Assembly: GCA_022571985.1 (NCBI GenBank)
Contig: JACZWU010000004.1
Span: 64,319 to 128,318, forward strand
DNA length: 64,000 nt
Origin: Candidatus Zixiibacteriota bacterium
Lineage (GTDB): Bacteria; Zixibacteria; MSB-5A5; GN15; FEB-12
Direction of reading: 5' to 3'
Shown here: positions 1-64,000 of the stretch, in pieces
How the letters are laid out: each line of letters starts with the position of its first letter
How positions within the stretch are numbered: the stretch's first letter is position 1
The notes under the pieces: generated by a model
Told to the model about the DNA's origin: nothing
Seen by the model: the letters and a program-made list of their open reading frames with translations, nothing else
The model's database searches: none
Program-made: the position numbers and the translations under genes

Positions 1-2
1 TA

Positions 3-1493
3 GTGCTTGTAATTGATCCGGGTGAATGTATTCCGGTAGGAAGAACGCATGATGTCTATATCAATATTGAGACAAATCGTGCAATTGGCGGATTTGATCT
101 GCTGGTCAGTTATGATGCCACGGTGACGTCCTTTAGCAACGCCACCAAAGAAGGCACAGAAATAGACAGTTGGGAGTTTTTTACTTACAGGCTCAACTCA
201 TCATCCTGCGGCAGTGCCTGTCCCTCGGGAACAATTCGACTGACCGGTATTGCTGATATTAATAACGGTGCGGCTCATCCGCCGGTCGAAGCACTATCGC
301 CTAACGGCAGATTTATAAAAATTACTTTCCAGGTTTCCAACAACCAGAACATTGGCGGTTTGTTTTTGCCGATAAACTTTATCTGGTTTGACTGCGGCGA
401 TAATATTTTTAGTGACCCTTCAGGTAACGAACTGTTCATCGACAACAAGATTTATAATGGAGAAGGCATCTTAATCTGGGACGAAGAAGACAGCATAAGT
501 TATCCCGAAAGCAGCAGGCCTCAGAGCATGGGTACGCCGGATTCCTGTATAAATCCTGAAGCTATGACAGCGCCAAGGAGATGTATTGAGTTCTTTAACG
601 GAGGTATTTGTATACTGGATCAGACCTCTTTTAACGACCGGGGCGACATTAACCTTAACTCCGTGCCATATGAAGTTGCGGATGCGGTTGTGTTCACCAA
701 CTATTTCATTTATGGCTTGAGCGCTTTTACTGTCAATATTCCCGGACAGATTGCGGCAACGGATGTCAATGCCGATGGTATCACACTTTCGGTTGCTGAT
801 TTGGTATTACTTATAAGAGTGATTCTTGGCGATGCCGACCCGGTACCAAAACTAAATCCTCATGATCAAGAGCTGCTATTGCAGTTAGTTCGAAGCAAAG
901 ATGGTGTAATTTTGTCTTCAAATTCCTCCAATGGTATCGGCGGCGCTTATCTGGTATTTAAACTTAATTCATCAGAATCAAGCATAGTCCCGGAGCTTAC
1001 CGAAGATGCCGAGCATATGGATCTCCGCTACCACATAGCCGGGGACGAACTTCGCATTCTGGTTTTCAGCATGCAGGGGAATACAATTGCATCAGGCGAT
1101 CGCCAGCTAATAAAATTGCCTGTTGTAAGCGGTCAGCAGCCGGAGCTTATAAAGAGCGAGTTTGCAGACGTAGATGGCCGGCCCTATAAGTCAAGCTCCA
1201 GCGAAATTGAACTTCCTGAAGATTTTGAGCTATATCAGAATTATCCGAATCCGTTTAATCCAAGCACTAACATTAGTTTCTATCTGCCTGAGCAGTCAGA
1301 CTGGAAAATAAGCATATACAATGTAACCGGCGGTCTTGTGAGACAGATATCCGGCTCAGACGAAACCGGGATGGTTGAGGTGCTATGGGATGGCGCTTCC
1401 CGGTCCGGAAATCAGGTCGCCAGCGGCGTTTATTTCTACAGGCTCGAAGCCGGCGATTTTAAGAGAACCCGAAAGATGATGATGCTTAAGTAA
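3..1493 (+). CDS. Secreted cohesin/dockerin-like protein with C-terminal FlgD-Ig/T9SS-type sorting domain (5' partial)
   Basis: Cohesin-like GGFDLLVSYD region; paired dockerin-like Ca-loops GDINLNSVPYEVADAVVF and TDVNADGITLSVADLVLL; C-terminal LYQNYPNPFNPSTNISF...VASGVYFYRL...RKMMMLK. The frame is open at the window edge. Confidence 0.75.
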   Translation: MLVIDPGECIPVGRTHDVYINIETNRAIGGFDLLVSYDATVTSFSNATKEGTEIDSWEFFTYRLNSSSCGSACPSGTIRLTGIADINNGAAHPPVEALSPNGRFIKITFQVSNNQNIGGLFLPINFIWFDCGDNIFSDPSGNELFIDNKIYNGEGILIWDEEDSISYPESSRPQSMGTPDSCINPEAMTAPRRCIEFFNGGICILDQTSFNDRGDINLNSVPYEVADAVVFTNYFIYGLSAFTVNIPGQIAATDVNADGITLSVADLVLLIRVILGDADPVPKLNPHDQELLLQLVRSKDGVILSSNSSNGIGGAYLVFKLNSSESSIVPELTEDAEHMDLRYHIAGDELRILVFSMQGNTIASGDRQLIKLPVVSGQQPELIKSEFADVDGRPYKSSSSEIELPEDFELYQNYPNPFNPSTNISFYLPEQSDWKISIYNVTGGLVRQISGSDETGMVEVLWDGASRSGNQVASGVYFYRLEAGDFKRTRKMMMLK

Positions 1494-1515
1494 GATTTCC
1501 CTCTTATCTTTCCTC

Positions 1516-1551
1516 AAAGCGTCCGCGTGCTTGTTTGCGGGCGCTTTTTTT
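1516..1551 (+). terminator. Intrinsic terminator
   Basis: AAAGCGTCCGC / GCGGGCGCTTT stem (one G-U pair) followed by a T-tract, between convergent genes. Confidence 0.75.
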
Positions 1552-1575
1552 ATATTCAAAACCGAGTTACTCTAA

Positions 1576-2046
1576 CTACTTGTGGTAGTCTCTGCCGTTT
1601 AAAATTGAAAAGCCTCGAAATAGCTGCTCCAGCAAAACTATTCTTACAATTTGATGAGAAAACGTGAGTCCGGATAATGACCAGACTTCGCTTGCTTGTT
1701 TTAGTATGCTGTTGTCAAGTCCGAAAGGTCCGCCAATTACTATTTTTATTTCGTTTCTGCTTCTGACCGTAAGCTTTTCCAAATTTTTTGCGAACGAACT
1801 ACTGTCAAACTTTTTTCCACTATCTGCAAGGGCTATCAGATAGCTGTCAGCCAGAATTGTTTCGAGCTTAGCGGCTTCCAGTCGTTTTATTTCAGCAGGG
1901 GAGAGTGCAGACGATTTGGCCGGCGACGTAACCACAGTCCACTTGATCCTGGCGTATTTTGAGAGGAGCTTTTCATAATGAGCGACAGCTTCGTCCAGCC
2001 AGCGATCTTTGGATTTACCAACTACCACAATTTCAAATTTGACCAA
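1576..2046 (-). CDS. rlmH: 23S rRNA (pseudouridine1915-N3)-methyltransferase
   Basis: SPOUT motifs IVIGGPFGL, SLSGLTFSHQIVRIVLLEQLFR and C-terminal YHK. Confidence 0.93.
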   Translation of the reverse strand: MVKFEIVVVGKSKDRWLDEAVAHYEKLLSKYARIKWTVVTSPAKSSALSPAEIKRLEAAKLETILADSYLIALADSGKKFDSSSFAKNLEKLTVRSRNEIKIVIGGPFGLDNSILKQASEVWSLSGLTFSHQIVRIVLLEQLFRGFSILNGRDYHK

Positions 2047-2067
2047 AACTGATTCCTTGAATTTATA

Positions 2068-2982
2068 CTAAGAAAAGAGAGCCTCAGTAAATTCTCTGGC
2101 GTCAAAGGGCTGCAAGTCCTCAATTCCTTCACCAATACCAATATATTCTATAGGCACCTGCAGCTCTGCTGCAATAGCAATGACCACGCCTCCTTTGGCG
2201 GTGCCGTCGAGTTTTGTAATAATGATACCATCGCAGCCTACGGCTTCGCCGAATTGTTTCACCTGACTTACTGCGTTCTGACCGGTGGAACCATCGATAA
2301 CTAACTTTGAATAAACTGCTGAATCAGGCAGCGCCTTGTTTATGGCGCGTTTAATCTTTTTCAACTCTTCCATCAGGTTTGTTTTTGTGTGCAGTCTGCC
2401 GGCAGTATCTACCAAAAGCAAGTCAGCTTTGCGCGCTTTGGCAGCAGTTGCAGCATCAAAGGCTACTGCTGCCGGGTCGGAACCTTCTTGAGATTTGACA
2501 ATGTCAACTTTGCTTCGCTCAGCCCAGATGGTAATCTGGTCAACAGCGGCTGCTCTAAAAGTATCGCAGGCTGCAATAATTACTTTTTTACCTCGCGACG
2601 ACATAATAGTCGAAAGTTTCCCTATAGTAGTTGTCTTACCGGCGCCGTTAACTCCGATAATAAGCCAGACCTCTGGCGTTTCTCTATTTTCTTGCAGATT
2701 GTCACGATTCTCAATTGACAGCAGAGTAACTATTTCATCTCTTAGAATGGGAATTATATCTTCTGCCCGGGTGAGACTTTGCTCTTTAGCTTTTGCCTTG
2801 ACAGTTTCTATCAGCCGCATGGTAGCTTTAACGCCAACATCGGCTTCAATTAGCGTCTCTTCAAACTCCTCCAGAAGTTCGTCATCGATTGTTCTGTTCA
2901 AGACCAGACTGGAAATTTTGCCAAAGATATTAGCTCTGGTCTTAGATAATGAACTCTTGAGTTTACTTAGAACGCCGGACAT
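2068..2982 (-). CDS. ftsY: Signal recognition particle receptor
   Basis: GVNGAGKTTT, DTFRAAA, DTAGRLHT, DGSTGQN, TKLDGTAKGG. Confidence 0.97.
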   Translation of the reverse strand: MSGVLSKLKSSLSKTRANIFGKISSLVLNRTIDDELLEEFEETLIEADVGVKATMRLIETVKAKAKEQSLTRAEDIIPILRDEIVTLLSIENRDNLQENRETPEVWLIIGVNGAGKTTTIGKLSTIMSSRGKKVIIAACDTFRAAAVDQITIWAERSKVDIVKSQEGSDPAAVAFDAATAAKARKADLLLVDTAGRLHTKTNLMEELKKIKRAINKALPDSAVYSKLVIDGSTGQNAVSQVKQFGEAVGCDGIIITKLDGTAKGGVVIAIAAELQVPIEYIGIGEGIEDLQPFDAREFTEALFS

Positions 2983-2996
2983 TAGTAGATAGAGAA

Positions 2997-5900
2997 CTAA
3001 TTATCTTCACTGTTTTTTACCGGAGATTCGACTTTCGGGCTAATTCTATCGACTACCGGCTGTGGAATCGCTTCGTCTGTTTCAGAAGAAATTGTTTTTG
3101 CTGTCTCGTCCGTTTCGTCAATGTAATCCGGGGCTTCCAGCCTGACCTCGCCGGTTTCCGGGTCGACCTGGCTGAACTTGACCGCCACAATCTGAGAAAC
3201 ACCGGGGCTGGACATGGTCACACCATAGAGATTATCTGCAGCTTCCATAGTGATTTTGTTGTGCGTAATAATTATAAACTGGGTGTTGTCTGAGAAGCGA
3301 GCAATCAATTTCAAAAATCGGTGGCAGTTGGCATCGTCTAAAGGCGCGTCTATCTCATCGAGAATACAGTAAGCAGACGGTTTTACCAGGTATAGCGCAA
3401 ACAAGAGTGAGATTGCCGTCAGGGCCCGTTCTCCGCCTGACATCATGGTAATAGCAATAAGTTTTTTGCCGCGGGGGCGGGCGGTAATTTCAATATTTGA
3501 CTCAAGCGGGTCGTTGGGGTTTTCAAGATAAATGCTGGCTTCGCCGCCTTCGAACAATTCAGTGAACAGCATCTGGAAATTATCTTTAACTTTTTCAAAT
3601 GTTTCTTCAAAAAGTGTCCGGGCGGTTTTGTTAATTTTGGTAATGGTGGCCAGGAGATCATCGCGTGCCGCTTCAAGATCGGTAAGCTGCTTTTCCAGAA
3701 ATTCTTTGCGGCTGCTGGTTGACTGATATTCTTCAAGGGCCAGGAGATTGACCGCCCCGAAATTTTTCAATAGCTCTTTTTGACTGGCAAGACGGGTAGC
3801 GGCCTCGTCTTCGGGCATTTCGGGAATGGGGTTCTGGCTTTCAAACTCCCGGATATTTACGTCGTAGTCCTCTTGCATTCGCTCGGTGGTGACACTGAGC
3901 TCGTTTTCGAGAGTGCCCATCTGCATCTCAATTGTGTGACTCTCTTTGCCGAGCTTGTCTTTAACCAGGCGCAGTTCTTTTAGACGCTTCTCAGAACTGA
4001 ATGTCTGTCCCTGAAGTTCATCGAACTTTTGTCTAAGCGTACCCTGGGTTTCAGAGATTTCTGTGCGCGACTCAAAAGTAAGTTTAAGTCTGGTTTCTAG
4101 GTCAGCTGATCTCTTGAGCGAACTTTCTATTTCTTCCTGAGCGTCTTGTATCTCCGTGGATTTTGTTACTATCGTACTGGAAATTTCATCCAGCAGCTCT
4201 TTTGTATGGTTGATTTTGTTGTCGCACTGGTCAATCTGGCTCTGTGTCTCAACTGCTTTGACCTGAAGATTACTCACCAGCGACTGCGATTCTCCGGATA
4301 AGCGCTCTATCTCTTCAAGTTTTTTAGAAGACAAATTTAGTTCATTTACTAAGCTCTGCTTTTGTTCACTCAACTGACCATAGCCAAGATTTAAAGAGTA
4401 TTGTTTTTGCTGCAGTTGCGTTTGTTTTTCGCCGGCCAGCTCGATTTCCTTAGCCAGACGAGAAAGCTCGGTATCTGATAGACGCAGCTCATAATTTAAT
4501 TCATCTATCTGTTTTTGATTAGAGGCGATTTCCCGCTGGTTTGTTTCCAGGCTGCCATTTAGATCGTTAATTGAATGTTCGGCGTCGCTAATCTGCTTTG
4601 CTAAATCGTGTTCGGTTTGTTTCTGGGTCTCAGCTTTGGAATTAAGTCGGTCGATTTGCTCGGAAAGTTCAGCGAGCTGATCTTTACGGCGAAACAGCTG
4701 CAGCGTGTCTGATGAGCCGCCCACAATCGTGTTTCTGGTGTAGAGAAGCCCGTCGGTAGAGACTGCTTTGAAGCCATAGGGGAGGTGCTCCAGAATTGAT
4801 TTGGGGTCGCTGCCGGCTTTGAATACGGCAGTCTGCGACAGAACGGTTTGCATGAGTGGTTTCAAATTTTCAGCTGTCGAAACGAACTCATCAAGCCAGC
4901 CGACGAATCCGGCAGAGTCCAGTTCCGGACGTTTGATCTGAGGATTCAAGTTGCCGGCATCAGGAACAATTAATCCTGCCCGGCCTTTGTTCTCTCTTTT
5001 AAGGCGCTCGATTATCTTTTCTGCACTGTTTTTACTGTCGCAAATGACATAGTGCGAGATATCCCCCAGCGCTGATTCAACCGCTTTTTCCATCCCTGCA
5101 GCCGGTTTGAAGCGGTCCGCGACTGTTCCTTGAATTCCTTCTATTTCATCCTTGAACTTAAGGACTGTCATCACACCGGCGTGGGTGCCTCCGAATGAGT
5201 ATATCAGTTCACTCAAGATTTTCTGCTGCGCCTGACTTGCTTCAATTGAGGCATAGCTCTTGGAAAGTTCTTTGCCGGTCTGCTCAAGTTCGTTTTTCTT
5301 TGTGGCTTGTTCCCGGGTGGTCTGGCTCAACTCAGTCTCTGCCGAGATTCTGCTCTGTGACAGTTCGTCGGCCACGCCGCGCAGTTTTTCCGATTCGGAA
5401 GTTAATTCTGCCTTTTTCTCTGTGAGCTCATTTTTGCTCTTGTTTAATTCTTCAAGGTGAATACTGAGGTCTTCAATCTGAGTCTGGATGTTGACGTCTT
5501 CGGTCTTGCCGGAGGACAACCTGCCCTCCAGTTCAACTAACTTGGAATTTTCACCGTCTTTGGAAGTGCGCATTTCCAAAAGTTGCTTATCAATCAGGGC
5601 TAGTTTGTTTTGGGCTTCTTTGAGGTTGTTTTCAACTGCTTCGTATTCTGCCCTGTGTTCGTTTATCTCGGCGCCGGTATCTACGGCCTGTTCGGAGAGA
5701 GTCTGAGAGCGGAGTTTAAGAGTATCAATTTCGTTTTCATTACGCTCTATCAGGTTAGTTGCGTTAGATTTTTTTTCAGTCAGAACGGAAATTTCTTTTT
5801 CATATTTGTGGGCAGTTTCTGTCGTCTCAAATAATTCGTTGGTTACCCGGCTCAGTTCTTTTTCTATTTCAAGCTGAATTTCCCGTTTGGATTCAACTTC

Positions 5901-6701
5901 GGCTCCCAGGCTGTCTACTCCGACTTCGTTGGCGGTCAGATTGCCGGATAGCTCATCAAAGCGTTCTTTTAAGAGGCGCTTTTCGGTTTCAATCTTTTTG
6001 ACTCTCTCAGAAGTGAAGTACAGCTCCCAGTTGCGGACTTCGTCGCTTAGGATTTGATATCTTTCTGCTTTGCGCTGCTGACGTTTAAGAGAGTTTACCT
6101 GAGTTTTCACTTCGGAATAAATGTCTTTTAGCCTTTGCAGGTCCTGGTCGGTGGCCTCGAGTTTGCGAAGGGCCGCTTTTTTCCTTTGCTTGTACTTGGT
6201 AATGCCGGCAGCTTCTTCGAATAAAAACCGCCGCTCTTCAGCTTTGTCAGATATTATCGAGTCAATCATCTCCTGCTGAATTACCGAATAAGAGTGCGCT
6301 CCGGCGCCCGTATCAAAAAACAGCTCGGTAATGTCCTTTAAGCGACAGGGGACTTTGTTTAATAAATACTCGGCTTCACCGCTTCTAAAAAGCCGGCGGG
6401 TTATCTGAACTTCACTGTACTCGACCGGCAGCACGCCGCGGTTATTAATCATAGTCAGAGAAACTTCGGCCATACCCAACGGCGCCATATCGCGGCTGCC
6501 GTTAAAAATCACTTCCTGCATACTGCTTCCGCGCAAAAGCGAAGTTTTCTGCTCTCCCATTACCCAGCGGATAGCGTCAAGGATATTAGTTTTACCACAG
6601 CCGTTTGGCCCGACAATCGAAGTTTTTCCTTGGGAAAATTTTATAACGGTCTTATTGGGAAAAGATTTAAAGCCTACCAGTTCCAGTTGCTTTAAGTACA
6701 A
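2997..6701 (-). CDS. smc: Chromosome segregation protein SMC
   Basis: Walker A GPNGCGKTN, long coiled coils with central hinge, signature MSGGE, Walker B/D-loop ILDEIDAPLD; TTG start. Confidence 0.97.
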   Translation of the reverse strand: MYLKQLELVGFKSFPNKTVIKFSQGKTSIVGPNGCGKTNILDAIRWVMGEQKTSLLRGSSMQEVIFNGSRDMAPLGMAEVSLTMINNRGVLPVEYSEVQITRRLFRSGEAEYLLNKVPCRLKDITELFFDTGAGAHSYSVIQQEMIDSIISDKAEERRFLFEEAAGITKYKQRKKAALRKLEATDQDLQRLKDIYSEVKTQVNSLKRQQRKAERYQILSDEVRNWELYFTSERVKKIETEKRLLKERFDELSGNLTANEVGVDSLGAEVESKREIQLEIEKELSRVTNELFETTETAHKYEKEISVLTEKKSNATNLIERNENEIDTLKLRSQTLSEQAVDTGAEINEHRAEYEAVENNLKEAQNKLALIDKQLLEMRTSKDGENSKLVELEGRLSSGKTEDVNIQTQIEDLSIHLEELNKSKNELTEKKAELTSESEKLRGVADELSQSRISAETELSQTTREQATKKNELEQTGKELSKSYASIEASQAQQKILSELIYSFGGTHAGVMTVLKFKDEIEGIQGTVADRFKPAAGMEKAVESALGDISHYVICDSKNSAEKIIERLKRENKGRAGLIVPDAGNLNPQIKRPELDSAGFVGWLDEFVSTAENLKPLMQTVLSQTAVFKAGSDPKSILEHLPYGFKAVSTDGLLYTRNTIVGGSSDTLQLFRRKDQLAELSEQIDRLNSKAETQKQTEHDLAKQISDAEHSINDLNGSLETNQREIASNQKQIDELNYELRLSDTELSRLAKEIELAGEKQTQLQQKQYSLNLGYGQLSEQKQSLVNELNLSSKKLEEIERLSGESQSLVSNLQVKAVETQSQIDQCDNKINHTKELLDEISSTIVTKSTEIQDAQEEIESSLKRSADLETRLKLTFESRTEISETQGTLRQKFDELQGQTFSSEKRLKELRLVKDKLGKESHTIEMQMGTLENELSVTTERMQEDYDVNIREFESQNPIPEMPEDEAATRLASQKELLKNFGAVNLLALEEYQSTSSRKEFLEKQLTDLEAARDDLLATITKINKTARTLFEETFEKVKDNFQMLFTELFEGGEASIYLENPNDPLESNIEITARPRGKKLIAITMMSGGERALTAISLLFALYLVKPSAYCILDEIDAPLDDANCHRFLKLIARFSDNTQFIIITHNKITMEAADNLYGVTMSSPGVSQIVAVKFSQVDPETGEVRLEAPDYIDETDETAKTISSETDEAIPQPVVDRISPKVESPVKNSEDN

Positions 6702-6713
6702 ATTGCCTCCAGG

Positions 6714-7292
6714 TTAAATTCCGGCTTGTGCCGGAGTCTTAGGCGACCGGCCGGTTTTAAGTAATTCTAAAGTATCAAACAATGAGCGGTAAATGTTTCT
6801 TTCGTCTCTCAAATATCTGGTTTTAATTTCCAGATTATAAAAAGGATTACCCCGATGGTTCCCTTTACCGACTCGAAGAGCTTTGGGGAAATTCAATAAT
6901 ATGGAAGACGTAAAGGCTGAACTTTCAAAATTTAAATCCAGTATCAGGTCAAAATTGTACTGGCTCAAGGTAGCCAGAAAGGAAGGTTTAGCCACCCCGG
7001 ACCAGGTCACCTGATCGGACGAGGGAGATATGATATTAAAGCCTTTGCGGGGGTAAATATCCGCGACCCGCACCCCGGGCATCGAGAGCAAAGTAAAATC
7101 CGATGACTTAAACAAGCCCGAAAGAGTTGGCAGGAATTGTTTAACCACTGTCAGTTCCCTGAGGCCTTCAGGAAGGCAGACTAAGATCTGCTTGGGGGAC
7201 TGCAGGCTTTCAGGGAAGTCGAACATTTCGGAGCCCATTTTCCCTTTTTGCTGATAAAGTTTAATATTGGCCAGGTATTTTTTTAACTGCAT
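6714..7292 (-). CDS. Hypothetical protein resembling the N-terminal Rossmann half of GT9 heptosyltransferases
   Basis: KQILVCLP...FDLILDL...LRVG pattern; only 192 aa; in operon context. Confidence 0.5.
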   Translation of the reverse strand: MQLKKYLANIKLYQQKGKMGSEMFDFPESLQSPKQILVCLPEGLRELTVVKQFLPTLSGLFKSSDFTLLSMPGVRVADIYPRKGFNIISPSSDQVTWSGVAKPSFLATLSQYNFDLILDLNFESSAFTSSILLNFPKALRVGKGNHRGNPFYNLEIKTRYLRDERNIYRSLFDTLELLKTGRSPKTPAQAGI

Positions 7293-8222
7293 TTACTGCC
7301 CGCCATCTTTTTTTAAATCGGCATCCTTTTGAGTCTGATGTCTGTCCAGAGTTTCCTGTTTGGTCGTCTTTTCTGCAGGTGGAGAACTGATATCACTGTA
7401 GCTCTGTTTAGTCTGAGCAGTCGGTGCCTGGCTGGTTCTGTTAAAAAACGATTCAATGTTTGTCTGATCTATACGCACTCTTGAGATTCTGCGCGACTCT
7501 TGATCACGAAGATTTACCAGCCGGCCATTGAGCTCTATATCGACCACCGCTGGAATCCCAATTGATACAACCATCCTGTATTTGGCGCTGGCTTCATAAA
7601 CTCTGCCGGGAACAAGTTTACGGAAGATAGCCGTATCACCGTCGGTCATGACCGAACCCCAGCTTTCTTTTTTTGGTATAAGCCGAATCTTGATTTTATC
7701 CGGAGGCAGATACGATGTTTTATCCCAGTCAAAACTGTCAAATTCTGCAAGGCGGTTTTTGTCTATATCTTGAAGGTAATTATCCTGTTCATTTTTTGCA
7801 GTAGAATCCTTAATGAACAGCATATCGATCGCAACGTAGGCCAGAAGCAGAAGAACCAGAATAGCCGCTACTCCCAGCATTCTTCTTAAGGGTTTTTTTT
7901 CTGCTTCAGGATCAATCTCATAGTCGTCTTCTGTTCCAGAGGCTTTCTTATCCTGCGCAGCTTTTTCCATTTCATCTCTTTCAATATCAGACTTGATGGC
8001 ATCGACTGTCATTGAGTAATCTATTCCCAGGAATGTAGAATAGGAGCGTGCAAACAGATTGTAGTAAACTACTGAGGGAAGTTTCGACAGATCACCGCCT
8101 TCAATACCTTCAAGATTCTCAAGAGGTATTTTGAGCCTTGCGCTGAGTTCTACAATATCAAGCTGGCGGCGTTCTCTTTCTTGCCGCAAAACTTTCCCTA
8201 ATTTTTTCTCTACACTATCCAT
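7293..8222 (-). CDS. rodZ: RodZ-like helix-turn-helix membrane protein (DUF4115-type C-terminal domain)
   Basis: N-terminal HTH (LGKVLRQERER...LEGIEGGDLSKLP...FARSYSTFLGID), single TM, C-terminal domain with SIGIPAVVDIELNG. Confidence 0.8.
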   Translation of the reverse strand: MDSVEKKLGKVLRQERERRQLDIVELSARLKIPLENLEGIEGGDLSKLPSVVYYNLFARSYSTFLGIDYSMTVDAIKSDIERDEMEKAAQDKKASGTEDDYEIDPEAEKKPLRRMLGVAAILVLLLLAYVAIDMLFIKDSTAKNEQDNYLQDIDKNRLAEFDSFDWDKTSYLPPDKIKIRLIPKKESWGSVMTDGDTAIFRKLVPGRVYEASAKYRMVVSIGIPAVVDIELNGRLVNLRDQESRRISRVRIDQTNIESFFNRTSQAPTAQTKQSYSDISSPPAEKTTKQETLDRHQTQKDADLKKDGGQ

Positions 8223-8241
8223 AACTAACCTAAAACAATAT

Positions 8242-8856
8242 TCACTCCATTTTTAAGCAAACCTCACCGGCCAATTTGTCCAGCAGAGAGCGAGGTAAAC
8301 CAATCACATTATCCAATTCTCCCTCTATTCTGTCAACCAAAAAGCCTCCTTTGCCTTGTATACCATAAGCTCCGGCCTTGTCCATCGGCTCGCCACTATT
8401 AACATAATCTACGATCGCCTCCTCTGATACAAGATTGAAATAGACATCGGTCAATTCATAGCCGGAGGCCAAAAGCTCAGTCGAGCAAGCCAGAGCCAGG
8501 GCGGTACAAACAACATGCTTTTTACCCGACAATCGCAAGAGAATTTCCCTGGCCTCATTTTTATCTGCGGGTTTGCCGATCAGTTGGTTGTCCAGAACTA
8601 CAATGGTATCAGCACCGATTACCAATTTGTCAGGTCTTGCTGCAGTAGAAACGGACATGGCTTTCATTTTTGCAAGACTTAAGGCGTGCTCAAAGGGGTC
8701 GCCTGAAGTAAAATTGGATTCCTTTATGTCAGAAATAATCTGCCGGAAAGAGATGCCCGTTTCCCCCAGTAATTTTAACCTTCTGGGTGAGGCCGAGCCG
8801 AGTATTATCTCTTTTTTCCGGGACAGTATTCTTAGATTATTACAGGTCATTTTCAA
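8242..8856 (-). CDS. maf: Maf family nucleotide pyrophosphatase
   Basis: ILGSASPRR, IGADTIV, GKP, DKAGAYGIQG, NVIGLP. Confidence 0.95.
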   Translation of the reverse strand: MKMTCNNLRILSRKKEIILGSASPRRLKLLGETGISFRQIISDIKESNFTSGDPFEHALSLAKMKAMSVSTAARPDKLVIGADTIVVLDNQLIGKPADKNEAREILLRLSGKKHVVCTALALACSTELLASGYELTDVYFNLVSEEAIVDYVNSGEPMDKAGAYGIQGKGGFLVDRIEGELDNVIGLPRSLLDKLAGEVCLKME

Positions 8857-9283
8857 GGAGAATTGTCACCGGTCCATGGTTGGTTAGTTTTATTTCCATT
8901 TTAGCACCAAAGATGCCGGCGGCAGTTTTCAATTCTGATGCAGAAACCAAATCTATGAATTTAGAGTATAGTCTTTCGGCTTCTTCAGGCTCCATAGTAT
9001 CGGTAAAGGCCGGACGGCGCCCTTTTTTGGTGTCGGCGTAAAGGGTAAACTGAGAGACTATCATGATTTCGGCTTCTACATCCAGCGCCGAAAGGTTCAT
9101 TTTACCGGCGCTATCTTCAAAAATTCTCAAATTCAGAATTTTGTCAGCTAAAATACCGCAGGATTTTTCTTTGTCCCCTTTTTTGGTGCCATGAAATATC
9201 AGCAGTCCGCGGCCTGTTTTACTGTGGAGCTCTTCCTCAATCCAGACTTCGCAATTTGTTACTCTTTGAACTAATAACCTCAA
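8840..9283 (-). CDS. dtd: D-aminoacyl-tRNA deacylase
   Basis: MRLLVQRV, SQFTLYADTKKGRRPAF, NHGPVT. Confidence 0.96.
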   Translation of the reverse strand: MRLLVQRVTNCEVWIEEELHSKTGRGLLIFHGTKKGDKEKSCGILADKILNLRIFEDSAGKMNLSALDVEAEIMIVSQFTLYADTKKGRRPAFTDTMEPEEAERLYSKFIDLVSASELKTAAGIFGAKMEIKLTNHGPVTILLENDL

Positions 9284-9496
9284 ATTTTACTCCGGATAGC
9301 TTCTTTTTATTTTAACAAATATAGCATATCCAGACGGATTGACAAAGGTGCAAAAGAGAGTCAGCAAATGATTGCAGATTTCGCTGGATATTTTATCTGC
9401 AATATGTATAATTGATTTTGGCGAACTGGGAACCGCCGCATATTTTTATAGTTATAAATTGGTGATAGATTAAGAAAGAAGAATGGAGGAGTTAAG

Positions 9497-9823
9497 TTGT
9501 CAAAAGCCTTAGAAGTAACAGATGATTCTTTTGAAGCAGAAGTACTCAAATCCGATACACCGGTTATTGTGGATTTTTGGGCTGAATGGTGCGGCCCCTG
9601 CAAAATGATTGCACCGATTCTGGATGAATTAGCTGAAGAATATGAAGGCCGGGTCAAAATCGCCAAAGTGGATGTTGACTCTAATAATAAAACAGCCGGT
9701 AGATATAATATTTTGTCTATTCCTGCTCTGTTATTCTTCAAAAATGGAGAAGTAGTCGATCAGGTAGTCGGTGCCCTGGGCAAATCGCAATTGACTTCCA
9801 GATTAGAAAAAGTGCTGGCTTAA
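9497..9823 (+). CDS. trxA: Thioredoxin
   Basis: DFWAEWCGPCKMIAP; strong RBS GGAGGAG; TTG start. Confidence 0.97.
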   Translation: MSKALEVTDDSFEAEVLKSDTPVIVDFWAEWCGPCKMIAPILDELAEEYEGRVKIAKVDVDSNNKTAGRYNILSIPALLFFKNGEVVDQVVGALGKSQLTSRLEKVLA

Positions 9824-9841
9824 AGTTAAATATATTTTTAT

Positions 9842-9878
9842 AAAACCGGCCAGGGAACCAATCCCTGCCGGTTTTTTT
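9842..9878 (+). terminator. Intrinsic terminator after trxA
   Basis: AAAACCGGC-c-AGGGA accaa TCCCT-GCCGGTTTTTTT. Confidence 0.8.
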
Positions 9879-9991
9879 ATTATTTTCTAGCAGATGTTTT
9901 CGAGCAAGGAACTTTACAGATGCAAATTGTTTTAATTTATTAGAAGTTTCTATATTATATTGACTTAGCTGAACTTTAATGAAAGAGTATA

Positions 9992-10189
9992 ATGAACTGG
10001 ACTGACATAATATATCTGCTGGTTTTCGCAATCGCCTGGTATCTGCTGATAACCAGGGTTTTTCCAAAGATGGGGCTTGGTGGTGGCTGAGGACCTTCGA
10101 CAGAGTATCTTCAGGTGGAAGATGATAAAAACAGGAAGCAAACTAAGTGCAATGATGAACGTAAAAGCTCTTCAGGAAGAGCTGACTAA
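9992..10189 (+). CDS. Candidate small single-TM selenoprotein (in-frame TGA at 10088-10090 read as Sec); not in the ORF track
   Basis: MNWTDIIYLLVFAIAWYLLITRVFPKMGLGGG-(TGA)-GPSTEYLQVEDDKNRKQTKCNDERKSSSGRAD-TAA; SECIS-like hairpin directly after the TGA. Confidence 0.7.
10106..10124 (+). promoter_or_regulatory. Putative bacterial SECIS element
   Basis: (T)ATCTTC-AGGTG-GAAGAT(G) stem-loop; the loop starts 22 nt after the TGA and has G at loop position 2, consistent with the bacterial SECIS model. Confidence 0.65.
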
Positions 10190-10238
10190 CGGAAATAAAA
10201 TTTACATCTTGCAGTCCTATTAGCCGATAATAATAGAT

Positions 10239-11078
10239 ATGCGTTTTAATAATTACAGCGGGGGCGGTGGTTCCCGAAGGCTGAGCATTGGCCCCGGGGC
10301 AGTATCTCCATTCATCAAACTGATGCTGATTAGCAACTTAGCGATATTCATGATTCAGTCGCTGGCTAACTATCCTCTAAGTGATTTTTTGGGTCTGACT
10401 CCGGCTAGATTTTTTGCGGAATTTCCAAACCTGCTTTTTCAGCCATTTACTTACATGTTTTTGCATGCAGATTTTTGGCACATCTTTTTTAATATGTTTG
10501 CTTTATGGATGTTTGGAACAGAAATAGAATTCACCTGGGGGAAAAAGGCCTTTGCAAAATTCTATATTTTGGCCGGTCTGTCCGGGGCGGTTCTGACGCT
10601 TATTTTTCAGCCAGAACTGCCATATCCTGTTATAGGGGCTTCAGGAGCAATTTACGGTGTTTTGATAGCTTACTGGCTGTTGTTTCCACATAGATACCTC
10701 TACATTTATTTCTTGTTCCCTGTCAAAGTAAAATGGGCAATTCCTGGCTTTATGATTTTGGGCTTTATGGCTGGCGGCGGAAATATTGCGCATTTTGCTC
10801 ATCTTGGGGGTGCAATTTTTGGACTTATATTTGTCAAAGCTGACTGGAGAATTGCCAGATTTGGAAATATGCTCAAAAAAATTCGGCTCAAAAAACAAGA
10901 GGCAAAATTCGAGAAGAACCGCCTTAAAGCAGAAGATACCATGAAACGGGTTGATGAGATTCTTGATAAAATAAGCGAAGTTGGTATTGATAATATCTCT
11001 CGCGAAGATAGAAAATTCCTTGAAGACACCTCTTCTCATATGTCCGGAGAAAAGAGCTCCGACGAAACAATACAATGA
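10239..11078 (+). CDS. Rhomboid family intramembrane serine protease
   Basis: FLHADFWHIFFNMFALW, catalytic GASG and AHFAHLGG; C-terminal VDEILDKISEVGIDNIS helical tail. Confidence 0.93.
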   Translation: MRFNNYSGGGGSRRLSIGPGAVSPFIKLMLISNLAIFMIQSLANYPLSDFLGLTPARFFAEFPNLLFQPFTYMFLHADFWHIFFNMFALWMFGTEIEFTWGKKAFAKFYILAGLSGAVLTLIFQPELPYPVIGASGAIYGVLIAYWLLFPHRYLYIYFLFPVKVKWAIPGFMILGFMAGGGNIAHFAHLGGAIFGLIFVKADWRIARFGNMLKKIRLKKQEAKFEKNRLKAEDTMKRVDEILDKISEVGIDNISREDRKFLEDTSSHMSGEKSSDETIQ

Positions 11079-12274
11079 GAAAAAGAGTCTTAATAGCAGA
11101 GAATTCTGATATTACCAGAGTTGCTGCAGAAACAATTTTAAGACAGAACGGCTTTGAAGTTATTGCTGTCTCATCCGGCGATAAGGCTTTTCAGGTTCTG
11201 GAACATAGCAAACCCCATCTGATTATTGCCAATAGCTCTTTGCAGGGGAAAGACAAGTCCAGGTTTATTCATGGTTTACAGGCAGAACCGGCGCTTTCAA
11301 CTATTCCTGTGATACTTCTGGCTGATGAAAATGAATCCGGATTAACCGGTCAAATTAAAGTTAATTTACCCCTTGATCCGAGCGATTTATTGTCGAAAAT
11401 ATATGATATGGCTAAAGATTCTAAAAAGCCCAAAGAGGACGCAGATCATCCCTTAAGCGAAAGTCTGGAAGATGAACTTCTTGACGAGGCTCTGGGACTG
11501 GACGAAATAGACGTCACTGATTCCGAAGTCATGAACCAGACTGGGACTACCAAGGTAAAAAAGAAGAAAAAGGTAGTTGAGAAAATGATCGGGATTGATC
11601 ATGTCGAAGAAGAAACTGATATTTCGGGACAGATTGGTTCGGTAAATTTGGACGCGAAGTCTGGTAAAATCAGCAAGTCCGGCAAACCGTCTCCATCAAA
11701 GACAGGCAAGCTTGATATTGTCAGCGGTCATGATCAGTTTGGGCTGGGGGATGAGTCTCTTCTGGAAAATGCTAACGAGAACGCAGACCATGACTATGAC
11801 TGGTTTGTGAACGAAATGAAAAATGATGTCATAAATCCCAAAGGCGCTCAAAAAAAGAAAACCGCTTCCCAGCCAGAAAGCCTGAAAGTAACAAAGCCGG
11901 CCGACCAGCTTGAACGAGTTACTGTTTCCAGCAAAAAATCATCTGATTCCGGAAAAACCGCAAGCGGCAAGAAGCCGGGCGGGGTAGAGAAATTTATTGA
12001 AGAGTTCAAAAAAGAAGTTGAAAGCTTTGGCAACGAAAGCTCCAGGAATGTAATTGACGCCAAAAGCAAACCCGCAGCTACTGCCAAGCCGGCAATTGTT
12101 TCGAGCGACCCTGTCGAAAATATAACCATTGACCAGGTCGAAGTCTTTACGCGCCAATTTGTTTCAGATTTGGCAGACCGGGTAGCCGCCAGAATAGCCA
12201 ACAAAATAGACGCACAAAAATTAATGTCTCTGCTTAAAAATGAAATAGTTTCCAAAGCGAGGAACTCCAAGTAG
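11075..12274 (+). CDS. Pseudo-receiver domain protein with long charged linker and C-terminal helical domain
   Basis: Receiver fold at the N-terminus (RVLIAENS...GFEVIAVSSG...PHLIIAN) with degenerate phosphorylation residues; D/E/K/S-rich middle. Confidence 0.75.
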   Translation: MRKRVLIAENSDITRVAAETILRQNGFEVIAVSSGDKAFQVLEHSKPHLIIANSSLQGKDKSRFIHGLQAEPALSTIPVILLADENESGLTGQIKVNLPLDPSDLLSKIYDMAKDSKKPKEDADHPLSESLEDELLDEALGLDEIDVTDSEVMNQTGTTKVKKKKKVVEKMIGIDHVEEETDISGQIGSVNLDAKSGKISKSGKPSPSKTGKLDIVSGHDQFGLGDESLLENANENADHDYDWFVNEMKNDVINPKGAQKKKTASQPESLKVTKPADQLERVTVSSKKSSDSGKTASGKKPGGVEKFIEEFKKEVESFGNESSRNVIDAKSKPAATAKPAIVSSDPVENITIDQVEVFTRQFVSDLADRVAARIANKIDAQKLMSLLKNEIVSKARNSK

Positions 12275-12295
12275 CCTATCCGGTGTTCTGATCAT

Positions 12296-12323
12296 TGTAA
12301 GATGTAAGATGTAAGATGTAAGA
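12296..12323 (+). repeat. Perfect tandem heptamer (TGTAAGA)x4
   Basis: Read directly from the sequence; intergenic, 9 nt upstream of a -35-like box. Confidence 0.95.
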
Positions 12324-12332
12324 TTTATTTGA

Positions 12333-12362
12333 TTGACTAACTGACTTCTATTTGAGTATGAT
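12333..12362 (+). promoter_or_regulatory. Putative sigma70 promoter of ccdA
   Basis: TTGACT-N18-TATGAT; the ATG follows 6 nt later. Confidence 0.5.
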
Positions 12363-12368
12363 AAATTA

Positions 12369-13112
12369 ATGTTTGATCAGCCAACCATAGAAATTCCAAC
12401 TGCGATATTTGCCGGGTTCCTGTCATTTATATCCCCCTGTGTCTTGCCCCTTATTCCGGGCTACTTGTCTTTTATTTCCGGCGTTTCAATTGAAGACTTG
12501 TCCTCAAAGGAAAAATCAAAAGAACATATGTTTCGGGTTGTCATTAACACGTTCTTTTTTGTGATCGGGTTTTCTCTGGTATTTATTCTTTTGGGAGCAA
12601 CAGCAACCTGGCTGGGTGAAATGCTGCAGCAATACATTGGCTGGTTTAACAAAGTGGCCGGCGTCATGGTGTTTTTGTTTGGTCTGCATGTGGCCGGAGT
12701 GTTTAAGATAAAAGCTCTCAATTTTGAAAAGAGATTTAATACTCGCAGCAAAAAAATGGGGATAATCGGTTCTGTCGTTATTGGTATTGCTTTTGCATTT
12801 GGATGGACGCCCTGCATTGGTCCGATTCTTGGCACAATTTTGACCCTGGCCGCTCAGCAAGACTCGGTCACTTCCGGCGTCATACTTCTGGCTTTCTATT
12901 CAGCCGGACTGGGTGTGCCGTTTATACTTACTGCTCTTTTGTTCAACTATTTAATTGGTGCTTTTGGTTTTATCAAACGGCATTTCAGAGCTGTTGAGAT
13001 AATCTCGGGCGGTTTGCTGATGATAGTCGGCGTGTTAATATTCTTTAACTTACTGGTGGTCATCTCAAACTTTATGTTAGATTTATTCCCTGCCTTGCAA
13101 AATGTCGGCTAA
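12369..13112 (+). CDS. ccdA: Cytochrome c biogenesis / thiol-disulfide transporter CcdA
   Basis: SFISPCVLPLIPGY and FGWTPCIGPILG; about 6 TM helices. Confidence 0.93.
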   Translation: MFDQPTIEIPTAIFAGFLSFISPCVLPLIPGYLSFISGVSIEDLSSKEKSKEHMFRVVINTFFFVIGFSLVFILLGATATWLGEMLQQYIGWFNKVAGVMVFLFGLHVAGVFKIKALNFEKRFNTRSKKMGIIGSVVIGIAFAFGWTPCIGPILGTILTLAAQQDSVTSGVILLAFYSAGLGVPFILTALLFNYLIGAFGFIKRHFRAVEIISGGLLMIVGVLIFFNLLVVISNFMLDLFPALQNVG

Positions 13113-13160
13113 TCGACTTTACTCTTATAAAAATATACAGATTATTTTTCGCAGGTCGCC

Positions 13161-13190
13161 TTGACTGTCCACCGCTGCTTTCAGTATATT
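13161..13190 (+). promoter_or_regulatory. Putative sigma70 promoter
   Basis: TTGACT-N18-TATATT upstream of 13225. Confidence 0.5.
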
Positions 13191-13224
13191 AACAATCAAT
13201 AAACGCTTTGGCGCGAAAAAACAT

Positions 13225-13974
13225 ATGACTCCAAAGAAGAAAAAAGGACAGGTAATAGCGGTTTGCATTCAGGAACCGTTTGAAGATGGTTCATCGATGG
13301 ACTTTGGTGCTATACAGGGCGCTGACCTGAAGTATCTGCATCAGGCTTTTATCACCGACACGATTATTAATGCGCTGAAAGTAAAAGATACCGATATTCG
13401 CCTGTACTACATTGGCAGTGCCGAACGTAATAAACTGGTAAAAATTGTAACTGAATATGTAAAGAAAAAGGCGCCTGAAAAGATATTATCTGAGATTAAG
13501 AGCCGGCTGAAATTATCTGAAATGTCCAAAGAGCGCTGGGGCATCAGAATTGAGAAGCTTTTTGAGGATTGCTTTTCATCTGGTTATGACAGCGTGCTGG
13601 TTATAGGCAGCCGCAGCCCGACCGTATCACGGCAGAAAATAGAGACGGCCATGCAGCTCTTAAAAAAATCTGATGCAGTCTTCGGCCCGACTCCAGACGG
13701 CCGCTACTACGTTATTGGTATGTCAAAATCTTACCATATCAAGCTTTCGGAATTCGACTGGAAATCTCCTTCGATATATAACGAGGTGGCCAGAGCGCTC
13801 GAAGACAAAGGTCTGGTATGGTCTGAACTTGAAATCTGGTACGCTGTGGAGACACCGGATTATCTGGAAGTAATGGTACGTGATATTAATCAGTTCAGAA
13901 TAGAAGGTGATGAATCAACCGCTCACGAAACTGAACTGGTCATGGAACGACTCCTGGGTAAGCTGGAAAATTGA
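13225..13974 (+). CDS. DUF2064/TIGR04282-like (CofC-like GT-A fold) protein, divergent
   Basis: VLVIGSRSPTV...AVFGPTPDGRYYVIGM resembles the family pattern IGSDxP...VxGPAxDGGYYLIG. Confidence 0.7.
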   Translation: MTPKKKKGQVIAVCIQEPFEDGSSMDFGAIQGADLKYLHQAFITDTIINALKVKDTDIRLYYIGSAERNKLVKIVTEYVKKKAPEKILSEIKSRLKLSEMSKERWGIRIEKLFEDCFSSGYDSVLVIGSRSPTVSRQKIETAMQLLKKSDAVFGPTPDGRYYVIGMSKSYHIKLSEFDWKSPSIYNEVARALEDKGLVWSELEIWYAVETPDYLEVMVRDINQFRIEGDESTAHETELVMERLLGKLEN

Positions 13975-13986
13975 TTTGATATAGAT

Positions 13987-14721
13987 ATGGAGCGTGAACT
14001 TCAAAAATTAAGCTGGCTAAAAGTCCGGAAACTTGTTCCAAAGCAGATTGATACTGTCATACTACCGGTCGGCACAGTTGAGGCACACGGCTCATCCTGT
14101 CTGGGTACTGACAATTATATTCCCAATGAGATAGCTTTCGGCATCGCCGGGCGAATAAACGCGCTGGTAGCGCCGGTAGTAAACTACGGCATTACCCGTT
14201 CGCTTTACAGGTACAACGGCGGCTCTACCATCCAGCCGGAAACTTATCAAATGTTTATCAGAGATATTCTGGATTCATTTATTGACACGAAATTTCATAA
14301 CGTGATTTTATTAAACGGACATGGCGGCAATAATGCTGCACTAAAACAGGTAGCATACGAGTTCCACTACCAGCAGGATGCCAATATTGCAGTAATACAC
14401 TGGTGGGAATTATGCGAGAAAATGACCGACAAATTTTTCGGCCATGCCGGAGGACACGCTGGTACCGATGAAACCGCCATGGTCCATGCTATCGACCCCT
14501 CATTGGTTGACGAAGAAAATAACGATCCCGACCTGGCCTATACGTTCAAGCCGGGCAGTGATATTTATCCGGTGCCGGGTTCAGTTCTTCTTTATAAGCC
14601 GGGCGAAGGCTACCCCGAATATGACCGTGAAAAAGCCAAACAGTACCGCGATAAAGTAGTAGATATGGTTGGCGAGTTTGCTGAGATGGTCATTGGCCGT
14701 TGGCGAAAATTCGGACTCTAA
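13987..14721 (+). CDS. Creatininase family amidohydrolase
   Basis: LPVGTVEAHG, LNGHGGN, HAGGHAGTDET. Confidence 0.9.
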   Translation: MERELQKLSWLKVRKLVPKQIDTVILPVGTVEAHGSSCLGTDNYIPNEIAFGIAGRINALVAPVVNYGITRSLYRYNGGSTIQPETYQMFIRDILDSFIDTKFHNVILLNGHGGNNAALKQVAYEFHYQQDANIAVIHWWELCEKMTDKFFGHAGGHAGTDETAMVHAIDPSLVDEENNDPDLAYTFKPGSDIYPVPGSVLLYKPGEGYPEYDREKAKQYRDKVVDMVGEFAEMVIGRWRKFGL

Positions 14722-14750
14722 AGTCCTCTGGTTAGTTCAAACAGAGATTT

Positions 14751-15599
14751 CTAAAAAGGCTCTATATAAGTAATTCTTACTTCTCTGGTAAAAGTGTCGG
14801 CATCTTTTCGATTCACAAATAAATCTTTGAGAATTGCTTCCAATTCAAGATTGTCATGGAACAGCCACCTGAGTGACAAATTGAAATAACCGCGTCCTTT
14901 GCCGCCAAAAAAGTTTGGAGTGCCGTCGGGCAGGGTAGATTTGTCATCGTTTATGGCCAGATCATATTCTCCGGTAAGGCCCAGATTATATCTGAAAGTA
15001 GCGTCAAAGCCACCAAAGAAATTTATGTCCCCGTCGTCATCTATGTCGCTTTCCAGACTGTAATTTAAGCCGGCATGCCAGCCGGCGGTCCAGCTGTAAA
15101 AATAAAAGCTTCTGCTGGCCACAGCAAAAAATCCGTGGGATTTAAAAGCATACCTTTTGAGCTGGTCGTTCCAGGGACCGAACCCCTGCGAAGTAAAACC
15201 AACTGTCACACCCGGAAAATATTCGATTTCATCAATGACTCTGAGCTTGAGGGTAAACTCAATTTTCGGATTCCAGCTGGGGCTGGTGTTTGAAACAATA
15301 CCCTCACCGCCATAAGATATGCCTAATTGAAATCGGCTCGACAGACCGATATTCACCATTCCCAAAGCGCCGCCCTGCGAGTACAGGCGAATAGCAATAT
15401 CATAACTTGCTCTGGGAAGTGTGCCGGCAGTTGGCATATCAACCAGCCAGCGGGGCGGGTAGGCGTAAAAGCCTATCGCCGGCGGTCGTTCAATTCTGTC
15501 TTCCGCCTCTTCATCCTGTCCATAGGCTGCTGTGCTGAAGCTTATCGCCAGGCAGACAAGAAGAATAGTTTTAAGTATTTCGCCGGTTCTTTGTTTCAT
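14751..15599 (-). CDS. Putative outer-membrane beta-barrel protein (YjbH-like)
   Basis: Signal peptide, DMPTAGTL motif, alternating beta-strand pattern, C-terminal Phe (VRITYIEPF). Confidence 0.55.
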   Translation of the reverse strand: MKQRTGEILKTILLVCLAISFSTAAYGQDEEAEDRIERPPAIGFYAYPPRWLVDMPTAGTLPRASYDIAIRLYSQGGALGMVNIGLSSRFQLGISYGGEGIVSNTSPSWNPKIEFTLKLRVIDEIEYFPGVTVGFTSQGFGPWNDQLKRYAFKSHGFFAVASRSFYFYSWTAGWHAGLNYSLESDIDDDGDINFFGGFDATFRYNLGLTGEYDLAINDDKSTLPDGTPNFFGGKGRGYFNLSLRWLFHDNLELEAILKDLFVNRKDADTFTREVRITYIEPF

Positions 15600-15720
15600 A
15601 TAATTGTCCTAAGTGCGTGGCAGTTTAGGAAGCGATCAAATATCGGTCAACTAAAAGTAAATTTTGATAATAATAATAATAAAATTAATTAACTTGCAGA
15701 ATTTCCAGTTTCATCTTTCA

Positions 15721-16560
15721 TCAAATGTTCAGTATTTCGCAAATACGTGTGAAAATTATTTCAGACATCGGCCCGGCTTCAAATTTTGCCTTGTAATTAT
15801 TAGCCCGTATTTCTCCAACAGTTCTTATCAGCCTGACAGAACTACTTGAAAAGACTTCATCGGCTGATTTAAGTTCTTTGAGTGAGCAATTCTTTTCAAT
15901 TATCTGCCATCTGTTTCTTTTGGCTTCTTTCAGAATAATCTTACGAGTAACTCCTTCCAGGCAGCCGGCTGTAATTGGCGGAGTATAAATTTTGTTTTTT
16001 TTGGTCCAGAAGATATTGGCGCTGGTCAGTTCTGAGATATTGCCGCTACCGTTTATCAAAAGCGCGTCGTCGCAGTTATTTTTCTGCGCTTCTCTTAAAG
16101 CGGCGGCTTTGGCGCCATAGGAAATAGTTTTAATGCGATTGAACACAAGCCTTTCATCAATTTTACTCTCAGGTGCATAGAGCTTCAGAGGGCTGTCATC
16201 AAACTTATGCTCTACCGCCGAGCAGATGACCTGCGAGTCACCTCTTCGGCCTGTCCAGACAGCCGAATCACCGCCGGTAATTGTCAGCCTTAATCTCTTG
16301 AGCCGGGCAGGGTGTGCTCGAGCAGTTTTCTTAAGCCAGATTATCAGTTTGCTCTCAGACACCGGTAGCTTGAGGCCAAGCAGTCTGGCGCCCTGGCGAA
16401 GTCTCATAAAATGCTCATTGGGAAATGCGAGTCTGTCATCAATTGCCAGAAATGTTTCGAAGAGACCTTCGGCGTAAAGAAGCGCGTTATCATAAACAGA
16501 AATTCTGGCTTCTTTTCCGCTAACGATGCGTCCGTTTATGGATGTAACAATTTTTTTCAT
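15721..16560 (-). CDS. pabC: Class IV aminotransferase / 4-amino-4-deoxychorismate lyase
   Basis: YAEGLFET, IKTISY, ELTSANIF, LEGVTR; directly downstream of pabB. Confidence 0.75.
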   Translation of the reverse strand: MKKIVTSINGRIVSGKEARISVYDNALLYAEGLFETFLAIDDRLAFPNEHFMRLRQGARLLGLKLPVSESKLIIWLKKTARAHPARLKRLRLTITGGDSAVWTGRRGDSQVICSAVEHKFDDSPLKLYAPESKIDERLVFNRIKTISYGAKAAALREAQKNNCDDALLINGSGNISELTSANIFWTKKNKIYTPPITAGCLEGVTRKIILKEAKRNRWQIIEKNCSLKELKSADEVFSSSSVRLIRTVGEIRANNYKAKFEAGPMSEIIFTRICEILNI

Positions 16561-16566
16561 CTGTGC

Positions 16567-17886
16567 TCAAGATTCTGCAGCGCCCAGCGCCACAAGCAGG
16601 TTTTTAGCTTTTAAAAGCATTTCCTCATATTCGTTTTCAGGACTGCTTCCGGAAACAATACCTCCGCCGGAATTAAGCCGGTAAATAGAATTTTGGTGAG
16701 TCATTGTTCTGATAGCGATATTAAATTCAGCTTTGTCGCCATCAACATACCCGATACAGCCGGTGTACACTCCGCGAACTGTAGTCTCAATCTCCTGAAT
16801 TATTTCAACTGCTCGTTTTTTAGGCGCGCCCGTGATTGATCCTCCGGGGAGCAGCGCTTTTATGATATCAGCCAGAGATAGATTGTCTCTAAGTTTTGCA
16901 GAGACATCAGTTACCAGATGTATCAGAGATGAGTAATCTTCGGGTTCAAAAAGATTATCTACGCGGACTGTTCCTGTTTCGGCAACTTTGCCCAGATCAT
17001 TTCTGACCAGATCAACAATCATCAATAGCTCAGCTTTATCTTTTTCGGAATTTAACAGTTTAAGACGGTTTTGTTCCCGCTCAAAATCGTCCCGGCCTGA
17101 AGTTATGGTACCTTTGATAGGACAGCTGGTGATATCCAGCCCGACTTTTTTAAACATTCTCTCAGGCGATGAAGACAATATTTGATAATCACCAAAGTTC
17201 AAGTAAGCAGAATATGGCGCCGGGTTAAGTCGTCTTAATCGTTTGTAGCCGTCGAAAGCAAGAGCATCGCTTTTGACATCAAAGCCGCAGGTAAAATTTG
17301 CCTGGTAGATGTCACCTTCTTTGATATGTTCTTTTATTTTGCGGACAGACTGCAGGTAATCTGTTCTGGAAATTGTCGGTCGGCAGACAGTGGAATCAAC
17401 TGCCAGGCGATTTTCCGGCGCCTCGCAACTAACGAGCAGCTCTGAATACTTTTCAGGTTTGCTTCCGATCAGTTCATAGGAATTTGCAAAGTGGTCGAAC
17501 TTCAAATGAGTGTCATAAAAGTAAAAGTGCATCAGGGGCAGTTCGCTTTTTCTGTTCGCTCTGAGACCCACAAAGGGGAGAGTCGACTCATAGCTGAAAT
17601 AACCAACCGAAAAGAGATTTTCTGTTTCCCATAAATCGTTAAGAATTTTGAGTGGGTCGACAGTTCCTTGAATTTTTTCAGATTTGTGTTTGCTCTTGAT
17701 TTCAATCGAATTTTCGTAAACTGAGACTTCAATGACCGGGTCGAAAGCTATAAAAGAAGCCGAGCCTTTATCGCCTATCCGCAGCGAAGAATCGAGCCAG
17801 ACCGCCCCTCTTTTTGCAGCCAATTTCCCAAACAGATTTTCTAAGTTTATTCCGGCAGAAACCGGCCTGATTATTGCGTTTACCAT
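16567..17886 (-). CDS. pabB: Aminodeoxychorismate synthase component I
   Basis: GDIYQANF, NPAPYSA, SSSPERMF, PIKGT, AELLMIVDLVRNDLG, PGGSITGAPK. Confidence 0.9.
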   Translation of the reverse strand: MVNAIIRPVSAGINLENLFGKLAAKRGAVWLDSSLRIGDKGSASFIAFDPVIEVSVYENSIEIKSKHKSEKIQGTVDPLKILNDLWETENLFSVGYFSYESTLPFVGLRANRKSELPLMHFYFYDTHLKFDHFANSYELIGSKPEKYSELLVSCEAPENRLAVDSTVCRPTISRTDYLQSVRKIKEHIKEGDIYQANFTCGFDVKSDALAFDGYKRLRRLNPAPYSAYLNFGDYQILSSSPERMFKKVGLDITSCPIKGTITSGRDDFEREQNRLKLLNSEKDKAELLMIVDLVRNDLGKVAETGTVRVDNLFEPEDYSSLIHLVTDVSAKLRDNLSLADIIKALLPGGSITGAPKKRAVEIIQEIETTVRGVYTGCIGYVDGDKAEFNIAIRTMTHQNSIYRLNSGGGIVSGSSPENEYEEMLLKAKNLLVALGAAES

Positions 17887-18047
17887 AAGGTGAAAAAGCT
17901 ATCCGGTTTGCCCGGCAAGTCAAGAAAAGGTTGAAAAAGGAGCATAATTAGGGCTTGGGCCTAAAATTGAATTTGCAGTATCCGGACCAACAGGTTAAGC
18001 CGTTGTATGGCAGCGTGTTGGGTGGAGGTATTGTCTTAAAAAAGTGT

Positions 18048-18075
18048 GGAACTTTGGGGCTTTCTGGTAGTATTA
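18048..18075 (+). promoter_or_regulatory. Putative ECF-sigma autoregulatory promoter
   Basis: GGAAC(TT)-N17-GTA about 30 nt upstream of ATG 18103. Confidence 0.4.
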
Positions 18076-18102
18076 TTAGAAGAACATAAGCTTGGGGAAT
18101 AT

Positions 18103-18705
18103 ATGTCAAAAGAGACAGCTAAAGAAATAGACTACAGGTTGATGAGAGCGGTTCAGAACGGGGATATGGTCGCCTTTAACGGCATCGTAGACCGTTACAA
18201 AAATCGCCTGATGAATGTTCTGACAAGGATGCTTTCTTCGACAGAAGAGGCTGAAGATGTAGTCCAGGAGACATTTGTCCGGGTCTATCTGCATCGTCAG
18301 TCTTTCAATTTTAAGCATTGTCTGTCTACCTGGATTTATACTATCGGCTTAAATCTTGGGCGCAACGAACTTCGCCGCCGCAAGAAATTCAAATTTTATG
18401 ATATTTCTGATATGAAAGGAAACGAGCCTGAGCTTTCGGTAAAGATGAAACTACCGAGCCGCCTTCCTGAAGCAATCAGCAATGCAGTAGGGGAACTTCC
18501 GGAAAAATACCGGACAGCATTTATATTGCGTGATGTTCAGGAGATGTCTTATGAAGAAGTAGCTCAGGTTCTTAGCGTTCCCCTGGGAACAGTTAAATCA
18601 CGTGTGAACCGAGCAAGAATGATGTTGCGAGATAAATTGCAACCGAGACTGGAGGAACAAAATGCGTTGTCAAAAGGTACGCTCTTACCTGTCGGCTTAT
18701 TGTAA
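18103..18705 (+). CDS. ECF RNA polymerase sigma factor
   Basis: AEDVVQETFVRVY, LSTWIYTIGLN, SYEEVAQVLSVPLGTVKSRVNRAR. ATG 18103 is preferred over the track's GTG 18046. Confidence 0.93.
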   Translation: MSKETAKEIDYRLMRAVQNGDMVAFNGIVDRYKNRLMNVLTRMLSSTEEAEDVVQETFVRVYLHRQSFNFKHCLSTWIYTIGLNLGRNELRRRKKFKFYDISDMKGNEPELSVKMKLPSRLPEAISNAVGELPEKYRTAFILRDVQEMSYEEVAQVLSVPLGTVKSRVNRARMMLRDKLQPRLEEQNALSKGTLLPVGLL

Positions 18706-19357
18706 CGATGAGTTGGCGGGCCGCCGTCAAATGGCGCTGAGCGACCACCTCACCAATTGCAAAAATTGCCGGCAGGAAGAACAGAATTTCCGGGCGATAA
18801 TTCGTTCAAGCAAAGAGCTGAAGTCATTTCAAGTTAGTGAAGGCTTTAACAATCGCCTGCTTGATCGTATTGGCCATGAACGTTTTGCTGAAACCCGTAC
18901 CAAGGCATTACTGCCCAGACCGGCGCCGTCTTTATTAGTGCGCAGACTACTGCCGGCATTGGTAACTACTGCTTTGCTTGTTTTTGTAGGCATAAATTAT
19001 TTTTCTGCTGAAAATAATGCGGGCTCTGATATGACTCTGGCCGGTAGCGGTCAATCAGCTGACGATTCTTATCTGACTGCTCAGCCGTTAAACAATCCGA
19101 ATCTGACTGGCACGCTTCACCAAAGCTGGACTCTGGATGGACAGTTAGCCCGTTCTGAAAGAATTAATAGAATCTCCAACCAGCTGACTTATAGTTCGCC
19201 GTTTAGTCTGGCCGGAAGCAGAATGAATACAAGTGTTACCACCCGCTCCTATGGGTTGGGACCATATGTAAGCGGATTCTACCGGATTCGACCGGTAATT
19301 AGAGTTTTTCATTCCCCCCGTTCTGTAACGGATAAGGAGGAAGATACTATTTACTAA
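18662..19357 (+). CDS. Zinc-finger (zf-HC2) membrane anti-sigma factor
   Basis: CQKVRSYLSAY...HLTNCKNC, followed by a single TM; overlaps the sigma gene. Confidence 0.88.
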   Translation: MRCQKVRSYLSAYCNDELAGRRQMALSDHLTNCKNCRQEEQNFRAIIRSSKELKSFQVSEGFNNRLLDRIGHERFAETRTKALLPRPAPSLLVRRLLPALVTTALLVFVGINYFSAENNAGSDMTLAGSGQSADDSYLTAQPLNNPNLTGTLHQSWTLDGQLARSERINRISNQLTYSSPFSLAGSRMNTSVTTRSYGLGPYVSGFYRIRPVIRVFHSPRSVTDKEEDTIY

Positions 19358-19358
19358 A

Positions 19359-20561
19359 ATGTTAAAGTTGTTTTCAGGGATCGCTTCCAGAGTAGTCCCT
19401 TTCTTTTTCATACTTATTTTAATATCAGCCGCCAGCAAAGCTGCAGACAGTTCGCTGGCGCCGCTTGAGAGAGGTCTCTTTAAGCTGATATCAAGGCTGT
19501 CCCAGTCAGTAGTTACAATAGAGGCCACAAAATCACAGGTTGAGCCGTCTCTTCTTGGAGCTGCCGGTCCCGGCATAGTCAAGGTAATAGCATCAGGAGT
19601 TGTTTTTGATTCACTGGGACACATAATTATTGCGGCCAGTTCTGTAAGCGGGTGTGACAAATTGTACGTTGTCTACGGGGGTTTTAAGATTAGCGCACGA
19701 TTGATAGGCATAGATTACCAGACAGGCCTGGCGCTTATAAAACCTGCCAGACCAATCGGGAGACCGGTTGAAGCGCTTGAAAATTATCGCTGCGTCGGTC
19801 AGCTTGTAATCGCAGTCGGTAACAGTTACGGTCTTCACGCCAGCCCATCGCTTGGCTTTTGTGCTGGTGCCAGAAACGACGGCTCGCTTCAGTTTTCTGC
19901 AGCGATTACCTCTGGCTCAATAGGAGGAGGACTTTTTGATTTATCAGGAAGGCTCATAGGTGCGATTATCGGCGGAATCGGCAGCGATACGCGGACAGAA
20001 GCCGGGCTGGCAGTTCCGGCCAGCGAAATTCCGGCTATTGTAGAGCATTTGATTAAATATGGTGATCGCAGGGCCGGTTTCCTGGGTATTACAATTGGTG
20101 AGATAGAAATAAGTCCGCCGCTTGAAATTGGTTCAGCAAACTCAATGATTTCGGGGCAAACTTCAGGTTTCAGCAGGTTAATAGAACAAAGTGCTGTCAT
20201 AACCGAAGTCGTACGATTCTCGCCTGCTGCCAGCGCAGGGCTAAGGCAGGGAGATCTTATCATAAGTGTCAACGGAGAACAGATTCACTCAGCTCTGGAA
20301 TTTGCGTATAGAATAAAGCACGCCAGATTCGGCTCGATCTTGAGGCTTGAACTAATAAGGCAGAATGAGCTAATTTATACGGATGTCATCGTTGGCTCAA
20401 GAAGTGCAGATTTGAACCAGAGATTTGGCAGCTCATCAGGCAACAAGCCCGAGGGGAAAATCTCTCAAAAACACATACATCAGGAGCTTGAAACGCTCAA
20501 AAAGGCAGTCAGGCGGCTCGAACAGCAGTTTCACAGCATTAATTCCCAAGATATAGATTGA
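19359..20561 (+). CDS. HtrA/DegP-like trypsin-fold plus PDZ protein, catalytic triad absent
   Basis: ASGVVFD, VIAVGNSYGL, SAAITSGSIGGGL, PDZ SPAASAGLRQGDLIISVNG. Confidence 0.85.
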   Translation: MLKLFSGIASRVVPFFFILILISAASKAADSSLAPLERGLFKLISRLSQSVVTIEATKSQVEPSLLGAAGPGIVKVIASGVVFDSLGHIIIAASSVSGCDKLYVVYGGFKISARLIGIDYQTGLALIKPARPIGRPVEALENYRCVGQLVIAVGNSYGLHASPSLGFCAGARNDGSLQFSAAITSGSIGGGLFDLSGRLIGAIIGGIGSDTRTEAGLAVPASEIPAIVEHLIKYGDRRAGFLGITIGEIEISPPLEIGSANSMISGQTSGFSRLIEQSAVITEVVRFSPAASAGLRQGDLIISVNGEQIHSALEFAYRIKHARFGSILRLELIRQNELIYTDVIVGSRSADLNQRFGSSSGNKPEGKISQKHIHQELETLKKAVRRLEQQFHSINSQDID

Positions 20562-20728
20562 ACCCAGCGTTCAAATCGCTTAGTTTTTAGACCGGCAATG
20601 AGCGCCGCTTTGATTAAACTATGATTATGAACGGCAATATCATTTATCGGACTGTATCGATAGCAATAATTAACCTGCATTTCTTGTCAAACAAACAATA
20701 CCTGGCTTCGGACGTAGAAAGTTAGCAG

Positions 20729-23700
20729 ATGATTAAGTTTTTAAAAATTCTGTTTTACATTGCAGTTGTAATAGTAGTACTAATCGGGGGAGTTTATCTG
20801 TATCTCTTTCAGGCAGGTGGCTTGGAAAGCATTGTATCAAAAAAGATACATGACCTGGTTTCAGACAAGTACGGTTTAAATATCAGCATCGGTAATATCA
20901 GCGGTGATATTGTCTCCGCTGTAGTGATTAAAGATATCAGCGTTAATTTTAGAGACAGCCTTGGACAAATTGAACTGCTGGTGATTCCAACTCTGCTGGC
21001 CCGTTATTCTTTGAAAGGCCTGCTCTCAAGCGATTATGACTTCGAACTTATTGAGATTGACTCTGCCAGAATAAGACTGGTCGAAAGTGGTTCAGGAAAA
21101 TGGCGGCTTCCTTTATTTTTTTCGGACAAACCCGCTGAAGGAGAAAGTGGCAGCGGCGGCTCCGCAGCTTACGGCCTGATATCCAGGCTGCAGCTAAACA
21201 ACGCCAGCGTTGTAATAGAAAAAAGTAGTGATACCTTAAGTTTTTCAGAAATCAACCTGGCTGCTTCGCTGATGGTGCAGGGGAACACTTACGCTGTAGA
21301 TCTAAGCCGTCTGTCAGCAAACTCAAGCCGGCAGGACTATAAACTTGATTACTGCTCAGGCAAATTGACATTTGCTAAGGGGCTCTTATCCTTTCAGGAA
21401 CTGAGCTTTGGCAAGGGTGAAAGTCGCTTGAGACTTAGCGGCACTGTTGATACCAGGGGTCTTACAGCGCAGTTTTCATTTGCAGCTGACAACCTTAATA
21501 TTGCAGAAATATCTGCCTATGCCGGCCAGAATTTGAAAGGCAAAATTGATATCAACGGCAAGCTTGACATAGGAAATTCCGAAATGAAGGCATCTCTGGA
21601 TCTGGCTGGCACCTTTCAAATTGCTGAATTTAAAAATATCCACATTGACATGCGGTATTCTGAAGGCATTGTCAATTTAGATACAGTCTATGGCACGATT
21701 TTCGACCATTGCTCTGTGGACGGCAGCGGCCTCCTTGATCTCACCGGCGATGTCGAAAAGTATACTATTGTTGCTGCCATTCGAGGTTTTAATCTGAAGA
21801 GTCTTGTAAAAAATGGTTTTGAGTCTGACTTAAGCGGTGATATACGTTTAAGTGGTTCATCATTTAAGAACAGCGATCTGAGGTTAGACATAGATGCCTC
21901 GCTATATGAATCCAGCTTCAATGGCTACCAGCTGCATTCTGCAATAGGCAGCATGGTCATCACCACTGACTCGATAGAATTCCTGAAACCGTTCGCTATC
22001 AAGTATTTTGAAAATGATTTCAGATTCAGCGGGATTATAAATTATAAAGACAGCCTGAATATTGAACTAAGCGCACAACTGCAGAATCTTGAGCGATATC
22101 ATGACAAACTGTTTATTAAAAGACCTGCCGGCAGAGGCACCTTAACTGCCAGAGTAACTGGTAGAACCAGAGACCCTGACCTCTGGGCGAATTTTAAATC
22201 CGATTCTGTCTGGATATACGACCTGTACAGCGAACAGTTCAGTGCGACCGTTAATATTAAGAGTTTCCTTAAAAAAAAGCAGGGTGATATCGAACTCTTT
22301 ACCTACGGCGGTTCGGCCTGGGATGTTTCGCTAAACAAAGGCTATTCGTTTCTTAAAATAGATTCAAACATTGTCACAATAGACTCTGTCTATCTGGAAA
22401 ATGATTATTCATCGGTGCACACCAGCGGTGATCTTGATTACGAATCCCTGCCGATGTCGCTCGAGCTAAAGGCGTTTGAGCTTAAATTATTTAATCAGCA
22501 GTTCGTCAACCGGGGATCTGTTAATATCGAAATTGATTCACTAGGGTTCTATTTCCGTCAGGCGGCGCTGGCCAATGATGAAATGCTGCTCTCGGCGACC
22601 GGGTCAGTAGGCTACGACGAATCGATGGACATGGATTTCTTCTTTGATGAACTGCAGATTTCTCCCTGGATGAAACTGGTCTTTGAAAAAGACCTGCTAA
22701 GCGGAGAAGTTTCCGGAAGAGCTTCTGTGCAAGGTACGTTTATGCAGCCGGTTTTTGATATCAGTTTGATAGTGGATTCGCTTGTTCTTAAAGGCGTCCA
22801 TCTGGGCAACCTTGCTACGGACGCACAATACAGCAATAAACTGCTGGTCATTGACAGCATTGCCTTAGTCTCCGAACAAGGGCGGTATTTTATAGCCGGA
22901 GTGGTGCCTGTTAATCTTTCGCTCTCTGGTGCTACGGTTAAAAGATTACTTGATAAACCGATGCAATTGTCAGTCCTGGCCACAGACAAGAAGTTTGACC
23001 TTTTATCCGCAATGCTGCCGGATATTGAGCAGCTCGAAGGTGATTTTGTGACGGATTTCAAAATATTTGGAACACCAAATAACCCGCATCTGGAAGGAAT
23101 GGCCTACATCCGCCAGGCCAGGCTGAAATACTTTGACCTCGAAGAATATATTTATTCGGACTCAATTGGTGTTACGATGGTGGATAATAGAATTGTACTC
23201 GACTCTATAGAAGCCTACGCCTACAGGGGAAATAAAAAGAACTCTCCCAAAAGATATGCGGAATTAGAAGGTGAAATTATTGTTAAGGCCTTAGATAATC
23301 TTTACTATGATGTATATCTGACTTTGCCGCGAGAGTTTCCGTTTAATTATGAACTGGCTGATATCCGCGGTTCAATTGAGGGAGAAATGCATATTCAGGG
23401 AGATACCCCTCCGATTGTAACCGGGGATCTGGCACTTGTTGCTATGCGCTATGCGGTAAATTTTGCAGAGCCGGATGAAGGCTCTCCGATAATGATGGCT
23501 TTTTCAGAAGAAGGCAGCTGGGGCTTGAACTTAAATATTGATATATTGTCCAACTACTGGGTGAAAAATGACGACATTGACGCCCAGTTCAGCGGCTTTA
23601 TAAACATAATCAGAGAGAACGGCCGGGAGAAATTGATAGGAGAACTGGAAGTAGTCAGGGGCAGAGGCTTTCTGTTTGACAAGACATTCCGGCTGGAACC

Positions 23701-24286
23701 GGGAGGTACTGTCATATTTGATGGCGGTGACTCGCTTAACCCCAGGCTTAATCTGGTCGCTTATACCAGAATTACCAGCTATTCGCCTTCTCTTCTCGAA
23801 GAAGATCAGGTTTCGATTCAAAGAATACTGGGCATAAGAATTTCCGGGACACTTGACCATCCGGATATTTCGGTAACTGATGATTCTGAAGTATCTGAAG
23901 ATGAACTTCTGCCGGCTTTGGCCGGAACTGAATACGGAGAGGGAGATATCTCTTCTTTCGGTAGTTTCGGGCAAAGGGTCTCAAGCGTGGTAGCCAGCCA
24001 GGTTTCCAGAATTGGAAGTAAGCAGTTCCGGCAACTGGGCCTGGAAACATTTGAAGTTGACCCGGGTTATTACCGCGGAGATTTGGATCTGGCTAGGACC
24101 CGTTTTACTCTCGGCTTTTCTCCGTTTGATCCGAACCTGTATGTTTACGGCAAGTCGGCTTTTGGTTCAACCACCGGACAGGAGATTGGCTTTGAATACC
24201 GCAGATTCAAATCTTTTATTTTAGAAGGTCGCCGCGACGAAGAGGAATTATATCATCTGAATCTAAAACTCCACTGGGAATTTTAA
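20729..24286 (+). CDS. tamB: TamB/AsmA-like translocation and assembly module protein
   Basis: N-terminal TM anchor, long beta-taco-like sequence, DUF490-like C-terminus (GELEVVRG...NPRLNLVA); coupled to an Omp85 gene by TAATG. Confidence 0.75.
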   Translation: MIKFLKILFYIAVVIVVLIGGVYLYLFQAGGLESIVSKKIHDLVSDKYGLNISIGNISGDIVSAVVIKDISVNFRDSLGQIELLVIPTLLARYSLKGLLSSDYDFELIEIDSARIRLVESGSGKWRLPLFFSDKPAEGESGSGGSAAYGLISRLQLNNASVVIEKSSDTLSFSEINLAASLMVQGNTYAVDLSRLSANSSRQDYKLDYCSGKLTFAKGLLSFQELSFGKGESRLRLSGTVDTRGLTAQFSFAADNLNIAEISAYAGQNLKGKIDINGKLDIGNSEMKASLDLAGTFQIAEFKNIHIDMRYSEGIVNLDTVYGTIFDHCSVDGSGLLDLTGDVEKYTIVAAIRGFNLKSLVKNGFESDLSGDIRLSGSSFKNSDLRLDIDASLYESSFNGYQLHSAIGSMVITTDSIEFLKPFAIKYFENDFRFSGIINYKDSLNIELSAQLQNLERYHDKLFIKRPAGRGTLTARVTGRTRDPDLWANFKSDSVWIYDLYSEQFSATVNIKSFLKKKQGDIELFTYGGSAWDVSLNKGYSFLKIDSNIVTIDSVYLENDYSSVHTSGDLDYESLPMSLELKAFELKLFNQQFVNRGSVNIEIDSLGFYFRQAALANDEMLLSATGSVGYDESMDMDFFFDELQISPWMKLVFEKDLLSGEVSGRASVQGTFMQPVFDISLIVDSLVLKGVHLGNLATDAQYSNKLLVIDSIALVSEQGRYFIAGVVPVNLSLSGATVKRLLDKPMQLSVLATDKKFDLLSAMLPDIEQLEGDFVTDFKIFGTPNNPHLEGMAYIRQARLKYFDLEEYIYSDSIGVTMVDNRIVLDSIEAYAYRGNKKNSPKRYAELEGEIIVKALDNLYYDVYLTLPREFPFNYELADIRGSIEGEMHIQGDTPPIVTGDLALVAMRYAVNFAEPDEGSPIMMAFSEEGSWGLNLNIDILSNYWVKNDDIDAQFSGFINIIRENGREKLIGELEVVRGRGFLFDKTFRLEPGGTVIFDGGDSLNPRLNLVAYTRITSYSPSLLEEDQVSIQRILGIRISGTLDHPDISVTDDSEVSEDELLPALAGTEYGEGDISSFGSFGQRVSSVVASQVSRIGSKQFRQLGLETFEVDPGYYRGDLDLARTRFTLGFSPFDPNLYVYGKSAFGSTTGQEIGFEYRRFKSFILEGRRDEEELYHLNLKLHWEF

Positions 24287-26214
24287 TGCGCCTGAATCGA
24301 TTTAGTTTCTGTATATTTGCAATGTTTCTGTTTTTCTTTTCGAATTCCCAAGCCATAGACCGGGAAACTTTGCGGTGGATGCGTTCTAAACCAAAAATCA
24401 CCAAAATTGAAATAACAGGTAATAAGACTCTATCAGAGGGCGACATCAAAAGTCAGATGTATTCAAGAGAGTTCGGATTCTTTAAAGCTCTGGGAAAAGA
24501 CCGACGAATCTATCTGCAGCGGGAAACACTTCGCCGAGACACCCTCGAAATAAAGTTTCTATATTTAAAAAATGGTTATCTGGATATTGAAATAAAAGAA
24601 GAATTTATACTTAATCAGATTGATTCCAGCGCTACTGTCTCGGTGCAGTTAAAAGAAGGCAAACTTTACCGGTTCGGCAAAAAAGAATTGAAAGGCAGCT
24701 ACGACAGCAAGTTCGGTCATAATCTCAATAAAATGATGCGAACGCTTAAAGAAGGCAAACCGTTTAATATTTTTTTAGTTCGCGGCATCGTTTTTGATAT
24801 GAAAACCTATCTGGCCAACGAAGGTTACCCCTATGCAATCATAGATTTTGCCATAGATAAATCAAGCGACAGCGAATTTGATAATATACTAATCACAGTA
24901 GAATCTGATTCTCTGGTTCATTTTGGCGAAGTACGAATCATTGGGAATGACAATTTTCCCAGCTATACCGCCAGAAGAGAAATTACCATAAAGCAGAATA
25001 ATATTTACCGGAGAAAAGACATTCTTAATTCACAAAGACGTCTTTTGGAGTCAGGTTATTATACTACTGTCCGTTTTGAACAGGACGATACCACTGAGAA
25101 TCGTTTGATGCCCGACTTCGTCCTGTCTGTCCGTGAGCGCAAACCTCATTACATTACGTTTACAACTGGTGCCGGACAGTCCGAAGACAAGGATTTAGTC
25201 TGGGGAATTTCAGGCAGATACGGAAAAAGAAATTTTGTAGGCTCCCGCAGATATGATCTTTTGTCGGACTACTCTTTTACATTAGGTAACGGCTCAAGAC
25301 TAATTGAACACCGCTACCGGGTAAGGTTTACCGAGCCGTGGTTTTTAGGTATCCGCATGCCGCTTATATTAACCAGTGAACTGCAGCCGAAAATAAAAGA
25401 CCCCAACAGAAATTTTGACAGGCAGTCATGGTCTCTTTCGGCAGCGACGACCCGAAGGATTGGACTCAAAGCCAGGTCGACCGCTGGTTTTGAATATGAG
25501 TATGTAGAAATAAGCGGAGTTCCTGAAACCGAGATAGAGCTGCTTAAAGCAGAGGAGGGTAACTCAGCCCGTAGAAAGATTTATTTTACTTTTCGTCGGG
25601 ACAGCCGTGATGACCTGTTTGTTCCCCGCAGAGGCGCCTTTACAAGTTTTAGCGTTGAGTATGTAGGCGGATTTTTAGGAGGGGATGATAATTACTCAAA
25701 AACGCAGTTTTCATGGTCAACTTATCAGATGATAAAACCGGACTGGATATCAGCGACGCGAATCAAAGTTGGCTGGGCCAGAGCGTTTGATAAAACAGAG
25801 GCAGTTCCAATTGACGAAGCCCTCTTTTTGGGTGGTGCCAACTCTGTTCGCGGCTTTAGCACGGAAAGTCTGGGTCCAATAGATCCGGTGTCCGGCGAGG
25901 TCGAGGGGGCTACTTATACTATTCTGTTCAATCAGGAGCTCAGGTGGAAAACCCTGCAAGTTTTTAACTATCTGCCGATATTGCGCAAGCTATTCTCGTC
26001 TTTGCCCCTGTGGCAGTCGCTATTTTTCGATATGGGTAACGGTTTCAGACAACTGGAAGACATAAAAGCCAGCGCTTTTGCTTATAGCTATGGGACAGGT
26101 ATACAGATAATGTCTCCGGCCGGGCCTATAAGATTTGACTATGCCCAGCGAATTCCAACCAGTACAATACCTTTTGACAGTCGCTGGCACTTTACTATAT
26201 TGTATGCGTTCTAA
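24286..26214 (+). CDS. Omp85 family outer-membrane protein (TamA/BamA-like, about 3 POTRA domains)
   Basis: KIEITGNKTLS POTRA, LGGANSVRGF loop-6 motif, YSYGTGIQIMSPAGPIRFDYA, C-terminal Phe. Confidence 0.9.
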   Translation: MRLNRFSFCIFAMFLFFFSNSQAIDRETLRWMRSKPKITKIEITGNKTLSEGDIKSQMYSREFGFFKALGKDRRIYLQRETLRRDTLEIKFLYLKNGYLDIEIKEEFILNQIDSSATVSVQLKEGKLYRFGKKELKGSYDSKFGHNLNKMMRTLKEGKPFNIFLVRGIVFDMKTYLANEGYPYAIIDFAIDKSSDSEFDNILITVESDSLVHFGEVRIIGNDNFPSYTARREITIKQNNIYRRKDILNSQRRLLESGYYTTVRFEQDDTTENRLMPDFVLSVRERKPHYITFTTGAGQSEDKDLVWGISGRYGKRNFVGSRRYDLLSDYSFTLGNGSRLIEHRYRVRFTEPWFLGIRMPLILTSELQPKIKDPNRNFDRQSWSLSAATTRRIGLKARSTAGFEYEYVEISGVPETEIELLKAEEGNSARRKIYFTFRRDSRDDLFVPRRGAFTSFSVEYVGGFLGGDDNYSKTQFSWSTYQMIKPDWISATRIKVGWARAFDKTEAVPIDEALFLGGANSVRGFSTESLGPIDPVSGEVEGATYTILFNQELRWKTLQVFNYLPILRKLFSSLPLWQSLFFDMGNGFRQLEDIKASAFAYSYGTGIQIMSPAGPIRFDYAQRIPTSTIPFDSRWHFTILYAF

Positions 26215-26236
26215 ATGATGTTAACGAGAACTGGTA

Positions 26237-27403
26237 ATGGAACAAATATACTTAGACCATAATGCTACAACGCCGGTTGACCCCGAGGTCGCCGAAATCA
26301 TGAGCCGCTATTTTGTCAAAGATTTCGGCAATGCCAGCTCTGTGCATAATTTTGGAAGAGATGCCAAGGTTGCTTTAGAGAATGCCCGTGAGCAAATAGC
26401 CGAATTTATCAACTGTGAGCCAGCGGAGCTTTATTTTACTTCAGGCGGGACAGAATCGGACAACATAGCTGTCTTGGGAACCACTTACCAATATAAGCGC
26501 AGAAAAAATCATTTGATTGTCGGCTCCACCGAGCACCACGCAGTTTTTGAGCCGGCCGAGTTTCTTCATCAAAAAGAAAACTGGGAGCTCGATTTCCTGC
26601 CGGTTGACAGAGACGGGTTTTGTACGGCAAGTGATCTGGAAGAACTTATATCCGACAAAACCGCACTTGTCTCGGTTATGCATGCCAACAACGAAACCGG
26701 AACGATACAGGACATAAAGACATTAGCTCAAATAGCTAACTCTCATAAAGTCCTATTCCATACTGATGCGGTGCAGTCAATCGGCAAAATAAGGGTCGAT
26801 GTCAAAGAACTCGGAGTAGATATGCTTTCTTTGAACGCGCACAAAATTTATGGTCCAAAAGGTATCGGCGCTCTTTTCATTCGTCAGGGCGTAAAGATAG
26901 CACCGTTGTTTTACGGAGGGTCGCATGAGAAAAAGCGGCGACCGGGCACAGAAAATGTAGCCGGAGCAGTCGGCCTTGCCAGGGCGCTTGAAATCGCCAG
27001 CCAGAGAATGGAACAGGACCACAAAAAACTCAGCGAGCTGGCTGACTATTTTATTGATAAAGTCGATAGCGCCATAGCAGATGTAGCGTTTAACGGCTCC
27101 AGAGAAAAAAGAATTCCGCAGACAGTTAATCTGTCGTTCGTTGGGATTGAAGGTGAGTCGATTCTGCTGTCTCTGGATCTTGAAGGCATCGCTTGTTCTT
27201 CCGGTTCGGCCTGTACTTCGGGCTCTACTGAGCCGTCGCATGTCATGACGGCCATGGGCAAACCAAAAATTGAAGCCCAAGGAGCTATTCGCTTTTCTCT
27301 CGGCCGCAGCACCACTGTCAAGCAGCTCGATTATGTCGTCGAAAAACTGATTCCAACTATAGAGAGACTGCGTTCTTTGTCTCCAGTATATGAAAAAGGT
27401 TAA
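26237..27403 (+). CDS. iscS: Cysteine desulfurase (IscS/NifS family)
   Basis: YLDHNATT, GNASSVH, FTSGGTESDN, AHKIYGPKG, CSSGSACTS. Confidence 0.9.
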   Translation: MEQIYLDHNATTPVDPEVAEIMSRYFVKDFGNASSVHNFGRDAKVALENAREQIAEFINCEPAELYFTSGGTESDNIAVLGTTYQYKRRKNHLIVGSTEHHAVFEPAEFLHQKENWELDFLPVDRDGFCTASDLEELISDKTALVSVMHANNETGTIQDIKTLAQIANSHKVLFHTDAVQSIGKIRVDVKELGVDMLSLNAHKIYGPKGIGALFIRQGVKIAPLFYGGSHEKKRRPGTENVAGAVGLARALEIASQRMEQDHKKLSELADYFIDKVDSAIADVAFNGSREKRIPQTVNLSFVGIEGESILLSLDLEGIACSSGSACTSGSTEPSHVMTAMGKPKIEAQGAIRFSLGRSTTVKQLDYVVEKLIPTIERLRSLSPVYEKG

Positions 27404-27470
27404 GCGGGGTTTTAAATCAACAAGTTAAACAAGCTGATGCTGTCAGCCGTTCTTTCAATTTAAAATAAGT

Positions 27471-28562
27471 ATGAATACTAAGATAAAAGTATTGGTAGCC
27501 ATGTCCGGTGGGGTCGATTCATCGGTAGCCGCGCTGCTTTTAAAAGAGCAGGGCTACGATGTTATCGGGGCGCACATGAAACTCTGGGATTATGTTGATG
27601 TTGGCGCCGACATTTACAAAGATGGCCGCTGCTGCACGATTGACTCTATAACCGACTGCCGTATTGTCTGTGACAGCATCGATGCGCCATTTTATGTGCT
27701 GAATATGTCAAAAGAGTTTAAGGCCACTGTCATAGATGATTTTGTGTCGGAGTATCACAAAGGCCGTACGCCTAACCCTTGTGTTCGCTGCAACTCCGAT
27801 GTCAAGTGGAATGAATTTTTGCACAAGGCCGAAAAGCTTGGCTGTGATTATATTGCTACCGGTCATTACGCCACTATCGAACAAAGCTCTTCCGGCCGCT
27901 GGCATATTCGCAAAGGCGTCGACGACACCCGTGACCAGTCCTATGTGCTCTGGGGAGTGACTCAGGAGGCTATATCGAAAACATTAATGCCGCTCGGAAA
28001 ACTGCTCAAAAGCGAAGTCCGTGAGATTGCCCACAAACACAATTTACGAACAGCCGACAAACCGGAATCACGCGAAATATGCTTTGTGGCTGACAACAAT
28101 TACCGTCGGTTCCTGCATGACTGGGAAGAAAAGCACGGCTCGGAGTCGGTTCCCGGTGAGATAGTTCATGAAAACGGCCAGGTCATGGGCCAGCATAACG
28201 GCATTGCGCATTTTACAGTAGGTCAGCGCAAAGGCCTGGGAATCACTCACCCGACGCCTCTTTATGTCCAGCGGGTAGAAGTTGACAGCCACCGCGTCAT
28301 AGTAGGAGACAACGATTCTTTGTTTGTCTCAAAACTTGAGGCCAGCGGTATCAACTGGATTGGCGGCTCTGCTGCTAATGGTCCCTTTGAGGCCGATATA
28401 AAGATTCGCTACCTGCATACTCCGGCAGTCGGAAAAGTCACTCCGCATTCTGAGACAGAAGCCTCTATTGAGTTTACAGTACCGCAGCGGGCGGTCACGT
28501 CCGGGCAGTCGGTCGTCTTTTACAACGGCGATATTGTCTTAGGTGGCGGGCTAATTGGATGA
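27471..28562 (+). CDS. mnmA: tRNA 2-thiouridine(34) synthase
   Basis: AMSGGVDSS, TPNPCVRCN, ATGHYA, DQSYVL, ESREICF, GQRKGLGI. Confidence 0.97.
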   Translation: MNTKIKVLVAMSGGVDSSVAALLLKEQGYDVIGAHMKLWDYVDVGADIYKDGRCCTIDSITDCRIVCDSIDAPFYVLNMSKEFKATVIDDFVSEYHKGRTPNPCVRCNSDVKWNEFLHKAEKLGCDYIATGHYATIEQSSSGRWHIRKGVDDTRDQSYVLWGVTQEAISKTLMPLGKLLKSEVREIAHKHNLRTADKPESREICFVADNNYRRFLHDWEEKHGSESVPGEIVHENGQVMGQHNGIAHFTVGQRKGLGITHPTPLYVQRVEVDSHRVIVGDNDSLFVSKLEASGINWIGGSAANGPFEADIKIRYLHTPAVGKVTPHSETEASIEFTVPQRAVTSGQSVVFYNGDIVLGGGLIG

Positions 28563-30271
28563 TCAAATCGTCCATAGTCACGGCCGGCTATGCTCTAATA
28601 TTTCTGCTGTGTCTACCGTCAAGTTCTCTGCCTTCAGATTCAGATTATATCGAATTGCCATTTGAGTTCTTCCACGGTCGCTGGGTACAGGGACACTCGG
28701 GCGAATTCAAGTCTACGTATGTAGATTATGACAGTCCTGATTATTTTGGGTCATACAATTTCATTTTCGGCAATAATCGTTTGTCTATTCTTGATATTCA
28801 AAAATACATTTTGGTAAATGAAAAATTCGAGAGTTGGCGAACTGCTAACATTTCTTTTCTAAAAAGAGTAAAGCCAAATTGGCAGATAGGAATCGACCAA
28901 TTTAGATATGATGAGTATAGTAAGGCGTGGAGTAGTGCATCTGAACTTCCGTTCTACGCATATAGTAGCAATCAAAATAGTCTTTATGTTACAGCATCTT
29001 CCAAATTCAGTAGGAATAGAAGGCTAAAGGTTAGCACTTCAATGGAAACATACTCGTACTTCTTTGAACCGATTCTAGCCAAAGGAGAACTACGATTTGA
29101 AAACCTGATATCTGTTAGACAAAACAACCGAATTTACTACAGTATATTTTTCATAGATTCTATAAGTAGTGGTAACACTACAATTGGCAATGACGTTTCT
29201 TATAATTGGCACTTTCAAAACTTGCTGATATGGGGTGTTACAGACGGATTAAATTTTACAGCATTTTTTAATAGCAACAACCGAAAAAGTACTAGAACTT
29301 TATATGCAGAATCATATAGGCAAGGATCTGTTTACAGCCAGTCGTTTGGAGAAATCTACTCTAAAGAATACAGGCCATGGATTTCCCTTTCCGTCAATTC
29401 TGCGTTAGTCTCTAACTTGTATCTAAAAATGAATTATCAAGAGTGGCTAAGACAACGCACTTACAGAAGAACCGGTTATTCTAACATTATTGGTTCTAAT
29501 TCTTTTATAAGAACATCATATGAAAGCGAAACGGAACTGGAGTTATACCGATCAATTTGGTCTGCTAATTTTAGATATATAAATTCAGGAGAATTTGAGA
29601 CCGGGGTTCTTCTTGATGACTATCAGAATTATTATCAAGGTATGCTTTTCCGTGGACAATTTGCATTGGATCTGGGAATTCAGTTGGTTTCCCATGGCAA
29701 AGGCGATGCTTACAGATATGTATTGAATGTGTCTCCAACAATTGGAATTTCCAATCACGTAAATATTGGTGCCATAGTGGAGTATGGATTCTATAGAAAT
29801 CGAGCTAATTTCGGAAGTGAATCAGTTAAATCCGCTCTAACTTTAAAGTTCAGAAGTTACAACTATACTGGTGTATCTGGATCAACTTGGAATGGAGATG
29901 ATAGATATGATCAGAATTTTGACAGAAAACTGAGTTCTAGTCAAGTCTATCTTGAAGTGAGGTACTTTCCACCAAGACTTTCTAGTATATACTCTGAAAA
30001 TATCGTCTTTTTTAGCTTTAGTAAACTAAGAAATTCAGGAACACATAATCTTACAATAAATGCTATTGTAGGGGTAGGTAAAAATTTCGAATTGATAATT
30101 TCCGGTTCTGAAAACTATAATACCAAAGTCTTGCCTACAAGGAGATATGACGTGGGACTGTCAAAGCGGGTTTTGGATTATATCGACTTGTCAATATCAT
30201 ATATACAAACATCGATCGGCTCAAATTTCAGTAACCCTTTTGCTCGAGTTTCAATAACGGCATTGATTTAA
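28559..30271 (+). CDS. Hypothetical exported protein, probable beta-barrel, low GC
   Basis: 570-aa ORF with signal-like N-terminus; rich in Y/S/N/F; ATGA overlap with mnmA. Confidence 0.65.
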   Translation: MIKSSIVTAGYALIFLLCLPSSSLPSDSDYIELPFEFFHGRWVQGHSGEFKSTYVDYDSPDYFGSYNFIFGNNRLSILDIQKYILVNEKFESWRTANISFLKRVKPNWQIGIDQFRYDEYSKAWSSASELPFYAYSSNQNSLYVTASSKFSRNRRLKVSTSMETYSYFFEPILAKGELRFENLISVRQNNRIYYSIFFIDSISSGNTTIGNDVSYNWHFQNLLIWGVTDGLNFTAFFNSNNRKSTRTLYAESYRQGSVYSQSFGEIYSKEYRPWISLSVNSALVSNLYLKMNYQEWLRQRTYRRTGYSNIIGSNSFIRTSYESETELELYRSIWSANFRYINSGEFETGVLLDDYQNYYQGMLFRGQFALDLGIQLVSHGKGDAYRYVLNVSPTIGISNHVNIGAIVEYGFYRNRANFGSESVKSALTLKFRSYNYTGVSGSTWNGDDRYDQNFDRKLSSSQVYLEVRYFPPRLSSIYSENIVFFSFSKLRNSGTHNLTINAIVGVGKNFELIISGSENYNTKVLPTRRYDVGLSKRVLDYIDLSISYIQTSIGSNFSNPFARVSITALI

Positions 30272-30287
30272 CGGGGAGGAATAATAT

Positions 30288-30965
30288 ATGCCTACTGCCA
30301 GATTTTTGGGACAGTCCTGCATCACTATTGAAAATGGTGACCACAAAATAATTGTCGATCCGTTTTTGACCGGCAACCCTCTGGCCGGCGCCAAACAGGA
30401 AGAGATCGAATGCAGTCACGTGCTTTTGACCCACGGTCACGGCGACCATTTTGGTGATACGATCGAAATCGCCAAACGAAACGATGCCACCGTCATAGCC
30501 ACTTATGAACTGGCCAGTTTTTGCGGCAGCAAAGGACTGAAATCTCATCTGATGCATATTGGTGGCGCGCACGATTTTGATTTTGGGCGGGTTAAACTGA
30601 CTATCGCTCACCACGGCGGCGGTTTTGGCGAGAATGCCGAAATTTATACAGGTCCTCCGGTCGGATTTTTGATTACAATGGGCGGCAAGACCGTTTACAA
30701 CGCCGGGGATACCGGCCTATTTTACGATATGAAGCTTATTGGAGAAATGAATCAGATTGACCTGGCCTTCCTGCCAATTGGCGACAATTTTACAATGGGC
30801 ATCGACGATGCCGTTAAAGCTGTGGAATTCTTAAAACCCAAAAAAGTCGTACCTGTTCATTATAATACTTTTCCGTTAATAGAACAGGACCCGCAGGAGT
30901 TTGCCGGTAAAGTAAAAGCGGCTGAAGTTGTCATAATGAATCCGGGAGATTCTATCGAGTTTTAG
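30288..30965 (+). CDS. Metal-dependent hydrolase, metallo-beta-lactamase fold (UPF0173-like)
   Basis: IVDPFLTGNP, LTHGHGDHFGD, YNAGDT, PIGDNFTMG, VPVHYNTFP. Confidence 0.92.
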   Translation: MPTARFLGQSCITIENGDHKIIVDPFLTGNPLAGAKQEEIECSHVLLTHGHGDHFGDTIEIAKRNDATVIATYELASFCGSKGLKSHLMHIGGAHDFDFGRVKLTIAHHGGGFGENAEIYTGPPVGFLITMGGKTVYNAGDTGLFYDMKLIGEMNQIDLAFLPIGDNFTMGIDDAVKAVEFLKPKKVVPVHYNTFPLIEQDPQEFAGKVKAAEVVIMNPGDSIEF

Positions 30966-30992
30966 TCCGGTTGGCCGATATTTGGAATTCTG

Positions 30993-31023
30993 AGGCGGCG
31001 ATTGCAAAATTGCCGCCTTTCTT
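30993..31023 (+). terminator. Intrinsic terminator
   Basis: AGGCGGCGATT-GCAA-AATTGCCGCCT followed by TTCTT. Confidence 0.7.
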
Positions 31024-31102
31024 ACGAGGTTATAGTTGATTAGGCACCACGGGCTTATTTTATATTGAATAAGAAAAATCAAAAAGCGTATAACTATATT
31101 AG

Positions 31103-33943
31103 ATGAAGAAACTCTTTAAAATATTTGTCTGGGCTGCCGGAATTTTCATAGTCCTGCTGCTGTTAATTGTAATAGCCTTCAAGCTTTTGTTCCCGGTCGA
31201 TAAAGCAAGAGTTTATGCAATCGAGAAAGCTGAGAGTTTCTTAAATCGAAAAGTCACCATTGAAGCCATAGACATTTCATTCTGGGGCGGATTGGGGCTG
31301 CAGCTGGTCGGTGTCACCGTTTCCAACCCACAGGGGTTTTCTGAGCAGACGGATTTCCTGACAGCCGAAAACGTGGATGTCAAAATGAGACTGTGGCCTC
31401 TATTGTTCGGAGAGTTTCGGGTTGACAGGTTTATTCTCAACAGACCGCAGATCAGCCTGATTAAATCTATTGAACTCAAAAATAACTATACCTTTGAAAG
31501 TGTCGATTCAATTCCTGAATCTAAAGCTTTAAAGAATATCCCGAGTGAGGCTGTTCCGGCAGTAGCGGCAATTTCATTCGAAACATTTGAGATTAATGAT
31601 GGAACTATAGTTTTTAAAAATAATGCAGACCAGTCAGAGCTAATTCTTACCGGCATAAATTTTCACTCAAGTCTGGTCAATCCTACCGAGAACAGATTTA
31701 AATCTGTCGGGGAACTTGCCATACAAAGTGTTCTCTTAAAAAGTGAAGAGTCTTTTCCCGAATTTAAAGTCAGCCTGGCATATGACGCGGAACTTGATTT
31801 GATCAATAAGAGGCTGGTGCTTGAAGAATCCGCACTGGAGCTAAATGATATTTCGTTTCGCTTAAGTGGTCAGCTCTCGGACTTTACTTCGGCCCCCAAA
31901 GGACGCTTCACCATAAAATCTGAAAGCGTATTGGCAGAGCAGCTGATAGAACTTCTTCCGGCCAAAGTTAGAAAATCAATTTCCGATTACACTATTAGCG
32001 GTGAATTAAGTCTGACTACCGATCTCGAATATGACCAGTCGAAGACTACTCCGTTTTCTTATTCGGGAACACTCTCACTCAATAAAGTCCGTGTTACGAC
32101 CAAGATGATAAATGCCACGCTGCAGTTTGACCGGGCCTTTATTGATTTTAAACCGGATAATGTCCGCGCCAATATCGAGGGCGGCACTATTGATGGGCAG
32201 CCGTTTAAAGGTCATGTTATCATTAACGATTTTGCGAATCCCGAAATCAATGGTGATCTGACCGGTTCTATCGATCTGGCGGTTTTCGATCCTCTGATTG
32301 ACAAAGAAGACAAATTTGAATTCTCCGGGAAAACAGAACTCGACCTGAGGTTTTCCGGCCGGATAAACGATAGCATGCAGCTGATGTATTCCGGCAATCT
32401 GAAAATGCTGAACGGCAAATTCAATTCAGAGCTTTTACCGGAAGCGATTGATTCGCTGTACCTTGATCTCTACATAGACAATAAGGTTACTACCGTCAGG
32501 CGCATTGCGGCCAGATCAAAATCGGCCGAGTTACTTTTTAGCGGACGTTTTGAAAATGTAATCAATTATTTTATGGCTGATTCTCTAAGCCGATTGCGAT
32601 TACCTGCTCCGCTCATAGTAGGAGAACTGAGCGGTAACAGCGACCTGGCTTTGCTTAACGGCTATCTAGAAAAAGAGAGGGCAGCCAGAGTAACGGGTAG
32701 AACCAGTTTTAATCTAAAAGTAAGCGGCAATCCGGTTCTGCTTACCAGCCTGAAGCCGTATGGCAACCTGTCAATCTCTGATGGCACTTACCTCGACTCA
32801 ACTTTTCCGGAACCGGTAAAGCATTTTTCTGCGACTATGACAGTTGTTGCAGATACTTTCAAAGTTGACTCAATGAAAATTGAGTTTGAATCAAGCGATG
32901 TCTCCCTGTCCGGAAAAATTATTCAACCGGTGCCATACTTCTTGACATATCTTGGCATAATCAAGGGAACACCGCCAAAACCACTTTTTGAGCTGGACAT
33001 CATATCTAAAAGATTTAACGTCGACAAAATGTTTCCTGAAGCTGTTCCCGGATCTGAAGCAGTAACATCAAAACTTCCGTCCGACACGGTCCCGGAATTG
33101 ATAGTGCCGGATATGAACGGCCGGGGAACTTTCTCTATCGACACTCTCATCTATAGTAAAATTGAGTTTACAAATATCAAGGGACTATTAAGAGTGCAAG
33201 ATAGGCGGATGGAGTCTTACAATGTTACCGGCAATGTATATTCCGGCAGAATCAGCGGTGAAACTACTATCGACTTAAATGATTTCAGCAAACCGCGATA
33301 TACTGGTAAGTTCAAGGCCACAAGTATTGAAGCAGATGATTTTATCAGCCGCTTTACCAGGATGGGTGGATTTCTTTTCGGCAAAATAAATATTAACGGC
33401 GACTACAACGCTTCAGGCTGGGATCGAGAAGCTTTTCTGAATTCACTCTCTGTGAACGGTCTGGCACAGATGCACAAAGGCAAGCTGGTGACATCGGACT
33501 CGATTCATCAGCAGCTTAATTTCATTACAAAGAGACTGAAACTCCCCTTTGATAAAGAGCAGACAATACGAAATCTTTCCTCAAAAATCACAGTCAAAGA
33601 TGGTAAAGTCGGGCTTGATAATCTGAAAACATCTCTGGGTGTAATAGGTGACCTTGAGATTGGCGGCTTTTATAGCTTTGACGGAGAACTTGATTATACC
33701 GGCTCAATATTGCTTTCCAAAGAACAGACCAAAAAAATAATGTCTGAACTTTCCAAAAGTACTCTTCTGGGAGGACTGGCCGGATTATTAAATAATAAAA
33801 GTGTAGATAGATTGAGACTGCCTATAAAGTTAGGCGGTACGGTAGATAAACCGAAACCGGAGATTGATATGGCAGCTCTGACTGGTAATGCCGGAAATAA
33901 TTTATTACAGAATTTATTTAAAAAAATCAGTGAGAATAAATAG
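31103..33943 (+). CDS. AsmA family protein
   Basis: N-terminal TM, WGGLGLQLVGVTVSNP, VKMRLWPLLFGEFRVDRFILNRPQI; AsmA-like C-terminus LPIKLGGTVDKPK. Confidence 0.82.
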   Translation: MKKLFKIFVWAAGIFIVLLLLIVIAFKLLFPVDKARVYAIEKAESFLNRKVTIEAIDISFWGGLGLQLVGVTVSNPQGFSEQTDFLTAENVDVKMRLWPLLFGEFRVDRFILNRPQISLIKSIELKNNYTFESVDSIPESKALKNIPSEAVPAVAAISFETFEINDGTIVFKNNADQSELILTGINFHSSLVNPTENRFKSVGELAIQSVLLKSEESFPEFKVSLAYDAELDLINKRLVLEESALELNDISFRLSGQLSDFTSAPKGRFTIKSESVLAEQLIELLPAKVRKSISDYTISGELSLTTDLEYDQSKTTPFSYSGTLSLNKVRVTTKMINATLQFDRAFIDFKPDNVRANIEGGTIDGQPFKGHVIINDFANPEINGDLTGSIDLAVFDPLIDKEDKFEFSGKTELDLRFSGRINDSMQLMYSGNLKMLNGKFNSELLPEAIDSLYLDLYIDNKVTTVRRIAARSKSAELLFSGRFENVINYFMADSLSRLRLPAPLIVGELSGNSDLALLNGYLEKERAARVTGRTSFNLKVSGNPVLLTSLKPYGNLSISDGTYLDSTFPEPVKHFSATMTVVADTFKVDSMKIEFESSDVSLSGKIIQPVPYFLTYLGIIKGTPPKPLFELDIISKRFNVDKMFPEAVPGSEAVTSKLPSDTVPELIVPDMNGRGTFSIDTLIYSKIEFTNIKGLLRVQDRRMESYNVTGNVYSGRISGETTIDLNDFSKPRYTGKFKATSIEADDFISRFTRMGGFLFGKININGDYNASGWDREAFLNSLSVNGLAQMHKGKLVTSDSIHQQLNFITKRLKLPFDKEQTIRNLSSKITVKDGKVGLDNLKTSLGVIGDLEIGGFYSFDGELDYTGSILLSKEQTKKIMSELSKSTLLGGLAGLLNNKSVDRLRLPIKLGGTVDKPKPEIDMAALTGNAGNNLLQNLFKKISENK

Positions 33944-33949
33944 CTTAAA

Positions 33950-35974
33950 TTGAAGTTTGATTGCAACATATTGCTTAAAAAATTATATGCCCGCAAAACG
34001 GTGATAATTGGTGTTACAATTTTTATTTCTCTGGGTTATGCGCAGAACGCAGAGAGCCAGCAAAAACTATCACCGGAACTCTCAGTTGTCTTATCAAGCG
34101 GTTCCAGCAGTGATCTGCACAAAGTCTGGATTTATTTAGACCTGCCAGACTCGCTCTTAGAAAAAGTAAAGTTAAGTGAAAAGTCTCTGAAGCGCCGCTC
34201 AAAAGTTTTTGGTCAAAACGACAGTCAAAACCGTTATGACTTTCGGCCAAGTGATAAGGTTTTGCAAGAAATAACATCGACAGGCGTTCTAATAAGAAGA
34301 GTTTCGCGATGGTTCAAAGCCGTGTCTGTCGAAGCCAGCACGTCTCAATTACAACAAGTAGTGCAGCTGCCTTTTGTCTCAAAAGTTGATTTGGTCAAGA
34401 CACTTGCGACTCCTCTGCCGATTGTCGAAGTCAGCCAGGAGCGAGGCATTCCTTCCCAACGCAGTGCGCTGCTGCCATATGGTTTGACTCTATTTCAGAA
34501 CAGCTTTATTAATGCAGTCAAATTACATGAGGCCGGACTAAGTGGTAAGGGGGTTTTGATTGCACTATTTGATACCGGCTTCGATACTGCCCACGTTGCT
34601 TTTGATTCAACTTCTATAATAGACAGCTACGATTTTATAAATAATGATAACGATGTCTCCGGTGCCGATTGTCCATTAGAAAACGAAGGTCTCCATCAAT
34701 CTTTTCACGGCACGCTGACGCTTGGTGTTTTGGCTGCTTACATTCCCAATACGCTGATAGGAGTGGCCTATGGCGCCGACTATGCTCTGGCCAAAACAGA
34801 AATTTCCTGCGGCGGAACAGAGATAAAAGTCGAAGAGGATAACTGGATTGCTGCGGCCGAATGGGCTGACTCTATCGGTGCTGATATTATCAGCTCATCG
34901 CTGGGTTATACTCAATTTCAGGATAGCGGAAGTTACACTCAGTCGCAGTTAGATGGCAACACCGCCTTGATTACAATTGCTGCAGATATAGCAGCTTCAA
35001 TGAATATCTTGGTCGTTAACTCTGCCGGTAATTCCAGAGTAATTACCGTCAGCAATCCCTGGGGCACGATTTCTTTTCCAGCCGATGGTGATTCGGTTTT
35101 GACTGTTGGTGCTGCAACTTCGGACTCAAGTCTGGCATCCTTTTCTTCGCCAGGTCCAACTGCAGATGGTCGGATAAAACCGGACATTGCTACAATTGGA
35201 GTAAATGTCTTTACCGCCCGACAGAACGGCGGCACAACTATCGCCACCGGAACATCTCTTTCAACCCCGTTAGTTGCAGGAGGAGCGGCACTGGCCTTAG
35301 AGCACGATTCTACCATGACTGCCAATGAGGCTCTGCTACTCATTCGCCAGACCGGCAGCAATTCACAAAACCCCGACAATGATTTTGGCTATGGTCTATA
35401 CAACGCCGCCAGGGCTGCGGATATTATTAAGATTGACCAGTCAGGAATTTTTCAGGTAACTACCGGTCAAACCAGAATCATAGCAATTTCTGCTTCGGGG
35501 CGTTCTCTCGCTACTCCTGCCATCAGTCTGGCAGGCACAGTTCCGGCCGGAATTTCCCTGACAGACAATCTTAACGGCACCGCCTCTTTATCGGTGACAG
35601 GCTCAGCCGCTCTGGGAATTCAGACTATTCTGAATGTCGTTGCAGATGTCGGTTACTATGCAGACACTGCCCAGCTTATTATAGAAATGCAATCTTTATC
35701 TTCCGACTTTATAAGAGCAGCTCCCAACCCTTTTTCAAGCTCAGTCAGGTTTTTGATTTCTTCGGCAGCAGGAAATTGGCAATCCTTGACCATTTATACA
35801 TCTGCCGGAGAGAGAATCTGGGAAAAAGTCAATAATTTCGCAGTTTCAGCCGATACTACTATTAACTGGGACGGCAGAAATGCCCAGGGTAAAGCAACTT
35901 CTGCCGGCGTCTATATCCTGCATTTTAGGGCCAGCAACGCTGAAAGACGTCTTAAGTTGTTGAAAACAAACTAA
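33950..35974 (+). CDS. S8 (subtilisin-like) serine peptidase with C-terminal FlgD/T9SS-type domain
   Basis: Triad ALFDTGF / FHGTLTLG / GTSLSTP; oxyanion NSAGN; C-terminal APNPFS...WDGRN...SAGVYIL. The true start may be TTG 33971. Confidence 0.9.
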   Translation: MKFDCNILLKKLYARKTVIIGVTIFISLGYAQNAESQQKLSPELSVVLSSGSSSDLHKVWIYLDLPDSLLEKVKLSEKSLKRRSKVFGQNDSQNRYDFRPSDKVLQEITSTGVLIRRVSRWFKAVSVEASTSQLQQVVQLPFVSKVDLVKTLATPLPIVEVSQERGIPSQRSALLPYGLTLFQNSFINAVKLHEAGLSGKGVLIALFDTGFDTAHVAFDSTSIIDSYDFINNDNDVSGADCPLENEGLHQSFHGTLTLGVLAAYIPNTLIGVAYGADYALAKTEISCGGTEIKVEEDNWIAAAEWADSIGADIISSSLGYTQFQDSGSYTQSQLDGNTALITIAADIAASMNILVVNSAGNSRVITVSNPWGTISFPADGDSVLTVGAATSDSSLASFSSPGPTADGRIKPDIATIGVNVFTARQNGGTTIATGTSLSTPLVAGGAALALEHDSTMTANEALLLIRQTGSNSQNPDNDFGYGLYNAARAADIIKIDQSGIFQVTTGQTRIIAISASGRSLATPAISLAGTVPAGISLTDNLNGTASLSVTGSAALGIQTILNVVADVGYYADTAQLIIEMQSLSSDFIRAAPNPFSSSVRFLISSAAGNWQSLTIYTSAGERIWEKVNNFAVSADTTINWDGRNAQGKATSAGVYILHFRASNAERRLKLLKTN

Positions 35975-36000
35975 CTAGACTTAGGGATTCTTTCATTGCT

Positions 36001-36852
36001 ATGGCCTCAGCTGTTTCAAAAAATGCTGTCATTATAGAGAGATGCGCTCTCTGTAAAATCGATCTGAAAGGTCGTTTTGCTTTTCTGGACGAAGAGTTCA
36101 TATCACTTACCGGATATAGCGACGAGGAACTGCTCGGCAAACCAATCTCCAAAATACTTGATGCCGATAGCGGTGAGCTGATTCGCAGTCTGGTCACTGA
36201 CCGAAACCACTACGATACTTTTTTTGACTCTGTAAAGCTGACCATTATTACTAAGCAAAACAGAAAACTGAGCTTATGCGCAGTTGTCTCTTTAAATTTC
36301 ATTGGTGGTAACCCGGTGAATATGCAGATGATTCTTACCAAAGCAAGCGGCTCCGGACGAAGCGAGGTTTACTCAGCCCCGGATCAGACCTCTTTAGATT
36401 TTCTGTCAAACCTGTCCGAAATGGATGACTTTACAAATCTAAAGGAGCTTTTACAAGCAATACTCGGCTTTGCCGGCGCCGGGCAGCTGGGAATTTATGA
36501 TTACAACAACAGCACTATGTCTTTAAAGATATCAGTAAATGACGAAAACAACGCCCAATATGCTAACTCTGAAATGCCCGCGACTTCTATTGTACATCTT
36601 ATGGTGGCTGATTCCGGTAACAAATACAGCTATACCGATGATAAGGCTGTCCAGAAAGCTATTGAAAAAAGCGGCAGTGCGCCGCAGGAATTGGTAACCT
36701 CTTTTATCACTAACTCAAACAATCAGTACGTCTTGCGGTTTATCTATGATGACAAAATTGAGGGAAAAGAGGCAGTAGCGGTAGTAAGCAAAGCCGCCAT
36801 AGGTTCAAAAATCCTGCAAAAATTGATTGACTTAATCGGTAATATCGACTGA
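36001..36852 (+). CDS. PAS domain protein with GAF-like C-terminal part and no output domain
   Basis: IDLKGRFAFLDEEFISLTGYSDEELLGKPISKIL. Confidence 0.7.
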   Translation: MASAVSKNAVIIERCALCKIDLKGRFAFLDEEFISLTGYSDEELLGKPISKILDADSGELIRSLVTDRNHYDTFFDSVKLTIITKQNRKLSLCAVVSLNFIGGNPVNMQMILTKASGSGRSEVYSAPDQTSLDFLSNLSEMDDFTNLKELLQAILGFAGAGQLGIYDYNNSTMSLKISVNDENNAQYANSEMPATSIVHLMVADSGNKYSYTDDKAVQKAIEKSGSAPQELVTSFITNSNNQYVLRFIYDDKIEGKEAVAVVSKAAIGSKILQKLIDLIGNID

Positions 36853-36992
36853 TCGACAGCAATTTTGGTCGATTTTTGGGAGATTTCTTCAAATAGCAGA
36901 CCTAAGTGATTATCCCACTTGACAAAATCGAACTGACAGCTTTCTTTCGAGCTTCCTTATATTGCTTATAATTGAGAGAACCAGGAAAGCTA

Positions 36993-37868
36993 ATGAATTC
37001 AATGACCGGTTTCGGCAAAGCCGAAATCAAGACAAAATCAGTTTACTGCTCGGCGGAGATTACCAGTTTCAATAACCGCTTTTTGGAATTGTCAATCAGG
37101 CTGCCCAGGCAGATTTCAGCTCTTGAGGCTCCGCTCAGAGAACTAATATCTAAGAAAGTAAGCCGGGGCAAAATTACGGTTTTTGTAAACTACGAAAAGA
37201 CCGGCCCAAATTCTCAAAAATACAGTATTAATGCAGAAGCTCTGGAAGCCTATAATAGTCAGCTTAAGACAATCAAAAAGAAGCTGGGGTTAAAAGGGGA
37301 GATTGAAATTGGGGACCTGCTTGCCTTTCCGTCCATTTGTGAGTCGCCCTCAAATTCGACTGATGTCAAAGAGATCTGGCCTCAGGTCAAGAAAGCTGTA
37401 GAGCAGGCGCTGGGACAGTTATCAAAAATGCGCTCTATCGAAGGCTCTGCTCTGGCAAAAGATATGACATCTCGAGTCGGAAGAACTCTAAGTCTGCTCA
37501 AAGCGGTAAAATCGGCCTCATCAAATTCTGCTAAAAACTACCGCAAAAAACTTTCGAAACGTATCGAGGAAGTTCTCTCAAACGGTAAATTTGACCGTAC
37601 CCGTCTGGAGCAGGAGATAGCAATTCTTGCAGAAAAGGCAGACATCTCCGAAGAATGCACCCGCTTCGAGAGTCACGCCCGGCAGTTCGGAAAAACTCTG
37701 AAAGCAAAAGGCGAAATTGGCAAAAAACTTAATTTTATTTTGCAGGAGATGAACCGCGAAGTAAATACTATGTCCTCAAAGTGCTCAGAGTATGCGGTGG
37801 CCAAAGTGGCCCTGGAGATGAAAGAAGAAGTCGAGAAACTTCGTGAACAGGTTCAAAATGTGGAATAG
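36993..37868 (+). CDS. yicC: YicC/YloC family endoribonuclease
   Basis: MNSMTGFG, NNRFLE, DISEECTRFESH, GKKLNFILQEMNREVNTMSSK, REQVQNVE. Confidence 0.93.
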   Translation: MNSMTGFGKAEIKTKSVYCSAEITSFNNRFLELSIRLPRQISALEAPLRELISKKVSRGKITVFVNYEKTGPNSQKYSINAEALEAYNSQLKTIKKKLGLKGEIEIGDLLAFPSICESPSNSTDVKEIWPQVKKAVEQALGQLSKMRSIEGSALAKDMTSRVGRTLSLLKAVKSASSNSAKNYRKKLSKRIEEVLSNGKFDRTRLEQEIAILAEKADISEECTRFESHARQFGKTLKAKGEIGKKLNFILQEMNREVNTMSSKCSEYAVAKVALEMKEEVEKLREQVQNVE

Positions 37869-37888
37869 CAGTTTCAGGTACAGCGCGG

Positions 37889-38524
37889 ATGAATAAAGGA
37901 ACAGCGGGTAAAATTGTGATAATTTCATCTCCGTCTGGCGGCGGTAAAACTTCTATCTGTCAGGGACTCTTGACGGAGGAGCGTAAAAGCCAGGGCTGGG
38001 GATTTTCGATTTCTTGTACTACCCGGCCAAAGCGCCAGGGTGAACAGCACGGCCGGGAATATTTTTTCGTCACAGCAGAAGAGTTTGACAAAAAGGCAGA
38101 CGAGGGTTTTTTTGCAGAACATTTCCCGGTTCACTTGTACAAATATGGTACGCCAAAAGAGCAACTGGACAAAGTAATAGAAGAAGGCGGCGTTATACTT
38201 TTGGATGTTGACGTACAGGGAGCGGCCAAAATTCGCCGGAAGTACCCCGATGCCATTTCGATTTTTGTGCTGCCGCCATCAAAGGAAAGTCTCAAAGAGC
38301 GGCTGCAAAGACGCGGAACCGAGACTCCTGAACAGTTAAATGTTCGCTATAACACCGCCAGGCAGGAAATGAGCGAGTATAACAATTTTGAGTATACTGT
38401 TATAAATGAAAATCTGGAATCAGCTATTTCCGAGGTCTTGGATATAATTTCCGGCCAGCCGGGTTCAAAAAAATCTCGGACTGAAAATATTAATAAGGAA
38501 CAAATAAATACAATTATTAGTTAA
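37889..38524 (+). CDS. gmk: Guanylate kinase
   Basis: SPSGGGKTS, SCTTRPKR, YGT, LDVDVQGA, FVLPPS. Confidence 0.95.
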   Translation: MNKGTAGKIVIISSPSGGGKTSICQGLLTEERKSQGWGFSISCTTRPKRQGEQHGREYFFVTAEEFDKKADEGFFAEHFPVHLYKYGTPKEQLDKVIEEGGVILLDVDVQGAAKIRRKYPDAISIFVLPPSKESLKERLQRRGTETPEQLNVRYNTARQEMSEYNNFEYTVINENLESAISEVLDIISGQPGSKKSRTENINKEQINTIIS

Positions 38525-38551
38525 GCTAATAAATTAAAGGAAGGACATTAA

Positions 38552-38779
38552 ATGGAAAGACCATCAATTGAAAAACTTGAGAAATTGGGCTTAAATCGTT
38601 ATGAGGCAATCATTGTCACCGCTCGTCACGCCCGTTTTTTGAACAGCAAACGTCTGAAACAGCTCGAATTACTGGAGCAGGACCCCTCCATTGATATCGA
38701 TTCCAGAAAAATTACCATGCGAGCTCTTAAAGAAGTTTTGGATGGCAAGGTTAAGTTTGAGCGCACAGACTCGATGTAA
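38552..38779 (+). CDS. rpoZ: RNA polymerase omega subunit
   Basis: NRYEAIIVTARHAR...KITMRALKEV; downstream of gmk. Confidence 0.8.
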   Translation: MERPSIEKLEKLGLNRYEAIIVTARHARFLNSKRLKQLELLEQDPSIDIDSRKITMRALKEVLDGKVKFERTDSM

Positions 38780-38817
38780 TAAGGTGTATTTCCTAAAATT
38801 TAACTAAAGGGTTGTTA

Positions 38818-41139
38818 ATGGCCAAAAATCTTGTCATAGTCGAGTCTCCTGCCAAAACTAAAACGCTCAGCCGTTTTTTGGGCAAACAGTATGTAATTAA
38901 AGCTACTGTTGGCCACATTATGGATCTGCCGAAATCAAAGCTTGGTATTGATGTAGATAACGGATTTGCGCCGGACTACGGCATTATTAAGGGCAAAGAA
39001 AAGATAATCGCGGAGCTCAAGAAAGCGGCCAAAGGAGTCGAGAATATTTTCCTGGCCCCTGACCCTGATCGCGAAGGTGAGGCTATCGCCTGGCACGTGG
39101 CGACACTTCTAAATGGCAAAGGCAAAGGCAAACCCAAAATCTACCGTATCTCTTTTAATGAAATAACCAAATCGGCCGTACTTGAGGCTATCAAGAATCC
39201 CCGCAAAATTGATATGAACAAAGTTAACGCCCAGCAGGCCAGACGTGTGCTGGATAGAATAGTTGGCTATACTGTTTCGCCGTTTTTGTGGAAGACAATC
39301 GCACGCAATCTTTCGGCTGGCCGGGTACAGTCGGTTGCTCTGCGCCTGATTTGCGAACGCGAAGCAGAGATTGATGCCTTTAAGGAAGAAGAATACTGGC
39401 AGATTATGACTAAACTTGAGACGGCCAAGCAAATCGCTTTTGAGGCACGGGTCTACAAGATTGGCGGAAAAACTGTGGGAACGCCAATAGATTCTATCAA
39501 GAACAAGATTATTGTCAAATCAGAAAAAGAAGTTAAGAAATATATCACGGAACTTCAAAAATACGATTATACCGTCAAAGAAGTCTCAAAAACCGAAAAA
39601 AGCCGCAAGCCCTATGCGCCGTTTATAACTTCGACATTGCAGCAGGAAGCTTCCAGGGTAATGGGCATTGCACCCAAACATACTATGGGCATAGCCCAAA
39701 AACTTTATGAAGGTGTAGAGCTGGGCAAGGAAGGCTCTGTCGGTTTGATAACCTATATGCGTACGGACTCGACCCGTATTGCAGAGGTGGCTATAAAATC
39801 CGTGCGGCAGCATATTGAATCAGAATATGGTAAAGATTATCTGCCAGCCAAGCCAAATATCTACAGCAAAAAGAAAGGTTCCCAGGACGCGCACGAAGCC
39901 ATTCGTCCGACTGATCTGTCGCTGACTCCTGTTAAAGCCAAAAAGTATCTGAGCGCAAAGGAACTGAAACTGTACAGTTTGATCTGGAAAAGATTCGTGG
40001 CCAGTCAGATGAACAACGCCAAATATGACGTTGAAACAGTTATTATTGAGGGCGGAAAATTCCTGCTAAGGACATCTGCTCAGAGAGTAAAGTTTGACGG
40101 TTTCTTAAAAGTATATGAAGAGACCAAAGAGCCGGATGAAAACGGCAACAGCGAAAACGGCAACAGAAAAATCCCCAGGCTCAAAAAAGGCGACGAAATC
40201 AAACTGAATGAGATTTACTCGAATCAGTCATTCACCAAACCTCCGCCGCGCTACTCCGAAGCGATGCTGGTCAAGAGGCTGGAAGCCGATGGCATCGGTC
40301 GACCTTCGACATACGCGTCAATTATTTCGACTCTGAAAGACCGTAAATATGCTGATGGCGAAAATAGAAAGCTGACACCGACCGAACTTGGCAAAACAGT
40401 CAACAGAATTCTGGTTGAGAGTCTGCCCGATATATTTAATGTCAAATTTACCGCCGAAATGGAAAAGGAACTTGATTTGGTCGAGGATGGCACTGACGAC
40501 TGGGTCAAAGTACTAAACGATTTTTATAAACCGTTTATGAAAACTATTAATTCCTTAAAAGGGCGAGAGAAGAAAATAAAAGAGTCTCTGACCGAAGAGA
40601 CCAAAATCAAATGCGAAAAGTGTAAATCAAATATGATTATTAAGTGGGGCAGAAACGGCCGTTTTCTGGCCTGCTCGGCTTATCCTGAATGTAAATCAAC
40701 CCGGCCCTTGCCGGAAGAAGAGGCCAAGTCCAAAACTGATGAAAAGTGCGAAAAGTGCGGCTCTGATATGATTATCAAAACCGGCCGCTTCGGGCGATTC
40801 ATGGCCTGCTCCGCCTACCCTGACTGCAAAAACGCCAAACCACTAACTCTGGGAATCAAGTGCCCCAAACCTAATTGTGGCGGCAAGATTGTAGAAAAAC
40901 AAACCAAGAGCCGCCGTCTGTTTTATGGCTGCTCAAAATATCCCAAATGCGATTTCGCTTCATGGGACAAACCAACAGATGTAGCATGTCCTGTCTGCAA
41001 TTATCCTTTCTTAGTTCAGAAGTCTACCAAAGCCAAAGGTGATTTCCTGCGCTGCCCCGAGTGCAAGTACGAAAAAGAACAGCCAAGCTCCGAAGCAAAG
41101 GCAGAAACAAAGAAGAAAACAAAAACTGTCACCAGCTAA
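38818..41139 (+). CDS. topA: DNA topoisomerase I
   Basis: LVIVESPAK, DPDREGEAI, SAGRVQS, ITYMRTDS, AHEAIRPT; C-terminal Cys zinc ribbons. Confidence 0.98.
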   Translation: MAKNLVIVESPAKTKTLSRFLGKQYVIKATVGHIMDLPKSKLGIDVDNGFAPDYGIIKGKEKIIAELKKAAKGVENIFLAPDPDREGEAIAWHVATLLNGKGKGKPKIYRISFNEITKSAVLEAIKNPRKIDMNKVNAQQARRVLDRIVGYTVSPFLWKTIARNLSAGRVQSVALRLICEREAEIDAFKEEEYWQIMTKLETAKQIAFEARVYKIGGKTVGTPIDSIKNKIIVKSEKEVKKYITELQKYDYTVKEVSKTEKSRKPYAPFITSTLQQEASRVMGIAPKHTMGIAQKLYEGVELGKEGSVGLITYMRTDSTRIAEVAIKSVRQHIESEYGKDYLPAKPNIYSKKKGSQDAHEAIRPTDLSLTPVKAKKYLSAKELKLYSLIWKRFVASQMNNAKYDVETVIIEGGKFLLRTSAQRVKFDGFLKVYEETKEPDENGNSENGNRKIPRLKKGDEIKLNEIYSNQSFTKPPPRYSEAMLVKRLEADGIGRPSTYASIISTLKDRKYADGENRKLTPTELGKTVNRILVESLPDIFNVKFTAEMEKELDLVEDGTDDWVKVLNDFYKPFMKTINSLKGREKKIKESLTEETKIKCEKCKSNMIIKWGRNGRFLACSAYPECKSTRPLPEEEAKSKTDEKCEKCGSDMIIKTGRFGRFMACSAYPDCKNAKPLTLGIKCPKPNCGGKIVEKQTKSRRLFYGCSKYPKCDFASWDKPTDVACPVCNYPFLVQKSTKAKGDFLRCPECKYEKEQPSSEAKAETKKKTKTVTS

Positions 41140-41202
41140 GCAGTTTTTCTCCAAATTTTATTGCATTGACGAGGCAGCTCTGAGGCAATACTTTGAAGCA
41201 GT

Positions 41203-42117
41203 ATGCTGACAGCTGTATTGACTCAATTCTTAAAATATCTCCAGGTGGGCGGCAGATATTCCGATAACACCATTGCAGCCTACCGCCGTGACTTGACTCC
41301 CTGGGTTTATTTTCTGGAAAAACAGTACCAGGAAACTCCCTCAATTTCTCAAAACGACCCGGTCTTGCTGAGGACGTATCTAAGGCAGAGAGTAGAGAAA
41401 AAAATCGGCAACCGCTCAATGGTCAGATTTTTATCGGCTCTTTCAAGTTTTCAGAAATACCTTACCAGCCGTCGCGGTTATAAAGAGTACCTGTTTGACA
41501 TTCCAAAGATGAAATTCAAGTCACCAATACCGGATTTTCTTACTCAAAAGGAAACCAGTCGCTTATTCGACAAAAAGATGCCGTCGAAGAATATGAACAA
41601 GTACCAGATGATTCGTGACTATATCATTCTGGCACTTTTGTATTCAACCGGCATCAGACGGACCGAACTAAAAAATCTGAAAGTCAGCGACATCGACCTG
41701 AAAACAGGTTTAATAACCGTGCTTGGCAAAGGGAACAAACAGCGGGTGGCGCCAATGGGAGATAATACAATTGCTGACATTAAGAGTTATCTGTCTATCA
41801 GGCAGAGTTTCTTGAAAGAGAAAAATCAAATACGAGCTGATTTGTTCTTAAATAAAACCGGTCAGGATCTTTCTGTGCGCTCAATTAATCGGCTGGTCAA
41901 TAAGTATGCCAGACAACAAGGTCTGGACTTTACGCCCCACACTCTCAGGCATTCGTTTGCCACCCACCTGCTCGAAAACGGCGCCGATTTGCTTCTGATA
42001 AAAGAAATTCTCGGTCACGCTTCGTTATCTACAACTCAGAAATACACTCACGTAACGGCAGAATCCATGAAAAAACAGTACAAGACAGCGCATCCCCGTT
42101 CGGGATTTCGCAAATAG
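41203..42117 (+). CDS. xerC: Tyrosine recombinase XerC/XerD
   Basis: TGIRRTEL, GKGNKQR, HTLRHSFATHLL, LGHASLSTTQKY; topA-xerC-hslV-hslU synteny. Confidence 0.85.
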   Translation: MLTAVLTQFLKYLQVGGRYSDNTIAAYRRDLTPWVYFLEKQYQETPSISQNDPVLLRTYLRQRVEKKIGNRSMVRFLSALSSFQKYLTSRRGYKEYLFDIPKMKFKSPIPDFLTQKETSRLFDKKMPSKNMNKYQMIRDYIILALLYSTGIRRTELKNLKVSDIDLKTGLITVLGKGNKQRVAPMGDNTIADIKSYLSIRQSFLKEKNQIRADLFLNKTGQDLSVRSINRLVNKYARQQGLDFTPHTLRHSFATHLLENGADLLLIKEILGHASLSTTQKYTHVTAESMKKQYKTAHPRSGFRK

Positions 42118-42125
42118 GAACTATT

Positions 42126-42662
42126 ATGAAAATTCGTTCAACGACAATTATTGGATTAATACATAACGGCGAAGCGGCTATGGCAGGTGACGGACAGGTC
42201 AGCTATGATGATACGATTCTAAAAACCAGAGCGTCAAAAATTCGGACTATGTACGATGACAAAATCCTTTCTGGTTTTGCAGGCGGGGCAGCCGATGCTC
42301 TGGCGCTGTATGAACTACTGGATAAAAAAATCGAAGAATTTTCCGGCAACCTGCAGCGGGCCTCGGTAGAACTGGCCAAAGAGTGGCGCACAGACAAAGC
42401 TTTGCAAAAACTTGATGCAGTAATAGCAGTAACCGACAAAGAGCATATTTTTCTCTTGAGCGGTACCGGGGATGTCATCGAGCCGGATGACGGAATTATC
42501 GCAATTGGTTCGGGCGGTTCTTATGCCTTAGCAGCAGCCAGAGCACTCTTAAAGTTTAATCCGAAATTTTCGGCGGCAAAAATTGCAGAAGAAGCACTTA
42601 GAATCGCAGCGGATATCTGTGTCTATACTAACAGCGAAATAATAGTAAAGAAGTTAAAATGA
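42126..42662 (+). CDS. hslV: ATP-dependent protease, peptidase subunit
   Basis: [22 protein letters not shown]. Confidence 0.96.
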
Positions 42663-44011
42663 ATAACAGTTATCTGACTCCCAGAGAAATTGTCTCCCAT
42701 CTTGATAAATATGTTGTCGGCCAGGACAACGCCAAAAAATCAGTAGCTATAGCTCTCAGGAATCGCTGGCGCAGACAAAATGCCGACGAAGATATTCGGC
42801 AGGAAATCATGCCTAACAATATTATAATGATGGGGCCGACCGGTGTCGGTAAAACAGAAATTGCCCGCCGGCTGGCAGATTTGGCCCATGCTCCTTTTAT
42901 GAAAGTAGAAGCGTCGAAATTTACCGAAGTTGGTTATGTCGGGCGCGATGTGGAATCAATGGTGCGCGACCTGGTGGATATTTCAGTCAACATGGTCAAA
43001 CAGGAAAAATCAAAGGACTTAAAAGAAAAAGCAGAAGAAATGGCGCTGGAGAGGATTTTAGATATAATGCTGCCGCCGCCAAAAAGAAGCGCCATCGACT
43101 CAAAATCAGCTGACTTTGAAAAAGCAGACACTTTCGCCAGGACCAGAGAAAAACTTAAAAGCCGCCTGATCGAAGGCAAACTCGATAAGCGGGAGATAGA
43201 AGTCGATGCGCCGCAAAACCAGTTTCCGGTGGTTGAAATTTTCTCTCCGATGGGTATGGAAGAGCTGGGTGTTAATTTTCAGGAAATGTTTTCAGGGATG
43301 ATGCCACGCAAGACAAAAAGACGCAAGATGCCGGTCGACCAGGCTAAGAAATTCTTGGCCAACGAAGAACTAAGCAAGCTGGTCAATATGGATGAAGTCA
43401 TTCCCGACGCCCTGAATCGGGTTCAGGAATCAGGCATAATTTTTATTGATGAGATTGACAAGATTGTCGGCAGCGAAGGCAAGTCCGGTCCTGATGTCAG
43501 CCGCGAGGGAGTGCAAAGGGATATTCTGCCTATTGTCGAGGGCAGCAGTGTTAATACCAAGTATGGCCTGGTTCAGACTGACCATATATTATTTATTGCT
43601 GCCGGCGCTTTCACCTCGACCAGCCCCTCGGATTTGATTCCGGAGCTTCAGGGGCGATTCCCAATCAGGGTCGAACTTGATTCTCTGACCGCCAAGGATT
43701 TTGAACGCATTTTGACCGAGCCTAAAGCATCGCTGGTTAAACAGTACCGCGCTTTGCTAAAGTCAGAAAATGTTGAACTTGTTTTTTCGGATGCCGCTAT
43801 CAAGAAAATTGCCGAGTATGCTGAAAAGGTAAACACCGCCTCTGAAAATATCGGCGCCAGAAGACTTCATACTGTTTTGACGACACTATTGGAGGAAATC
43901 CTATTTGAACCTCCGATATCCAAAAAGAAAGTTACCATTTCTGCTAAGATGGTAGAAGACAGACTCTCCGAAATAGTTGAGAGTGAAGATTTGAGCAAGT
44001 ATATTCTTTAG
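42659..44011 (+). CDS. hslU: ATP-dependent protease, ATPase subunit
   Basis: [51 protein letters not shown]. Confidence 0.97.
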
Positions 44012-44037
44012 CTCGTTTAAAGAACGAGCCAGCGCTG

Positions 44038-44793
44038 TTACATTTGATAGACTCTTATATCGCCGAGGAAACTGTTGGCGGCTACGTAGAGTTTTGATTC
44101 CGCCTGGTCGTAGTCGGGCGTACTGAACTCAAGAGTATTGCTTAACCCGGACGATCTTTGCCCACCCAAATCAATATCTCCTATAAAATTCGAGCAGTGA
44201 CAGAAAAATGCTGTTTCTTTGGAAATGAAAATTCGGATATCACCTACGAATCCGGAAATTACAACGCGGTTAAGACCTTTGGATAAAATTCCTTCGTTAA
44301 GTATTAGTTCCAGATCACCAAGCCCCACAGAGATTTCTACATTGCTCAGGCTTCGTCCTTTGCAGTCAATGAACATATCACCGAGCACTTTATTATAGCG
44401 GAGCCTGCCGGTAGTTTCGAAATTTTGATAGTCGCTGGATTCTTGATGGGATGATTCGGTCGACTTTTTTGATTTTGGCGGAGGGGTTGGACCGGCAGGT
44501 TTGCCAGTCTCAGAAGCAGCAGCAACCGGGTCTTCAGTATATTCAGTTTTTTGGGGTTCTGGCACAGGAGAATCATAGCTTTTGGCGTCTGCATGAATGG
44601 TAACCGAAATCGTTTTGCTCTTTTCGTCCTTTTTGCGAACAATTAACCAGACCCCAAATCCTATCAGACTGAACGGAACCATAAAAGAAATTAGGTCGCC
44701 AATGTCGATCACGACAACTCCAATAGAGTCCATCAAGAAAAACAGTCCAAAAAATATTAAAAGCCCGCCTATTACAAATGTAGATTTATTCAT
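44038..44793 (-). CDS. LiaF-like cell-envelope stress membrane protein
   Basis: N-terminal TM pair, P/S/K-rich linker, beta-helix-like C-terminus (KVLGDMFID...VGLGDLEL...FVGDIRI). Confidence 0.75.
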   Translation of the reverse strand: MNKSTFVIGGLLIFFGLFFLMDSIGVVVIDIGDLISFMVPFSLIGFGVWLIVRKKDEKSKTISVTIHADAKSYDSPVPEPQKTEYTEDPVAAASETGKPAGPTPPPKSKKSTESSHQESSDYQNFETTGRLRYNKVLGDMFIDCKGRSLSNVEISVGLGDLELILNEGILSKGLNRVVISGFVGDIRIFISKETAFFCHCSNFIGDIDLGGQRSSGLSNTLEFSTPDYDQAESKLYVAANSFLGDIRVYQM

Positions 44794-44992
44794 ATTTTCA
44801 ATCTCTTAAGTTTTCTCAAATACACTTACGTAATATCAGTCCAACAGTTGCCCCTGGCAAGTATTTAGAGAAGCGGCGCCAAACCCTGACAGCTTTACTT
44901 GACATTTCGCTGATTCTCTTCTTAATTCCGCCCAATTTGCTCAGAATTAAGACTGTAACTTTTTTGACATATTTGACATAAAAGGAGACAAT

Positions 44993-45895
44993 ATGCCGCG
45001 TTCACTTTGCCAGATAACAGACTTTAGCGCAGCCGAAGTTAAAGAAATCTTTGAAATGACCAAACGCATGAAATCAGGACAGGACAGTTCCCAGCCGCTT
45101 GAAGGAAAATCGGTAGCCTGTATTTTTACTAAAGCATCACTCAGAACCCGGGTTTCTTTTGAAGTTGGTATCAGTCAGCTGGGGGGGAATGCGATCTATA
45201 TAACTGATGCCGAAATCAAGCTGGGACAGAGAGAATCTGTAGCCGACGCCGCCCGGGTACTGTCCCGATATGTTTCGATGATTATGATCAGAACTTTCAA
45301 ACAGTCTGATGTTGAAGAGCTGGCAAAATATGCTTCGGTACCAGTCATAAACGGCCTGACTGATTTGGTGCATCCCTGTCAGATTCTCGGAGACTATTTT
45401 ACGGTCTTAGAGGCAAAAAGCGAAAAAGATAGATTTATAGTTTCTTACTTAGGTGATGCTAACAACATCACCAATAGCTGGCTCAATCTGGCTTCTCTGA
45501 TACCTATGGAATTACGAATAGGCACGGCTGAAGGATTTGAGCCGGATTCAGCTATTCTCAAGCGCGCTAATGCCAACGCCGACAGCAAAATAGTCATTAC
45601 CCACGACCCTAAAGAAGCAATAGCGGGTGCCGATGTAGTATATACCGATGTTTGGGCCTCAATGGGGCAGAAACATCTGGGACAGGAAAAGGCAGAGAAA
45701 TTAAAAGGATTTCAATTGAATAGCTCTCTGCTGGCTGAGGCCAATTCTGACGCGATGGTTTTGCACTGTTTACCGGCTGAGCGGGGGAAAGAAATTACTG
45801 ACGAAGTGATGGACGGTCCCCAGTCGAAAGTGTTCGACCAGGCCGAAAACCGGCTGCATATCCAAAAAGGAATTATGAAGTTCCTTTTGAAATAG
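44993..45895 (+). CDS. argF: Ornithine carbamoyltransferase
   Basis: SLRTRVSFE, NGLTDLVHPCQ, YTDVWASMGQ, HCLPAERG, QAENRLH. Confidence 0.92.
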   Translation: MPRSLCQITDFSAAEVKEIFEMTKRMKSGQDSSQPLEGKSVACIFTKASLRTRVSFEVGISQLGGNAIYITDAEIKLGQRESVADAARVLSRYVSMIMIRTFKQSDVEELAKYASVPVINGLTDLVHPCQILGDYFTVLEAKSEKDRFIVSYLGDANNITNSWLNLASLIPMELRIGTAEGFEPDSAILKRANANADSKIVITHDPKEAIAGADVVYTDVWASMGQKHLGQEKAEKLKGFQLNSSLLAEANSDAMVLHCLPAERGKEITDEVMDGPQSKVFDQAENRLHIQKGIMKFLLK

Positions 45896-45948
45896 CACCG
45901 CCAACGGCAGGCCACAGCTGCAGGCAGAGACGAAAGGAGTATCACTCT

Positions 45949-46797
45949 ATGCGTTCTCACAAAACTTTGCTGGTTTTGGGACTTGTTGCTGTCACCGGAT
46001 TTAGTCTGCTGGTTAGCGGCTGCTCAAGCGACAGCAACTCGTCAAACCTGACACCGGGCTCTCTGACAGACCCCAATTTTGTGGCAGTTCAAAACGAAGT
46101 TAATAATCTGGTCGACTCTACTGTTTCCTATATTACAGAAGGATTGAATAATCTATTAGTACTGCCGGGTGATACCGATGTAATAATCGTATCATACGGA
46201 CCAACCCCAGGAGATTCAGTCAGCGCTGATTATGTCTATGAAAACGGCTGGCATATTGTTACCTGGACCGGTAATTTTTCAGGAAAAACGACGTCATTTA
46301 AGGACTCCATTCAATTCCTGGATAATTCTGGTCAGCCTCAGCAGGATAATAACAGCACCGAGACACTGATTTATAAACACAGGTGGGCAGAAAGTACTAT
46401 CGACACTACTGTAAGTTATACCGATTACTCGGGCGTGGTTGCTTTGACTCTGGATAATTTGGGTTCAGGCAGCGCTACTGTCAGCGGTTCTCACAGTATT
46501 GATGTATCCATAAAGATAGTAACGGTAGACTCAACTGTCTGGAGAGATATTTCTGTTGAAGGTACAGTATCAAATCTGGCCATCATCGATGTTCCTGGCG
46601 GCTGGCTGCAGAATTGTCCTTTAAGCGGCACTATCGGGGCGACTGCCAATATGACTTATACTAAAGATAGCGGTATTCCTGTAACCAGTGATTGGAGTTT
46701 CTCAATCAAGTTTACAGACGGTTTAATCAGTGTCAACGCTATTTCGGGAACCACCGCCTGGTCTTATACCGAGCAGGTATGTTTTGCTCCGTCATAA
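45949..46797 (+). CDS. Hypothetical lipoprotein
   Basis: Lipobox LVSG-C after a hydrophobic stretch; S/T/D-rich, beta-strand-like sequence. Confidence 0.75.
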   Translation: MRSHKTLLVLGLVAVTGFSLLVSGCSSDSNSSNLTPGSLTDPNFVAVQNEVNNLVDSTVSYITEGLNNLLVLPGDTDVIIVSYGPTPGDSVSADYVYENGWHIVTWTGNFSGKTTSFKDSIQFLDNSGQPQQDNNSTETLIYKHRWAESTIDTTVSYTDYSGVVALTLDNLGSGSATVSGSHSIDVSIKIVTVDSTVWRDISVEGTVSNLAIIDVPGGWLQNCPLSGTIGATANMTYTKDSGIPVTSDWSFSIKFTDGLISVNAISGTTAWSYTEQVCFAPS

Positions 46798-46822
46798 TAA
46801 GAAAAAGCATTATTGTATTATG

Positions 46823-46853
46823 AAAGCCCGGCTATCTACCGGGCTTTTTTATT
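46823..46853 (+). terminator. Intrinsic terminator
   Basis: AAAGCCCGG-ctatcta-CCGGGCTTTTTT. Confidence 0.85.
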
Positions 46854-46888
46854 TGCCCAAAATAGATTTTATAGATTCCTTTAGGCAG

Positions 46889-47329
46889 ATGAACGAGATT
46901 ATAAAATATCCCGGCTGTTTCGTATGTGGGGATGACAACAACTTTGGACTCAAAGCAAAATTTTACTATGAGAATGGTGAAGCCATAACCAGAGTTGTGG
47001 CTGATAAACGATTCGAAGGCTACCGGGGAATTTACCATGGCGGTATTATCACGTCATTGTTAGATGAAGTAATGATTAAGGCTATTTTGGCAGAAAATAA
47101 GTATGCTGTTACAGCCGAGATAAAAGTCCGTTTCAAGAAACCAATAATTACAGGGGAAAAGCTAAAAATCAGCGGACGAGTACGCAGTCGTAAGGGACGT
47201 CTTTTCTATACTGAAGCACGGGCCGTTTTACAGAATGGTGAATTGGTAGCCTCGGCTGAGGCCAAATGTATTGAAGCGAAGTCACAACTAAAAGCCGAGC
47301 TGATGAAATCAATCAGTTCGACAAATTAG
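46889..47329 (+). CDS. PaaI/hotdog-fold thioesterase
   Basis: CFVCGDDNNFGL, YHGGIITSLLDEVM, VTAEIKVRFKKP. The start is placed at ATG 46889, downstream of the terminator. Confidence 0.88.
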   Translation: MNEIIKYPGCFVCGDDNNFGLKAKFYYENGEAITRVVADKRFEGYRGIYHGGIITSLLDEVMIKAILAENKYAVTAEIKVRFKKPIITGEKLKISGRVRSRKGRLFYTEARAVLQNGELVASAEAKCIEAKSQLKAELMKSISSTN

Positions 47330-47355
47330 CTGAATTTTTGGCAGGGAAAATGGTA

Positions 47356-47610
47356 CTAACCAATACGGCTGACAACTGCAGCAAATCTGGACTTGTTTCT
47401 ATCGGCATTCTTCTTATGAATAAGGCCGTCAGCTGCCGCCCGGTCAAGAAGACGGGTTACCTGCTTGTAAAGCTTCATAGCTTCGTCTTTGCTGGTCGAC
47501 AGGCGCAATTCTTTTATAACTGCCCGGAGTCGGCTGCGTTTGCCCCGGTTGCGCTCGCGCGCTTTAGCCGAAGTTTTTACCCGCTTAATACAAGATTTAT
47601 GAAGTGGCAC
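47356..47610 (-). CDS. rpsT: 30S ribosomal protein S20
   Basis: KSCIKRVKT...RNRGKRSRLR...LIHKKNADRNKSR. Confidence 0.93.
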   Translation of the reverse strand: MPLHKSCIKRVKTSAKARERNRGKRSRLRAVIKELRLSTSKDEAMKLYKQVTRLLDRAAADGLIHKKNADRNKSRFAAVVSRIG

Positions 47611-47674
47611 TATTTTGTTCCTCTAAACATTTGTTATCTTATTTCGCCCGACAAATCTAATCTTTTATCAAAAA

Positions 47675-49252
47675 TTGTCAACAGTTAATAAAAAAGAGAG
47701 TTCTCTGGCCAAAACTGCCGGTTCCGTATCGGGGGCAACAGCTATATCCCGGGTGCTGGGGCTGGTCCGGGAACAGGTAATGGCTTTCTATTTCGGGGCG
47801 GGTATTGCCACAGACGCTTTTGTGGTGGCTTTCAGGATTCCCAACCTGCTCAGAGATATGTTTGCCGAGGGGGCCTTATCTTCGGCTTTTGTGCCTGTTT
47901 TTAAGCAAAAACTAGTGAAAGAGTCGGAAACTGAGGCCAGAAGCCTGGCAAATATTGTGGCAACTTTGATACTGCTTTTGGTTGGGCTAATTGTGCTGCT
48001 GGGGATAGTAGCGGCTCCGGCAATAGTATATATCTCGGCCAACGGATTTACATCGGATCCCTTAAAATTTGATCTTACAGTCAATCTAACCAGAATTATG
48101 ATGGTTTATCTGCTGCTTGTCTCTTTGTCTTCGCTGACGATGGGGATGTTGAACTCCTACGGAAAATTCGCCATTCCGGCCATCTCTCCGGCTCTTTTCA
48201 ATCTTGGTACAGTCCTGACTGTTCTGGTCTTTCACCGGTTTTTTGAGCAGCCTATTTTTGCACTCGCCATAGGTGTGGTTGTCGGAGGTGTGGCCCAGCT
48301 GGCAATTCAACTTCCGGCGCTTTTTAAAACCGGATACCGGTTTTATCCCAGCCTTAACTTTTTGGACGAAGGCATAAAAAGGATATCCAGGCTTTTTGTG
48401 CCCATGGTAATCGGGCTCTCGGCCGGAAGAGTCAATATTTTGGTCAGCACTCTGCTGGCATCGTTTTTAGCTGAAGGGGCCTTGTCTTACCTGAATTACT
48501 CTTTTCGATTAATGCATTTCCCTTTGGGAGTGTTTGCCGTTGCTCTGGGAACAGTTACCCTGCCAAAGGTTTCTGAACTAGTCGCCAAAAAAGATTTTGA
48601 GAACTTAAACAAGACTTTTCAGCAGGCGATCGGACTAAACTTTTTCATCGTGATACCGTCGGCAGTAGTGCTGGCTTTGATTGCGCCGATGATAATCAAA
48701 TTGATTTATCAATGGGGGGCGTTTGACGAGATTGATACTCTTAAAGTATCGCTGGCATTATTGCACTATTCCTACGGTTTGATAGGATTTGCGGTTGTAA
48801 GAGTTGTAGCTCCTTTCTATTACGCTTTTGGTGATTCCCGCCTGCCCATGCGAGTTTCTATTGTAACAGTTGTAGTCAACTTGCTCTTGTATTATCCCCT
48901 GATTCAGGTGCTGGATTTTGCCGGTCTGGCAGCGGCGACATCGCTGGCTGGACTGCTCAACGCAACTTTGTTACTCGTCTTTTTATCAACCAAGCCGATC
49001 AAAATTGACTGGGGAAAAATTCTACTGAATCTTTTCAGAGTGACCCTGGCGGCAATATTGGCCTTTTATCTGGCCAAGATTACGCACTTCAGCTTTTCAA
49101 TCGAATTAGAAGTCTTAAACAGAGCTGCCGAGCTAACTTCAATTCTTTGTATCGGGGGCGTTGCATATTTTGTTTTCTGCCTTATATTTCAGGTCTCAGA
49201 AGCCGTTAAAATCGGCAAGTGGATCCTGAAAATTATTTTCCGTAAGCAGTAG
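47675..49252 (+). CDS. murJ: Lipid II flippase
   Basis: SRVLGLVRE, DAFVVAFRIPNLLRDMFAEGALSSAFVP, RLMHFPLGVF. Confidence 0.96.
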   Translation: MSTVNKKESSLAKTAGSVSGATAISRVLGLVREQVMAFYFGAGIATDAFVVAFRIPNLLRDMFAEGALSSAFVPVFKQKLVKESETEARSLANIVATLILLLVGLIVLLGIVAAPAIVYISANGFTSDPLKFDLTVNLTRIMMVYLLLVSLSSLTMGMLNSYGKFAIPAISPALFNLGTVLTVLVFHRFFEQPIFALAIGVVVGGVAQLAIQLPALFKTGYRFYPSLNFLDEGIKRISRLFVPMVIGLSAGRVNILVSTLLASFLAEGALSYLNYSFRLMHFPLGVFAVALGTVTLPKVSELVAKKDFENLNKTFQQAIGLNFFIVIPSAVVLALIAPMIIKLIYQWGAFDEIDTLKVSLALLHYSYGLIGFAVVRVVAPFYYAFGDSRLPMRVSIVTVVVNLLLYYPLIQVLDFAGLAAATSLAGLLNATLLLVFLSTKPIKIDWGKILLNLFRVTLAAILAFYLAKITHFSFSIELEVLNRAAELTSILCIGGVAYFVFCLIFQVSEAVKIGKWILKIIFRKQ

Positions 49253-51552
49253 TGCTAAAAAAATACCCTGGTCTTTTTTTTCTGATTCCGGTAGTGGCCG
49301 GAATTCTGTTCACAGACTTTGTCCGTCCTGCGGGCTGGCTCTTGCTGCTGCTTTGTCTGATTTCGTTTGTTGGCGGACTGGTTCTGTTTAAAAAAGAATC
49401 AGCACGCTTTTCGATTATCTTATTTGCTCTTTGCCTCTTTTTTTTCAGCGGTTTTCATTACGGTCTTAAGACCTACAATTTTGGTTCAAATCATATTGCC
49501 AGATTTATTTCGGAGAAGCAGACCTATCAAATATATGGAGAAGTAGCTGACTGGCCGGAGCTTAAGCATAACAGGACCGAAATTACAATTGCCATTGACT
49601 CGCTTGGAAACGGTACAATTTTTCCGGTAAAAGGCGGCATCCTCCTGAAACTATCAAACACAACTACCGCATTACAGCGGGGGGATAAAGTAGAGTTCTG
49701 GGGAACTATATATCCTGTGAAATCTCAGCATGGTCCGGGTGGATTTGACTACAGCAGATACTTGAGGCACAAAGGCATCCATGGCATTGTCTATTTGCCG
49801 ACTCTCTTAAACGTTCGAGTGGGTAAGCCGGGAGCAAGAGGTATTATTGCTTATGTTGATTTACTGCGTGAGGAAATTTCAGAAAGCCTGTCACGAAATC
49901 TTTCGAAAGTTGCCGCCTCGCTCTCGGCCGGTTTTTTGATTGGTGAGACCAGAGAAATTCCGCCTGACGTCTACAGCTGGTTCAGAGATTCGGGAACACT
50001 GCATCTTCTGGCTGTTTCAGGTTCGAATGTGGCTCTGGTGATTTTCTTTTTGATAATAGTTCTTCGTCCTTTAGCTCTGCCCAGAAAGAGACGGGCTGCG
50101 GTCTTAATGGTTTGTGTTGTGCTCTTTGCACTGCTGTCTTATGGGGAACCGTCGGTGGTGCGGGCTTCATTGATGGCTATTTTAATTTTACTGGCAAATG
50201 TTTTTGAGCGCCGCTACAACTTAAATCAGATAATTGCTTCTGCCGCCATGATAATACTTCTGGCGGCGCCGACTCAATTGTTCAGCGTTGGCTTTCAACT
50301 TTCATTTGTGACTGCCTGGGGATTGATATTTGTAACACCCAGAGCGGCCAAATTTTTTGAAGCAGTTAATCATAAAGGCTGGTATCGCTGGCTGCTGCTG
50401 CCGTTTATGATTTCGCTGATTGCTCAGCTATTCTCAATGCCTCTGATCGCACTCTATTTCGGAAAAGTGCCGGCAATTTCTGTGATAGCAAATCTCGTAA
50501 TTATTCCGCTCGTTTCTATCGCAGTCGTAGGTGTGCTGCTACTTCTCCTGCTGGATTTAATACTGCCGATCATGGGTCTGTTTTTCGGTTCGCTTCTCGA
50601 TTCTTTTATGCAATTAGTGCTTTACTTTCTAAGTCTGTTTGGAGAAAAGCAAAGCATTATTATCAATACCGGTGATATTTCGGTGCTGGCCGTAGTTTTA
50701 TTCTATGGTCTGTTGGTACTGGCTGTTTTCTCCTTTAACAGCAAATTGCTTCGGCGGGCCACAGTTTTTGCAACTGCAATAGTCCTGAGTATAGCCCTTC
50801 TTAGCAACTTACTTTCTGCTTCGGTCCGCTCTAATGACTTTTGTACAGTCGATATTTTTAACATACCCGGTGGCACCGCTATTTTGATTTATCAGAATCA
50901 GAGCCAGACGCCAGACCTGATAATCAGCGGCCTGACCAGGAAACCGTACCCAATAGATGAACGAATTTTCAGCTCGGCCTTTGATGATTTAGGGGTGGAG
51001 GGACTCGGCCAGGTTTTTGTGATGTCATCGGAGTATGGTGCTATCGATGATATCTATAGACTCTGTCTCAGCTACCGGGCCAAATCTGTCATGGTAGATG
51101 CCAGGTTAGAAAAGAGCTTTTCGGATATAAGACGGACGCTTTTTGTAAATTACCGCACAGTCAAAATTGAGACATTTCCGGCAGAAAATTCTAAGAAATC
51201 CTTCCCGGGCTATTATCCCTCGAAAAATCTGATTGAGCTTGAACTGAATAATTCATCGATATTGATAGCAAATGAGAATTTTCTGTCAGGTGATAACGAA
51301 GTCTTCTTAGCAAAGCCGTCTCTGGTCATTTATTGCGGCAGAAGTAAGATAGCCCGCTCAGAAATTGAAGAGATTATCGAAAGTCAAAGCAACTTAAAGC
51401 AACTGGTCTGTTCAAGAATTGAGCAAAAGGGCGCTGTTTCTTTACCTGCTGAAAAATACAAGAAAATAGTTACGGATATTGGGCAAATCGGAGGCTGTCG
51501 GATCAAGCTTAAGAACCGAACCGACAGTACTTTCCAAGTCTCTCAGTTTTGA
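49252..51552 (+). CDS. comEC: ComEC/Rec2 family DNA uptake channel
   Basis: N-terminal TMs, OB-like domain with PGGFDYSRYL, core GTLHLLAVSGSNV, PSVVRASLMA, VGFQLSF. Confidence 0.9.
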   Translation: MLKKYPGLFFLIPVVAGILFTDFVRPAGWLLLLLCLISFVGGLVLFKKESARFSIILFALCLFFFSGFHYGLKTYNFGSNHIARFISEKQTYQIYGEVADWPELKHNRTEITIAIDSLGNGTIFPVKGGILLKLSNTTTALQRGDKVEFWGTIYPVKSQHGPGGFDYSRYLRHKGIHGIVYLPTLLNVRVGKPGARGIIAYVDLLREEISESLSRNLSKVAASLSAGFLIGETREIPPDVYSWFRDSGTLHLLAVSGSNVALVIFFLIIVLRPLALPRKRRAAVLMVCVVLFALLSYGEPSVVRASLMAILILLANVFERRYNLNQIIASAAMIILLAAPTQLFSVGFQLSFVTAWGLIFVTPRAAKFFEAVNHKGWYRWLLLPFMISLIAQLFSMPLIALYFGKVPAISVIANLVIIPLVSIAVVGVLLLLLLDLILPIMGLFFGSLLDSFMQLVLYFLSLFGEKQSIIINTGDISVLAVVLFYGLLVLAVFSFNSKLLRRATVFATAIVLSIALLSNLLSASVRSNDFCTVDIFNIPGGTAILIYQNQSQTPDLIISGLTRKPYPIDERIFSSAFDDLGVEGLGQVFVMSSEYGAIDDIYRLCLSYRAKSVMVDARLEKSFSDIRRTLFVNYRTVKIETFPAENSKKSFPGYYPSKNLIELELNNSSILIANENFLSGDNEVFLAKPSLVIYCGRSKIARSEIEEIIESQSNLKQLVCSRIEQKGAVSLPAEKYKKIVTDIGQIGGCRIKLKNRTDSTFQVSQF

Positions 51553-51655
51553 TGATTCTACCTTAAGTTATCCCCTGAAATACCCGATAAATAAAGGGAA
51601 TTGAGCCCTATTAAGGCAACAATCAATTAAATAGGGTCTGTCAGAGGGAAAAAAT

Positions 51656-52861
51656 ATGAGTTTGTCAGGGAATTTAAAAACAGTCTCATTCTCGGACATC
51701 CTGCAGTTATTGTCAACGGGCAAGAAGACAGGAGTTCTGGAAGTAAATACCAGCGCCAGGCAAAAGGAAGTAGCCTTTAAGGGTGGCAACATAATTTATG
51801 CCTCATCACTGAATACTACCGAAGATTTGCTGGGAAATATGCTGCTGCGTAAAGGGAAACTTTCCAAAGATCAGCTGGAGCGCGCTATAACGCTGCACAA
51901 GCAGACCGGCAGACAGCTGGGTACCACACTTGTGGATATGAATCTTTTTGAAAAAGATGAAATCGCTGAGTGTCTGAAATTTCAAATTGAAGAAATAGTC
52001 TATAATTTGTTTTCCTGGCAGGAAGGAAACTTCGTTTTTCACGAAGGCACCAGTCCCAAAAACGCACCTTTCTTAGTAGACCTTACCACCATGAGTATCG
52101 TCATGGAAGGTACCCGCCGTATTGATGAATGGCTGGAAATTCAGAAAGTGCTGCCGCCGGACGAAATGATGCTGTCTGTAGCTGCTTCACCAAAAACAAA
52201 TAGTGATGAAGTCAGACTGACTATGGAAGAATTTCGGGTGCTGTCCATGATAAACGGCGAAAGAACTTTGCCGGAAATGATACAATGTTCACCTTTTGGG
52301 GAGTTTGTAACCTGTCGTGCAGTTTACAAGTTGATATTAGGGAATTTGATAGAAGTCACCGGTAAACGTGAAGAAAGTTCTGAAGAAAAACAGGATGAAG
52401 AAGAAGCGGTTCTGTCTCTAATCTTTTATCTGTTCAGTAACGCTTTTTACAGGATTCGTACGACAGTGGAAGATTTGCTGGGAGAAAACAACACCAGGTT
52501 TTCAAGCTTTGCTTCTCAGTATCGCTCAGGAATTTTGAGTTATTTCCCGGGAGTAGATCCCGGCTCGGAATTGATGCCCTCGCAGGAAAAATTTCTTAGC
52601 GCCGTCAGATCGATTCCTGCACATATCCGGGTGCATGTATTGCTTGGCAGTTTAACCAGCATGCTTACCGAGCAGCTGGAATATGTATTCATGATTTTGG
52701 GCGAAGGTCCTTTCCGGAGCACGCTCAACGGAGTAAAAAGAGAAATATCCGAGCCGCTGGCAAAGAAGCGAGAGTTAGTCAAAAAATATGGAATAGAAAA
52801 CGATTACTATAAGTCCTTAAAAAGGGCCGAAAGAGTAGTTCATATGGTACGAGGTGATTAA
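51656..52861 (+). CDS. DUF4388 (PATAN-like) domain protein with MshEN-like motif
   Basis: SLSGNLKTVSFSDILQLLSTGKKTGVL...IIYASS...LLGNMLL; MEGTRRIDEW. Confidence 0.85.
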   Translation: MSLSGNLKTVSFSDILQLLSTGKKTGVLEVNTSARQKEVAFKGGNIIYASSLNTTEDLLGNMLLRKGKLSKDQLERAITLHKQTGRQLGTTLVDMNLFEKDEIAECLKFQIEEIVYNLFSWQEGNFVFHEGTSPKNAPFLVDLTTMSIVMEGTRRIDEWLEIQKVLPPDEMMLSVAASPKTNSDEVRLTMEEFRVLSMINGERTLPEMIQCSPFGEFVTCRAVYKLILGNLIEVTGKREESSEEKQDEEEAVLSLIFYLFSNAFYRIRTTVEDLLGENNTRFSSFASQYRSGILSYFPGVDPGSELMPSQEKFLSAVRSIPAHIRVHVLLGSLTSMLTEQLEYVFMILGEGPFRSTLNGVKREISEPLAKKRELVKKYGIENDYYKSLKRAERVVHMVRGD

Positions 52862-53225
52862 GATGAAAAAGAGTTTATTTATTGCAATTTTAATTAGTGC
52901 AGCGATGGGCAGTGATGTCCAGGCCGCCAATCTGGCTGTTATAGCCAGTCCGCCGACGATGTTTAATCTGTTCGTATTGATAGTTGCCGGAGCCTGTTTG
53001 TTTGGTTCTTTTCAGGTAATGGGTCAGGTCAAAGGCGGCTATCTGAGCAGGAGCTGGCAGATGTTTTTCCTTGGTTTCGTGCTTCTGGCCATAAGCCAGC
53101 TGGCAAGTATCGCTTCGGCAATGGAGTTTTTCAGTCTGCCGGAGCTGTTTACTCCACTAATGCTGCTATTGATGTCGGGACTTTTTGCGTTTGGAGTTTT
53201 TAGCGCTAGAAAAACGCTAAGCTGA
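52854..53225 (+). CDS. Small hypothetical membrane protein (signal peptide plus about 3 TM)
   Basis: Hydrophobic segments; overlaps the stop of the upstream gene; the start may be ATG 52863. Confidence 0.7.
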   Translation: MIKMKKSLFIAILISAAMGSDVQAANLAVIASPPTMFNLFVLIVAGACLFGSFQVMGQVKGGYLSRSWQMFFLGFVLLAISQLASIASAMEFFSLPELFTPLMLLLMSGLFAFGVFSARKTLS

Positions 53226-53339
53226 GAATATTTTTGTTAGCTGGTTTAAATTATTTTTGGAAAAAAAGTAGGCGCAAGGCAGAATTTTTAATTGCGCAAG
53301 AACTTATGGCAAAACAAGTTACAATGAGCGTTTGTTTTT

Positions 53340-54224
53340 ATGGCGACTGTATCAGAATTAGATGATAGAATAGAGAAGTGTCAGAGAATTTTGGACTCTG
53401 ACCCTAACTCACAGATTTTTGCTGCCTTGGCTGAAGCATATCGCAAAAAGGGAGACCTGGATCTGGCTTTTAAAGTGTGCAAAAACGGATTGAAAGTGCA
53501 TGACAACTACGGCTCTGCTCATGTGGTTATGTCTAAAATAAATCTCGACCGTGGTCAATATGACTGGGCGGAGATTGAAGCCAAACGTGCAGCCGATCTT
53601 GACGGTCGTACCCGTTCAGTTGAACTGTTGCTGTCAGAAATCTACATCTATAAAGGCGAATTTCCGCAGGCCATAAAGCTCTTGAAGGAACTCAGCAACC
53701 GTGACCCTGAAAATCCTCAGATTCAAAAACTGTTGGAGATTGCGCAGAAAATTCCGGAAGAACAAAATGCCTATTTGGACGAGACAATTATTACCGGAGG
53801 TTCATCTGGCAGCAGTCCAGTTTTACCATCTGAAGTTGATGAAACAGAAACTGAAACGAATAAGCCGTTAGAACTGCATGACATTCTTACCGAAGCCCTG
53901 ACAATAAAAGGACTAAAGGGCGCTATGCTTGTCAGCCAGGACGGTCTGGTAGCTGATTATGAATGGAAAAGTTCCCTGGAAGTAAATGACTGCGGGGCTG
54001 TTTTATCGGAAATATGGAAAATGCTTAGCAGCGAACTTGTAAATAACTCTTTTGGCAACGTGCAAAACGTACTTATTGAAGCAGCAGAATCAACTTTTTA
54101 TATAAATCAGAACTCAAAAGGCATTTTCATTTTTGTGGCAGGTAAAAAAGCTAATTTGGGCAACGTTCGCATGAGAATTGACGGACTGATGTCTAATTAT
54201 GCCAAAACAGCAGGTGCTATATGA
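53340..54224 (+). CDS. TPR plus roadblock/LC7 domain protein
   Basis: TPR-like N-terminus (FAALAEAYRKKGDLDLAFKVCKNGL); C-terminal KGAMLVSQDGLV...ANLGNVRMRI. Confidence 0.8.
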   Translation: MATVSELDDRIEKCQRILDSDPNSQIFAALAEAYRKKGDLDLAFKVCKNGLKVHDNYGSAHVVMSKINLDRGQYDWAEIEAKRAADLDGRTRSVELLLSEIYIYKGEFPQAIKLLKELSNRDPENPQIQKLLEIAQKIPEEQNAYLDETIITGGSSGSSPVLPSEVDETETETNKPLELHDILTEALTIKGLKGAMLVSQDGLVADYEWKSSLEVNDCGAVLSEIWKMLSSELVNNSFGNVQNVLIEAAESTFYINQNSKGIFIFVAGKKANLGNVRMRIDGLMSNYAKTAGAI

Positions 54225-55204
54225 ACTTTTCAGGTGAAGCTACAAAACGGCTATTGTTGTATTCGTTAATTCTATTAGTCGTGCCGTTAATATTGTTTCC
54301 GGAAAGACTCGGAACATATCTTCAGGACTATTCTTCGACTAATATCGTCCTGGAACTTCTTTTCTATCTGCTGCTGACTTTCGTGTTATACAGACAGGGA
54401 AACGCCATGCAAATGGTAGCAATCGTCTTTATCGGACTGGGCTACAGATTGCTTATAAGTTCGGTATTTTCAGTGCTGATTTCTGCCTTTTATGATATCA
54501 GCAGCAGCGTAGCCTTTTCTCTGGGGATGTACGGATACTTACCGAGTTTGCTTTTCCAGGTTTTTGCCACCCAGTTTATAATCAAAAGCACTATGGATGA
54601 AATATTTTTCAGTCGATCCCGTATTCGTCGCCCACAGCAGTCAGATACTACCGCCTTTGATTCAGTTGAGACCGGCACCTCGACCTTTGTAGTTACTAAA
54701 GAAAAAAACGCTACCAGACCCGATTCTCCTCCACCCAGGCCGGCTCAGAACCAACCAGGTTTTGAAGACCGATCTGCAGGAGAGTCAACTGTTGTTGGCG
54801 GAGAAGCTCAGGGCTTCGATAAGGCCACCAGATATATTGGTGAACATGGTTCTGTCAAGCTGGCTGCAGTAGTTGACCATGAAGGTCTGCTGTTATCAAA
54901 CTTTACCCGCGGCGGTATAATTGCAGAAGATGTAGCTCCCTTTGCTTTGCTTATAAAAGCAAACGGAGCCGGGAGCATGAACTTTCTCAACTACGGATGT
55001 CCGGAAAGAGTAGAATTTCAGCTAAGTAATGACAGGGTGGTCCTTTGCTATGAAGAGACATATTGTCTTATGGTGATAGCAGAAAGACACAGTGATGATT
55101 TATTAAATATTCGCATAAATCAAGCGATGGAAATGGTCAAGAAATATATGTCCGAGAGGTATGGCAAAATGCTGCACCCGGCAATGGAGAAATCATATGC
55201 ATGA
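54221..55204 (+). CDS. Multi-TM membrane protein with C-terminal roadblock/LC7-like domain
   Basis: About 4 N-terminal hydrophobic helices, P/Q/S-rich linker, then KLAAVVDHEGLLLS...LMVIAE...LLNIRINQA. Confidence 0.7.
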   Translation: MNFSGEATKRLLLYSLILLVVPLILFPERLGTYLQDYSSTNIVLELLFYLLLTFVLYRQGNAMQMVAIVFIGLGYRLLISSVFSVLISAFYDISSSVAFSLGMYGYLPSLLFQVFATQFIIKSTMDEIFFSRSRIRRPQQSDTTAFDSVETGTSTFVVTKEKNATRPDSPPPRPAQNQPGFEDRSAGESTVVGGEAQGFDKATRYIGEHGSVKLAAVVDHEGLLLSNFTRGGIIAEDVAPFALLIKANGAGSMNFLNYGCPERVEFQLSNDRVVLCYEETYCLMVIAERHSDDLLNIRINQAMEMVKKYMSERYGKMLHPAMEKSYA

Positions 55205-55538
55205 AATACTAAGTGAACTGAACAAAACAACCGGCATTACCGGCTCAATGGTGGTCGGCAATGATGGTATTGTTATTGCGGCCAATCTGCAGGAAAATGT
55301 GGAAGACGACACTATCGGAGCCCTGGCGGCATCGATAACCGCCAACATCCATAAATCGCTGGAGCGACTCCAGAGCAGCCCTTTGACACATGTTACCATA
55401 GAAGCTGATGACGCCAAGCTGTTTTTCAGCGACGCCGGACTTGGCATTCTGGTCGTAACTGCAGAGAAAGAAGTGAATATTGGTCTAATTCGACTCGAAA
55501 TCAAGCACGCCATATCACGATTGAAAACGTCAAGTTAG
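55197..55538 (+). CDS. Stand-alone roadblock/LC7 protein (MglB/MglC-like)
   Basis: GITGSMVVGNDGIVIA...LVVTAEKEVNIGLIRLEI; start placed at ATG 55197. Confidence 0.88.
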   Translation: MHEILSELNKTTGITGSMVVGNDGIVIAANLQENVEDDTIGALAASITANIHKSLERLQSSPLTHVTIEADDAKLFFSDAGLGILVVTAEKEVNIGLIRLEIKHAISRLKTSS

Positions 55539-55564
55539 AAACTAAGAATAGTAGGAAGAAGTAA

Positions 55565-56683
55565 ATGGTATCAATAAACTACTCAGCGCGAGAGGTCTGC
55601 TGCAAAATAGTCTATTATGGTCCGGGCTTATCGGGCAAGACTACCAACTTGCAATATGTCCACACCAAAGTGCCCAGCACGACACGCGGAGAACTTATAT
55701 CTCTGGCGACTGAAGCAGACCGGACTCTCTATTTTGATTTCCTGCCAATTAATATTGGTACAATCAATGGATTTCAGGCCAAGTTTCAGCTCTATACTGT
55801 CCCCGGGCAGGTCTACTACAATGCTACCCGTAAATTAGTTTTGCGGGGTGTAGACGGCGTTGTATTTGTAGCAGACAGTCAGCCTGACAAAATGGACGAA
55901 AATATTGAAGCTCTGGCAAACTTGATAGATAACCTCAAAGAATATGGGTACGACGTTAATGAGCTGCCACTGGTGATTCAATATAACAAACGTGACCTTC
56001 CCAATATAATGACAACCGAAGAGATGGATCAAAAGCTTAATACTTATAATTTCCCTACTTTTGAGGCTTCGGCTACTGTGGGAACAGGGGTTTTTGATAC
56101 GCTCAAACTGATTATCAAGCTTGTCCTGGAAAAAGCTAAGAATTCTCAGGGATCAAGCAAATCTTCGAAGCCAGCCGAAGAGGCACCTGCGTCACCTGCG
56201 TCACCAGAGCCAGCCGTACCTCAGGCACCTGCGGCACCAGAGCCGGCTGCACAAGTTGCAGTTCCACCTGCCGCGGAGCCAGGCCCGGACGAGCCTTTGG
56301 CCGATCCTGCGGTTCAACCCTTAGGTAACGATCCCTATGCAGCGCCGCCTGCAGCTTCTCAGGTTCAGGGACAGCCAACAGCCGCAGTTTCAACAGCTGA
56401 TATACCGGTAACATCGGCGACTGACGACAGAATTCCCGCGTATCGTCCTTATCCTGGGGCAAAGCAGGCAGATCCTTCAGCAGGAGGCGATGCTGAAATG
56501 GATGAGAGGCCGTATCCCGGTATGAATCAAAGTGAGAAAACTCTCACAAATAATGACTCAGCCACAGACGAATCGGCCGCCATGGAAAATTCTGGTTCTA
56601 TTACTCCCAGGATGGCGCCTTCACTTAAGCGAAGAGAGCAAAAGAAGCGCAGCTTTTTCAAGAAATTGTTTGGAATAAAATAA
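55565..56683 (+). CDS. mglA: MglA-family small GTPase with long C-terminal extension
   Basis: INYSAREVCCKIVYYGPGLSGKTTN, DRTLYFDFLP, TVPGQ, NKRD, EASA; then about 180 aa P/A-rich tail. Confidence 0.92.
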   Translation: MVSINYSAREVCCKIVYYGPGLSGKTTNLQYVHTKVPSTTRGELISLATEADRTLYFDFLPINIGTINGFQAKFQLYTVPGQVYYNATRKLVLRGVDGVVFVADSQPDKMDENIEALANLIDNLKEYGYDVNELPLVIQYNKRDLPNIMTTEEMDQKLNTYNFPTFEASATVGTGVFDTLKLIIKLVLEKAKNSQGSSKSSKPAEEAPASPASPEPAVPQAPAAPEPAAQVAVPPAAEPGPDEPLADPAVQPLGNDPYAAPPAASQVQGQPTAAVSTADIPVTSATDDRIPAYRPYPGAKQADPSAGGDAEMDERPYPGMNQSEKTLTNNDSATDESAAMENSGSITPRMAPSLKRREQKKRSFFKKLFGIK

Positions 56684-56699
56684 TATATAGGAGGCAGGA

Positions 56700-57191
56700 A
56701 TGTCTGATAGTAACCTGATAATTTACGAAGAAGAAATAAATCAAATTGAAGCTCTGATATCCAAGATGCTTAAAGGAGCAGAGGCAAAGTGCGCCCTGCT
56801 GGTCGATAAAGACGGTCACCTTATTACCCGTCTGGGGTTTACGCACTCTCTTGATACTACCGCACTGGCAGCGCTTCTGGCCGGTTCGTTTGCCTCGACA
56901 AAAGAGATAGCCAGACTGGTCGGTGAACCGGAGTTTTCGGTTCTGTTTCATCAAGGCAAGAAAGACCATATCCACATGTCTATAGTCGGAGATCGTTCTA
57001 TTTTAGTAGTTATTTTTGACGACCGTACAACAATTGGAATGGTCCGCCTTTATGCCAAAGAAACCGCCACTGGCTTGAGTAAGATTTTTGTGGAGATAAC
57101 AGAGAAGTCCGCCTCCGGTCGTAAGAGCGCCGTTGAAGGTGATTTTGTGGAGCGTGCTCAGGAAAAGCTGGACGACATTTTTCAGGACTAA
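56700..57191 (+). CDS. mglB: MglB-type roadblock GTPase-activating protein
   Basis: LIIYEEEINQI...LVDKDGHLI...DTTALAAL...EPEFSVLFHQG...IFDDRTTIGMVRL...DDIF, closely matching Myxococcus MglB as I recall it. Confidence 0.88.
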   Translation: MSDSNLIIYEEEINQIEALISKMLKGAEAKCALLVDKDGHLITRLGFTHSLDTTALAALLAGSFASTKEIARLVGEPEFSVLFHQGKKDHIHMSIVGDRSILVVIFDDRTTIGMVRLYAKETATGLSKIFVEITEKSASGRKSAVEGDFVERAQEKLDDIFQD

Positions 57192-57266
57192 GCACTAACG
57201 CCTAGACAAATAGCACGTAAACTTTTCAACCTGTAATTGGATAGGAGTTAACCACAGGCAATAGGT

Positions 57267-58967
57267 ATGGCTACAGAACTCAGCAACATACTCGTTAAGC
57301 ACGGCAAGATTTCTCAGGAGCAGGCCGACAAAGCGCTAAAGCTGGTCAAAAGCGATAGCGAGAAATTTGAAGTGGCCCTGGTAAAAATTGGCGCTGTTGA
57401 GTCAGAATATGACATAGCGCAGTTTATAGGAAAGCACCTGAAAATTGGTGCCCTTAAGCTTAGTGACATTGAGCTAAATCCTGATATTGTCAAGATGATT
57501 CCGCTTGATATCGCCCGCAAGTTCAAAGTCATAGCAATCTCAAAAATTGGCAAGAACCTTCTGGTCGCAATAGGTGACCCCAATAATGTTTACGTACTGG
57601 ATGCAATAAAATTTATAACAGGCTGCACTGTTCAGCCTGTCATTTCACCTGAAAACGCGATCGAAAAAGCTATCGAATTACAGTATGGAGATACGGGAGC
57701 GCTTTCTGACATTGTGGCCAGCCTTGACGCCGATGATAGTTTGGAAGTAGTCTCGAGTGAGTCGGCTCCTGATGAATCTGACCTGCTTTCTGCAATTCAG
57801 GACAAGCCGCTGGTAAAGCTGGTTGATTCAATAATTGCCGATGCTATTCGAATAGGAGCCTCTGATATTCACCTTGAAACTTATGAAAAGCGAATTCGTG
57901 TGCGCTACCGCGTAGACGGTGATTTACGAGAACTACCGCCATTGCCTTTTAAGTACAGGGCAGCGATTATTTCACGTATTAAAATTATGGCTGAGCTTGA
58001 TATATCCGAACGTCGTCTGCCTCAGGACGGACGTGTAAAAGTCAAAATTTCCGGCAGAACAGTAGACCTGCGGGTGTCGGTGCTGCCTACGATTTTCGGC
58101 GAGAAGGTAGTTATGCGAATCCTGGATCCGATGGCTCTAATGGTAGATATGACCAAGCTCGGATTTAGAACCGAAGATCTCGACAATTTCAGAAGAGCAA
58201 TTCACCTGCCCTATGGCATAATTTTGGTTACCGGACCGACTGGTTCCGGTAAAACTACGACTCTGTATTCGGCCTTAAAATCAATCAATACAGTAGACGT
58301 TAATATCATGACAGCCGAAGACCCGGTTGAGTTTAACTTTGATGGCATCAATCAGGTCGCTGTTAAAGCCGACATAGGTCTGACATTTGCAAATACCCTC
58401 AGGTCGTTTTTGCGACAGGATCCGGATATCATAATGCTCGGAGAAATTCGTGACGGCGAGACAGCAGAAATAGCCATTCGGGCAGCTCTTACCGGTCACC
58501 TTGTTTTTTCCACCTTGCATACTAATGATGCGCCGTCATCTATCAACCGTTTAATGGACATGGATGTGCCTTTTTATCTGGTAGCTTCGGCCACCAAATT
58601 AATACTGGCACAAAGGATGGTCCGAAAAGTCTGCCAAAATTGTAAGATGGAGATTAATCTGACCAAAGATCAAGTAGAAAGTCTCGGCGTACCGTCAGTC
58701 TGCCTGACCAATTTAAGAGCTTTCAAAGGAAAAGGCTGCGATGAGTGCAGTGATACCGGGCAGTCGGGCAGAACAGCTATATTTGAAATCATGCCCATAT
58801 CCCCGGCCATTGAAAAGCTGATTCTTGATAGAGGCACCGATGCTGATATTCAAAAGACTGCCCTGGATGAAGGCATGTACAGCCTGCGCATGTCTGCTAT
58901 TGAGAAGATGAAGCTGGGAATGGTCAGCATCGATGAGGTCTTTGCCACTACGGCGGCTGTAACATAA
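57267..58967 (+). CDS. pilB: Type IV pilus assembly ATPase
   Basis: ASDIHLE, RRLPQDGR, GPTGSGKTTTLY, LRQDPDIIMLGEIRD, STLHTND, CxxC...CxxC. Confidence 0.92.
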   Translation: MATELSNILVKHGKISQEQADKALKLVKSDSEKFEVALVKIGAVESEYDIAQFIGKHLKIGALKLSDIELNPDIVKMIPLDIARKFKVIAISKIGKNLLVAIGDPNNVYVLDAIKFITGCTVQPVISPENAIEKAIELQYGDTGALSDIVASLDADDSLEVVSSESAPDESDLLSAIQDKPLVKLVDSIIADAIRIGASDIHLETYEKRIRVRYRVDGDLRELPPLPFKYRAAIISRIKIMAELDISERRLPQDGRVKVKISGRTVDLRVSVLPTIFGEKVVMRILDPMALMVDMTKLGFRTEDLDNFRRAIHLPYGIILVTGPTGSGKTTTLYSALKSINTVDVNIMTAEDPVEFNFDGINQVAVKADIGLTFANTLRSFLRQDPDIIMLGEIRDGETAEIAIRAALTGHLVFSTLHTNDAPSSINRLMDMDVPFYLVASATKLILAQRMVRKVCQNCKMEINLTKDQVESLGVPSVCLTNLRAFKGKGCDECSDTGQSGRTAIFEIMPISPAIEKLILDRGTDADIQKTALDEGMYSLRMSAIEKMKLGMVSIDEVFATTAAVT

Positions 58968-59097
58968 AAAATACCGCAAGTGTAGGGCATTGTCTCTCAG
59001 CAGCTTATAGCTCTGATTCTACAAATAAAACTTAAGAAACCTCCGCTTTTTACCGATAAATTATAGGTATCCGAAGAGTCTGATAAACCGCTTAAAT

Positions 59098-60195
59098 ATG
59101 GGGAAAACCATGGTAGGTCTGCGTGAACTGCTTGAAGAAATGTTCAAGATGGAAGCTTCTGATTTGCATATTACTGTCGGGGCTCCTCCGGTCGTCCGAG
59201 TTGATGGCAAGCTTCAGCCTCTGAATTATGATCCTTTGACCAGTGAAGATACCAAGAAGATAGCTTATACGATGCTCAACGAAAAACAGAAGCTCAAATT
59301 TGAGCAAAACTCCGAACTGGACTTTTCATTCGGAATTGAGCAGATGAGCAGGTTTCGGGCTAATATGTTTATGCAGCGAGGCAATGTCGCGGTGGTTCTG
59401 CGGCAGATTCCATATGAAGTAAAAACGTTTGAAGAGCTCGGATTGCCAAAAGTAATCGCGGAATTTGCAAATCTTCCCCGCGGCTTGGTACTCATTACCG
59501 GACCCACCGGTTCAGGAAAATCAACATCTTTGGCTTCTGTCATTGACAAAATTAACAGAGAAAGAGCCGTTCATATAATTACTATAGAAGACCCGATTGA
59601 ATACCTGCATCGCCATAAAAAATCTCTGGTCAACCAGCGGGAAGTATATTCTGACACAGCCTCATTCGCCACGGCCTTGAAATATGCTTTGCGCGAAGAC
59701 CCGGATGTAGTTCTGGTGGGTGAAATGAGAGACCTGGAAACAATCGAGTCGGCCTTATCAATTTCAGAGACGGGACACCTTGCCTTTGCTACCTTGCATA
59801 CAAACTCCGCTGCAGAATCGGTAAACAGAATAGTAGATTCTTTTCCCGCAAATCAGCAGGAGCAGGTACGGGTTACTCTGTCGTTCACTCTTCAGGCGGT
59901 AGTATCACAGACACTGATTCCCAAAATTGGCGGCGGACGCGTATTGGCAATGGAAATATTGGTAGTAACGCCTGCGATCCGGGCGCTGATACGTGATGAT
60001 AAGGTTCATCAGCTATATTCTATGATACAGGCCGGACAGAAATACGGCATGAAGACGATGAATCAGTCACTGGCAGAATTATATGAGGCTCATAAAATTA
60101 CCATAAACGATGCAATGGCTCATAGCAGTTCAACTCAGGAGTTGACGGAAATGCTCCAGAAAAGTAAAGTTCAAAGATCTCCTGCATTCAGTTAG
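59098..60195 (+). CDS. pilT: Type IV pilus retraction ATPase
   Basis: ASDLHIT, GPTGSGKST, TIEDPIE, QREV, LREDPD, AIRALIRD. Confidence 0.95.
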   Translation: MGKTMVGLRELLEEMFKMEASDLHITVGAPPVVRVDGKLQPLNYDPLTSEDTKKIAYTMLNEKQKLKFEQNSELDFSFGIEQMSRFRANMFMQRGNVAVVLRQIPYEVKTFEELGLPKVIAEFANLPRGLVLITGPTGSGKSTSLASVIDKINRERAVHIITIEDPIEYLHRHKKSLVNQREVYSDTASFATALKYALREDPDVVLVGEMRDLETIESALSISETGHLAFATLHTNSAAESVNRIVDSFPANQQEQVRVTLSFTLQAVVSQTLIPKIGGGRVLAMEILVVTPAIRALIRDDKVHQLYSMIQAGQKYGMKTMNQSLAELYEAHKITINDAMAHSSSTQELTEMLQKSKVQRSPAFS

Positions 60196-60222
60196 ATGAG
60201 CAGGTTGAAAGAGGCTAATTAA

Positions 60223-61419
60223 ATGGCAGTTTTTGAATACAAAGGAAAGACGTTAGCCGGAGCAGCAGTTCAGGGCTCGCTTAAGGCAAAAAGCAAAGAG
60301 GACCTTGAGCGCGTCTTAAGGCAGAATCGTATACTGGTTACCTCAATAACCAGAAAAGCTCCGGACATAAATATAAAATTCGGAACCGGCATAAGTCGCT
60401 TAGATATATCCCGGTTTACCCGCCAGTTTGCTACTATGATTGGTGCCGGCCTGCCCATGGTCCAGTGTCTTGAAATCATGGCGTCTCAGACTGATAGTAA
60501 AGAACTTGCTAAAGTTATCACACAGGTAAAAGAAGGAGTTCAGGGAGGTGCTACTCTGGCCGATGCCCTGGCGCGCCATCCCAAAGTTTTTGACCAGCTT
60601 TATTCGAATATGGTACAGGCAGGAGAGATCGGTGGTGCACTTGATGCCATTCTTATGCGTTTGGCGGCATATCGCGAAAAGTCTGACCAGCTGATTCGTA
60701 AAGTAAAAGGCGCCATGGTCTATCCGTCCGTTATCGTAGTAGTTGCCGCTGGTGTAACATTCGGTATGTTGACGTTTATCGTTCCTGTTTTTGCTAAGAT
60801 GTTTGGAGGATTAAACGCAGAACTGCCTATGCCTACTCAGTATGTTCTGGCAATTTCGCATTTTTTGCAAGACAACATTCTTTACCTGATAGTCGGTTCG
60901 ATAGGATCTGTTGTCGGTCTTTTGTGGTGGAAGAAAACTCCTACTGGTGCGCTTCTTTTTGATAAGTTCATGCTTATGACGCCAATATTTGGAAACCTGA
61001 TCAGAAAATCTGCGGTGGCAAGGTTTACTCGTACATTGGGAACCCTGCTGTCGTCCGGTGTGTCAATTATTGAAGCAATGGAGATTACTGCTAAAACCGC
61101 AGGTAACGTAGTTATCGCAAATGCGATTAACAAGGCCGTTCTGTCAATCGCCGAAGGTGATACGATTACCGGCCCGCTGAAAGAATCGGGTGTTTTCCCT
61201 CCAATGGTAACTCAGATGATTGCTGTAGGCGAAAAGACAGGTGGCTTAGATGACATGCTCAGCAAAATTGCAGATTTCTATGACGAAGAAGTAGATGAAG
61301 CTGTAACCGCCCTGACCTCTGTAATTGAGCCAATCATTATTGTATTTATGGGTATTGTCATTGGTGGTATTTTGATAGCCATGTATTTGCCAATGTTCGA
61401 CATAATTGGAAAAATCTAA
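60223..61419 (+). CDS. pilC: Type IV pilus platform protein (T2SSF family)
   Basis: FTRQFATMIGAGLP, GEIGGALD, KVKGAMVYP, GEKTGGLDDML, AMYLPMF. Confidence 0.95.
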   Translation: MAVFEYKGKTLAGAAVQGSLKAKSKEDLERVLRQNRILVTSITRKAPDINIKFGTGISRLDISRFTRQFATMIGAGLPMVQCLEIMASQTDSKELAKVITQVKEGVQGGATLADALARHPKVFDQLYSNMVQAGEIGGALDAILMRLAAYREKSDQLIRKVKGAMVYPSVIVVVAAGVTFGMLTFIVPVFAKMFGGLNAELPMPTQYVLAISHFLQDNILYLIVGSIGSVVGLLWWKKTPTGALLFDKFMLMTPIFGNLIRKSAVARFTRTLGTLLSSGVSIIEAMEITAKTAGNVVIANAINKAVLSIAEGDTITGPLKESGVFPPMVTQMIAVGEKTGGLDDMLSKIADFYDEEVDEAVTALTSVIEPIIIVFMGIVIGGILIAMYLPMFDIIGKI

Positions 61420-61460
61420 CGATAAGAAATTGTAGCTGATTTGATAATATACTAAGCAGG

Positions 61461-61486
61461 ACGGCGCCCACCAGGGCGCCGTTGTT
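61461..61486 (+). terminator. GC-rich hairpin between pilC and the kinase gene (terminator-like)
   Basis: ACGGCGCCC-acca-GGGCGCCGT followed by TGTT; weak U-tract. Confidence 0.5.
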
Positions 61487-61490
61487 ATAT

Positions 61491-63218
61491 ATGACAAACA
61501 ATAAACATCTGGAAAGAATTGACTGGTTTTTGCCACTCAGACTGGCATCCTATGTAATTCTGTTTGCGTCGATTGTACTGTGGATGGATTTCCCCGGCTT
61601 TATGCAGGTGCCCATCATTATCTATTCACTCCTGACTTTGGCTGTAGGAGTATCTCTTACTAAAAAATTCAAGCGCAAACTTGTAATGATATCTCCCTGG
61701 GTGGTGGCGCTTCACTTCGTATTTGAAATTGCTTTGGAGTCGGTAGTGGTCTACTCCACCGGCGATATAAGTTCTCCACTTACAGCTATGTTTGTTTTGA
61801 CCATAGCCTCTGCTGCTCTGGTTTACCGACTGGCCGGAACACTTTTGATGGCGACAATTGTTTCTTTGTCTTTGAGCATAATAGTGTGGGTGGTTTATAT
61901 CATAGATGCTCATTTGTCTTTATCATTCCAGGAACTGAGCCGGTTTTTTGCCGGCAAAGAGCGATTGTTCTATGCTATCTTTTTCCATTTTTTGATTTTC
62001 TATCTGGTAGCGTTTATCTCAGGCTATCTGGCTGAAAGAATTAAGTCCGGCGCCAGGCAGCTGGAAGATACTTCAAGAGCGCTTAGAATTGCCAAACTTG
62101 AAACAGACGACATTCTCAGACATCTCAGTTCGGGGCTGATGAGTATCGATGCCAGAGGTGTGATTATATTTTTTAACAGGGCTGCCGAGACGATTACAGG
62201 TTTTAATGAAAAGGATATCAGGGGCAAGGATTGCCATGCTGTTTTTCATAAGAAGATGCCGGAACTCGCCCGATGCCTGAAGGCAGGCATAGACGAAAGA
62301 ATCGAATTTCCCAGAAAGGAATTGCAGATCGAAGTAAGGCCGGGTAATTTTATTCCATTGGGACTGTCAACATCTGTCTTAACAGAATCCGATGGTGAGC
62401 TGCGCGGACTTATTGTGATATTTTCTGACTTGACCGAAGCCAAAGAATTAGAAGACAAGGTCCGCTCGGCAGATAGATTGTCGGCTATAGGCGAACTATC
62501 GGCCTGTATCGCCCATGAAATCAGAAATCCTCTGGCGGCAATTTCCGGCTCAGTAGAAGTAATCAAAAACGAATTGAGTCTGGAGGGCAGTAATCAGAAG
62601 CTGATGGATCTGATAATAAAAGAATCAGATCGCTTAACCAAAATGCTGACAAAATTTCTTCAATATGCCAGCATTGAACGCAGGACATTCAACAAAGTTG
62701 AATTATGTCATCTGACTTCAGAAACAATGGAGATTCTTTACCGGGACGAATCAATACATTCAAATATCAAAGTAAATCTTGAATCAGAAGAGTCCATAGT
62801 ATATGTGATCGGTGACGAAGACCTGATTAAACAAATTTTGATAAATGTGGCGGTTAATGCCTGTCAGGCTTTTGAAGGAAAGCCGGGTGAGATAATTTTC
62901 AAAGTCTCAAACGATACAAAGCAGCAAATCGTAAGATTGGAAGTAACAGATAATGGCCCCGGTATGTCGGCAGAACTAACCAATAAAGTTTTTCAGCCAT
63001 TTTTCTCGACGCGAAAAGGTGGTACAGGCCTGGGATTGGCTATTGTGCACAGATTGGCAGAAGTCCTGGGCATTACTATTTGGATTGAATCAGAAGAAAA
63101 CGTCGGGACTTCGTTTATTCTTGAGTTTAAGACATACTCTCAGCCCGGACTGGCTGATCTGGCCCGGCACACCGGCAAGGATTCCGGCTCTTTTGCCCGG
63201 AAATCTGTCTCCTTTTAG
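61491..63218 (+). CDS. pilS: PilS-like PAS sensor histidine kinase
   Basis: About 6 N-terminal TM, PAS (FFNRAAETITGF), H-box AHEIRNPL, N-box NVAVNACQA, DNGPGM, FFSTRKGGTGLGL; follows pilBTC. Confidence 0.75.
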   Translation: MTNNKHLERIDWFLPLRLASYVILFASIVLWMDFPGFMQVPIIIYSLLTLAVGVSLTKKFKRKLVMISPWVVALHFVFEIALESVVVYSTGDISSPLTAMFVLTIASAALVYRLAGTLLMATIVSLSLSIIVWVVYIIDAHLSLSFQELSRFFAGKERLFYAIFFHFLIFYLVAFISGYLAERIKSGARQLEDTSRALRIAKLETDDILRHLSSGLMSIDARGVIIFFNRAAETITGFNEKDIRGKDCHAVFHKKMPELARCLKAGIDERIEFPRKELQIEVRPGNFIPLGLSTSVLTESDGELRGLIVIFSDLTEAKELEDKVRSADRLSAIGELSACIAHEIRNPLAAISGSVEVIKNELSLEGSNQKLMDLIIKESDRLTKMLTKFLQYASIERRTFNKVELCHLTSETMEILYRDESIHSNIKVNLESEESIVYVIGDEDLIKQILINVAVNACQAFEGKPGEIIFKVSNDTKQQIVRLEVTDNGPGMSAELTNKVFQPFFSTRKGGTGLGLAIVHRLAEVLGITIWIESEENVGTSFILEFKTYSQPGLADLARHTGKDSGSFARKSVSF

Positions 63219-63281
63219 GACTTGTTTTTTCTCTACAGCTGTATAATTTAACAGACTTCAACATGAGAGGTGAGTTTAGTT

Positions 63282-64000
63282 TTGAGAAAATTAGTAATTC
63301 TTTTTTCCGTTATTTTAACAGCAGTATTTCTGACGTCCTGCCGACCTGTAATTATCTATCAAAAGGATTTGAGCAAGTTTGAATATGAAATCGCCAGAGC
63401 AGACAGCAATTACAGCCTGACAGCAGCGCAGCTCTATCAACATTTATTTGAAAGCACAATGCTGCCCAAAGGCGGCATACTTGAAAAATCGACAGTAAAG
63501 AAGCTGGTCGACAGCATAGTTGCAGACACCTTACTGGGGCTTGAGGCAACGGAGGTCGATTTACGTAATCACTATGAATATTACAGCAGATACCGAGCAG
63601 GTTATGCTTCAATAATGTCAGATGTCTATTACAAGAAAGCAATTTACGGCCAAATATCAACGGATACATCGGAAATATTCAAATATATAAGAGAAAATTC
63701 AGAGGAATTTACTCTTGAAGAGCAGATGCAGACTCGCCACATCGTTATTACAAAGATTGCTCTCCGGCATGGTCCTGATTCACTGAAATACATGGCGATG
63801 TCTGATAGTGCGCTTGAGCAAGCTACCAGGGAAATAGCTTTTGATCTAAAATCAGGCATTCATTCCAAAGATGATTTCATTAAAGCGGCAAAAGAGTACT
63901 CGCATGATGAAGTCTCTGCACGCAGAGGTGGATTAATTGAATGGGTACGCCCCGGATTTTTTGCCTGGCCGTTTGACTCGGTAGCTTTTGCGGCAAGGCC
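63282..64000 (+). CDS. Parvulin/PPIC-type peptidyl-prolyl isomerase lipoprotein (3' partial; not in the ORF track)
   Basis: RBS GAGGTG then TTG; LRKLVILFSVILTAVFLTS-C lipobox; TRHIVI...FIKAAKEYSHDEVSARRGGLIEWVRPG; frame open to the window end. Confidence 0.82.
   Translation, partial: MRKLVILFSVILTAVFLTSCRPVIIYQKDLSKFEYEIARADSNYSLTAAQLYQHLFESTMLPKGGILEKSTVKKLVDSIVADTLLGLEATEVDLRNHYEYYSRYRAGYASIMSDVYYKKAIYGQISTDTSEIFKYIRENSEEFTLEEQMQTRHIVITKIALRHGPDSLKYMAMSDSALEQATREIAFDLKSGIHSKDDFIKAAKEYSHDEVSARRGGLIEWVRPGFFAWPFDSVAFAAR

What the first reader, a model, noticed from the sequence alone, without database searches (positions are those of the whole stretch)
9992..10189. Hidden small membrane selenoprotein candidate: GGG-U-G motif with a SECIS-like hairpin
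Seen: ATG 9992 opens a hydrophobic helix (IIYLLVFAIAWYLLI), then RVFPKMGLGGG and an in-frame TGA as codon 33. The frame stays open for 32 more hydrophilic codons to TAA, giving 65 aa with one Cys at position 53. The hairpin ATCTTC-AGGTG-GAAGAT has its loop 22 nt after the TGA with G at loop position 2. A second related hairpin, AGCTCTTCAGGAAGAGCT, lies at 10166-10183. Known: bacterial SECIS elements sit immediately 3' of the UGA with an apical-loop G, and the E. coli fdhF element contains CAGGU. Eukaryotic SelK/SelS are single-TM proteins with Sec in a Gly-Gly-U-Gly context. Inference: this is a Sec-containing membrane microprotein that ORF callers miss. Basic residues after the TM suggest the Sec faces the cytoplasm.
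Basis: partly seen in the sequence, partly recalled or inferred. Interest (0 to 1): 0.82.

Follow-up and report, generated by a model that had tools for sequence, protein, structure and literature searches.

The report
Unannotated small membrane selenoprotein candidate
A 65-codon gene with an in-frame UGA, lying between a thioredoxin and a rhomboid protease gene in a Zixibacteria genome, belongs to a large undescribed family of one-helix membrane proteins whose key residue is cysteine in some members and UGA, most likely read as selenocysteine, in others.

Summary
In this window alone the hairpin is unremarkable: it ranks 14th of 15 similar TGA-plus-hairpin sites.

In 22 other DNA loci (Zixibacteria genomes and unbinned metagenome contigs) the same small ORF recurs. 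All 22 intact copies, the window's included, have TGA at this codon, whereas the true end of the frame varies among TAA, TAG and TGA.

A 6-8 bp hairpin follows 13-16 nt after the TGA. It shows compensatory changes at three pairs and a conserved GG loop. Downstream codons show selection at the amino-acid level: a conserved Ser/Ala-Cys with synonymous codon switches, and strong three-base periodicity in the tail.

Database gene calls for the family mostly stop at this codon (137 of the best 150 cluster representatives). A large sister group (118 of 120 listed) has Cys at exactly this position, in the motif T-[U/C]-M-S-G-x-C. Some members are fused in frame to a thioredoxin domain.

The family is absent from Pfam, NCBIfam and a 2026 catalogue of 119 prokaryotic selenoprotein families.

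Not shown: selA/B/C/D in the source genome (untestable here) and any protein-level evidence. The second hairpin and the SelK/SelS likeness are not supported beyond analogy.

The parts
9992..10189 (+). Whole recoded ORF: 65 codons including one in-frame UGA, plus the TAA stop
   Evidence: Orthologues with the same layout occur in 22 other loci.
10004..10054 (+). Predicted single transmembrane helix (about residues 5-21, DIIYLLVFAIAWYLLIT). The N-side is acidic and the C-side basic, which predicts N-out/C-in.
   Evidence: Hydropathy peaks at 2.7. The segment is conserved in 469 cluster representatives. The topology is inferred from the positive-inside rule.
10055..10087 (+). Conserved juxtamembrane motif RVFPKMGLGGG (family consensus [KR]-V-[FL]-P-[RK]-F-G-V-x-[ST])
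   Evidence: Pro25 and Gly28 are invariant.
10088..10090 (+). In-frame UGA, proposed selenocysteine codon (residue 33)
   Evidence: TGA in all 22 intact copies checked at DNA level, this one included. It aligns with an invariant Cys in 118 of 120 listed full-length homologues. TGA is an ordinary stop for 12 of 50 window genes.
10107..10123 (+). SECIS-like hairpin ATCTTC/AGGTG/GAAGAT, starting 16 nt after the UGA, with the loop at +22
   Evidence: The structure is conserved with compensatory changes at 3 pairs, and 0 of 500 shuffles reach the covariation score. The loop GG is nearly invariant, including the third position of a Pro codon. This copy is the weakest of its clade (A·G closing mismatch, -5.1 to -5.9 kcal/mol).
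10091..10186 (+). Hydrophilic C-terminal tail translated only if the UGA is decoded (GPSTEYLQVEDDKNRKQTKCNDERKSSSGRAD)
   Evidence: Pooled tails of 19 relatives show coding periodicity: chi-square 80.9 against a maximum of 39 in 1000 open-frame-conditioned shuffles. The tail sequence evolves fast.
10166..10183 (+). Second palindrome AGCTCTTCAGGAAGAGCT inside the tail; function unknown and probably incidental
   Evidence: Found only in the L001-L004 clade. It keeps 6 bp in L003 and L004 and 4 bp in L002. On the minus strand it scores as terminator-like.
9497..9823 (+). Thioredoxin gene (WCGPC), the conserved upstream neighbour
   Evidence: Pfam assignment. It lies directly upstream in 19 of the 20 relatives whose upstream DNA is held; the exception is the decayed L005. 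Family members are fused to a Trx domain elsewhere.
9846..9880 (+). Terminator-like hairpin plus T-run after trxA, so the small ORF likely starts a new transcript together with the rhomboid gene
   Evidence: and the sequence.
10239..11078 (+). Rhomboid-family intramembrane protease gene, the conserved downstream neighbour
12369..13112 (+). CcdA/DsbD-type transmembrane thiol-disulfide electron-transfer gene in the same conserved block

Best explanation
The ORF 9992-10189 encodes a 65-residue membrane protein with one transmembrane helix. Its codon 33 (UGA) is recoded, most likely to selenocysteine.

Proposed mechanism (inferred, following the established bacterial pathway): as the ribosome nears the UGA, the hairpin 16 nt downstream is bound by SelB carrying Sec-tRNA(Sec). 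Sec is inserted and translation continues for 32 more codons. If decoding fails, a 32-residue helix-only peptide is released.

The helix is predicted to place the N-terminus outside. The Sec would then sit about ten residues from the cytoplasmic face, followed by a disordered, charged tail.

The gene belongs to a large unnamed family with the motif ...P-R-F-G-V-x-T-[U/C]-M-S-G-x-C. In this family a selenol or thiol, usually paired with a Cys five residues later, is the conserved functional centre. The likeliest role is a membrane-tethered redox or metal-binding site that works with thioredoxin.

Shown here: conservation of the UGA, of the downstream frame and of the hairpin; Cys homologues at the same site; linkage to thioredoxin. 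Inferred: that the inserted residue is Sec, the topology, and the biochemical role.
For: (1) All 22 intact copies checked at DNA level, the window's included, have TGA here. The real ends of the frames vary: TAA 10, TAG 7, TGA 3. Window genes end in TGA only 24% of the time.
(2) Selection acts on the protein after the UGA. In 13 of 20 copies a Cys lies five codons later, spelled TGC or TGT. The residue before it is Ser encoded by either AGT or TCN. Most copies have no start codon between the TGA and that Cys. The one indel in the spacer is 3 nt long. Tails show three-base periodicity, with 0 of 1000 controls reaching the observed value.
(3) Hairpin: three pairs show double compensatory changes. 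A synonymous Leu CUU/CUC change is coupled to Glu/Gly on the other arm. The covariation score is 0.39 against 0.20 in shuffles, 0 of 500 reaching it. L090 has a wholly different stem sequence at the same place. Geometry fits the published bacterial SECIS model: loop 3-5 nt beginning G-G/U, stem 6-8 bp, 19-23 nt from UGA to loop (criteria from PMC13188914).
(4) Cys/UGA pairs: 118 of 120 listed full-length homologues have Cys at this site. For example GIST-C-MSGSC (P0110) matches GVGT-UGA-MSGSC (L090), and both sit in the same neighbourhood of a YgaP-like TM gene plus cytochrome bd oxidase.
(5) 137 of the best 150 cluster representatives end exactly at this codon. One 'W' form is really TGA translated under code 4.
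(6) Thioredoxin link: trxA lies directly upstream in 19 of 20 relatives with upstream DNA. An in-frame fusion of the small protein to a Trx domain occurs in three independent assemblies.
Against: Sec machinery (selA, selB, selC, selD) was not found in the window or within 10 kb on either side.

The window's own hairpin is weak (-5.1 to -5.9 kcal/mol, A·G mismatch) and unremarkable within the window.

This clade has lost the second Cys of the family motif.

Two of four Cys-form genes also carry a hairpin at a similar position, and one of them meets the loop rule. Hairpin presence therefore does not separate Sec forms cleanly from Cys forms.

There is no match to any Rfam SECIS family.

L005 has TGG at the site, though in a copy that is frame-shifted, lacks a start codon and has lost trxA.

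There are no protein-level data.
Confidence: 0.8

Rival explanations
1. The UGA is a genuine stop and the product is only the 32-residue transmembrane peptide. The hairpin would then be an mRNA element with another role (stability, processing, or control of the rhomboid gene), and the downstream similarity a relic of an ancestral Cys form.
For: Gene callers produce exactly this product in 137 of 150 representatives. The open frame after the hairpin is no longer than chance. Sec machinery is unverified. Some Cys-form genes also have a hairpin there.
Against: The family's most conserved motif ([U/C]-MSGxC) would be cut off. Yet it stays in frame across deep divergence, with synonymous Cys codons and Ser AGT/TCN switches. 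The stop would have to stay TGA in every intact copy while ordinary stops vary. The tails show coding periodicity.
Confidence: 0.07
2. The UGA is decoded without selenium. This could be hairpin-assisted near-cognate read-through (Trp) or a UGA-reading tRNA that inserts Cys. It would give the full-length protein with no Sec.
For: L005 carries TGG. A gene caller using code 4 produced sensible full-length 'W' proteins. Sec machinery is not shown. One R form exists (P0145).
Against: L005 is a decayed copy. At least one 'W' protein is TGA in the DNA. The homologous residue is Cys in 118 of 120, the chemical equivalent of Sec and not of Trp. The hairpin matches the SelB-type SECIS geometry. The genome uses TGA as an ordinary stop.
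Confidence: 0.07
3. The window copy, and its four-member clade, is a decaying member of the family: still recognisable but no longer efficiently recoded.
For: It has the weakest hairpin of the set, has lost the second Cys, and has a fast-evolving tail.
Against: All four clade members keep the start codon, the TGA, the hairpin position, the same frame and the same stop. The N-terminal 32 residues differ at only 3-4 positions. The upstream 40 nt are almost invariant.
Confidence: 0.05

Closest known systems
Bacterial selenoprotein genes with an in-ORF SECIS (fdhF type; bSECIS consensus model of Zhang and Gladyshev as summarised in PMC13188914)
   Same: An in-frame UGA is followed within 16-37 nt by a small stem-loop whose apical loop begins G-G/U. 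Cys-containing homologues align with the UGA. Coding sequence is conserved downstream.
   Different: The protein family is not among the 119 catalogued families or subfamilies and matches no NCBIfam or Pfam model. It is a 50-75-residue membrane-anchored peptide rather than a soluble thioredoxin-fold or metalloenzyme domain. The Sec-related motif is U-x4-C, or U alone in this clade, not UxxC or CxxU.
Eukaryotic SELENOK / SELENOS
   Same: Small proteins with one N-terminal membrane helix, a cytosolic Gly/Pro- and charge-rich disordered tail, and a single Sec in a Gly-rich context (my own knowledge of these proteins).
   Different: No detectable sequence relationship: no Pfam hit. The Sec lies next to the membrane rather than penultimate at the C-terminus. 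The SECIS lies inside the ORF, as in bacteria, not in a 3' UTR. This is analogy only.
FeoB-associated Cys-rich membrane protein (Pfam PF12669)
   Same: An N-terminal helix followed by basic residues and a Gly/Cys-rich stretch. There is a weak hit when U is written as C.
   Different: The score is 13.2 bits against a cut-off of 27 (E 0.1). Only the four window-clade sequences hit, and none of the Cys forms do. There is no feoB in the neighbourhood.
Membrane-anchored thioredoxin-family proteins and Trx partners
   Same: Family members are fused in frame to a TrxA-like WCGPC domain (P0308, P0380). The Zixibacteria genes always follow trxA and lie near ccdA.
   Different: The small protein has no thioredoxin fold itself. 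Whether it is a substrate, an anchor or a redox relay is unknown.

Membership tests
Bacterial selenoprotein gene (Sec-UGA recoding) | In-frame UGA conserved at the same codon in orthologues | tested here: met
   TGA in all 22 intact copies. The terminal stops of the same frames vary.
Bacterial selenoprotein gene (Sec-UGA recoding) | Homologues with Cys aligned to the UGA, with conserved flanks on both sides | tested here: met
   118 of 120 listed full-length homologues have Cys there, in the motif T-C-MSGxC against T-UGA-MSGxC.
Bacterial selenoprotein gene (Sec-UGA recoding) | Protein-coding conservation downstream of the UGA | tested here: met
   Synonymous Cys and Ser codon variation, a 3-nt indel, and tail periodicity with 0 of 1000 controls reaching it.
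Bacterial selenoprotein gene (Sec-UGA recoding) | [quoted passage not shown] | tested here: inconclusive
   Family: geometry is met in 22 of 23 copies and 14 of 23 reach -7.5 as a bare hairpin. Covariation supports the stem. Window copy: geometry met, but energy is -5.1 to -5.9 locally and -8.2 in a 60-nt fold.
Bacterial selenoprotein gene (Sec-UGA recoding) | selA, selB, selC (tRNA-Sec) and selD present in the same genome | not testable with these tools
   None in the window or within 10 kb either side. There is no tRNA of any kind in the 19 related loci scanned. The literature held says nothing on Sec in Zixibacteria.
Bacterial selenoprotein gene (Sec-UGA recoding) | Selenium demonstrated in the protein (75Se labelling or mass spectrometry) | not testable with these tools
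   This needs an experiment.
Rfam SECIS families | Covariance-model match at or near the gathering score | tested here: not met
   No SECIS family was matched even at E up to 10 in the window region or E up to 1 in ten relatives. Rfam's bacterial SECIS models are, as I recall (not checked here), lineage-specific, so this says little.
FeoB-associated Cys-rich membrane protein (PF12669) | Pfam gathering score of 27 bits | tested here: not met
   13.2 bits, E 0.11. Only 4 of 19 members hit, and 0 of 8 Cys or L090-type forms.
Catalogued prokaryotic selenoprotein families (119 in PMC13188914 Table 1, most with NCBIfam or Pfam models) | Match to the family's model or Sec motif | tested here: not met
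   No NCBIfam or Pfam hit for Sec forms (U written as C) or for Cys forms. No listed family has a U-x4-C membrane-peptide architecture. The words 'membrane' and 'transmembrane' are absent from the BSepDB paper, and 'transmembrane' and 'membrane protein' from the review.
SELENOK/SELENOS | Sequence homology and a C-terminal penultimate Sec | tested here: not met
   No Pfam match. The Sec is residue 33 of 65.

The most novel reading that the evidence does not exclude
This would be the first recognised family of bacterial membrane-anchored micro-selenoproteins. It is widespread (hundreds of 50%-identity clusters, in Zixibacteria and at least one other, untyped lineage whose gene context matches the Planctomycetota Cys forms), and many lineages carry the Sec form. 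It would act as a thioredoxin-coupled selenol/thiol site at the cytoplasmic face of the membrane, a functional analogue of eukaryotic SELENOK/SELENOS that arose independently. A further twist remains possible: the gene may yield two products, a 32-residue helix alone or the full protein, according to selenium supply, and so act as a selenium-dependent switch next to a rhomboid protease.
Probability: 0.3. Interest if true: 0.8.

Novelty: new member of a known kind. Interest (0 to 1): 0.68.

Why it matters
If confirmed, this adds a widespread family to the prokaryotic selenoproteome. Standard pipelines have missed it for structural reasons. The calls are 28-32 residues long, and Cys-pair searches start from annotated proteins that are themselves unnamed.

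It would give Zixibacteria a selenium requirement that has not been reported.

It would also provide a small, tractable model of a membrane-tethered Sec/Cys redox site, tied by gene order and by gene fusion to thioredoxin. Its architecture resembles eukaryotic SELENOK/SELENOS.

There is a practical lesson too. About 90% of the public protein entries for this family are truncated at the UGA, and some are mistranslated with Trp through a wrong choice of genetic code.

Tried and rejected
- **Single-sequence significance.** A scan of all window TGA codons for open flanks plus a SECIS-like hairpin showed the finding is not special on its own.
- **Length of the open frame after the TGA.** Frame 0 totalled 599 codons and frame +1 totalled 974, so this is not informative. 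I replaced it with codon-level and periodicity tests.
- **Blind search for other UGA/Cys pairs in all held loci.** It was swamped by conserved shadow frames. A cleaner tblastn of the neighbouring genes found none.
- **Sec machinery.** No tRNA in the window or in 19 relatives. No sel genes within 10 kb either side of the window. Five literature searches gave nothing on Zixibacteria (and supplements 44-46). A SelA protein search hoping to recognise Zixibacteria contigs by their lengths failed: it is capped at 8000 candidates and 120 rows, all Enterobacteria.
- **Rfam.** No SECIS match.
- **Metagenome scan with a broad alignment.** With a narrower one it gave only 4 loci.
- **FeoB-associated family.** Rejected on score.
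- **PDB sequence search.** Nothing.
- **Hairpin absent from Cys forms.** Only partly true: 2 of 4 lack one, and one of the others meets the loop rule. I do not use it as a discriminator.
- **The TGG copy (L005) as evidence for Trp read-through.** Rejected, because that copy is frame-shifted, has no start codon and has lost trxA.
- **The second hairpin as a related functional element.** Not supported outside the four closest relatives.

Full report
**What is in the window.**
- ATG at 9992 opens MNWTDIIYLLVFAIAWYLLITRVFPKMGLGGG.
- Codon 33 is TGA (10088-10090).
- The frame then runs 32 more codons (GPSTEYLQVEDDKNRKQTKCNDERKSSSGRAD) to TAA at 10187-10189.
- The hairpin ATCTTC/AGGTG/GAAGAT occupies 10107-10123.
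- A second palindrome lies at 10166-10183.
- The ORF sits between a thioredoxin gene (9497-9823, followed by a terminator-like hairpin and T-run) and a rhomboid protease gene (10239-11078). A response-regulator gene and a CcdA/DsbD-type gene follow.
- The window comes from a 252-kb metagenome scaffold. Its closest relatives are Zixibacteria MAGs.
- The genome uses the standard code: 12 of 50 long ORFs end in TGA, 23 in TAA and 15 in TAG.

**Is it more than chance?** Not from this sequence alone.
- Among TGA codons in the window with open flanks, 15 are followed by a hairpin with a G in the first two loop positions at -5 kcal/mol or better. This one ranks 14th.
- Its bare hairpin is -5.1 to -5.9 kcal/mol, short of the -7.5 cut-off in the published bacterial SECIS model. 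A 60-nt fold reaches -8.2 (model criteria from PMC13188914).
- The open frame after the hairpin is about as long as chance predicts.

**Comparative evidence for recoding.** I fetched DNA around rhomboid relatives and around database hits. This gave 22 further loci with the same small ORF: 15 in Zixibacteria-type genomes, 4 from a metagenome scan and 3 from protein look-ups.
- All 22 intact copies, the window's included, have TGA at the same codon. The true ends of the same frames are TAA (10), TAG (7) and TGA (3).
- The exception, L005, has TGG. That copy is frame-shifted, has no start codon and has lost the upstream trxA, so it looks decayed.
- Just after the TGA, 13 of 20 copies encode x4-Cys. 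The Cys is spelled TGC or TGT, and the preceding Ser is encoded by either AGT or TCN. Most have no possible start codon between the TGA and that Cys. The conserved residues can therefore be made only by reading through the TGA.
- The only indel in the spacer is 3 nt long.
- The pooled tails beyond the hairpin (329 codons from 19 non-redundant copies) show strong three-base periodicity. Chi-square is 80.9. Shuffles conditioned on an open frame average 11 and never exceed 39 in 1000 trials. The 45 nt after the tails' stop codons show none.

**The hairpin.** It starts 16 nt after the TGA (13 nt in three copies: L006, L090 and L091). It has 6-8 pairs and a 3-5-nt loop reading GGN, NGGUN or CGGGU.
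- Three pairs show double compensatory changes: AU/GC, UA/CG/GC and UA/CG. None of 500 shuffles reaches the observed covariation score, and slid registers collapse.
- One covarying pair couples a synonymous Leu change (CUU/CUC) with a Glu/Gly change on the other arm. The loop G is the third base of a Pro codon that is always CCG where the residue is Pro. Together these show selection on the RNA, not only on the peptide.
- In L090, which lies in a different genomic context, the stem sequence is unrelated (GCGCGG/UGGAU/CCGCGC) but sits at the same place.
- The geometry fits the bSECIS model: loop 3-9 nt with G then G/U, stem 4-16 bp, 16-37 nt from the UGA.
- No Rfam SECIS family matches.

**Cys homologues and the size of the family.**
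- A profile of the N-terminal 31 residues was searched against 1.84 billion cluster representatives. It found 469 at E of 0.001 or better. Of the best 150, 137 end exactly at this codon. That is what a gene caller produces at an unrecognised Sec codon.
- The longer ones include Cys forms. A profile of those found 483 proteins, and 118 of the 120 listed have Cys at exactly the TGA position. The consensus is W-[IF]-V-L-N-R-W-V-L-P-W-F-G-V-[PS]-T-C-M-S-G-x-C.
- The pair GIST-C-MSGSC (P0110) and GVGT-UGA-MSGSC (L090) even shares its neighbours: a YgaP-like TM gene and cytochrome bd oxidase.
- The few named Cys forms come from Planctomycetota.
- One 'W' form is TGA in the DNA, translated under code 4 by the gene caller.
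- The hairpin does not separate the two forms cleanly. Of four Cys-form genes, two have none or only a weak one. The other two do have one at a similar place, and one of these meets the loop rule. These may be relics or effects of GC-rich sequence.

**What it probably does.**
- Hydropathy and charge distribution (acidic N-side, basic C-side) predict one helix with the N-terminus outside and the tail in the cytoplasm. This is an inference.
- The conserved centre of the family is [U/C]-x4-C, about ten residues from the membrane.
- In Zixibacteria the gene follows trxA directly in 19 of the 20 relatives with upstream DNA, within a trxA / small ORF / rhomboid / response regulator block that often includes ccdA.
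- Elsewhere the small protein is fused in frame to a TrxA-like WCGPC domain. This is confirmed in three independent assemblies, next to another thioredoxin-like gene and an ArsR-type regulator.
- I therefore favour a membrane-tethered selenol/thiol redox or metal-binding site served by thioredoxin.
- The window's clade has lost the second Cys and has an extra Gly before the Sec (GGG-U-G), so it would act as a lone selenol.
- A role as rhomboid substrate is possible but untested.

**Comparison with what is known.**
- The mechanism is that of ordinary bacterial Sec recoding. The protein family is not known.
- It has no Pfam or NCBIfam model for either form and no PDB relative.
- It does not appear among the 119 families and subfamilies in a 2026 catalogue of prokaryotic selenoproteins.
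- The weak similarity to FeoB-associated Cys-rich proteins fails the family threshold.
- The likeness to SELENOK/SELENOS is one of architecture only.

**What is missing.** I could not test whether the source genome, or any Zixibacteria genome, has selA, selB, tRNA-Sec and selD.
- None lies in the window or within 10 kb either side.
- This is the main reason confidence stays at 0.8.
- No protein-level evidence exists.

**Verdict.** It is a new family within a known kind of system. Interest is fairly high for selenium biology and for small-protein annotation.

Noticed in passing
P0308, P0380, P0369; L096:2207-2698, L097, L098: An in-frame fusion of the small TM-CMSGxC protein to a TrxA-like WCGPC domain (163 aa). 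It is present in three independent assemblies, flanked by another thioredoxin-like gene and an ArsR-type HTH regulator.
   Followed up: partly
P0320 (133 aa); L092:4650-4907: One protein has a zf-HC2 anti-sigma domain fused N-terminally to the small TM protein. In L092 a separate zf-HC2 gene lies 93 nt upstream of the Cys-form gene. If the fusion is real it would argue for the opposite membrane topology.
   Followed up: no
L090:325-2208 and L092:5001-8113: Outside Zixibacteria the family sits in a different conserved block: small protein, then a YgaP-like TM (DUF2892) protein with a conserved NWCP motif, then cytochrome bd oxidase subunit I.
   Followed up: partly
L005:2760-2960: This copy has TGG instead of TGA, a frameshift in the N-terminal helix, no start codon and no trxA upstream, yet the hairpin is intact. 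It is probably a decaying copy.
   Followed up: yes
L007 and L014 (between trxA and the rhomboid gene): Two Zixibacteria-type loci keep trxA and the rhomboid gene but have no small ORF between them. The gene is therefore not universal in the phylum, which makes these useful controls for a test of the Sec trait.
   Followed up: no
window 9950-9991: The roughly 40 nt upstream of the start codon (TCTATATTATATTGACTTAGCTGAACTTTAA.GA.AGAGT) are almost invariant in the four close relatives, although the coding region differs by about 9%. L002 has a 9-nt insertion just before the ATG. This is probably a promoter or 5' leader element.
   Followed up: no
P0021/L093:239-421; also P0042, P0160: Some public protein entries for this family show Trp at the Sec site because the gene caller chose genetic code 4 for a short contig. 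The DNA of P0021 has TGA.
   Followed up: partly
L003, response-regulator gene (about 3850-5040): The orthologue of the window's response-regulator gene has an in-frame stop (NLPLDPND*LSKINNMA) where the relatives have Leu. This is either a pseudogene or an assembly error.
   Followed up: no
window 3-1493 (continues upstream; L086:11490-20915): The window opens inside the 3' end of a gene for a 3949-residue protein with PKD/cadherin-like repeats and a Por secretion (T9SS) tail.
   Followed up: no

Follow-up and report, generated by a model that had tools for sequence, protein, structure and literature searches.

Are the genes for an MglA-type polarity switch that lie directly before the genes for a type IV pilus motor part of one system, or do they merely share a neighbourhood? 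The question is raised by positions 51656-63218 of a 64,000-nt stretch of DNA from a Candidatus Zixiibacteriota bacterium, here called the window. This span holds 11 open reading frames, all on the plus strand. Including the gene just upstream, the 5' to 3' order is ComEC, PATAN, TM3 (a small membrane protein), TPR/roadblock, TM/roadblock, roadblock, MglA, MglB, PilB, PilT, PilC and PilS. An initial annotation had described an eleven-gene co-oriented run with short gaps or overlaps. It is present over exactly that span and is tightly spaced, with junctions between an 8-nt overlap and 130 nt. All domain calls of that annotation are supported as well, by Pfam/NCBIfam profiles, hhalign, and AlphaFold2 with Foldseek.

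The arrangement is not due to chance, because 109 distinct Zixibacteria-type loci, from organisms that are all uncultured MAGs, share the gene order and keep the junction spacing. The order from ComEC to PilS is kept in essentially all loci that are long enough. Among Zixibacteria-type loci, pilB comes directly after mglB in 84 of the 85 with room, pilBTC and pilS are downstream in 69/70, and the five genes upstream of mglA are retained in 83/84. Both exceptions to the order are found at runs of N, which are assembly gaps. This conservation covers lineages with MglA G domains that are just 67-80% identical. Median junctions are 3 nt from PATAN to TM3 (72 loci), 13 nt from TPR-roadblock to TM-roadblock, -17 nt from there to the free roadblock, 28 nt onwards to mglA, 17 nt from mglA to mglB (a conserved gap), 71 nt from mglB to pilB, and 26 nt from pilT to pilC. 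Separate promoters could lie in the gaps on either side of pilB (71 nt and 147 nt). Conservation of the cluster had been set beforehand as a test, and the synteny survey finds it over the whole phylum. A literature search found no paper describing the arrangement, which agrees with the initial annotation, where no description was known for this lineage.

Gene order by itself says little here. ComEC (49252..51552, plus strand; Competence domain, 197 bits) is upstream in 72/72 loci with room, at a median gap of 120 nt. It is a conserved neighbour that need not be a member of the system. The position of MurJ and ComEC upstream is as well conserved as that of the pil genes. Synteny in this phylum therefore outlasts obvious functional units, which makes adjacency weak evidence when taken by itself.

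The run starts with a PATAN (DUF4388) protein of 401 aa (51656..52861, plus strand; PF14332, 115 bits), about 64-69% identical across Zixibacteria. At its N-terminus is a PATAN domain into which a four-helix module is inserted. A small alpha/beta region follows (about aa 171-237), and then a helical bundle at the C-terminus (aa 248-399) that has no known relative. The AlphaFold2 model has a pLDDT of 76.8, with about 90 for the C-terminal bundle. Foldseek gives no global PDB match for this model.

The inserted module has a 24+5+24 layout (aa 58-110; 51827..51985, plus strand) and reads LLGNMLLRKGKLSKDQLERAITLH-KQTGR-QLGTTLVDMNLFEKDEIAECLKFQ. It is nearly invariant within the phylum. It scores 51 bits for NF053729 (cut-off 38), matches PilF (6f8l) and MshE (5htl) by profile, and Foldseek aligns it locally with 5htl_B and 8pdk_B (over 56 aa at 34% identity, rmsd 1.7-1.8 A). 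The MshEN/GSPII c-di-GMP receptors MshE and PilF (PMC5013675; 5htl, 8pdk) have the same kind of 53-residue four-helix module with two motifs, but the key positions for c-di-GMP contact are altered here: the first-position Arg of both motifs (R->L58, R->Q87), the final Gln of motif I (Q->H81) and the Gly of motif II (G->N96). By the motif definition of the same paper, both motifs miss even the relaxed pattern. Going by its residues, the insertion is an MshEN-like four-helix module without the key c-di-GMP-binding residues. It also sits inside a PATAN domain, whereas in MshE and PilF the module is at the N-terminus of the ATPase.

A neighbourhood link between PATAN and mglA/mglB was published earlier (PMC4316618, citing Makarova 2006; bioRxiv 10.1101/2021.06.11.447907). 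Synechocystis PATAN binds PilB1 at its N-terminal region and PilC at its N-terminal domain, and reaches the membrane via an unknown partner (bioRxiv 10.1101/2021.06.11.447907). The protein here has the PATAN/DUF4388 domain in common with the cyanobacterial PatA-type (PATAN-REC) regulators PixG, PixE and LsiR. Unlike these it has no receiver domain, and does have the degenerate MshEN-like insertion and the novel C-terminal bundle. Its gene is tied to the Mgl module and to the gene for a small membrane protein, not to a chemotaxis-like operon.

That small membrane protein, TM3 (123 aa; 52854..53225, plus strand), reads as a signal-peptide-like N-terminus and three hydrophobic segments, and has no Pfam or NCBIfam family match. 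The first 8 nt of its gene overlap the end of the PATAN gene, and it is kept in Zixibacteria at about 40% identity.

Three roadblock proteins come next. The TPR-roadblock fusion (294 aa; 53340..54224, plus strand) has TPR at about aa 15-140 (TPR_19, 37 bits), a linker, and a roadblock at about aa 183-290 (Robl_LC7, 22.3 bits, cut-off 23). Its C-terminal half matches the free roadblock family with an hhalign probability of 97%, and many of its 699 homologues have a precomputed PF03259 match. The TM-roadblock (327 aa; 54221..55204, plus strand) overlaps the TPR-roadblock stop by 4 nt and has no Pfam match. AlphaFold2 gives it five N-terminal helices (aa 5-129), a disordered stretch (132-195) and a C-terminal domain (198-318, pLDDT about 90). 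For this domain Foldseek returns MglB (6hjm), an Asgard roadblock (7yh1) and LAMTOR2 (5x6v_B), with probability 1.0 and a TM-score of about 0.8, which bears out the roadblock fold claimed for this multi-TM protein. On this model it is predicted to be a membrane-anchored roadblock protein. Its 107 homologues are all Zixibacteria-type and nearly all about 300-360 aa, a few being truncated. In the Zixibacteria lineage of L120, L121 and L163 it lacks the membrane part, which counts against the explanation favoured below. Fibrobacterota have a soluble 156-aa equivalent (hhalign 95%).

The free roadblock/LC7 protein (113 aa; 55197..55538, plus strand; Robl_LC7, 50.7 bits) overlaps the TM-roadblock stop by 8 nt, and the overlap is kept in 99% of 107 loci. 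A start at 55161 was dropped for the conserved one at 55197, the Met at which orthologues begin. The profile of this protein scores 67 bits with Asgard roadblocks, 20 with MglB and 19 with MglC, so that it was rejected as an MglC orthologue. It also matches LAMTOR2 and CvnB5.

MglA (372 aa; 55565-56683, plus strand) has a G domain at aa 1-195 (55565..56149, plus strand) that matches M. xanthus MglA 6hjh at 274.6 bits (E 3.9e-81). Its motifs are the P-loop GPGLSGKT, the G2 Arg-Thr, TVPGQ and NKRD, and by the criteria of PMC4316618 the sequence is of the group-1 type. After this comes a linker of about 164 aa (56150..56641, plus strand), rich in Ala, Pro, Ser, Glu and Asp. Orthologues are 311-476 aa long, and their linkers are unalignable, varying by species in length and sequence. 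The initial annotation had seen the tail, which is indeed present, but had missed its conserved end. The last 13 positions, KKRSFFKKLFGIK here (56642..56680, plus strand), are nearly invariant in 79 orthologues, with phylum consensus KKRGFFKRLFGIK, and are a proposed membrane-targeting sequence.

The near-invariant end of an otherwise variable tail is taken as support for membrane tethering. MglA is probably tethered through this motif, because in its place a C-terminal TM helix stands in the orthologous modules of about 20 Planctomycetota-labelled loci. The end stays polybasic/aromatic in divergent Zixibacteria lineages, and an amphipathic/polybasic end is found in Zixibacteria, Chitinispirillia-type Fibrobacterota and L199. 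In Fibrobacteria-class MAGs (L110-L117) the tail ends without such a motif, which counts against tethering. The C-terminal sequence of E. coli MinD is KGFLKRLFGG. Like this membrane-targeting sequence, the motif forms the very end of the protein and runs from a short polybasic stretch into G-F-[FL]-K-R-L-F-G. It hangs, however, on a Ras-like GTPase via a long disordered linker, and nucleotide-dependent dimerisation, the trigger for MinD binding, is not expected. We think that this conserved, likely membrane-targeting end is the most informative new feature of the locus.

MglB (163 aa; 56700..57191, plus strand; Robl_LC7, 50.6 bits) has a roadblock domain and a C-terminal helix. The motor genes follow. 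PilB, the type IVa pilus extension ATPase (566 aa; 57267..58967, plus strand), scores 677.1 bits for TIGR02538 (cut-off 675.65), 446 for T2SSE and 53.8 for MshEN. The retraction ATPase PilT (365 aa; 59098..60195, plus strand) scores 503.1 bits for TIGR01420 (cut-off 319.1). The platform protein PilC (398 aa; 60223..61419, plus strand) has two T2SSF domains (228 bits) and reaches 498 bits for NF052606, short of the 700 required for an equivalog. A GC-rich hairpin with a 10-bp stem and a weak T-tract (61460..61483, plus strand) lies between pilC and the kinase gene and could be a terminator or attenuator; the number of terminator-like sites, 18 against 11.6 +/- 4.1 expected, shows no overall enrichment. 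The run closes with a PilS-like sensor histidine kinase (578 aa; 61482..63218, plus strand), with 26.7 bits for 6TM_PilS (cut-off 27), 50 for PAS, 52 for HisKA and 85 for HATPase_c. No response regulator gene comes directly after it, the next ORF being a PPIase-domain protein, and there is no PilR within the cluster.

The expanded module is not confined to this lineage. PATAN, TPR-roadblock, roadblock(s), tailed MglA and MglB also occur in Fibrobacterota-, Planctomycetota- and Nitrospinota/Nitrospirae-labelled MAGs, the TPR-roadblock fusion of the Planctomycetota included. There the module comes without pilus genes, which counts against the favoured explanation. Among the lineages sampled, only Zixibacteria have it joined directly to pilBTC-pilS. 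WOR-3 has a minimal mglB-mglA pair beside pilB/pilT, in the order mglB-mglA-cinA-pilB-pilB-pilT, which is an independent linkage of Mgl to pilus ATPases.

The closest known system is that of M. xanthus (MglA/MglB/MglC/RomR/RomX and SgmX), where MglA-GTP acts on pili via the TPR protein SgmX, which localises PilB (PMC7519303). In both systems there is an extra roadblock as well as a TPR protein, and a link to PilB/PilT (PMC7519303). The MglA G domain is about two-thirds identical, with all group-1 catalytic motifs, and MglB aligns over its whole length with 6izw_B (131.5 bits, residues 4-162), C-terminal helix included. The differences are considerable. The order here is mglA then mglB, the reverse of M. 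xanthus, and MglA has a 130-280-aa linker with a conserved membrane-targeting-like end, whereas M. xanthus MglA is cytosolic. None of the three extra roadblocks here is an MglC orthologue; one is predicted to be membrane-anchored and one is TPR-fused. The TPR protein has 294 aa against 1,060 aa for SgmX, and the cluster contains no RomR/RomX-type partner.

Bdellovibrio bacteriovorus is not known to have MglB. Its MglA has a TPR partner, Bd2492, and is needed for type IV pilus formation (PMC3983030). The system (MglA, Bd2492, RomR) has no extra roadblocks, PATAN partner or pilBTC fusion, and a tailed MglA is not described. Ragulator-Rag and the actinobacterial conservon (CvnA-D) also use several roadblock-fold proteins and a membrane anchor to organise a small GTPase at the membrane. 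The likeness is an analogy of architecture only, as the GTPase here is MglA-type. The anchor would be a fused multi-helix segment plus the GTPase's own tail, and not lipidated LAMTOR1 or a histidine kinase.

The expanded Mgl module might be a general membrane-associated polarity/signalling device with another output, such as gliding, adhesion, secretion or division-site polarity, placed beside pilBTC by inherited gene order. Its occurrence elsewhere without adjacent pil genes fits this, as do MurJ and ComEC, equally fixed upstream with no obvious functional tie. Gliding too is under MglA control in M. xanthus (PMC7519303), and a T9SS sorting domain protein is also encoded in the window. We nevertheless find this unlikely: the mglB-pilB gap is short and its junction is kept over deep intra-phylum divergence, WOR-3 arrived at mglBA beside pilB/pilT independently, and the outputs known from experiments for PATAN domains and MglA-TPR effectors include the pilus motor. 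Alternatively, the system could control a competence (DNA-uptake) pilus together with the adjacent ComEC channel, rather than twitching. ComEC is always immediately upstream, and the WOR-3 cluster holds CinA and is preceded by RecR. MurJ is just as fixed and is unrelated to competence, though, and motile T4aP systems, too, typically have PilT and a PilS-type kinase. Sequences do not tell the two uses apart. Competence control, which seems distinctly improbable, would in any case be a sub-case of the favoured explanation and not another mechanism.

The extra roadblocks can also be seen differently. In several systems (MglB, Ragulator), small GTPases have roadblock proteins as their GAP or GEF elements, and mglA is flanked by four tightly coupled roadblock genes. 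The extra three might then regulate MglA catalytically or be MglB co-factors (co-GAP, GEF, GDI-like), as in RomY or MglC modulating MglB, and not a structural membrane platform. This is somewhat doubtful, since one has a membrane anchor and another TPR repeats, both of which fit scaffold or adaptor roles, and the free roadblock looks like the short roadblocks of archaea and has no C-terminal helix of the MglB type. The catalytic and platform roles are not mutually exclusive.

On the whole, we lean towards a group-1 MglA/MglB switch with an accessory set directly upstream of pilB-pilT-pilC, encoded in a conserved operon or tandem operon set of Zixibacteria and forming a membrane-anchored platform that positions or gates the motor. 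The 'self-contained' polarity switch of the initial annotation is an inference, for a cluster that has no RomR/RomX-type partner and no PilR. MglA would cycle between GTP and GDP with the MglB dimer as its GAP; homology and catalytic motifs are seen, and the activity is presumed from them. The flexible linker of 130-280 residues and the polybasic/hydrophobic end would hold MglA at the inner membrane. The three extra roadblocks (TPR-fused, multi-helix-anchored and free), with genes that overlap or nearly abut and so suggest translational coupling, would pair through the roadblock domains to build a platform at the membrane, with MglB, MglA or both as its binding partners, by analogy with Myxococcus MglC-MglB stacking and eukaryotic Ragulator-Rag. 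The TPR part may take the role of SgmX or Bd2492 as MglA-GTP effector. The PATAN protein, which TM3 might hold, may act like the PATAN domains of cyanobacteria and contact PilC and the N-terminus of PilB. The output would be control of where or when pilus extension beats retraction, for twitching motility and/or DNA uptake.

The eleven co-oriented genes that the initial annotation had claimed for 51656-63218 on the forward strand are borne out by the ORF listing, with junctions that range from an 8-nt overlap up to 130 nt. In order, they encode a PATAN protein, TM3 (a small membrane protein of 123 aa), a TPR-roadblock protein, a TM-roadblock protein (several helices with a C-terminal roadblock), a free roadblock, MglA, MglB, PilB, PilT, PilC and a PilS-like kinase. 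Family scans agree with most of the domains annotated earlier, and the TPR-roadblock and multi-TM-roadblock proteins took additional work.

The MglA and MglB calls are settled by matches to M. xanthus MglA (6hjh, 274.6 bits for the G domain, with a residue-level alignment) and MglB (6izw_B, 131.5 bits, residues 4-162 aligned). Group-1 MglA is recognised by a P-loop, an intrinsic Arg beside the G2 Thr, the G3 motif TVPGQ and the G4 motif NKxD (PMC4316618). The window MglA has every one of these, as GPGLSGKT, DRT (the Arg-Thr of G2), TVPGQ and NKRD, and its cognate mglB adjoins it, as is typical of the group-1 neighbourhood. MglB has the roadblock fold (Robl_LC7, 50.6 bits), the C-terminal helix and full-length similarity; against the Thermus-based NCBIfam equivalog NF052242 it scores 89.7 bits, below the cut-off of 200. 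MglA and MglB of the cluster are true orthologues.

The cluster contains four roadblock folds, of which MglB is one. The free roadblock (Robl_LC7, 50.7 bits) starts at 55197 and not at 55161, judging from its orthologues. Its family profile scores 57-67 bits against Asgard roadblocks, 35 against CvnB5, 23 against LAMTOR2, 20 against MglB and 19 against MglC. An identity as MglC orthologue was rejected, given 19 bits (E 0.014) against M. xanthus MglC (PDB 7ct3) and 67 against the Asgard protein 7yh1; this comparison was run with the free-roadblock profile, and not with the TM- or TPR-fused roadblocks.

The other two roadblocks are harder to see. The TPR-roadblock protein (294 aa) has TPR repeats and a borderline Robl_LC7 match, 22.3 bits against a cut-off of 23. 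Its C-terminal half matches the free-roadblock family profile with 97% probability, which bears out the roadblock proposed for this protein. For the TPR part, family scans gave generic TPR families only. The TM-roadblock protein (327 aa) has no Pfam match. In an AlphaFold2 model made from a 47-sequence alignment, five helices at the N-terminus are followed by a disordered stretch (132-195) and by a C-terminal domain whose pLDDT is about 90. By Foldseek, this domain matches MglB, Asgard roadblocks and LAMTOR2 (probability 1.0, TM-score about 0.8), so the model and the search together confirm this roadblock too. In one divergent Zixibacteria lineage (L120:9172-9654, L121:9208-9654 and L163:9207-9656, loci from other genomes), the product of the same gene is just a soluble roadblock of 148-160 aa (Robl_LC7, 38 bits), and the membrane segment is absent.

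Downstream lie the motor genes of a type IVa pilus. PilB (TIGR02538, 677.1 bits against a cut-off of 675.65) and PilT (TIGR01420, 503.1 against 319.1) belong to their families, as does PilC, with two T2SSF domains at 228 bits, although it stays below the PilC equivalog cut-offs specific to Myxococcus and Thermus. The kinase has clear PAS, HisKA and HATPase domains and a borderline 6TM_PilS match (26.7 bits, cut-off 27). No PilR-type regulator directly follows it in 63218-64000. The next gene, from about 63282, runs off the window and encodes a secreted-looking protein with a PPIC-type PPIase domain. An Rfam scan of 47000-64000 gave no match, and promoter and terminator consensus scans gave no enrichment over shuffles. 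A single strong hairpin stands out, a GC-rich 10-bp stem at 61460-61483 between pilC and the kinase gene, overlapping the region of the kinase start codon. It may be a terminator, an attenuator or a translational element.

The synteny survey that the initial annotation had proposed finds the gene order conserved across 109 distinct Zixibacteria-type loci. These come from three genome scans, by tblastn first and then with profile HMMs built from the orthologues, and the counts take in only loci whose contig leaves room. All five genes upstream of mglA are kept in 83 of 84 loci, pilB directly follows mglB in 84 of 85, and pilB-pilT-pilC plus the kinase gene lie downstream in 69 of 70. Two apparent breaks, loci L013 and L162, were rejected as real, as both coincide with runs of N in the scaffolds.

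The G domain of the window MglA is 98-99% identical to that of three Zixibacteria MAG contigs (L001-L003). The surveyed loci are not just close relatives, because in some of them the MglA G domain shares only 67-80% identity with the scan query, which came from another divergent Zixibacteria lineage, and in the same divergent lineages the TM-roadblock is about 33% identical to that of the window. The 80 best genome matches are Zixibacteria-type MAGs throughout, some carrying other NCBI labels. Together with the 98-99% identity, this assigns the window to a member of Zixibacteriota. The full cluster also occurs on many contigs labelled 'uncultured Ignavibacteriales/Ignavibacteria', 'Calditrichota', 'Acidoferrum' or 'Deferrimicrobium' (L004, L006, L007, L011 and many others). 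These labels are probably taxonomic mislabels or binning errors.

Not only the order but also the junction lengths are conserved across the phylum. As medians over loci, the gaps are 120 nt from ComEC to PATAN, 3 nt from PATAN to TM3, 105 nt from TM3 to TPR-roadblock and 13 nt from there to TM-roadblock. TM-roadblock overlaps the free roadblock gene (median -17 nt, overlap in 99%), followed by gaps of 28 nt to mglA and 17 nt from mglA to mglB; this last spacing is also 17 nt in the window and is conserved in 105 loci. Further on, the medians are 71 nt from mglB to pilB, 147 nt to pilT, 26 nt to pilC and 78 nt to the kinase gene. The junction lengths therefore suggest tightly coupled sub-units: PATAN-TM3, the three roadblocks with mglA and mglB, pilB, pilT-pilC, and the kinase.

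MglA is not a single domain of some 195 aa. It measures 372 aa in the window and 311-476 aa in orthologues, and the extension consists of a linker and a terminal motif, without a second folded domain. The linker is rich in Ala, Pro, Ser, Glu and Asp and cannot be aligned between orthologues. The final 13 residues are almost invariant across 79 species, with consensus KKRGFFKRLFG[ILV]K, and a polybasic/aromatic end is retained in more divergent Zixibacteria lineages, for example as KKKFSLFGWLKRLGRK or KKFGLLGMFKK. The motif resembles KGFLKRLFGG, the membrane-targeting sequence at the C-terminus of E. coli MinD. Its hydrophobic moment is not above that of shuffles, and neither is that of MinD's own motif. 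Because this test did not discriminate, the reading of the tail rests on its conservation and on its replacement by a transmembrane helix elsewhere.

That replacement is seen in Planctomycetota-labelled MAGs, where seeded genome scans found about 20 loci whose orthologous module has an MglA with a transmembrane helix at its C-terminal end. Amphipathic ends occur in L199, a locus from one Planctomycetota-labelled MAG, and in Chitinispirillia-type Fibrobacterota. In Fibrobacteria-class MAGs the tail has a different conserved end motif (...DSYPTRRMPLGP...), which is not amphipathic. The conserved C-terminal motif is exchangeable with a transmembrane helix in other phyla. The strongest available argument that the tail would tether MglA to the membrane is that orthologous proteins carry two different membrane anchors in the same place.

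Full-length MglA was also searched exhaustively against 1.84 billion cluster representatives, giving 2,402 matches below 1e-30. The best 150 of these 2,402 are all long (255-717 aa), in a ranking that the low-complexity tail of the query biases toward tailed proteins. At least 42 of the best 150 have a polybasic/hydrophobic end motif and at least 24 a hydrophobic, transmembrane-like C-terminal helix; others have a beta-rich end segment. Long-tailed group-1 MglA-like GTPases are very numerous in metagenomes (representative proteins P0228-P0377, loci L234-L264), and their tails end in three ways: an amphipathic/polybasic motif, a single tail-anchoring TM helix, or a beta-rich segment. A tethered or tailed MglA was not found described in the literature searched, which spans part of the journals.

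In Myxococcus, Corallococcus and Pyxidicoccus (loci L265-L278), an MglA paralogue of 381-396 aa has no mglB next to it; its C-terminal end is conserved (...FALYVLMQTFVRLNAVGLP...), and some 3 kb downstream of it there is a gene for a PilS-like kinase. This paralogue may be SofG.

The first protein of the cluster is a clear PATAN protein (DUF4388, PF14332, 115 bits against a cut-off of 25), and no C-terminal receiver (REC) domain was matched in the family scans. In the AlphaFold2 model, its last 150 residues are confidently modelled as a helical bundle, for which Foldseek gave no credible PDB relative; low-probability matches to Cas13a, MukBEF and GATOR1 were discarded.

An alpha-helical insertion in the PATAN protein (51827-51985, aa 58-110) is an MshEN-type double-motif module, in the 53-residue four-helix form. 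NCBIfam NF053729, the MshE-type c-di-GMP motif, matches residues 59-110 with 51 bits (cut-off 38), the orthologue profile matches the N-terminal domains of PilF and MshE in the PDB, and the AlphaFold2 model superposes on MshE-N (5htl_B) and PilF GSPII-B (8pdk_B) over 56 residues at 1.7-1.8 A. The published c-di-GMP motif, RLGxx(L/V/I)(L/V/I)xxG(L/V/I)(L/V/I)xxxxLxxxLxxQ, occurs twice in such domains, and a relaxed pattern is [RKPN]hGxxhhxx[GAS]hhxxxxhxxxhxx[QNKRYWST] (PMC5013675). In the PATAN module, motif I has L58 for the first Arg and H81 for the last Gln, and motif II has Q87 for the first Arg and N96 for Gly. Both fail the first position of even the relaxed pattern. With four key positions non-canonical and fixed in the phylum, canonical c-di-GMP binding is unlikely; the fold stands, and the idea of a canonical receptor was rejected on the motif residues. 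The insertion may be a degenerate or re-purposed receptor.

PATAN domains bind the N-terminal region of PilB1 and the N-terminal domain of PilC, and reach the membrane via an unknown partner; a GspE_N domain is part of the annotation of some DUF4388 proteins (bioRxiv 10.1101/2021.06.11.447907).

Zixibacteria saturate the homologues listed for the TPR-roadblock and PATAN proteins, so distribution outside the phylum was taken from genome scans seeded with non-Zixibacteria tailed MglA representatives. In Fibrobacteria-class MAGs (L110-L118 and L122, for example L115:3801-12038), the run opens with a sigma-54 response regulator and a TPR protein of 718 aa. PATAN comes next, then a helical protein of 265 aa whose end is weakly roadblock-like, a 156-aa protein, a free roadblock, tailed MglA and MglB, then PriA. 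The 156-aa protein is a homologue of the roadblock of TM-roadblock (hhalign 95%). Chitinispirillia MAGs have a reduced form, with a TPR protein, PATAN, tailed MglA and a long MglB. Planctomycetota-labelled MAGs have a 1,000-1,300-aa protein that joins PATAN, TPR and a beta-propeller, a TPR-roadblock fusion (with an FHA domain in one case), a free roadblock, tail-anchored MglA and MglB. Nitrospinota/Nitrospirae-labelled MAGs have two roadblocks, tailed MglA and MglB, and PATAN in one case.

The plain two-gene form, mglB then a short mglA, was found in Thermus, Meiothermus, Acidobacteriota, Myxococcota, Deferribacterota, Latescibacterota, Krumholzibacteriota and WOR-3. The expanded module is set apart by its mglA-then-mglB order, the tailed MglA, TPR, PATAN and the additional roadblocks. 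Its distribution is wide but patchy, and among the lineages scanned only Zixibacteria have it joined directly to pilBTC. Mgl and pilus genes are linked independently in WOR-3/Hydrothermales MAGs (L123-L125, for example L123:5734-16445), in a cluster of recR, mglB, short mglA, cinA, two pilB-like genes, pilT, a 694-aa gene of unknown function and a GGDEF gene.

These parts can be assembled into a working model. Held at the membrane by its tail, MglA would meet a platform for MglB and/or itself, built from hetero-complexes of the three roadblock proteins, which are probably coupled in translation. The TPR part would act as MglA-GTP effector in the manner of SgmX/Bd2492, by analogy. The PATAN protein, perhaps held by TM3, would touch PilB/PilC. 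The output would be control, in space or time, of pilus extension versus retraction.

The main rival is that the expanded module has another output, with pilBTC merely its neighbour. MurJ and ComEC (47675-51552) lie directly upstream of the cluster and are kept in every Zixibacteria locus with room, ComEC in 72 of 72. Because their place upstream is as constant as that of the pil genes downstream, conserved adjacency alone is no proof of shared function here. There are also hints that the pilus may serve DNA uptake (competence) rather than motility: ComEC adjoins the cluster in Zixibacteria, and the WOR-3 cluster contains CinA and RecR. Against this, the position of MurJ shows that synteny at the cluster extends past functional units.

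The rest of the window is housekeeping: SMC, TamB/Omp85, IscS, MnmA, AsmA, subtilase, TopA, XerC-like, HslU and OTCase. It has no other pilus, chemosensory or RomR/RomX-like genes, and no sigma-54 activator is among the window ORFs scanned. A 399-aa protein at 11075-12274 begins with a receiver domain, continues in a long linker that is charged and disordered, and has a short conserved helix at its C-terminus. This is the gross architecture of RomR, but matches were to generic REC domains only, with no specific similarity. The ORF at 3-1493 carries a T9SS sorting domain (Por_Secre_tail) at its C-terminal end, which makes a type IX secretion system in this organism probable. Two ORFs, at 28559-30271 (570 aa) and 45949-46797 (282 aa), match no Pfam family at E <= 1e-5; the 570-aa ORF has none at E <= 0.01 either.

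MglA/MglB is the model for front-rear polarity set by a bacterial Ras-like GTPase. To our knowledge, nearly all that is known of it comes from one organism, with its partners scattered over the genome. As read here, with MglA tethered and pilus activity as output, the cluster would work like the Myxococcus MglA/MglB/MglC-SgmX network, and like the cyanobacterial PATAN regulators too. It stands apart in its gene order, in a GTPase predicted to be tethered, in how many roadblock partners it has and how they are built, in a PATAN protein without REC, and in forming a single run with the motor genes. PATAN proteins near mglA/mglB have already been published (PMC4316618), as has the MglA-TPR-PilB link. 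The cluster itself was not found described in the same selection of journals.

One gene run holds a whole candidate network: switch, GAP, three further roadblocks, TPR adaptor, PATAN adaptor and pilus motor. This makes it a small, defined protein set for reconstitution. The published PATAN-Mgl neighbourhood is part of a larger conserved module across several phyla, and TM3, whose gene is coupled to that of PATAN, is a candidate for the membrane partner of PATAN domains.

In the model system, MglA counts as a cytosolic protein. This picture of the switch would change with an end that is conserved, targets the membrane and gives way to a TM helix in other phyla, and a tethered MglA would stand nearer to the lipid-anchored eukaryotic small GTPases and to Ragulator-Rag. 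A bolder and rather doubtful proposal is that a tailed, membrane-anchored MglA, three or four roadblocks (one membrane-anchored, one TPR-fused) and a PATAN adaptor make up a previously unrecognised, widely distributed 'Ragulator-like' bacterial G-protein platform, present in at least Zixibacteriota, Fibrobacterota, Planctomycetota and Nitrospinota-labelled lineages, and wired directly to the type IV pilus motor in Zixibacteria. If that were true, tethering of a Ras-like GTPase by a roadblock scaffold would be an ancient bacterial design, and not a eukaryotic or archaeal one.

Follow-up and report, generated by a model that had tools for sequence, protein, structure and literature searches.

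Ras-like polarity switches of bacteria are studied with MglA and MglB as the model, and nearly all mechanistic work on the pair comes from Myxococcus, where the scaffold consists of RomR and a single extra roadblock protein, MglC. The mechanism published for M. xanthus is a stacking of roadblock on roadblock that is regulated by the state of the GTPase (PMC10329633), and the TPR protein SgmX is an effector of MglA for type IV pili (T4P) (PMC7519303). MglC, which does not bind MglA, contacts MglB and RomR with its FDI surface. MglB and MglC have already been likened to Ragulator (Carreira et al. 2023, PMC10329633; Dinet et al. 2026, PMC13408092). Here we analyzed a 64-kb window (the whole stretch of DNA, to which all positions below refer) from the genome of a marine-sediment Zixibacteria, in which an mglA-mglB operon adjoins type IV pilus motor genes. 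Of the known systems, the RomR/MglC/MglB/MglA polarity module of Myxococcus comes closest. Both have a group-1-type MglA, whose Arg finger and Gln are intrinsic, next to an MglB that has a C-terminal helix region; both have one or more additional roadblock paralogues alongside MglA and MglB, a type IV pilus link, and a TPR partner (SgmX in Myxococcus). They differ in that the Zixibacteria locus has three extra roadblock domains, all in the mglA operon, whereas Myxococcus has one; that a 4-TM anchor is attached to one of these domains and a TPR domain to another; and that the Zixibacteria MglA carries a long tail with a membrane-targeting-like helix, whereas M. xanthus MglA has 195 aa and no tail. 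None of RomR, RomX and RomY is encoded within the operon. Such an elaborated MglA/MglB switch, with three extra roadblocks, has not been previously described.

The features of the locus are as follows:

51656..52861, forward strand: PATAN (DUF4388/PatA_N) protein, 401 aa (Pfam DUF4388, 115 bits)
52854..53225, forward strand: small membrane protein, 123 aa, with a hydrophobic N-terminus and more hydrophobic segments by hydropathy
53226..53339, forward strand: intergenic region 5' of P3, with a promoter-like site in most relatives
53340..54224, forward strand: P3, with TPR at aa 4-145 (nt 53349-53774), disordered linker at aa 148-175 and roadblock domain at aa 179-290 (nt 53874-54209)
54221..55204, forward strand: P4, with four TM helices within aa 5-129 (nt 54233-54607), disordered linker at aa 132-195 (nt 54614-54805) and roadblock domain at aa 198-326 (nt 54812-55198)
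55197..55538, forward strand: P5, free roadblock, 113 aa (Pfam Robl_LC7, 50.7 bits, cut-off 23)
55565..56683, forward strand: MglA, 372 aa, with the G domain at aa 1-195 (nt 55565-56149)
MglA aa 196-347, forward strand: Pro/Ala-rich variable tail (composition A 18%, P 16%)
56606-56635, forward strand: conserved MglA motif P.MAPSL+RR
56642-56680, forward strand: terminal amphipathic, polybasic segment of MglA, KKRSFFKKLFGIK
56700..57191, forward strand: MglB, 163 aa, roadblock core and C-terminal helix region (Pfam Robl_LC7, 50.6 bits, cut-off 23)
57267-58967, forward strand: PilB (Pfam T2SSE/MshEN)
59098-60195, forward strand: PilT (Pfam T2SSE)
60223-61419, forward strand: PilC-type candidate, 398 aa, from ORF position and synteny with a single relative (L002), which has a T2SSF/PilC-type gene at this place (Pfam T2SSF)

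The original prediction had placed four roadblock domains around one small GTPase, two of them free and flanking mglA and two fused to other domains, one of the latter being membrane-anchored. Pfam, family-profile cross-matches, AlphaFold2 (AF2) models and Foldseek bear this out: P3, P4, P5 and MglB each carry a roadblock (Rbl) domain at the predicted place, with one gene start corrected, and a search of the window with family HMMs returns these four roadblock ORFs and no others. The corrected start is that of P5, which most likely lies at 55197 rather than at the longest-ORF start, 55161. The roadblock fold of P5 and MglB was assigned from their sequences, and that of P3 and P4 from AF2 models and Foldseek (probability 1.00).

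For P3, the sequence on its own scores 22.3 bits against Pfam Robl_LC7, slightly below the cut-off of 23; many of its 699 homologues carry PF03259. The P3 family profile matches that of P5 (hhalign probability 98.1%, E 1.3e-13), and the two domains have a common beta3 motif, V[TL]IE[AT]; at the sequence level, P3-Rbl and P5 are paralogues. The AF2 model of the P3 C-domain (pLDDT 85-90), which follows the TPRs as had been proposed, has the topology alpha-beta-beta-alpha-beta-beta-beta-alpha, and Foldseek matches it to LAMTOR2 (TM 0.89), an Asgard roadblock (0.82) and MglB.

P4 alone has no Pfam match, and BLASTP of P4 against P5 and P3 gave none; Robl_LC7 is matched by 13 of its 52 homologues. 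Its family profile reaches the dynein roadblock in the PDB (E 0.008) and the P5 family (HMM E 2.3e-8; hhalign E 1.9e-5). AF2 models residues 198-326 in the roadblock topology, at a pLDDT of about 90, and Foldseek aligns this model with LAMTOR2, MglB and roadblocks from Asgard archaea and Streptomyces (TM 0.75-0.83), so that both fused domains are roadblock folds by topology and structural comparison (TM 0.75-0.89 over the two). The membrane anchor expected for one roadblock is also found: four TM helices are predicted in P4 (about 5-25, 40-56, 62-91 and 95-129), and the charge distribution shows an N-in/C-in arrangement, with the N-terminus and the Rbl domain predicted to be cytoplasmic.

P5 is closest, in the PDB, to Asgard roadblocks (7yh1, E 4.4e-12; 9jue, E 2.6e-8; 7f8m, E 2.2e-8), and its profile also matches CvnB5 (E 5e-4). 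P5 is not recognizable as an MglC orthologue: its profile matches M. xanthus MglC (7ct3) with E 1 and 12.8 bits, far worse than it matches the Asgard roadblocks and CvnB5. MglC is itself very divergent, so P5 might nonetheless act as an adaptor. P5 (mean pairwise identity 0.75) is as constrained as the core enzymes MglB (0.85), MglA (0.83) and PilB (0.78).

The one small GTPase expected at the locus is a clear MglA. Residues 3-197 align without gaps to M. xanthus MglA (5ymx, E 6e-81), R53 and Q82 are kept, and DRT and PGQ are conserved. On this alignment, on R53/Q82 and on an mglB starting 16 nt downstream, it is classified as group-1-like (Myxococcus type). The disordered tail, which has no domain match in Pfam and is low-complexity, varies from 116 to 219 aa among relatives and ends in KKRGFFKRLFGIK in all 55 sequences. 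This terminus equals the E. coli MinD membrane-targeting sequence, KGFLKRLFGG (PMC5471200), at 8 of 10 positions, and MglA is strongly predicted to have a flexible tail that ends in a MinD-like amphipathic helix. MglB matches M. xanthus MglB (6izw_B) with E 2.5e-37 (residues 4-162 versus 3-158), the C-terminal helix region included, and scores 89.7 bits against the Thermus-based NCBIfam equivalog, below its 200-bit cut-off. Judged by full-length similarity and adjacency to mglA, it is a member of the MglB family.

Roughly 60 species-level genomes, almost all labeled Zixibacteria, share one gene arrangement: PATAN, small membrane protein, P3, P4, P5, long MglA, MglB. It is kept in 63 loci of species-representative genomes and in divergent metagenome loci. 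PilB/PilT lie 3' of MglB in nearly all loci, and the complete genome CP070824 has mglB without pilB/pilT after it. In the window, P4 begins ahead of the P3 stop, with 4 nt in common, and P5 shares its first 8 nt with the end of P4; an overlap between P4 and P5 is present in 56 of 56 loci (8, 17 or 20 nt), and the median gaps are 11 nt for P3-P4, 27 nt for P5-mglA and 17 nt for mglA-mglB. P3-P4-P5-mglA-mglB is thus a conserved, tightly packed five-gene unit with four roadblock domains. In most relatives, a conserved sigma-70-like -35/-10 lies ~65 nt 5' of the P3 start codon: TTGAC[AT] precedes P3 in 48 of 54 loci, and TTGAC[AT]-N16-18-TAnnnT in 38 of 54. The same patterns have no match in the window and are degenerate in its own clade, and a generic promoter scan was not above shuffles. 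The view that the genes from P3 to mglB would work as one unit with MglA is supported by synteny across the phylum, by genes that overlap or lie close together and, in most relatives, by a separate promoter.

Upstream of this unit, the PATAN protein has a tandem MshEN-type c-di-GMP-binding motif (aa 59-110, nt 51830-51985), which scores 51 bits against NCBIfam NF053729 c-di-GMP_motif (cut-off 38). Its gene occupies the same place in every locus that extends far enough to include it; it is an upstream accessory gene and likely provides input to the module. The small membrane protein, which has no family match in Pfam or NCBIfam, is co-conserved with the PATAN gene in a conserved position, at a median gap of 3 nt after it.

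Sister lineages keep all four roadblocks, but their P4 orthologue is soluble. The membrane anchor of P4 is therefore clade-specific, and the four-roadblock design does not depend on a fixed attachment to the membrane. Versions of the module that have the anchor and versions that lack it thus exist in nature and can be compared.

We tentatively propose, with confidence somewhat short of even, that the module elaborates the MglA/MglB polarity switch throughout the Zixibacteria, and that this switch controls the type IV pilus motor encoded next to it. MglB would be the GAP, as in Myxococcus and Thermus, and the C-terminal helix of MglA would keep MglA at the inner membrane. P4, P5 and P3-Rbl would touch one another and MglB via roadblock-roadblock interfaces, as heterodimers or as stacked dimers like those of RomR/MglC/MglB, and would together make up a scaffold close to the membrane that determines the place at which MglB encounters MglA-GTP. 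In this scaffold P4 would be the fixed membrane attachment in Zixibacteria proper and P5 a highly constrained hub, produced in step with P4, while the P3 TPR domain would link to a partner, e.g., the pilus motor or a conserved short peptide. The PATAN protein may relay c-di-GMP status to the module; PATAN regulators of Synechocystis bind the T4P motor (bioRxiv 10.1101/2021.06.11.447907). The most likely heteromeric pair would be P3-Rbl with P5, because they are paralogues with a common beta3 motif; the alternative would be P4-Rbl with P5, because their genes are translationally coupled.

Roadblock domains pair through beta3/alpha2, as homodimers or as heterodimers. A scaffold of heterodimers has to face the fact that the solved prokaryotic roadblocks MglB, MglC and the Asgard roadblocks are homodimers (PMC7949163, PMC10933270). 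P3, P4 and P5 might instead be homodimers that each bind MglA (or MglB) separately, without any Rbl-Rbl scaffold, so that the four roadblocks would be alternative docking platforms for one GTPase rather than one complex. P3 could be a TPR effector of MglA-GTP, P4 a membrane receptor or a GDI/GEF-like factor, and P5 a second GAP or an anti-GAP. Roadblock dimers are generic GTPase platforms (PMC3747258, PMC13408092), and the alpha2 helix of P5 is invariant and similar to the MglB alpha2 pattern. Distance-matrix co-variation points the same way, as the strongest co-variation of the P3 domains is with the MglA G domain (0.55-0.66, a weak signal without a significance test), and the roadblock domains show no special coupling among themselves (partial r 0.12-0.32, likewise without a significance test). 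However, the universal P4-P5 overlap and the near-equimolar operon design suit a complex better, there is the Myxococcus precedent of roadblock-roadblock stacking, and paralogues such as P3-Rbl and P5 may often keep mutual binding. We regard independent action of the roadblocks as unlikely.

Two further readings concern the input and the output of the switch. The four-TM domain of P4, perhaps with the small membrane protein, might sense a membrane or periplasmic cue and signal via the P4 linker to its roadblock, which would gate MglA/MglB, the other roadblocks being accessories. Several charged and proline residues within the TM helices never vary (E45, R76, P27, P108), which suggests more than a passive anchor, and conservons, to whose CvnB5 the P5 profile is similar, join a membrane sensor kinase, the roadblock CvnB and an MglA-family GTPase (PMC4316618). 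Nevertheless, the TM domain is among the least conserved parts (0.39) and is missing in sister lineages that keep all else; the 64-aa linker is disordered (pLDDT below 50) and unconserved (0.13), and thus a poor signal conduit; and the operon proteins include neither a kinase nor a CvnC-like protein by Pfam and NCBIfam. Taken together, these points make a sensor of this kind very improbable. As for the output, comEC lies directly 5' of the module in every locus long enough to show the region, with PilB/PilT downstream, which could mean that the output of the module is the positioning or activation of competence pili and of DNA uptake, in place of twitching motility or cell polarity. We consider this quite improbable: MglA controls polarity and motility or T4P placement in all studied systems, and comEC adjacency may only reflect a conserved chromosomal neighborhood, in which murJ is likewise conserved upstream. 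Control of the pilus motor through a roadblock scaffold remains our preferred, if tentative, interpretation.

The layout had also been likened to Ragulator, and here the comparison holds in part. Eukaryotic Ragulator-Rag consists of LAMTOR1-5 with RagA/B-RagC/D and contains two roadblock heterodimers, LAMTOR2/3 and LAMTOR4/5. As in Ragulator-Rag, several roadblock-fold subunits, predicted from sequence and models, would serve a small GTPase at a membrane, one of them being membrane-anchored, and the P3 and P4 roadblock models resemble LAMTOR2 (TM 0.77-0.89). However, the operon contains no lipidated LAMTOR1-type wrap gene (Pfam, NCBIfam), its anchor being the 4-TM part of a roadblock protein; the only GTPase gene encodes no roadblock domain, whereas Rags carry a C-terminal roadblock and heterodimerize; and the C-terminal helix missing in LAMTOR4/5 is kept in all four Zixibacteria domains. 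The P5 profile shows no sequence-level relationship to LAMTOR2 (E 0.25). By analogy, a Ragulator-like assembly is plausible. The stronger version, which we consider doubtful, is an independent bacterial device in which P3-Rbl, P4-Rbl, P5 and MglB form heteromers in a layered inner-membrane platform, fixed by the integral-membrane roadblock subunit, with the GTPase tethered by a hypervariable-type linker and an amphipathic helix and a TPR arm reaching to the pilus motor. If true, it would have no prokaryotic precedent as a membrane-resident, multi-roadblock GTPase platform with obligate heterodimers, and would offer a tractable model of the evolution of GTPase platforms by duplication.

Asgard roadblocks are the closest solved sequences to P5 and the top fold matches for P3 and P4, but they are free-standing homodimers of unknown function, outside any mglA operon, and the Asgard proteins studied as GFP fusions in HeLa cells showed no membrane targeting (PMC10933270). 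In the actinobacterial conservon (CvnA-D), too, a single operon encodes a membrane protein together with a roadblock protein and a GTPase of the MglA family (PMC4316618). The Zixibacteria MglA, however, is Myxococcus-like (group 1) and not group 2, and the membrane part is fused to a roadblock; with no histidine kinase and no CvnC (DUF742) match among the operon proteins (Pfam, NCBIfam), we rejected identity with a conservon.

Compared with the Myxococcus module, the operon is a different, phylum-wide solution, with three extra roadblocks, two new fusions (4TM-Rbl and TPR-Rbl) and a GTPase with a predicted membrane-targeting tail. This five-gene system opens the questions of how roadblock paralogues diversify into hetero-complexes, what membrane tethering adds to a GTPase/GAP cycle, and how a GTPase switch connects to a pilus motor. 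In MinD the targeting helix sits directly on a ParA/MinD ATPase, whereas here it is predicted on a Ras-like GTPase, behind a disordered linker of 116-219 aa. C-terminal membrane-anchoring extensions of small GTPases have been claimed to have arisen only during eukaryogenesis (PMC10933270); the MglA tail bears on this claim, and would be a convergent bacterial case.

The genes flanking mglA in this stretch form a four-roadblock operon that is real and conserved phylum-wide. From the PATAN gene through the PilB/PilT region all genes lie on the same strand, arranged as follows:

49252-51552: ComEC, directly upstream of the PATAN gene (DUF4131 and Competence domains in relatives)
51656-52861, + strand: PATAN/DUF4388 protein
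52854-53225, + strand: small membrane protein
53340-54224, + strand: P3, a TPR, linker and roadblock (Rbl) protein
54221-55204, + strand: P4, with four TM helices, linker and roadblock
55197-55538, + strand: P5, a free roadblock (most likely start; the longest ORF begins at 55161)
55565-56683, + strand: MglA, long form
56700-57191, + strand: MglB
after MglB: PilB and PilT, followed by an ORF of 398 aa that corresponds in position to the PilC-type gene of relative L002

The PATAN protein carries a tandem MshEN-type c-di-GMP-binding motif at 51830-51985 (NCBIfam NF053729, cut-off 38, score 51 bits), and the remaining ~240 aa at its C-terminus resemble no family. Rfam has no match in the window.

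According to the original prediction, four roadblock domains surround mglA, two of them at the C-termini of P3 and P4 and one anchored in the membrane. Pfam, family profiles, AF2 models and fold matches agree on this. P5 and MglB pass Pfam Robl_LC7 (50.7 and 50.6 bits; cut-off 23 bits), and MglB aligns with Myxococcus xanthus MglB over its whole length, including the C-terminal region (E 2.5e-37). P3 alone stays narrowly under the cut-off (22.3 bits); PF03259 is present in many of its 699 homologues, and its family profile aligns with that of P5 at an hhalign probability of 98.1% (E 1.3e-13, 109 columns). In the P3 model, the helices of the TPR domain (4-151) lead through a disordered linker (148-175) to a C-domain (179-290) whose topology is alpha-beta-beta-alpha-beta-beta-beta-alpha; the model superposes on LAMTOR2 at TM 0.89 and on an Asgard roadblock at 0.82, as well as on MglB. 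The fold of P4 is visible only by family profiles and structure prediction, because single-sequence methods are blank: pairwise BLASTP of its C-domain against P5 and P3 returned nothing, and single-sequence searches of PDB and Pfam gave no match. The P4 family profile finds dynein roadblock in PDB (E 0.008) and P5 (E 2.3e-8; hhalign E 1.9e-5), and 13 of 52 homologues match Robl_LC7. In its AF2 model, a disordered linker of 64 aa joins four TM helices to a C-domain of roadblock topology at pLDDT ~90, with LAMTOR2, MglB and Asgard and Streptomyces roadblocks as best fold matches. Model topology and fold matches thus identify both fused domains as roadblocks. Lys/Arg counts place loops 1 and 3 of P4 outside (1 K/R), while its N-terminus, its loop 2 and the segment that follows TM4 (8 K/R) lie inside; its roadblock is therefore cytoplasmic, and with four predicted TM helices the membrane-anchored member is supported. 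Searched with family HMMs, the window contains no roadblock ORF beyond these four.

Judged by sequence, the P3 roadblock and P5 are clearly paralogues; the P4 roadblock is less close to them, and MglB stands furthest apart. Asgard roadblocks are the top matches of the P5 profile (7yh1, E 4.4e-12), followed by CvnB5 (5e-4), MglB (0.06) and LAMTOR2 (0.25). We rejected P5 as an orthologue of MglC because M. xanthus MglC scores just E 1; P5 may have an adaptor role similar to that of MglC.

MglA aligns without gaps to M. xanthus MglA over residues 3-197 (E 6e-81) and retains the intrinsic Arg53 and Gln82. Beyond residue 195 it continues into an Ala/Pro/Ser-rich tail of 177 aa (56150-56680). Across 55 orthologues this tail is poorly conserved and 116-219 aa long, and in all 55 it ends in P.MAPSL+RR...KKRGFFKRLFGIK (in the window, upstream P.MAPSL+RR at 56606-56635 and terminal motif at 56642-56680). 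The terminal stretch matches 8/10 positions of KGFLKRLFGG, the membrane-targeting sequence of Escherichia coli MinD (PMC5471200). We infer that the tail is a flexible tether followed by an amphipathic membrane-binding helix, which points to a small GTPase carrying its own linker and putative membrane anchor; we found no description in the literature of an MglA with such a tether or helix. In alpha2 of MglB (~aa 55-75), aligned to M. xanthus MglB, the equivalent of A64 is kept and that of G68 is Glu; in the studied proteins these two residues are small and face MglA.

A P4 profile scan of species-representative genomes recovered 63 loci, labeled nearly all as Zixibacteria, with a few Ignavibacteriales, Calditrichota, GN15 and other taxa. 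The named homologues come from Zixibacteria MAGs, and the window's own sequence is present in marine-sediment metagenomes. Every sufficiently long locus shows the order ComEC, PATAN, small TM protein, P3, P4, P5, long MglA (311-414 aa) and MglB, usually with PilB and PilT next. In L001 (CP070824.1, a complete Zixibacteria genome), at 10414-11168, the operon stops at mglB, and the genes that come next are unrelated ones (rubrerythrin, peptidase M29) in place of pilB, pilT and pilC. L001 and L002, for which there are gene tables, have murJ before comEC. Mean pairwise identity across 31 loci is 0.85 for the MglB core, 0.83 for the MglA G domain, 0.82 for PilT, 0.78 for PilB, 0.75 for P5, 0.67 for both PATAN and the P3 TPR domain, 0.50 for the P4 roadblock, 0.39 for both the P3 roadblock and the P4 TM domain, and 0.10-0.13 for the linkers; the constraint on P5 is therefore comparable to that on the enzymes.

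In 56/56 loci the end of P4 and the start of P5 share 8, 17 or 20 nt, and the median gaps are 11 nt for P3-P4, 27 nt for P5-mglA and 17 nt for mglA-mglB. Between the small TM gene and P3 lies a gap of ~107 nt, where aligning the relatives' intergenic regions (L001-L065), and only that, makes a promoter-like site visible: TTGAC[AT] occurs in 48 of 54 relatives, and 38 of 54 have a full -35/-10 (TTGACA-N17-TATAAT-like) ~65 nt upstream of the P3 start codon. Given this conserved site and the tight spacing, the five genes from P3 to mglB appear to be transcribed as a single unit in most relatives. The sequence has diverged in the window (53226-53339) and its closest relatives (L003-L005), with no recognisable promoter hexamers, which have been lost in the window's own clade. 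A generic promoter/terminator scan of the window gave no excess over shuffles, and RNAalifold detected no 5'-UTR structure. In a public run from marine sediment that is labelled 'metatranscriptomic WGA', contigs of a ~90%-identical relative span P4-P5-mglA and mglA-mglB-pilB (window 54425-57887); these are compatible with co-transcription or with DNA carry-over (longest record 85 kb), and we did not count them as expression.

The P4 profile, run against a set of 1.84 billion representative proteins, matches only 193 at E <= 0.001, most with the full-length architecture of P4. One divergent member sits in the context TPR-Rbl, TM-Rbl, Rbl, MglA(343), MglB, PilB. The weaker matches are complete soluble roadblocks of 130-150 aa that occupy the P4 position of the same operon, without TM helices or linker; in the sister lineages this P4 orthologue measures 133-150 aa (L068 6001-6453; L069; L070 2093-2494). 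Their operon reads ComEC, PATAN, small TM, TPR-Rbl, Rbl150, Rbl112, MglA(407), MglB, PilB, PilT, PilC. In L068 the soluble roadblock gene shares 8 nt with the next gene, the same overlap as between P4 and P5, and in a second such lineage the MglA tail end is still polybasic and hydrophobic (KGKKRKFTFFGLFKESKE). What is conserved throughout is thus a set of four roadblock domains together with an MglA that bears a tail, whereas the 4-TM anchor was gained or lost in particular clades. Within TM helices 2 and 3 of P4, E45 (54353-54355) and R76 (54446-54448) are invariant, as are P27 and P108; E45 and R76 may form an intramembrane ion pair or functional site instead of a passive anchor. TM and soluble orthologues alike have a conserved E..Y[VA] tail past the last helix (55175-55201 in P4). 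This tail and the MglA 'MAPS' motif are candidate short peptide ligands of the very conserved P3 TPR domain.

For these protein families it is established that MglB acts as the GAP for MglA and that dimers of roadblock proteins serve as platforms for GTPases (PMC3747258, PMC13408092). SgmX is a TPR effector by which MglA stimulates T4P (PMC7519303), and PATAN regulators of Synechocystis bind the T4P motor (bioRxiv 10.1101/2021.06.11.447907). Beyond the anatomy, topology, synteny and coupling shown for the operon, we tentatively suggest, as quite possible, that P4, P5 and the P3 roadblock, with MglB, form a membrane-proximal scaffold, which would set where the GAP meets membrane-tethered MglA-GTP beside the pilus machine. 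The P3 TPR domain would be the coupling arm, and PATAN, through its c-di-GMP motif, the input. Paralogy and a common beta3 motif speak for pairing of the P3 roadblock with P5, and translational coupling for pairing of the P4 roadblock with P5; that these would be obligate heterodimers in a stack like that of Ragulator, by analogy, is distinctly unlikely.

The roadblocks could instead be separate homodimeric regulators, each contacting MglA directly, a somewhat unlikely arrangement toward which P3 and the MglA G domain point by co-varying weakly. Mirror-tree partial correlations over 31 loci, weak as evidence, give no preferential coupling between roadblocks. ComEC, the constant neighbour upstream of PATAN, is the sole pointer to a module that would serve competence pili or DNA uptake in place of motility, and we consider such an output very unlikely. 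It is also very unlikely that the P4 TM domain is a sensor-transducer, since it is poorly conserved and missing in sister lineages.

We found no literature pairing Zixibacteria with MglA, nor any description of a four-roadblock operon, of 4TM-Rbl and TPR-Rbl fusions, or of a MinD-like MglA tail. A 2014 paper noted that a subset of group-1 mglA genes is coupled to two mglB-family genes, with occasional PATAN neighbours (PMC4316618). Lacking both a kinase and CvnC, the operon is not a conservon. The predicted Ragulator-like layout is reasonable as an analogy, one already published for MglB/MglC (PMC10329633; PMC13408092), but does not hold literally: there is no LAMTOR1-type wrap, the single GTPase is without a roadblock domain, and there is no sequence relationship, so that the operon does not belong to Ragulator. 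In its working it most resembles the polarity module of Myxococcus, and its MglA and MglB are true members of their families; we read it as a four-roadblock elaboration of this known MglA/MglB switch.
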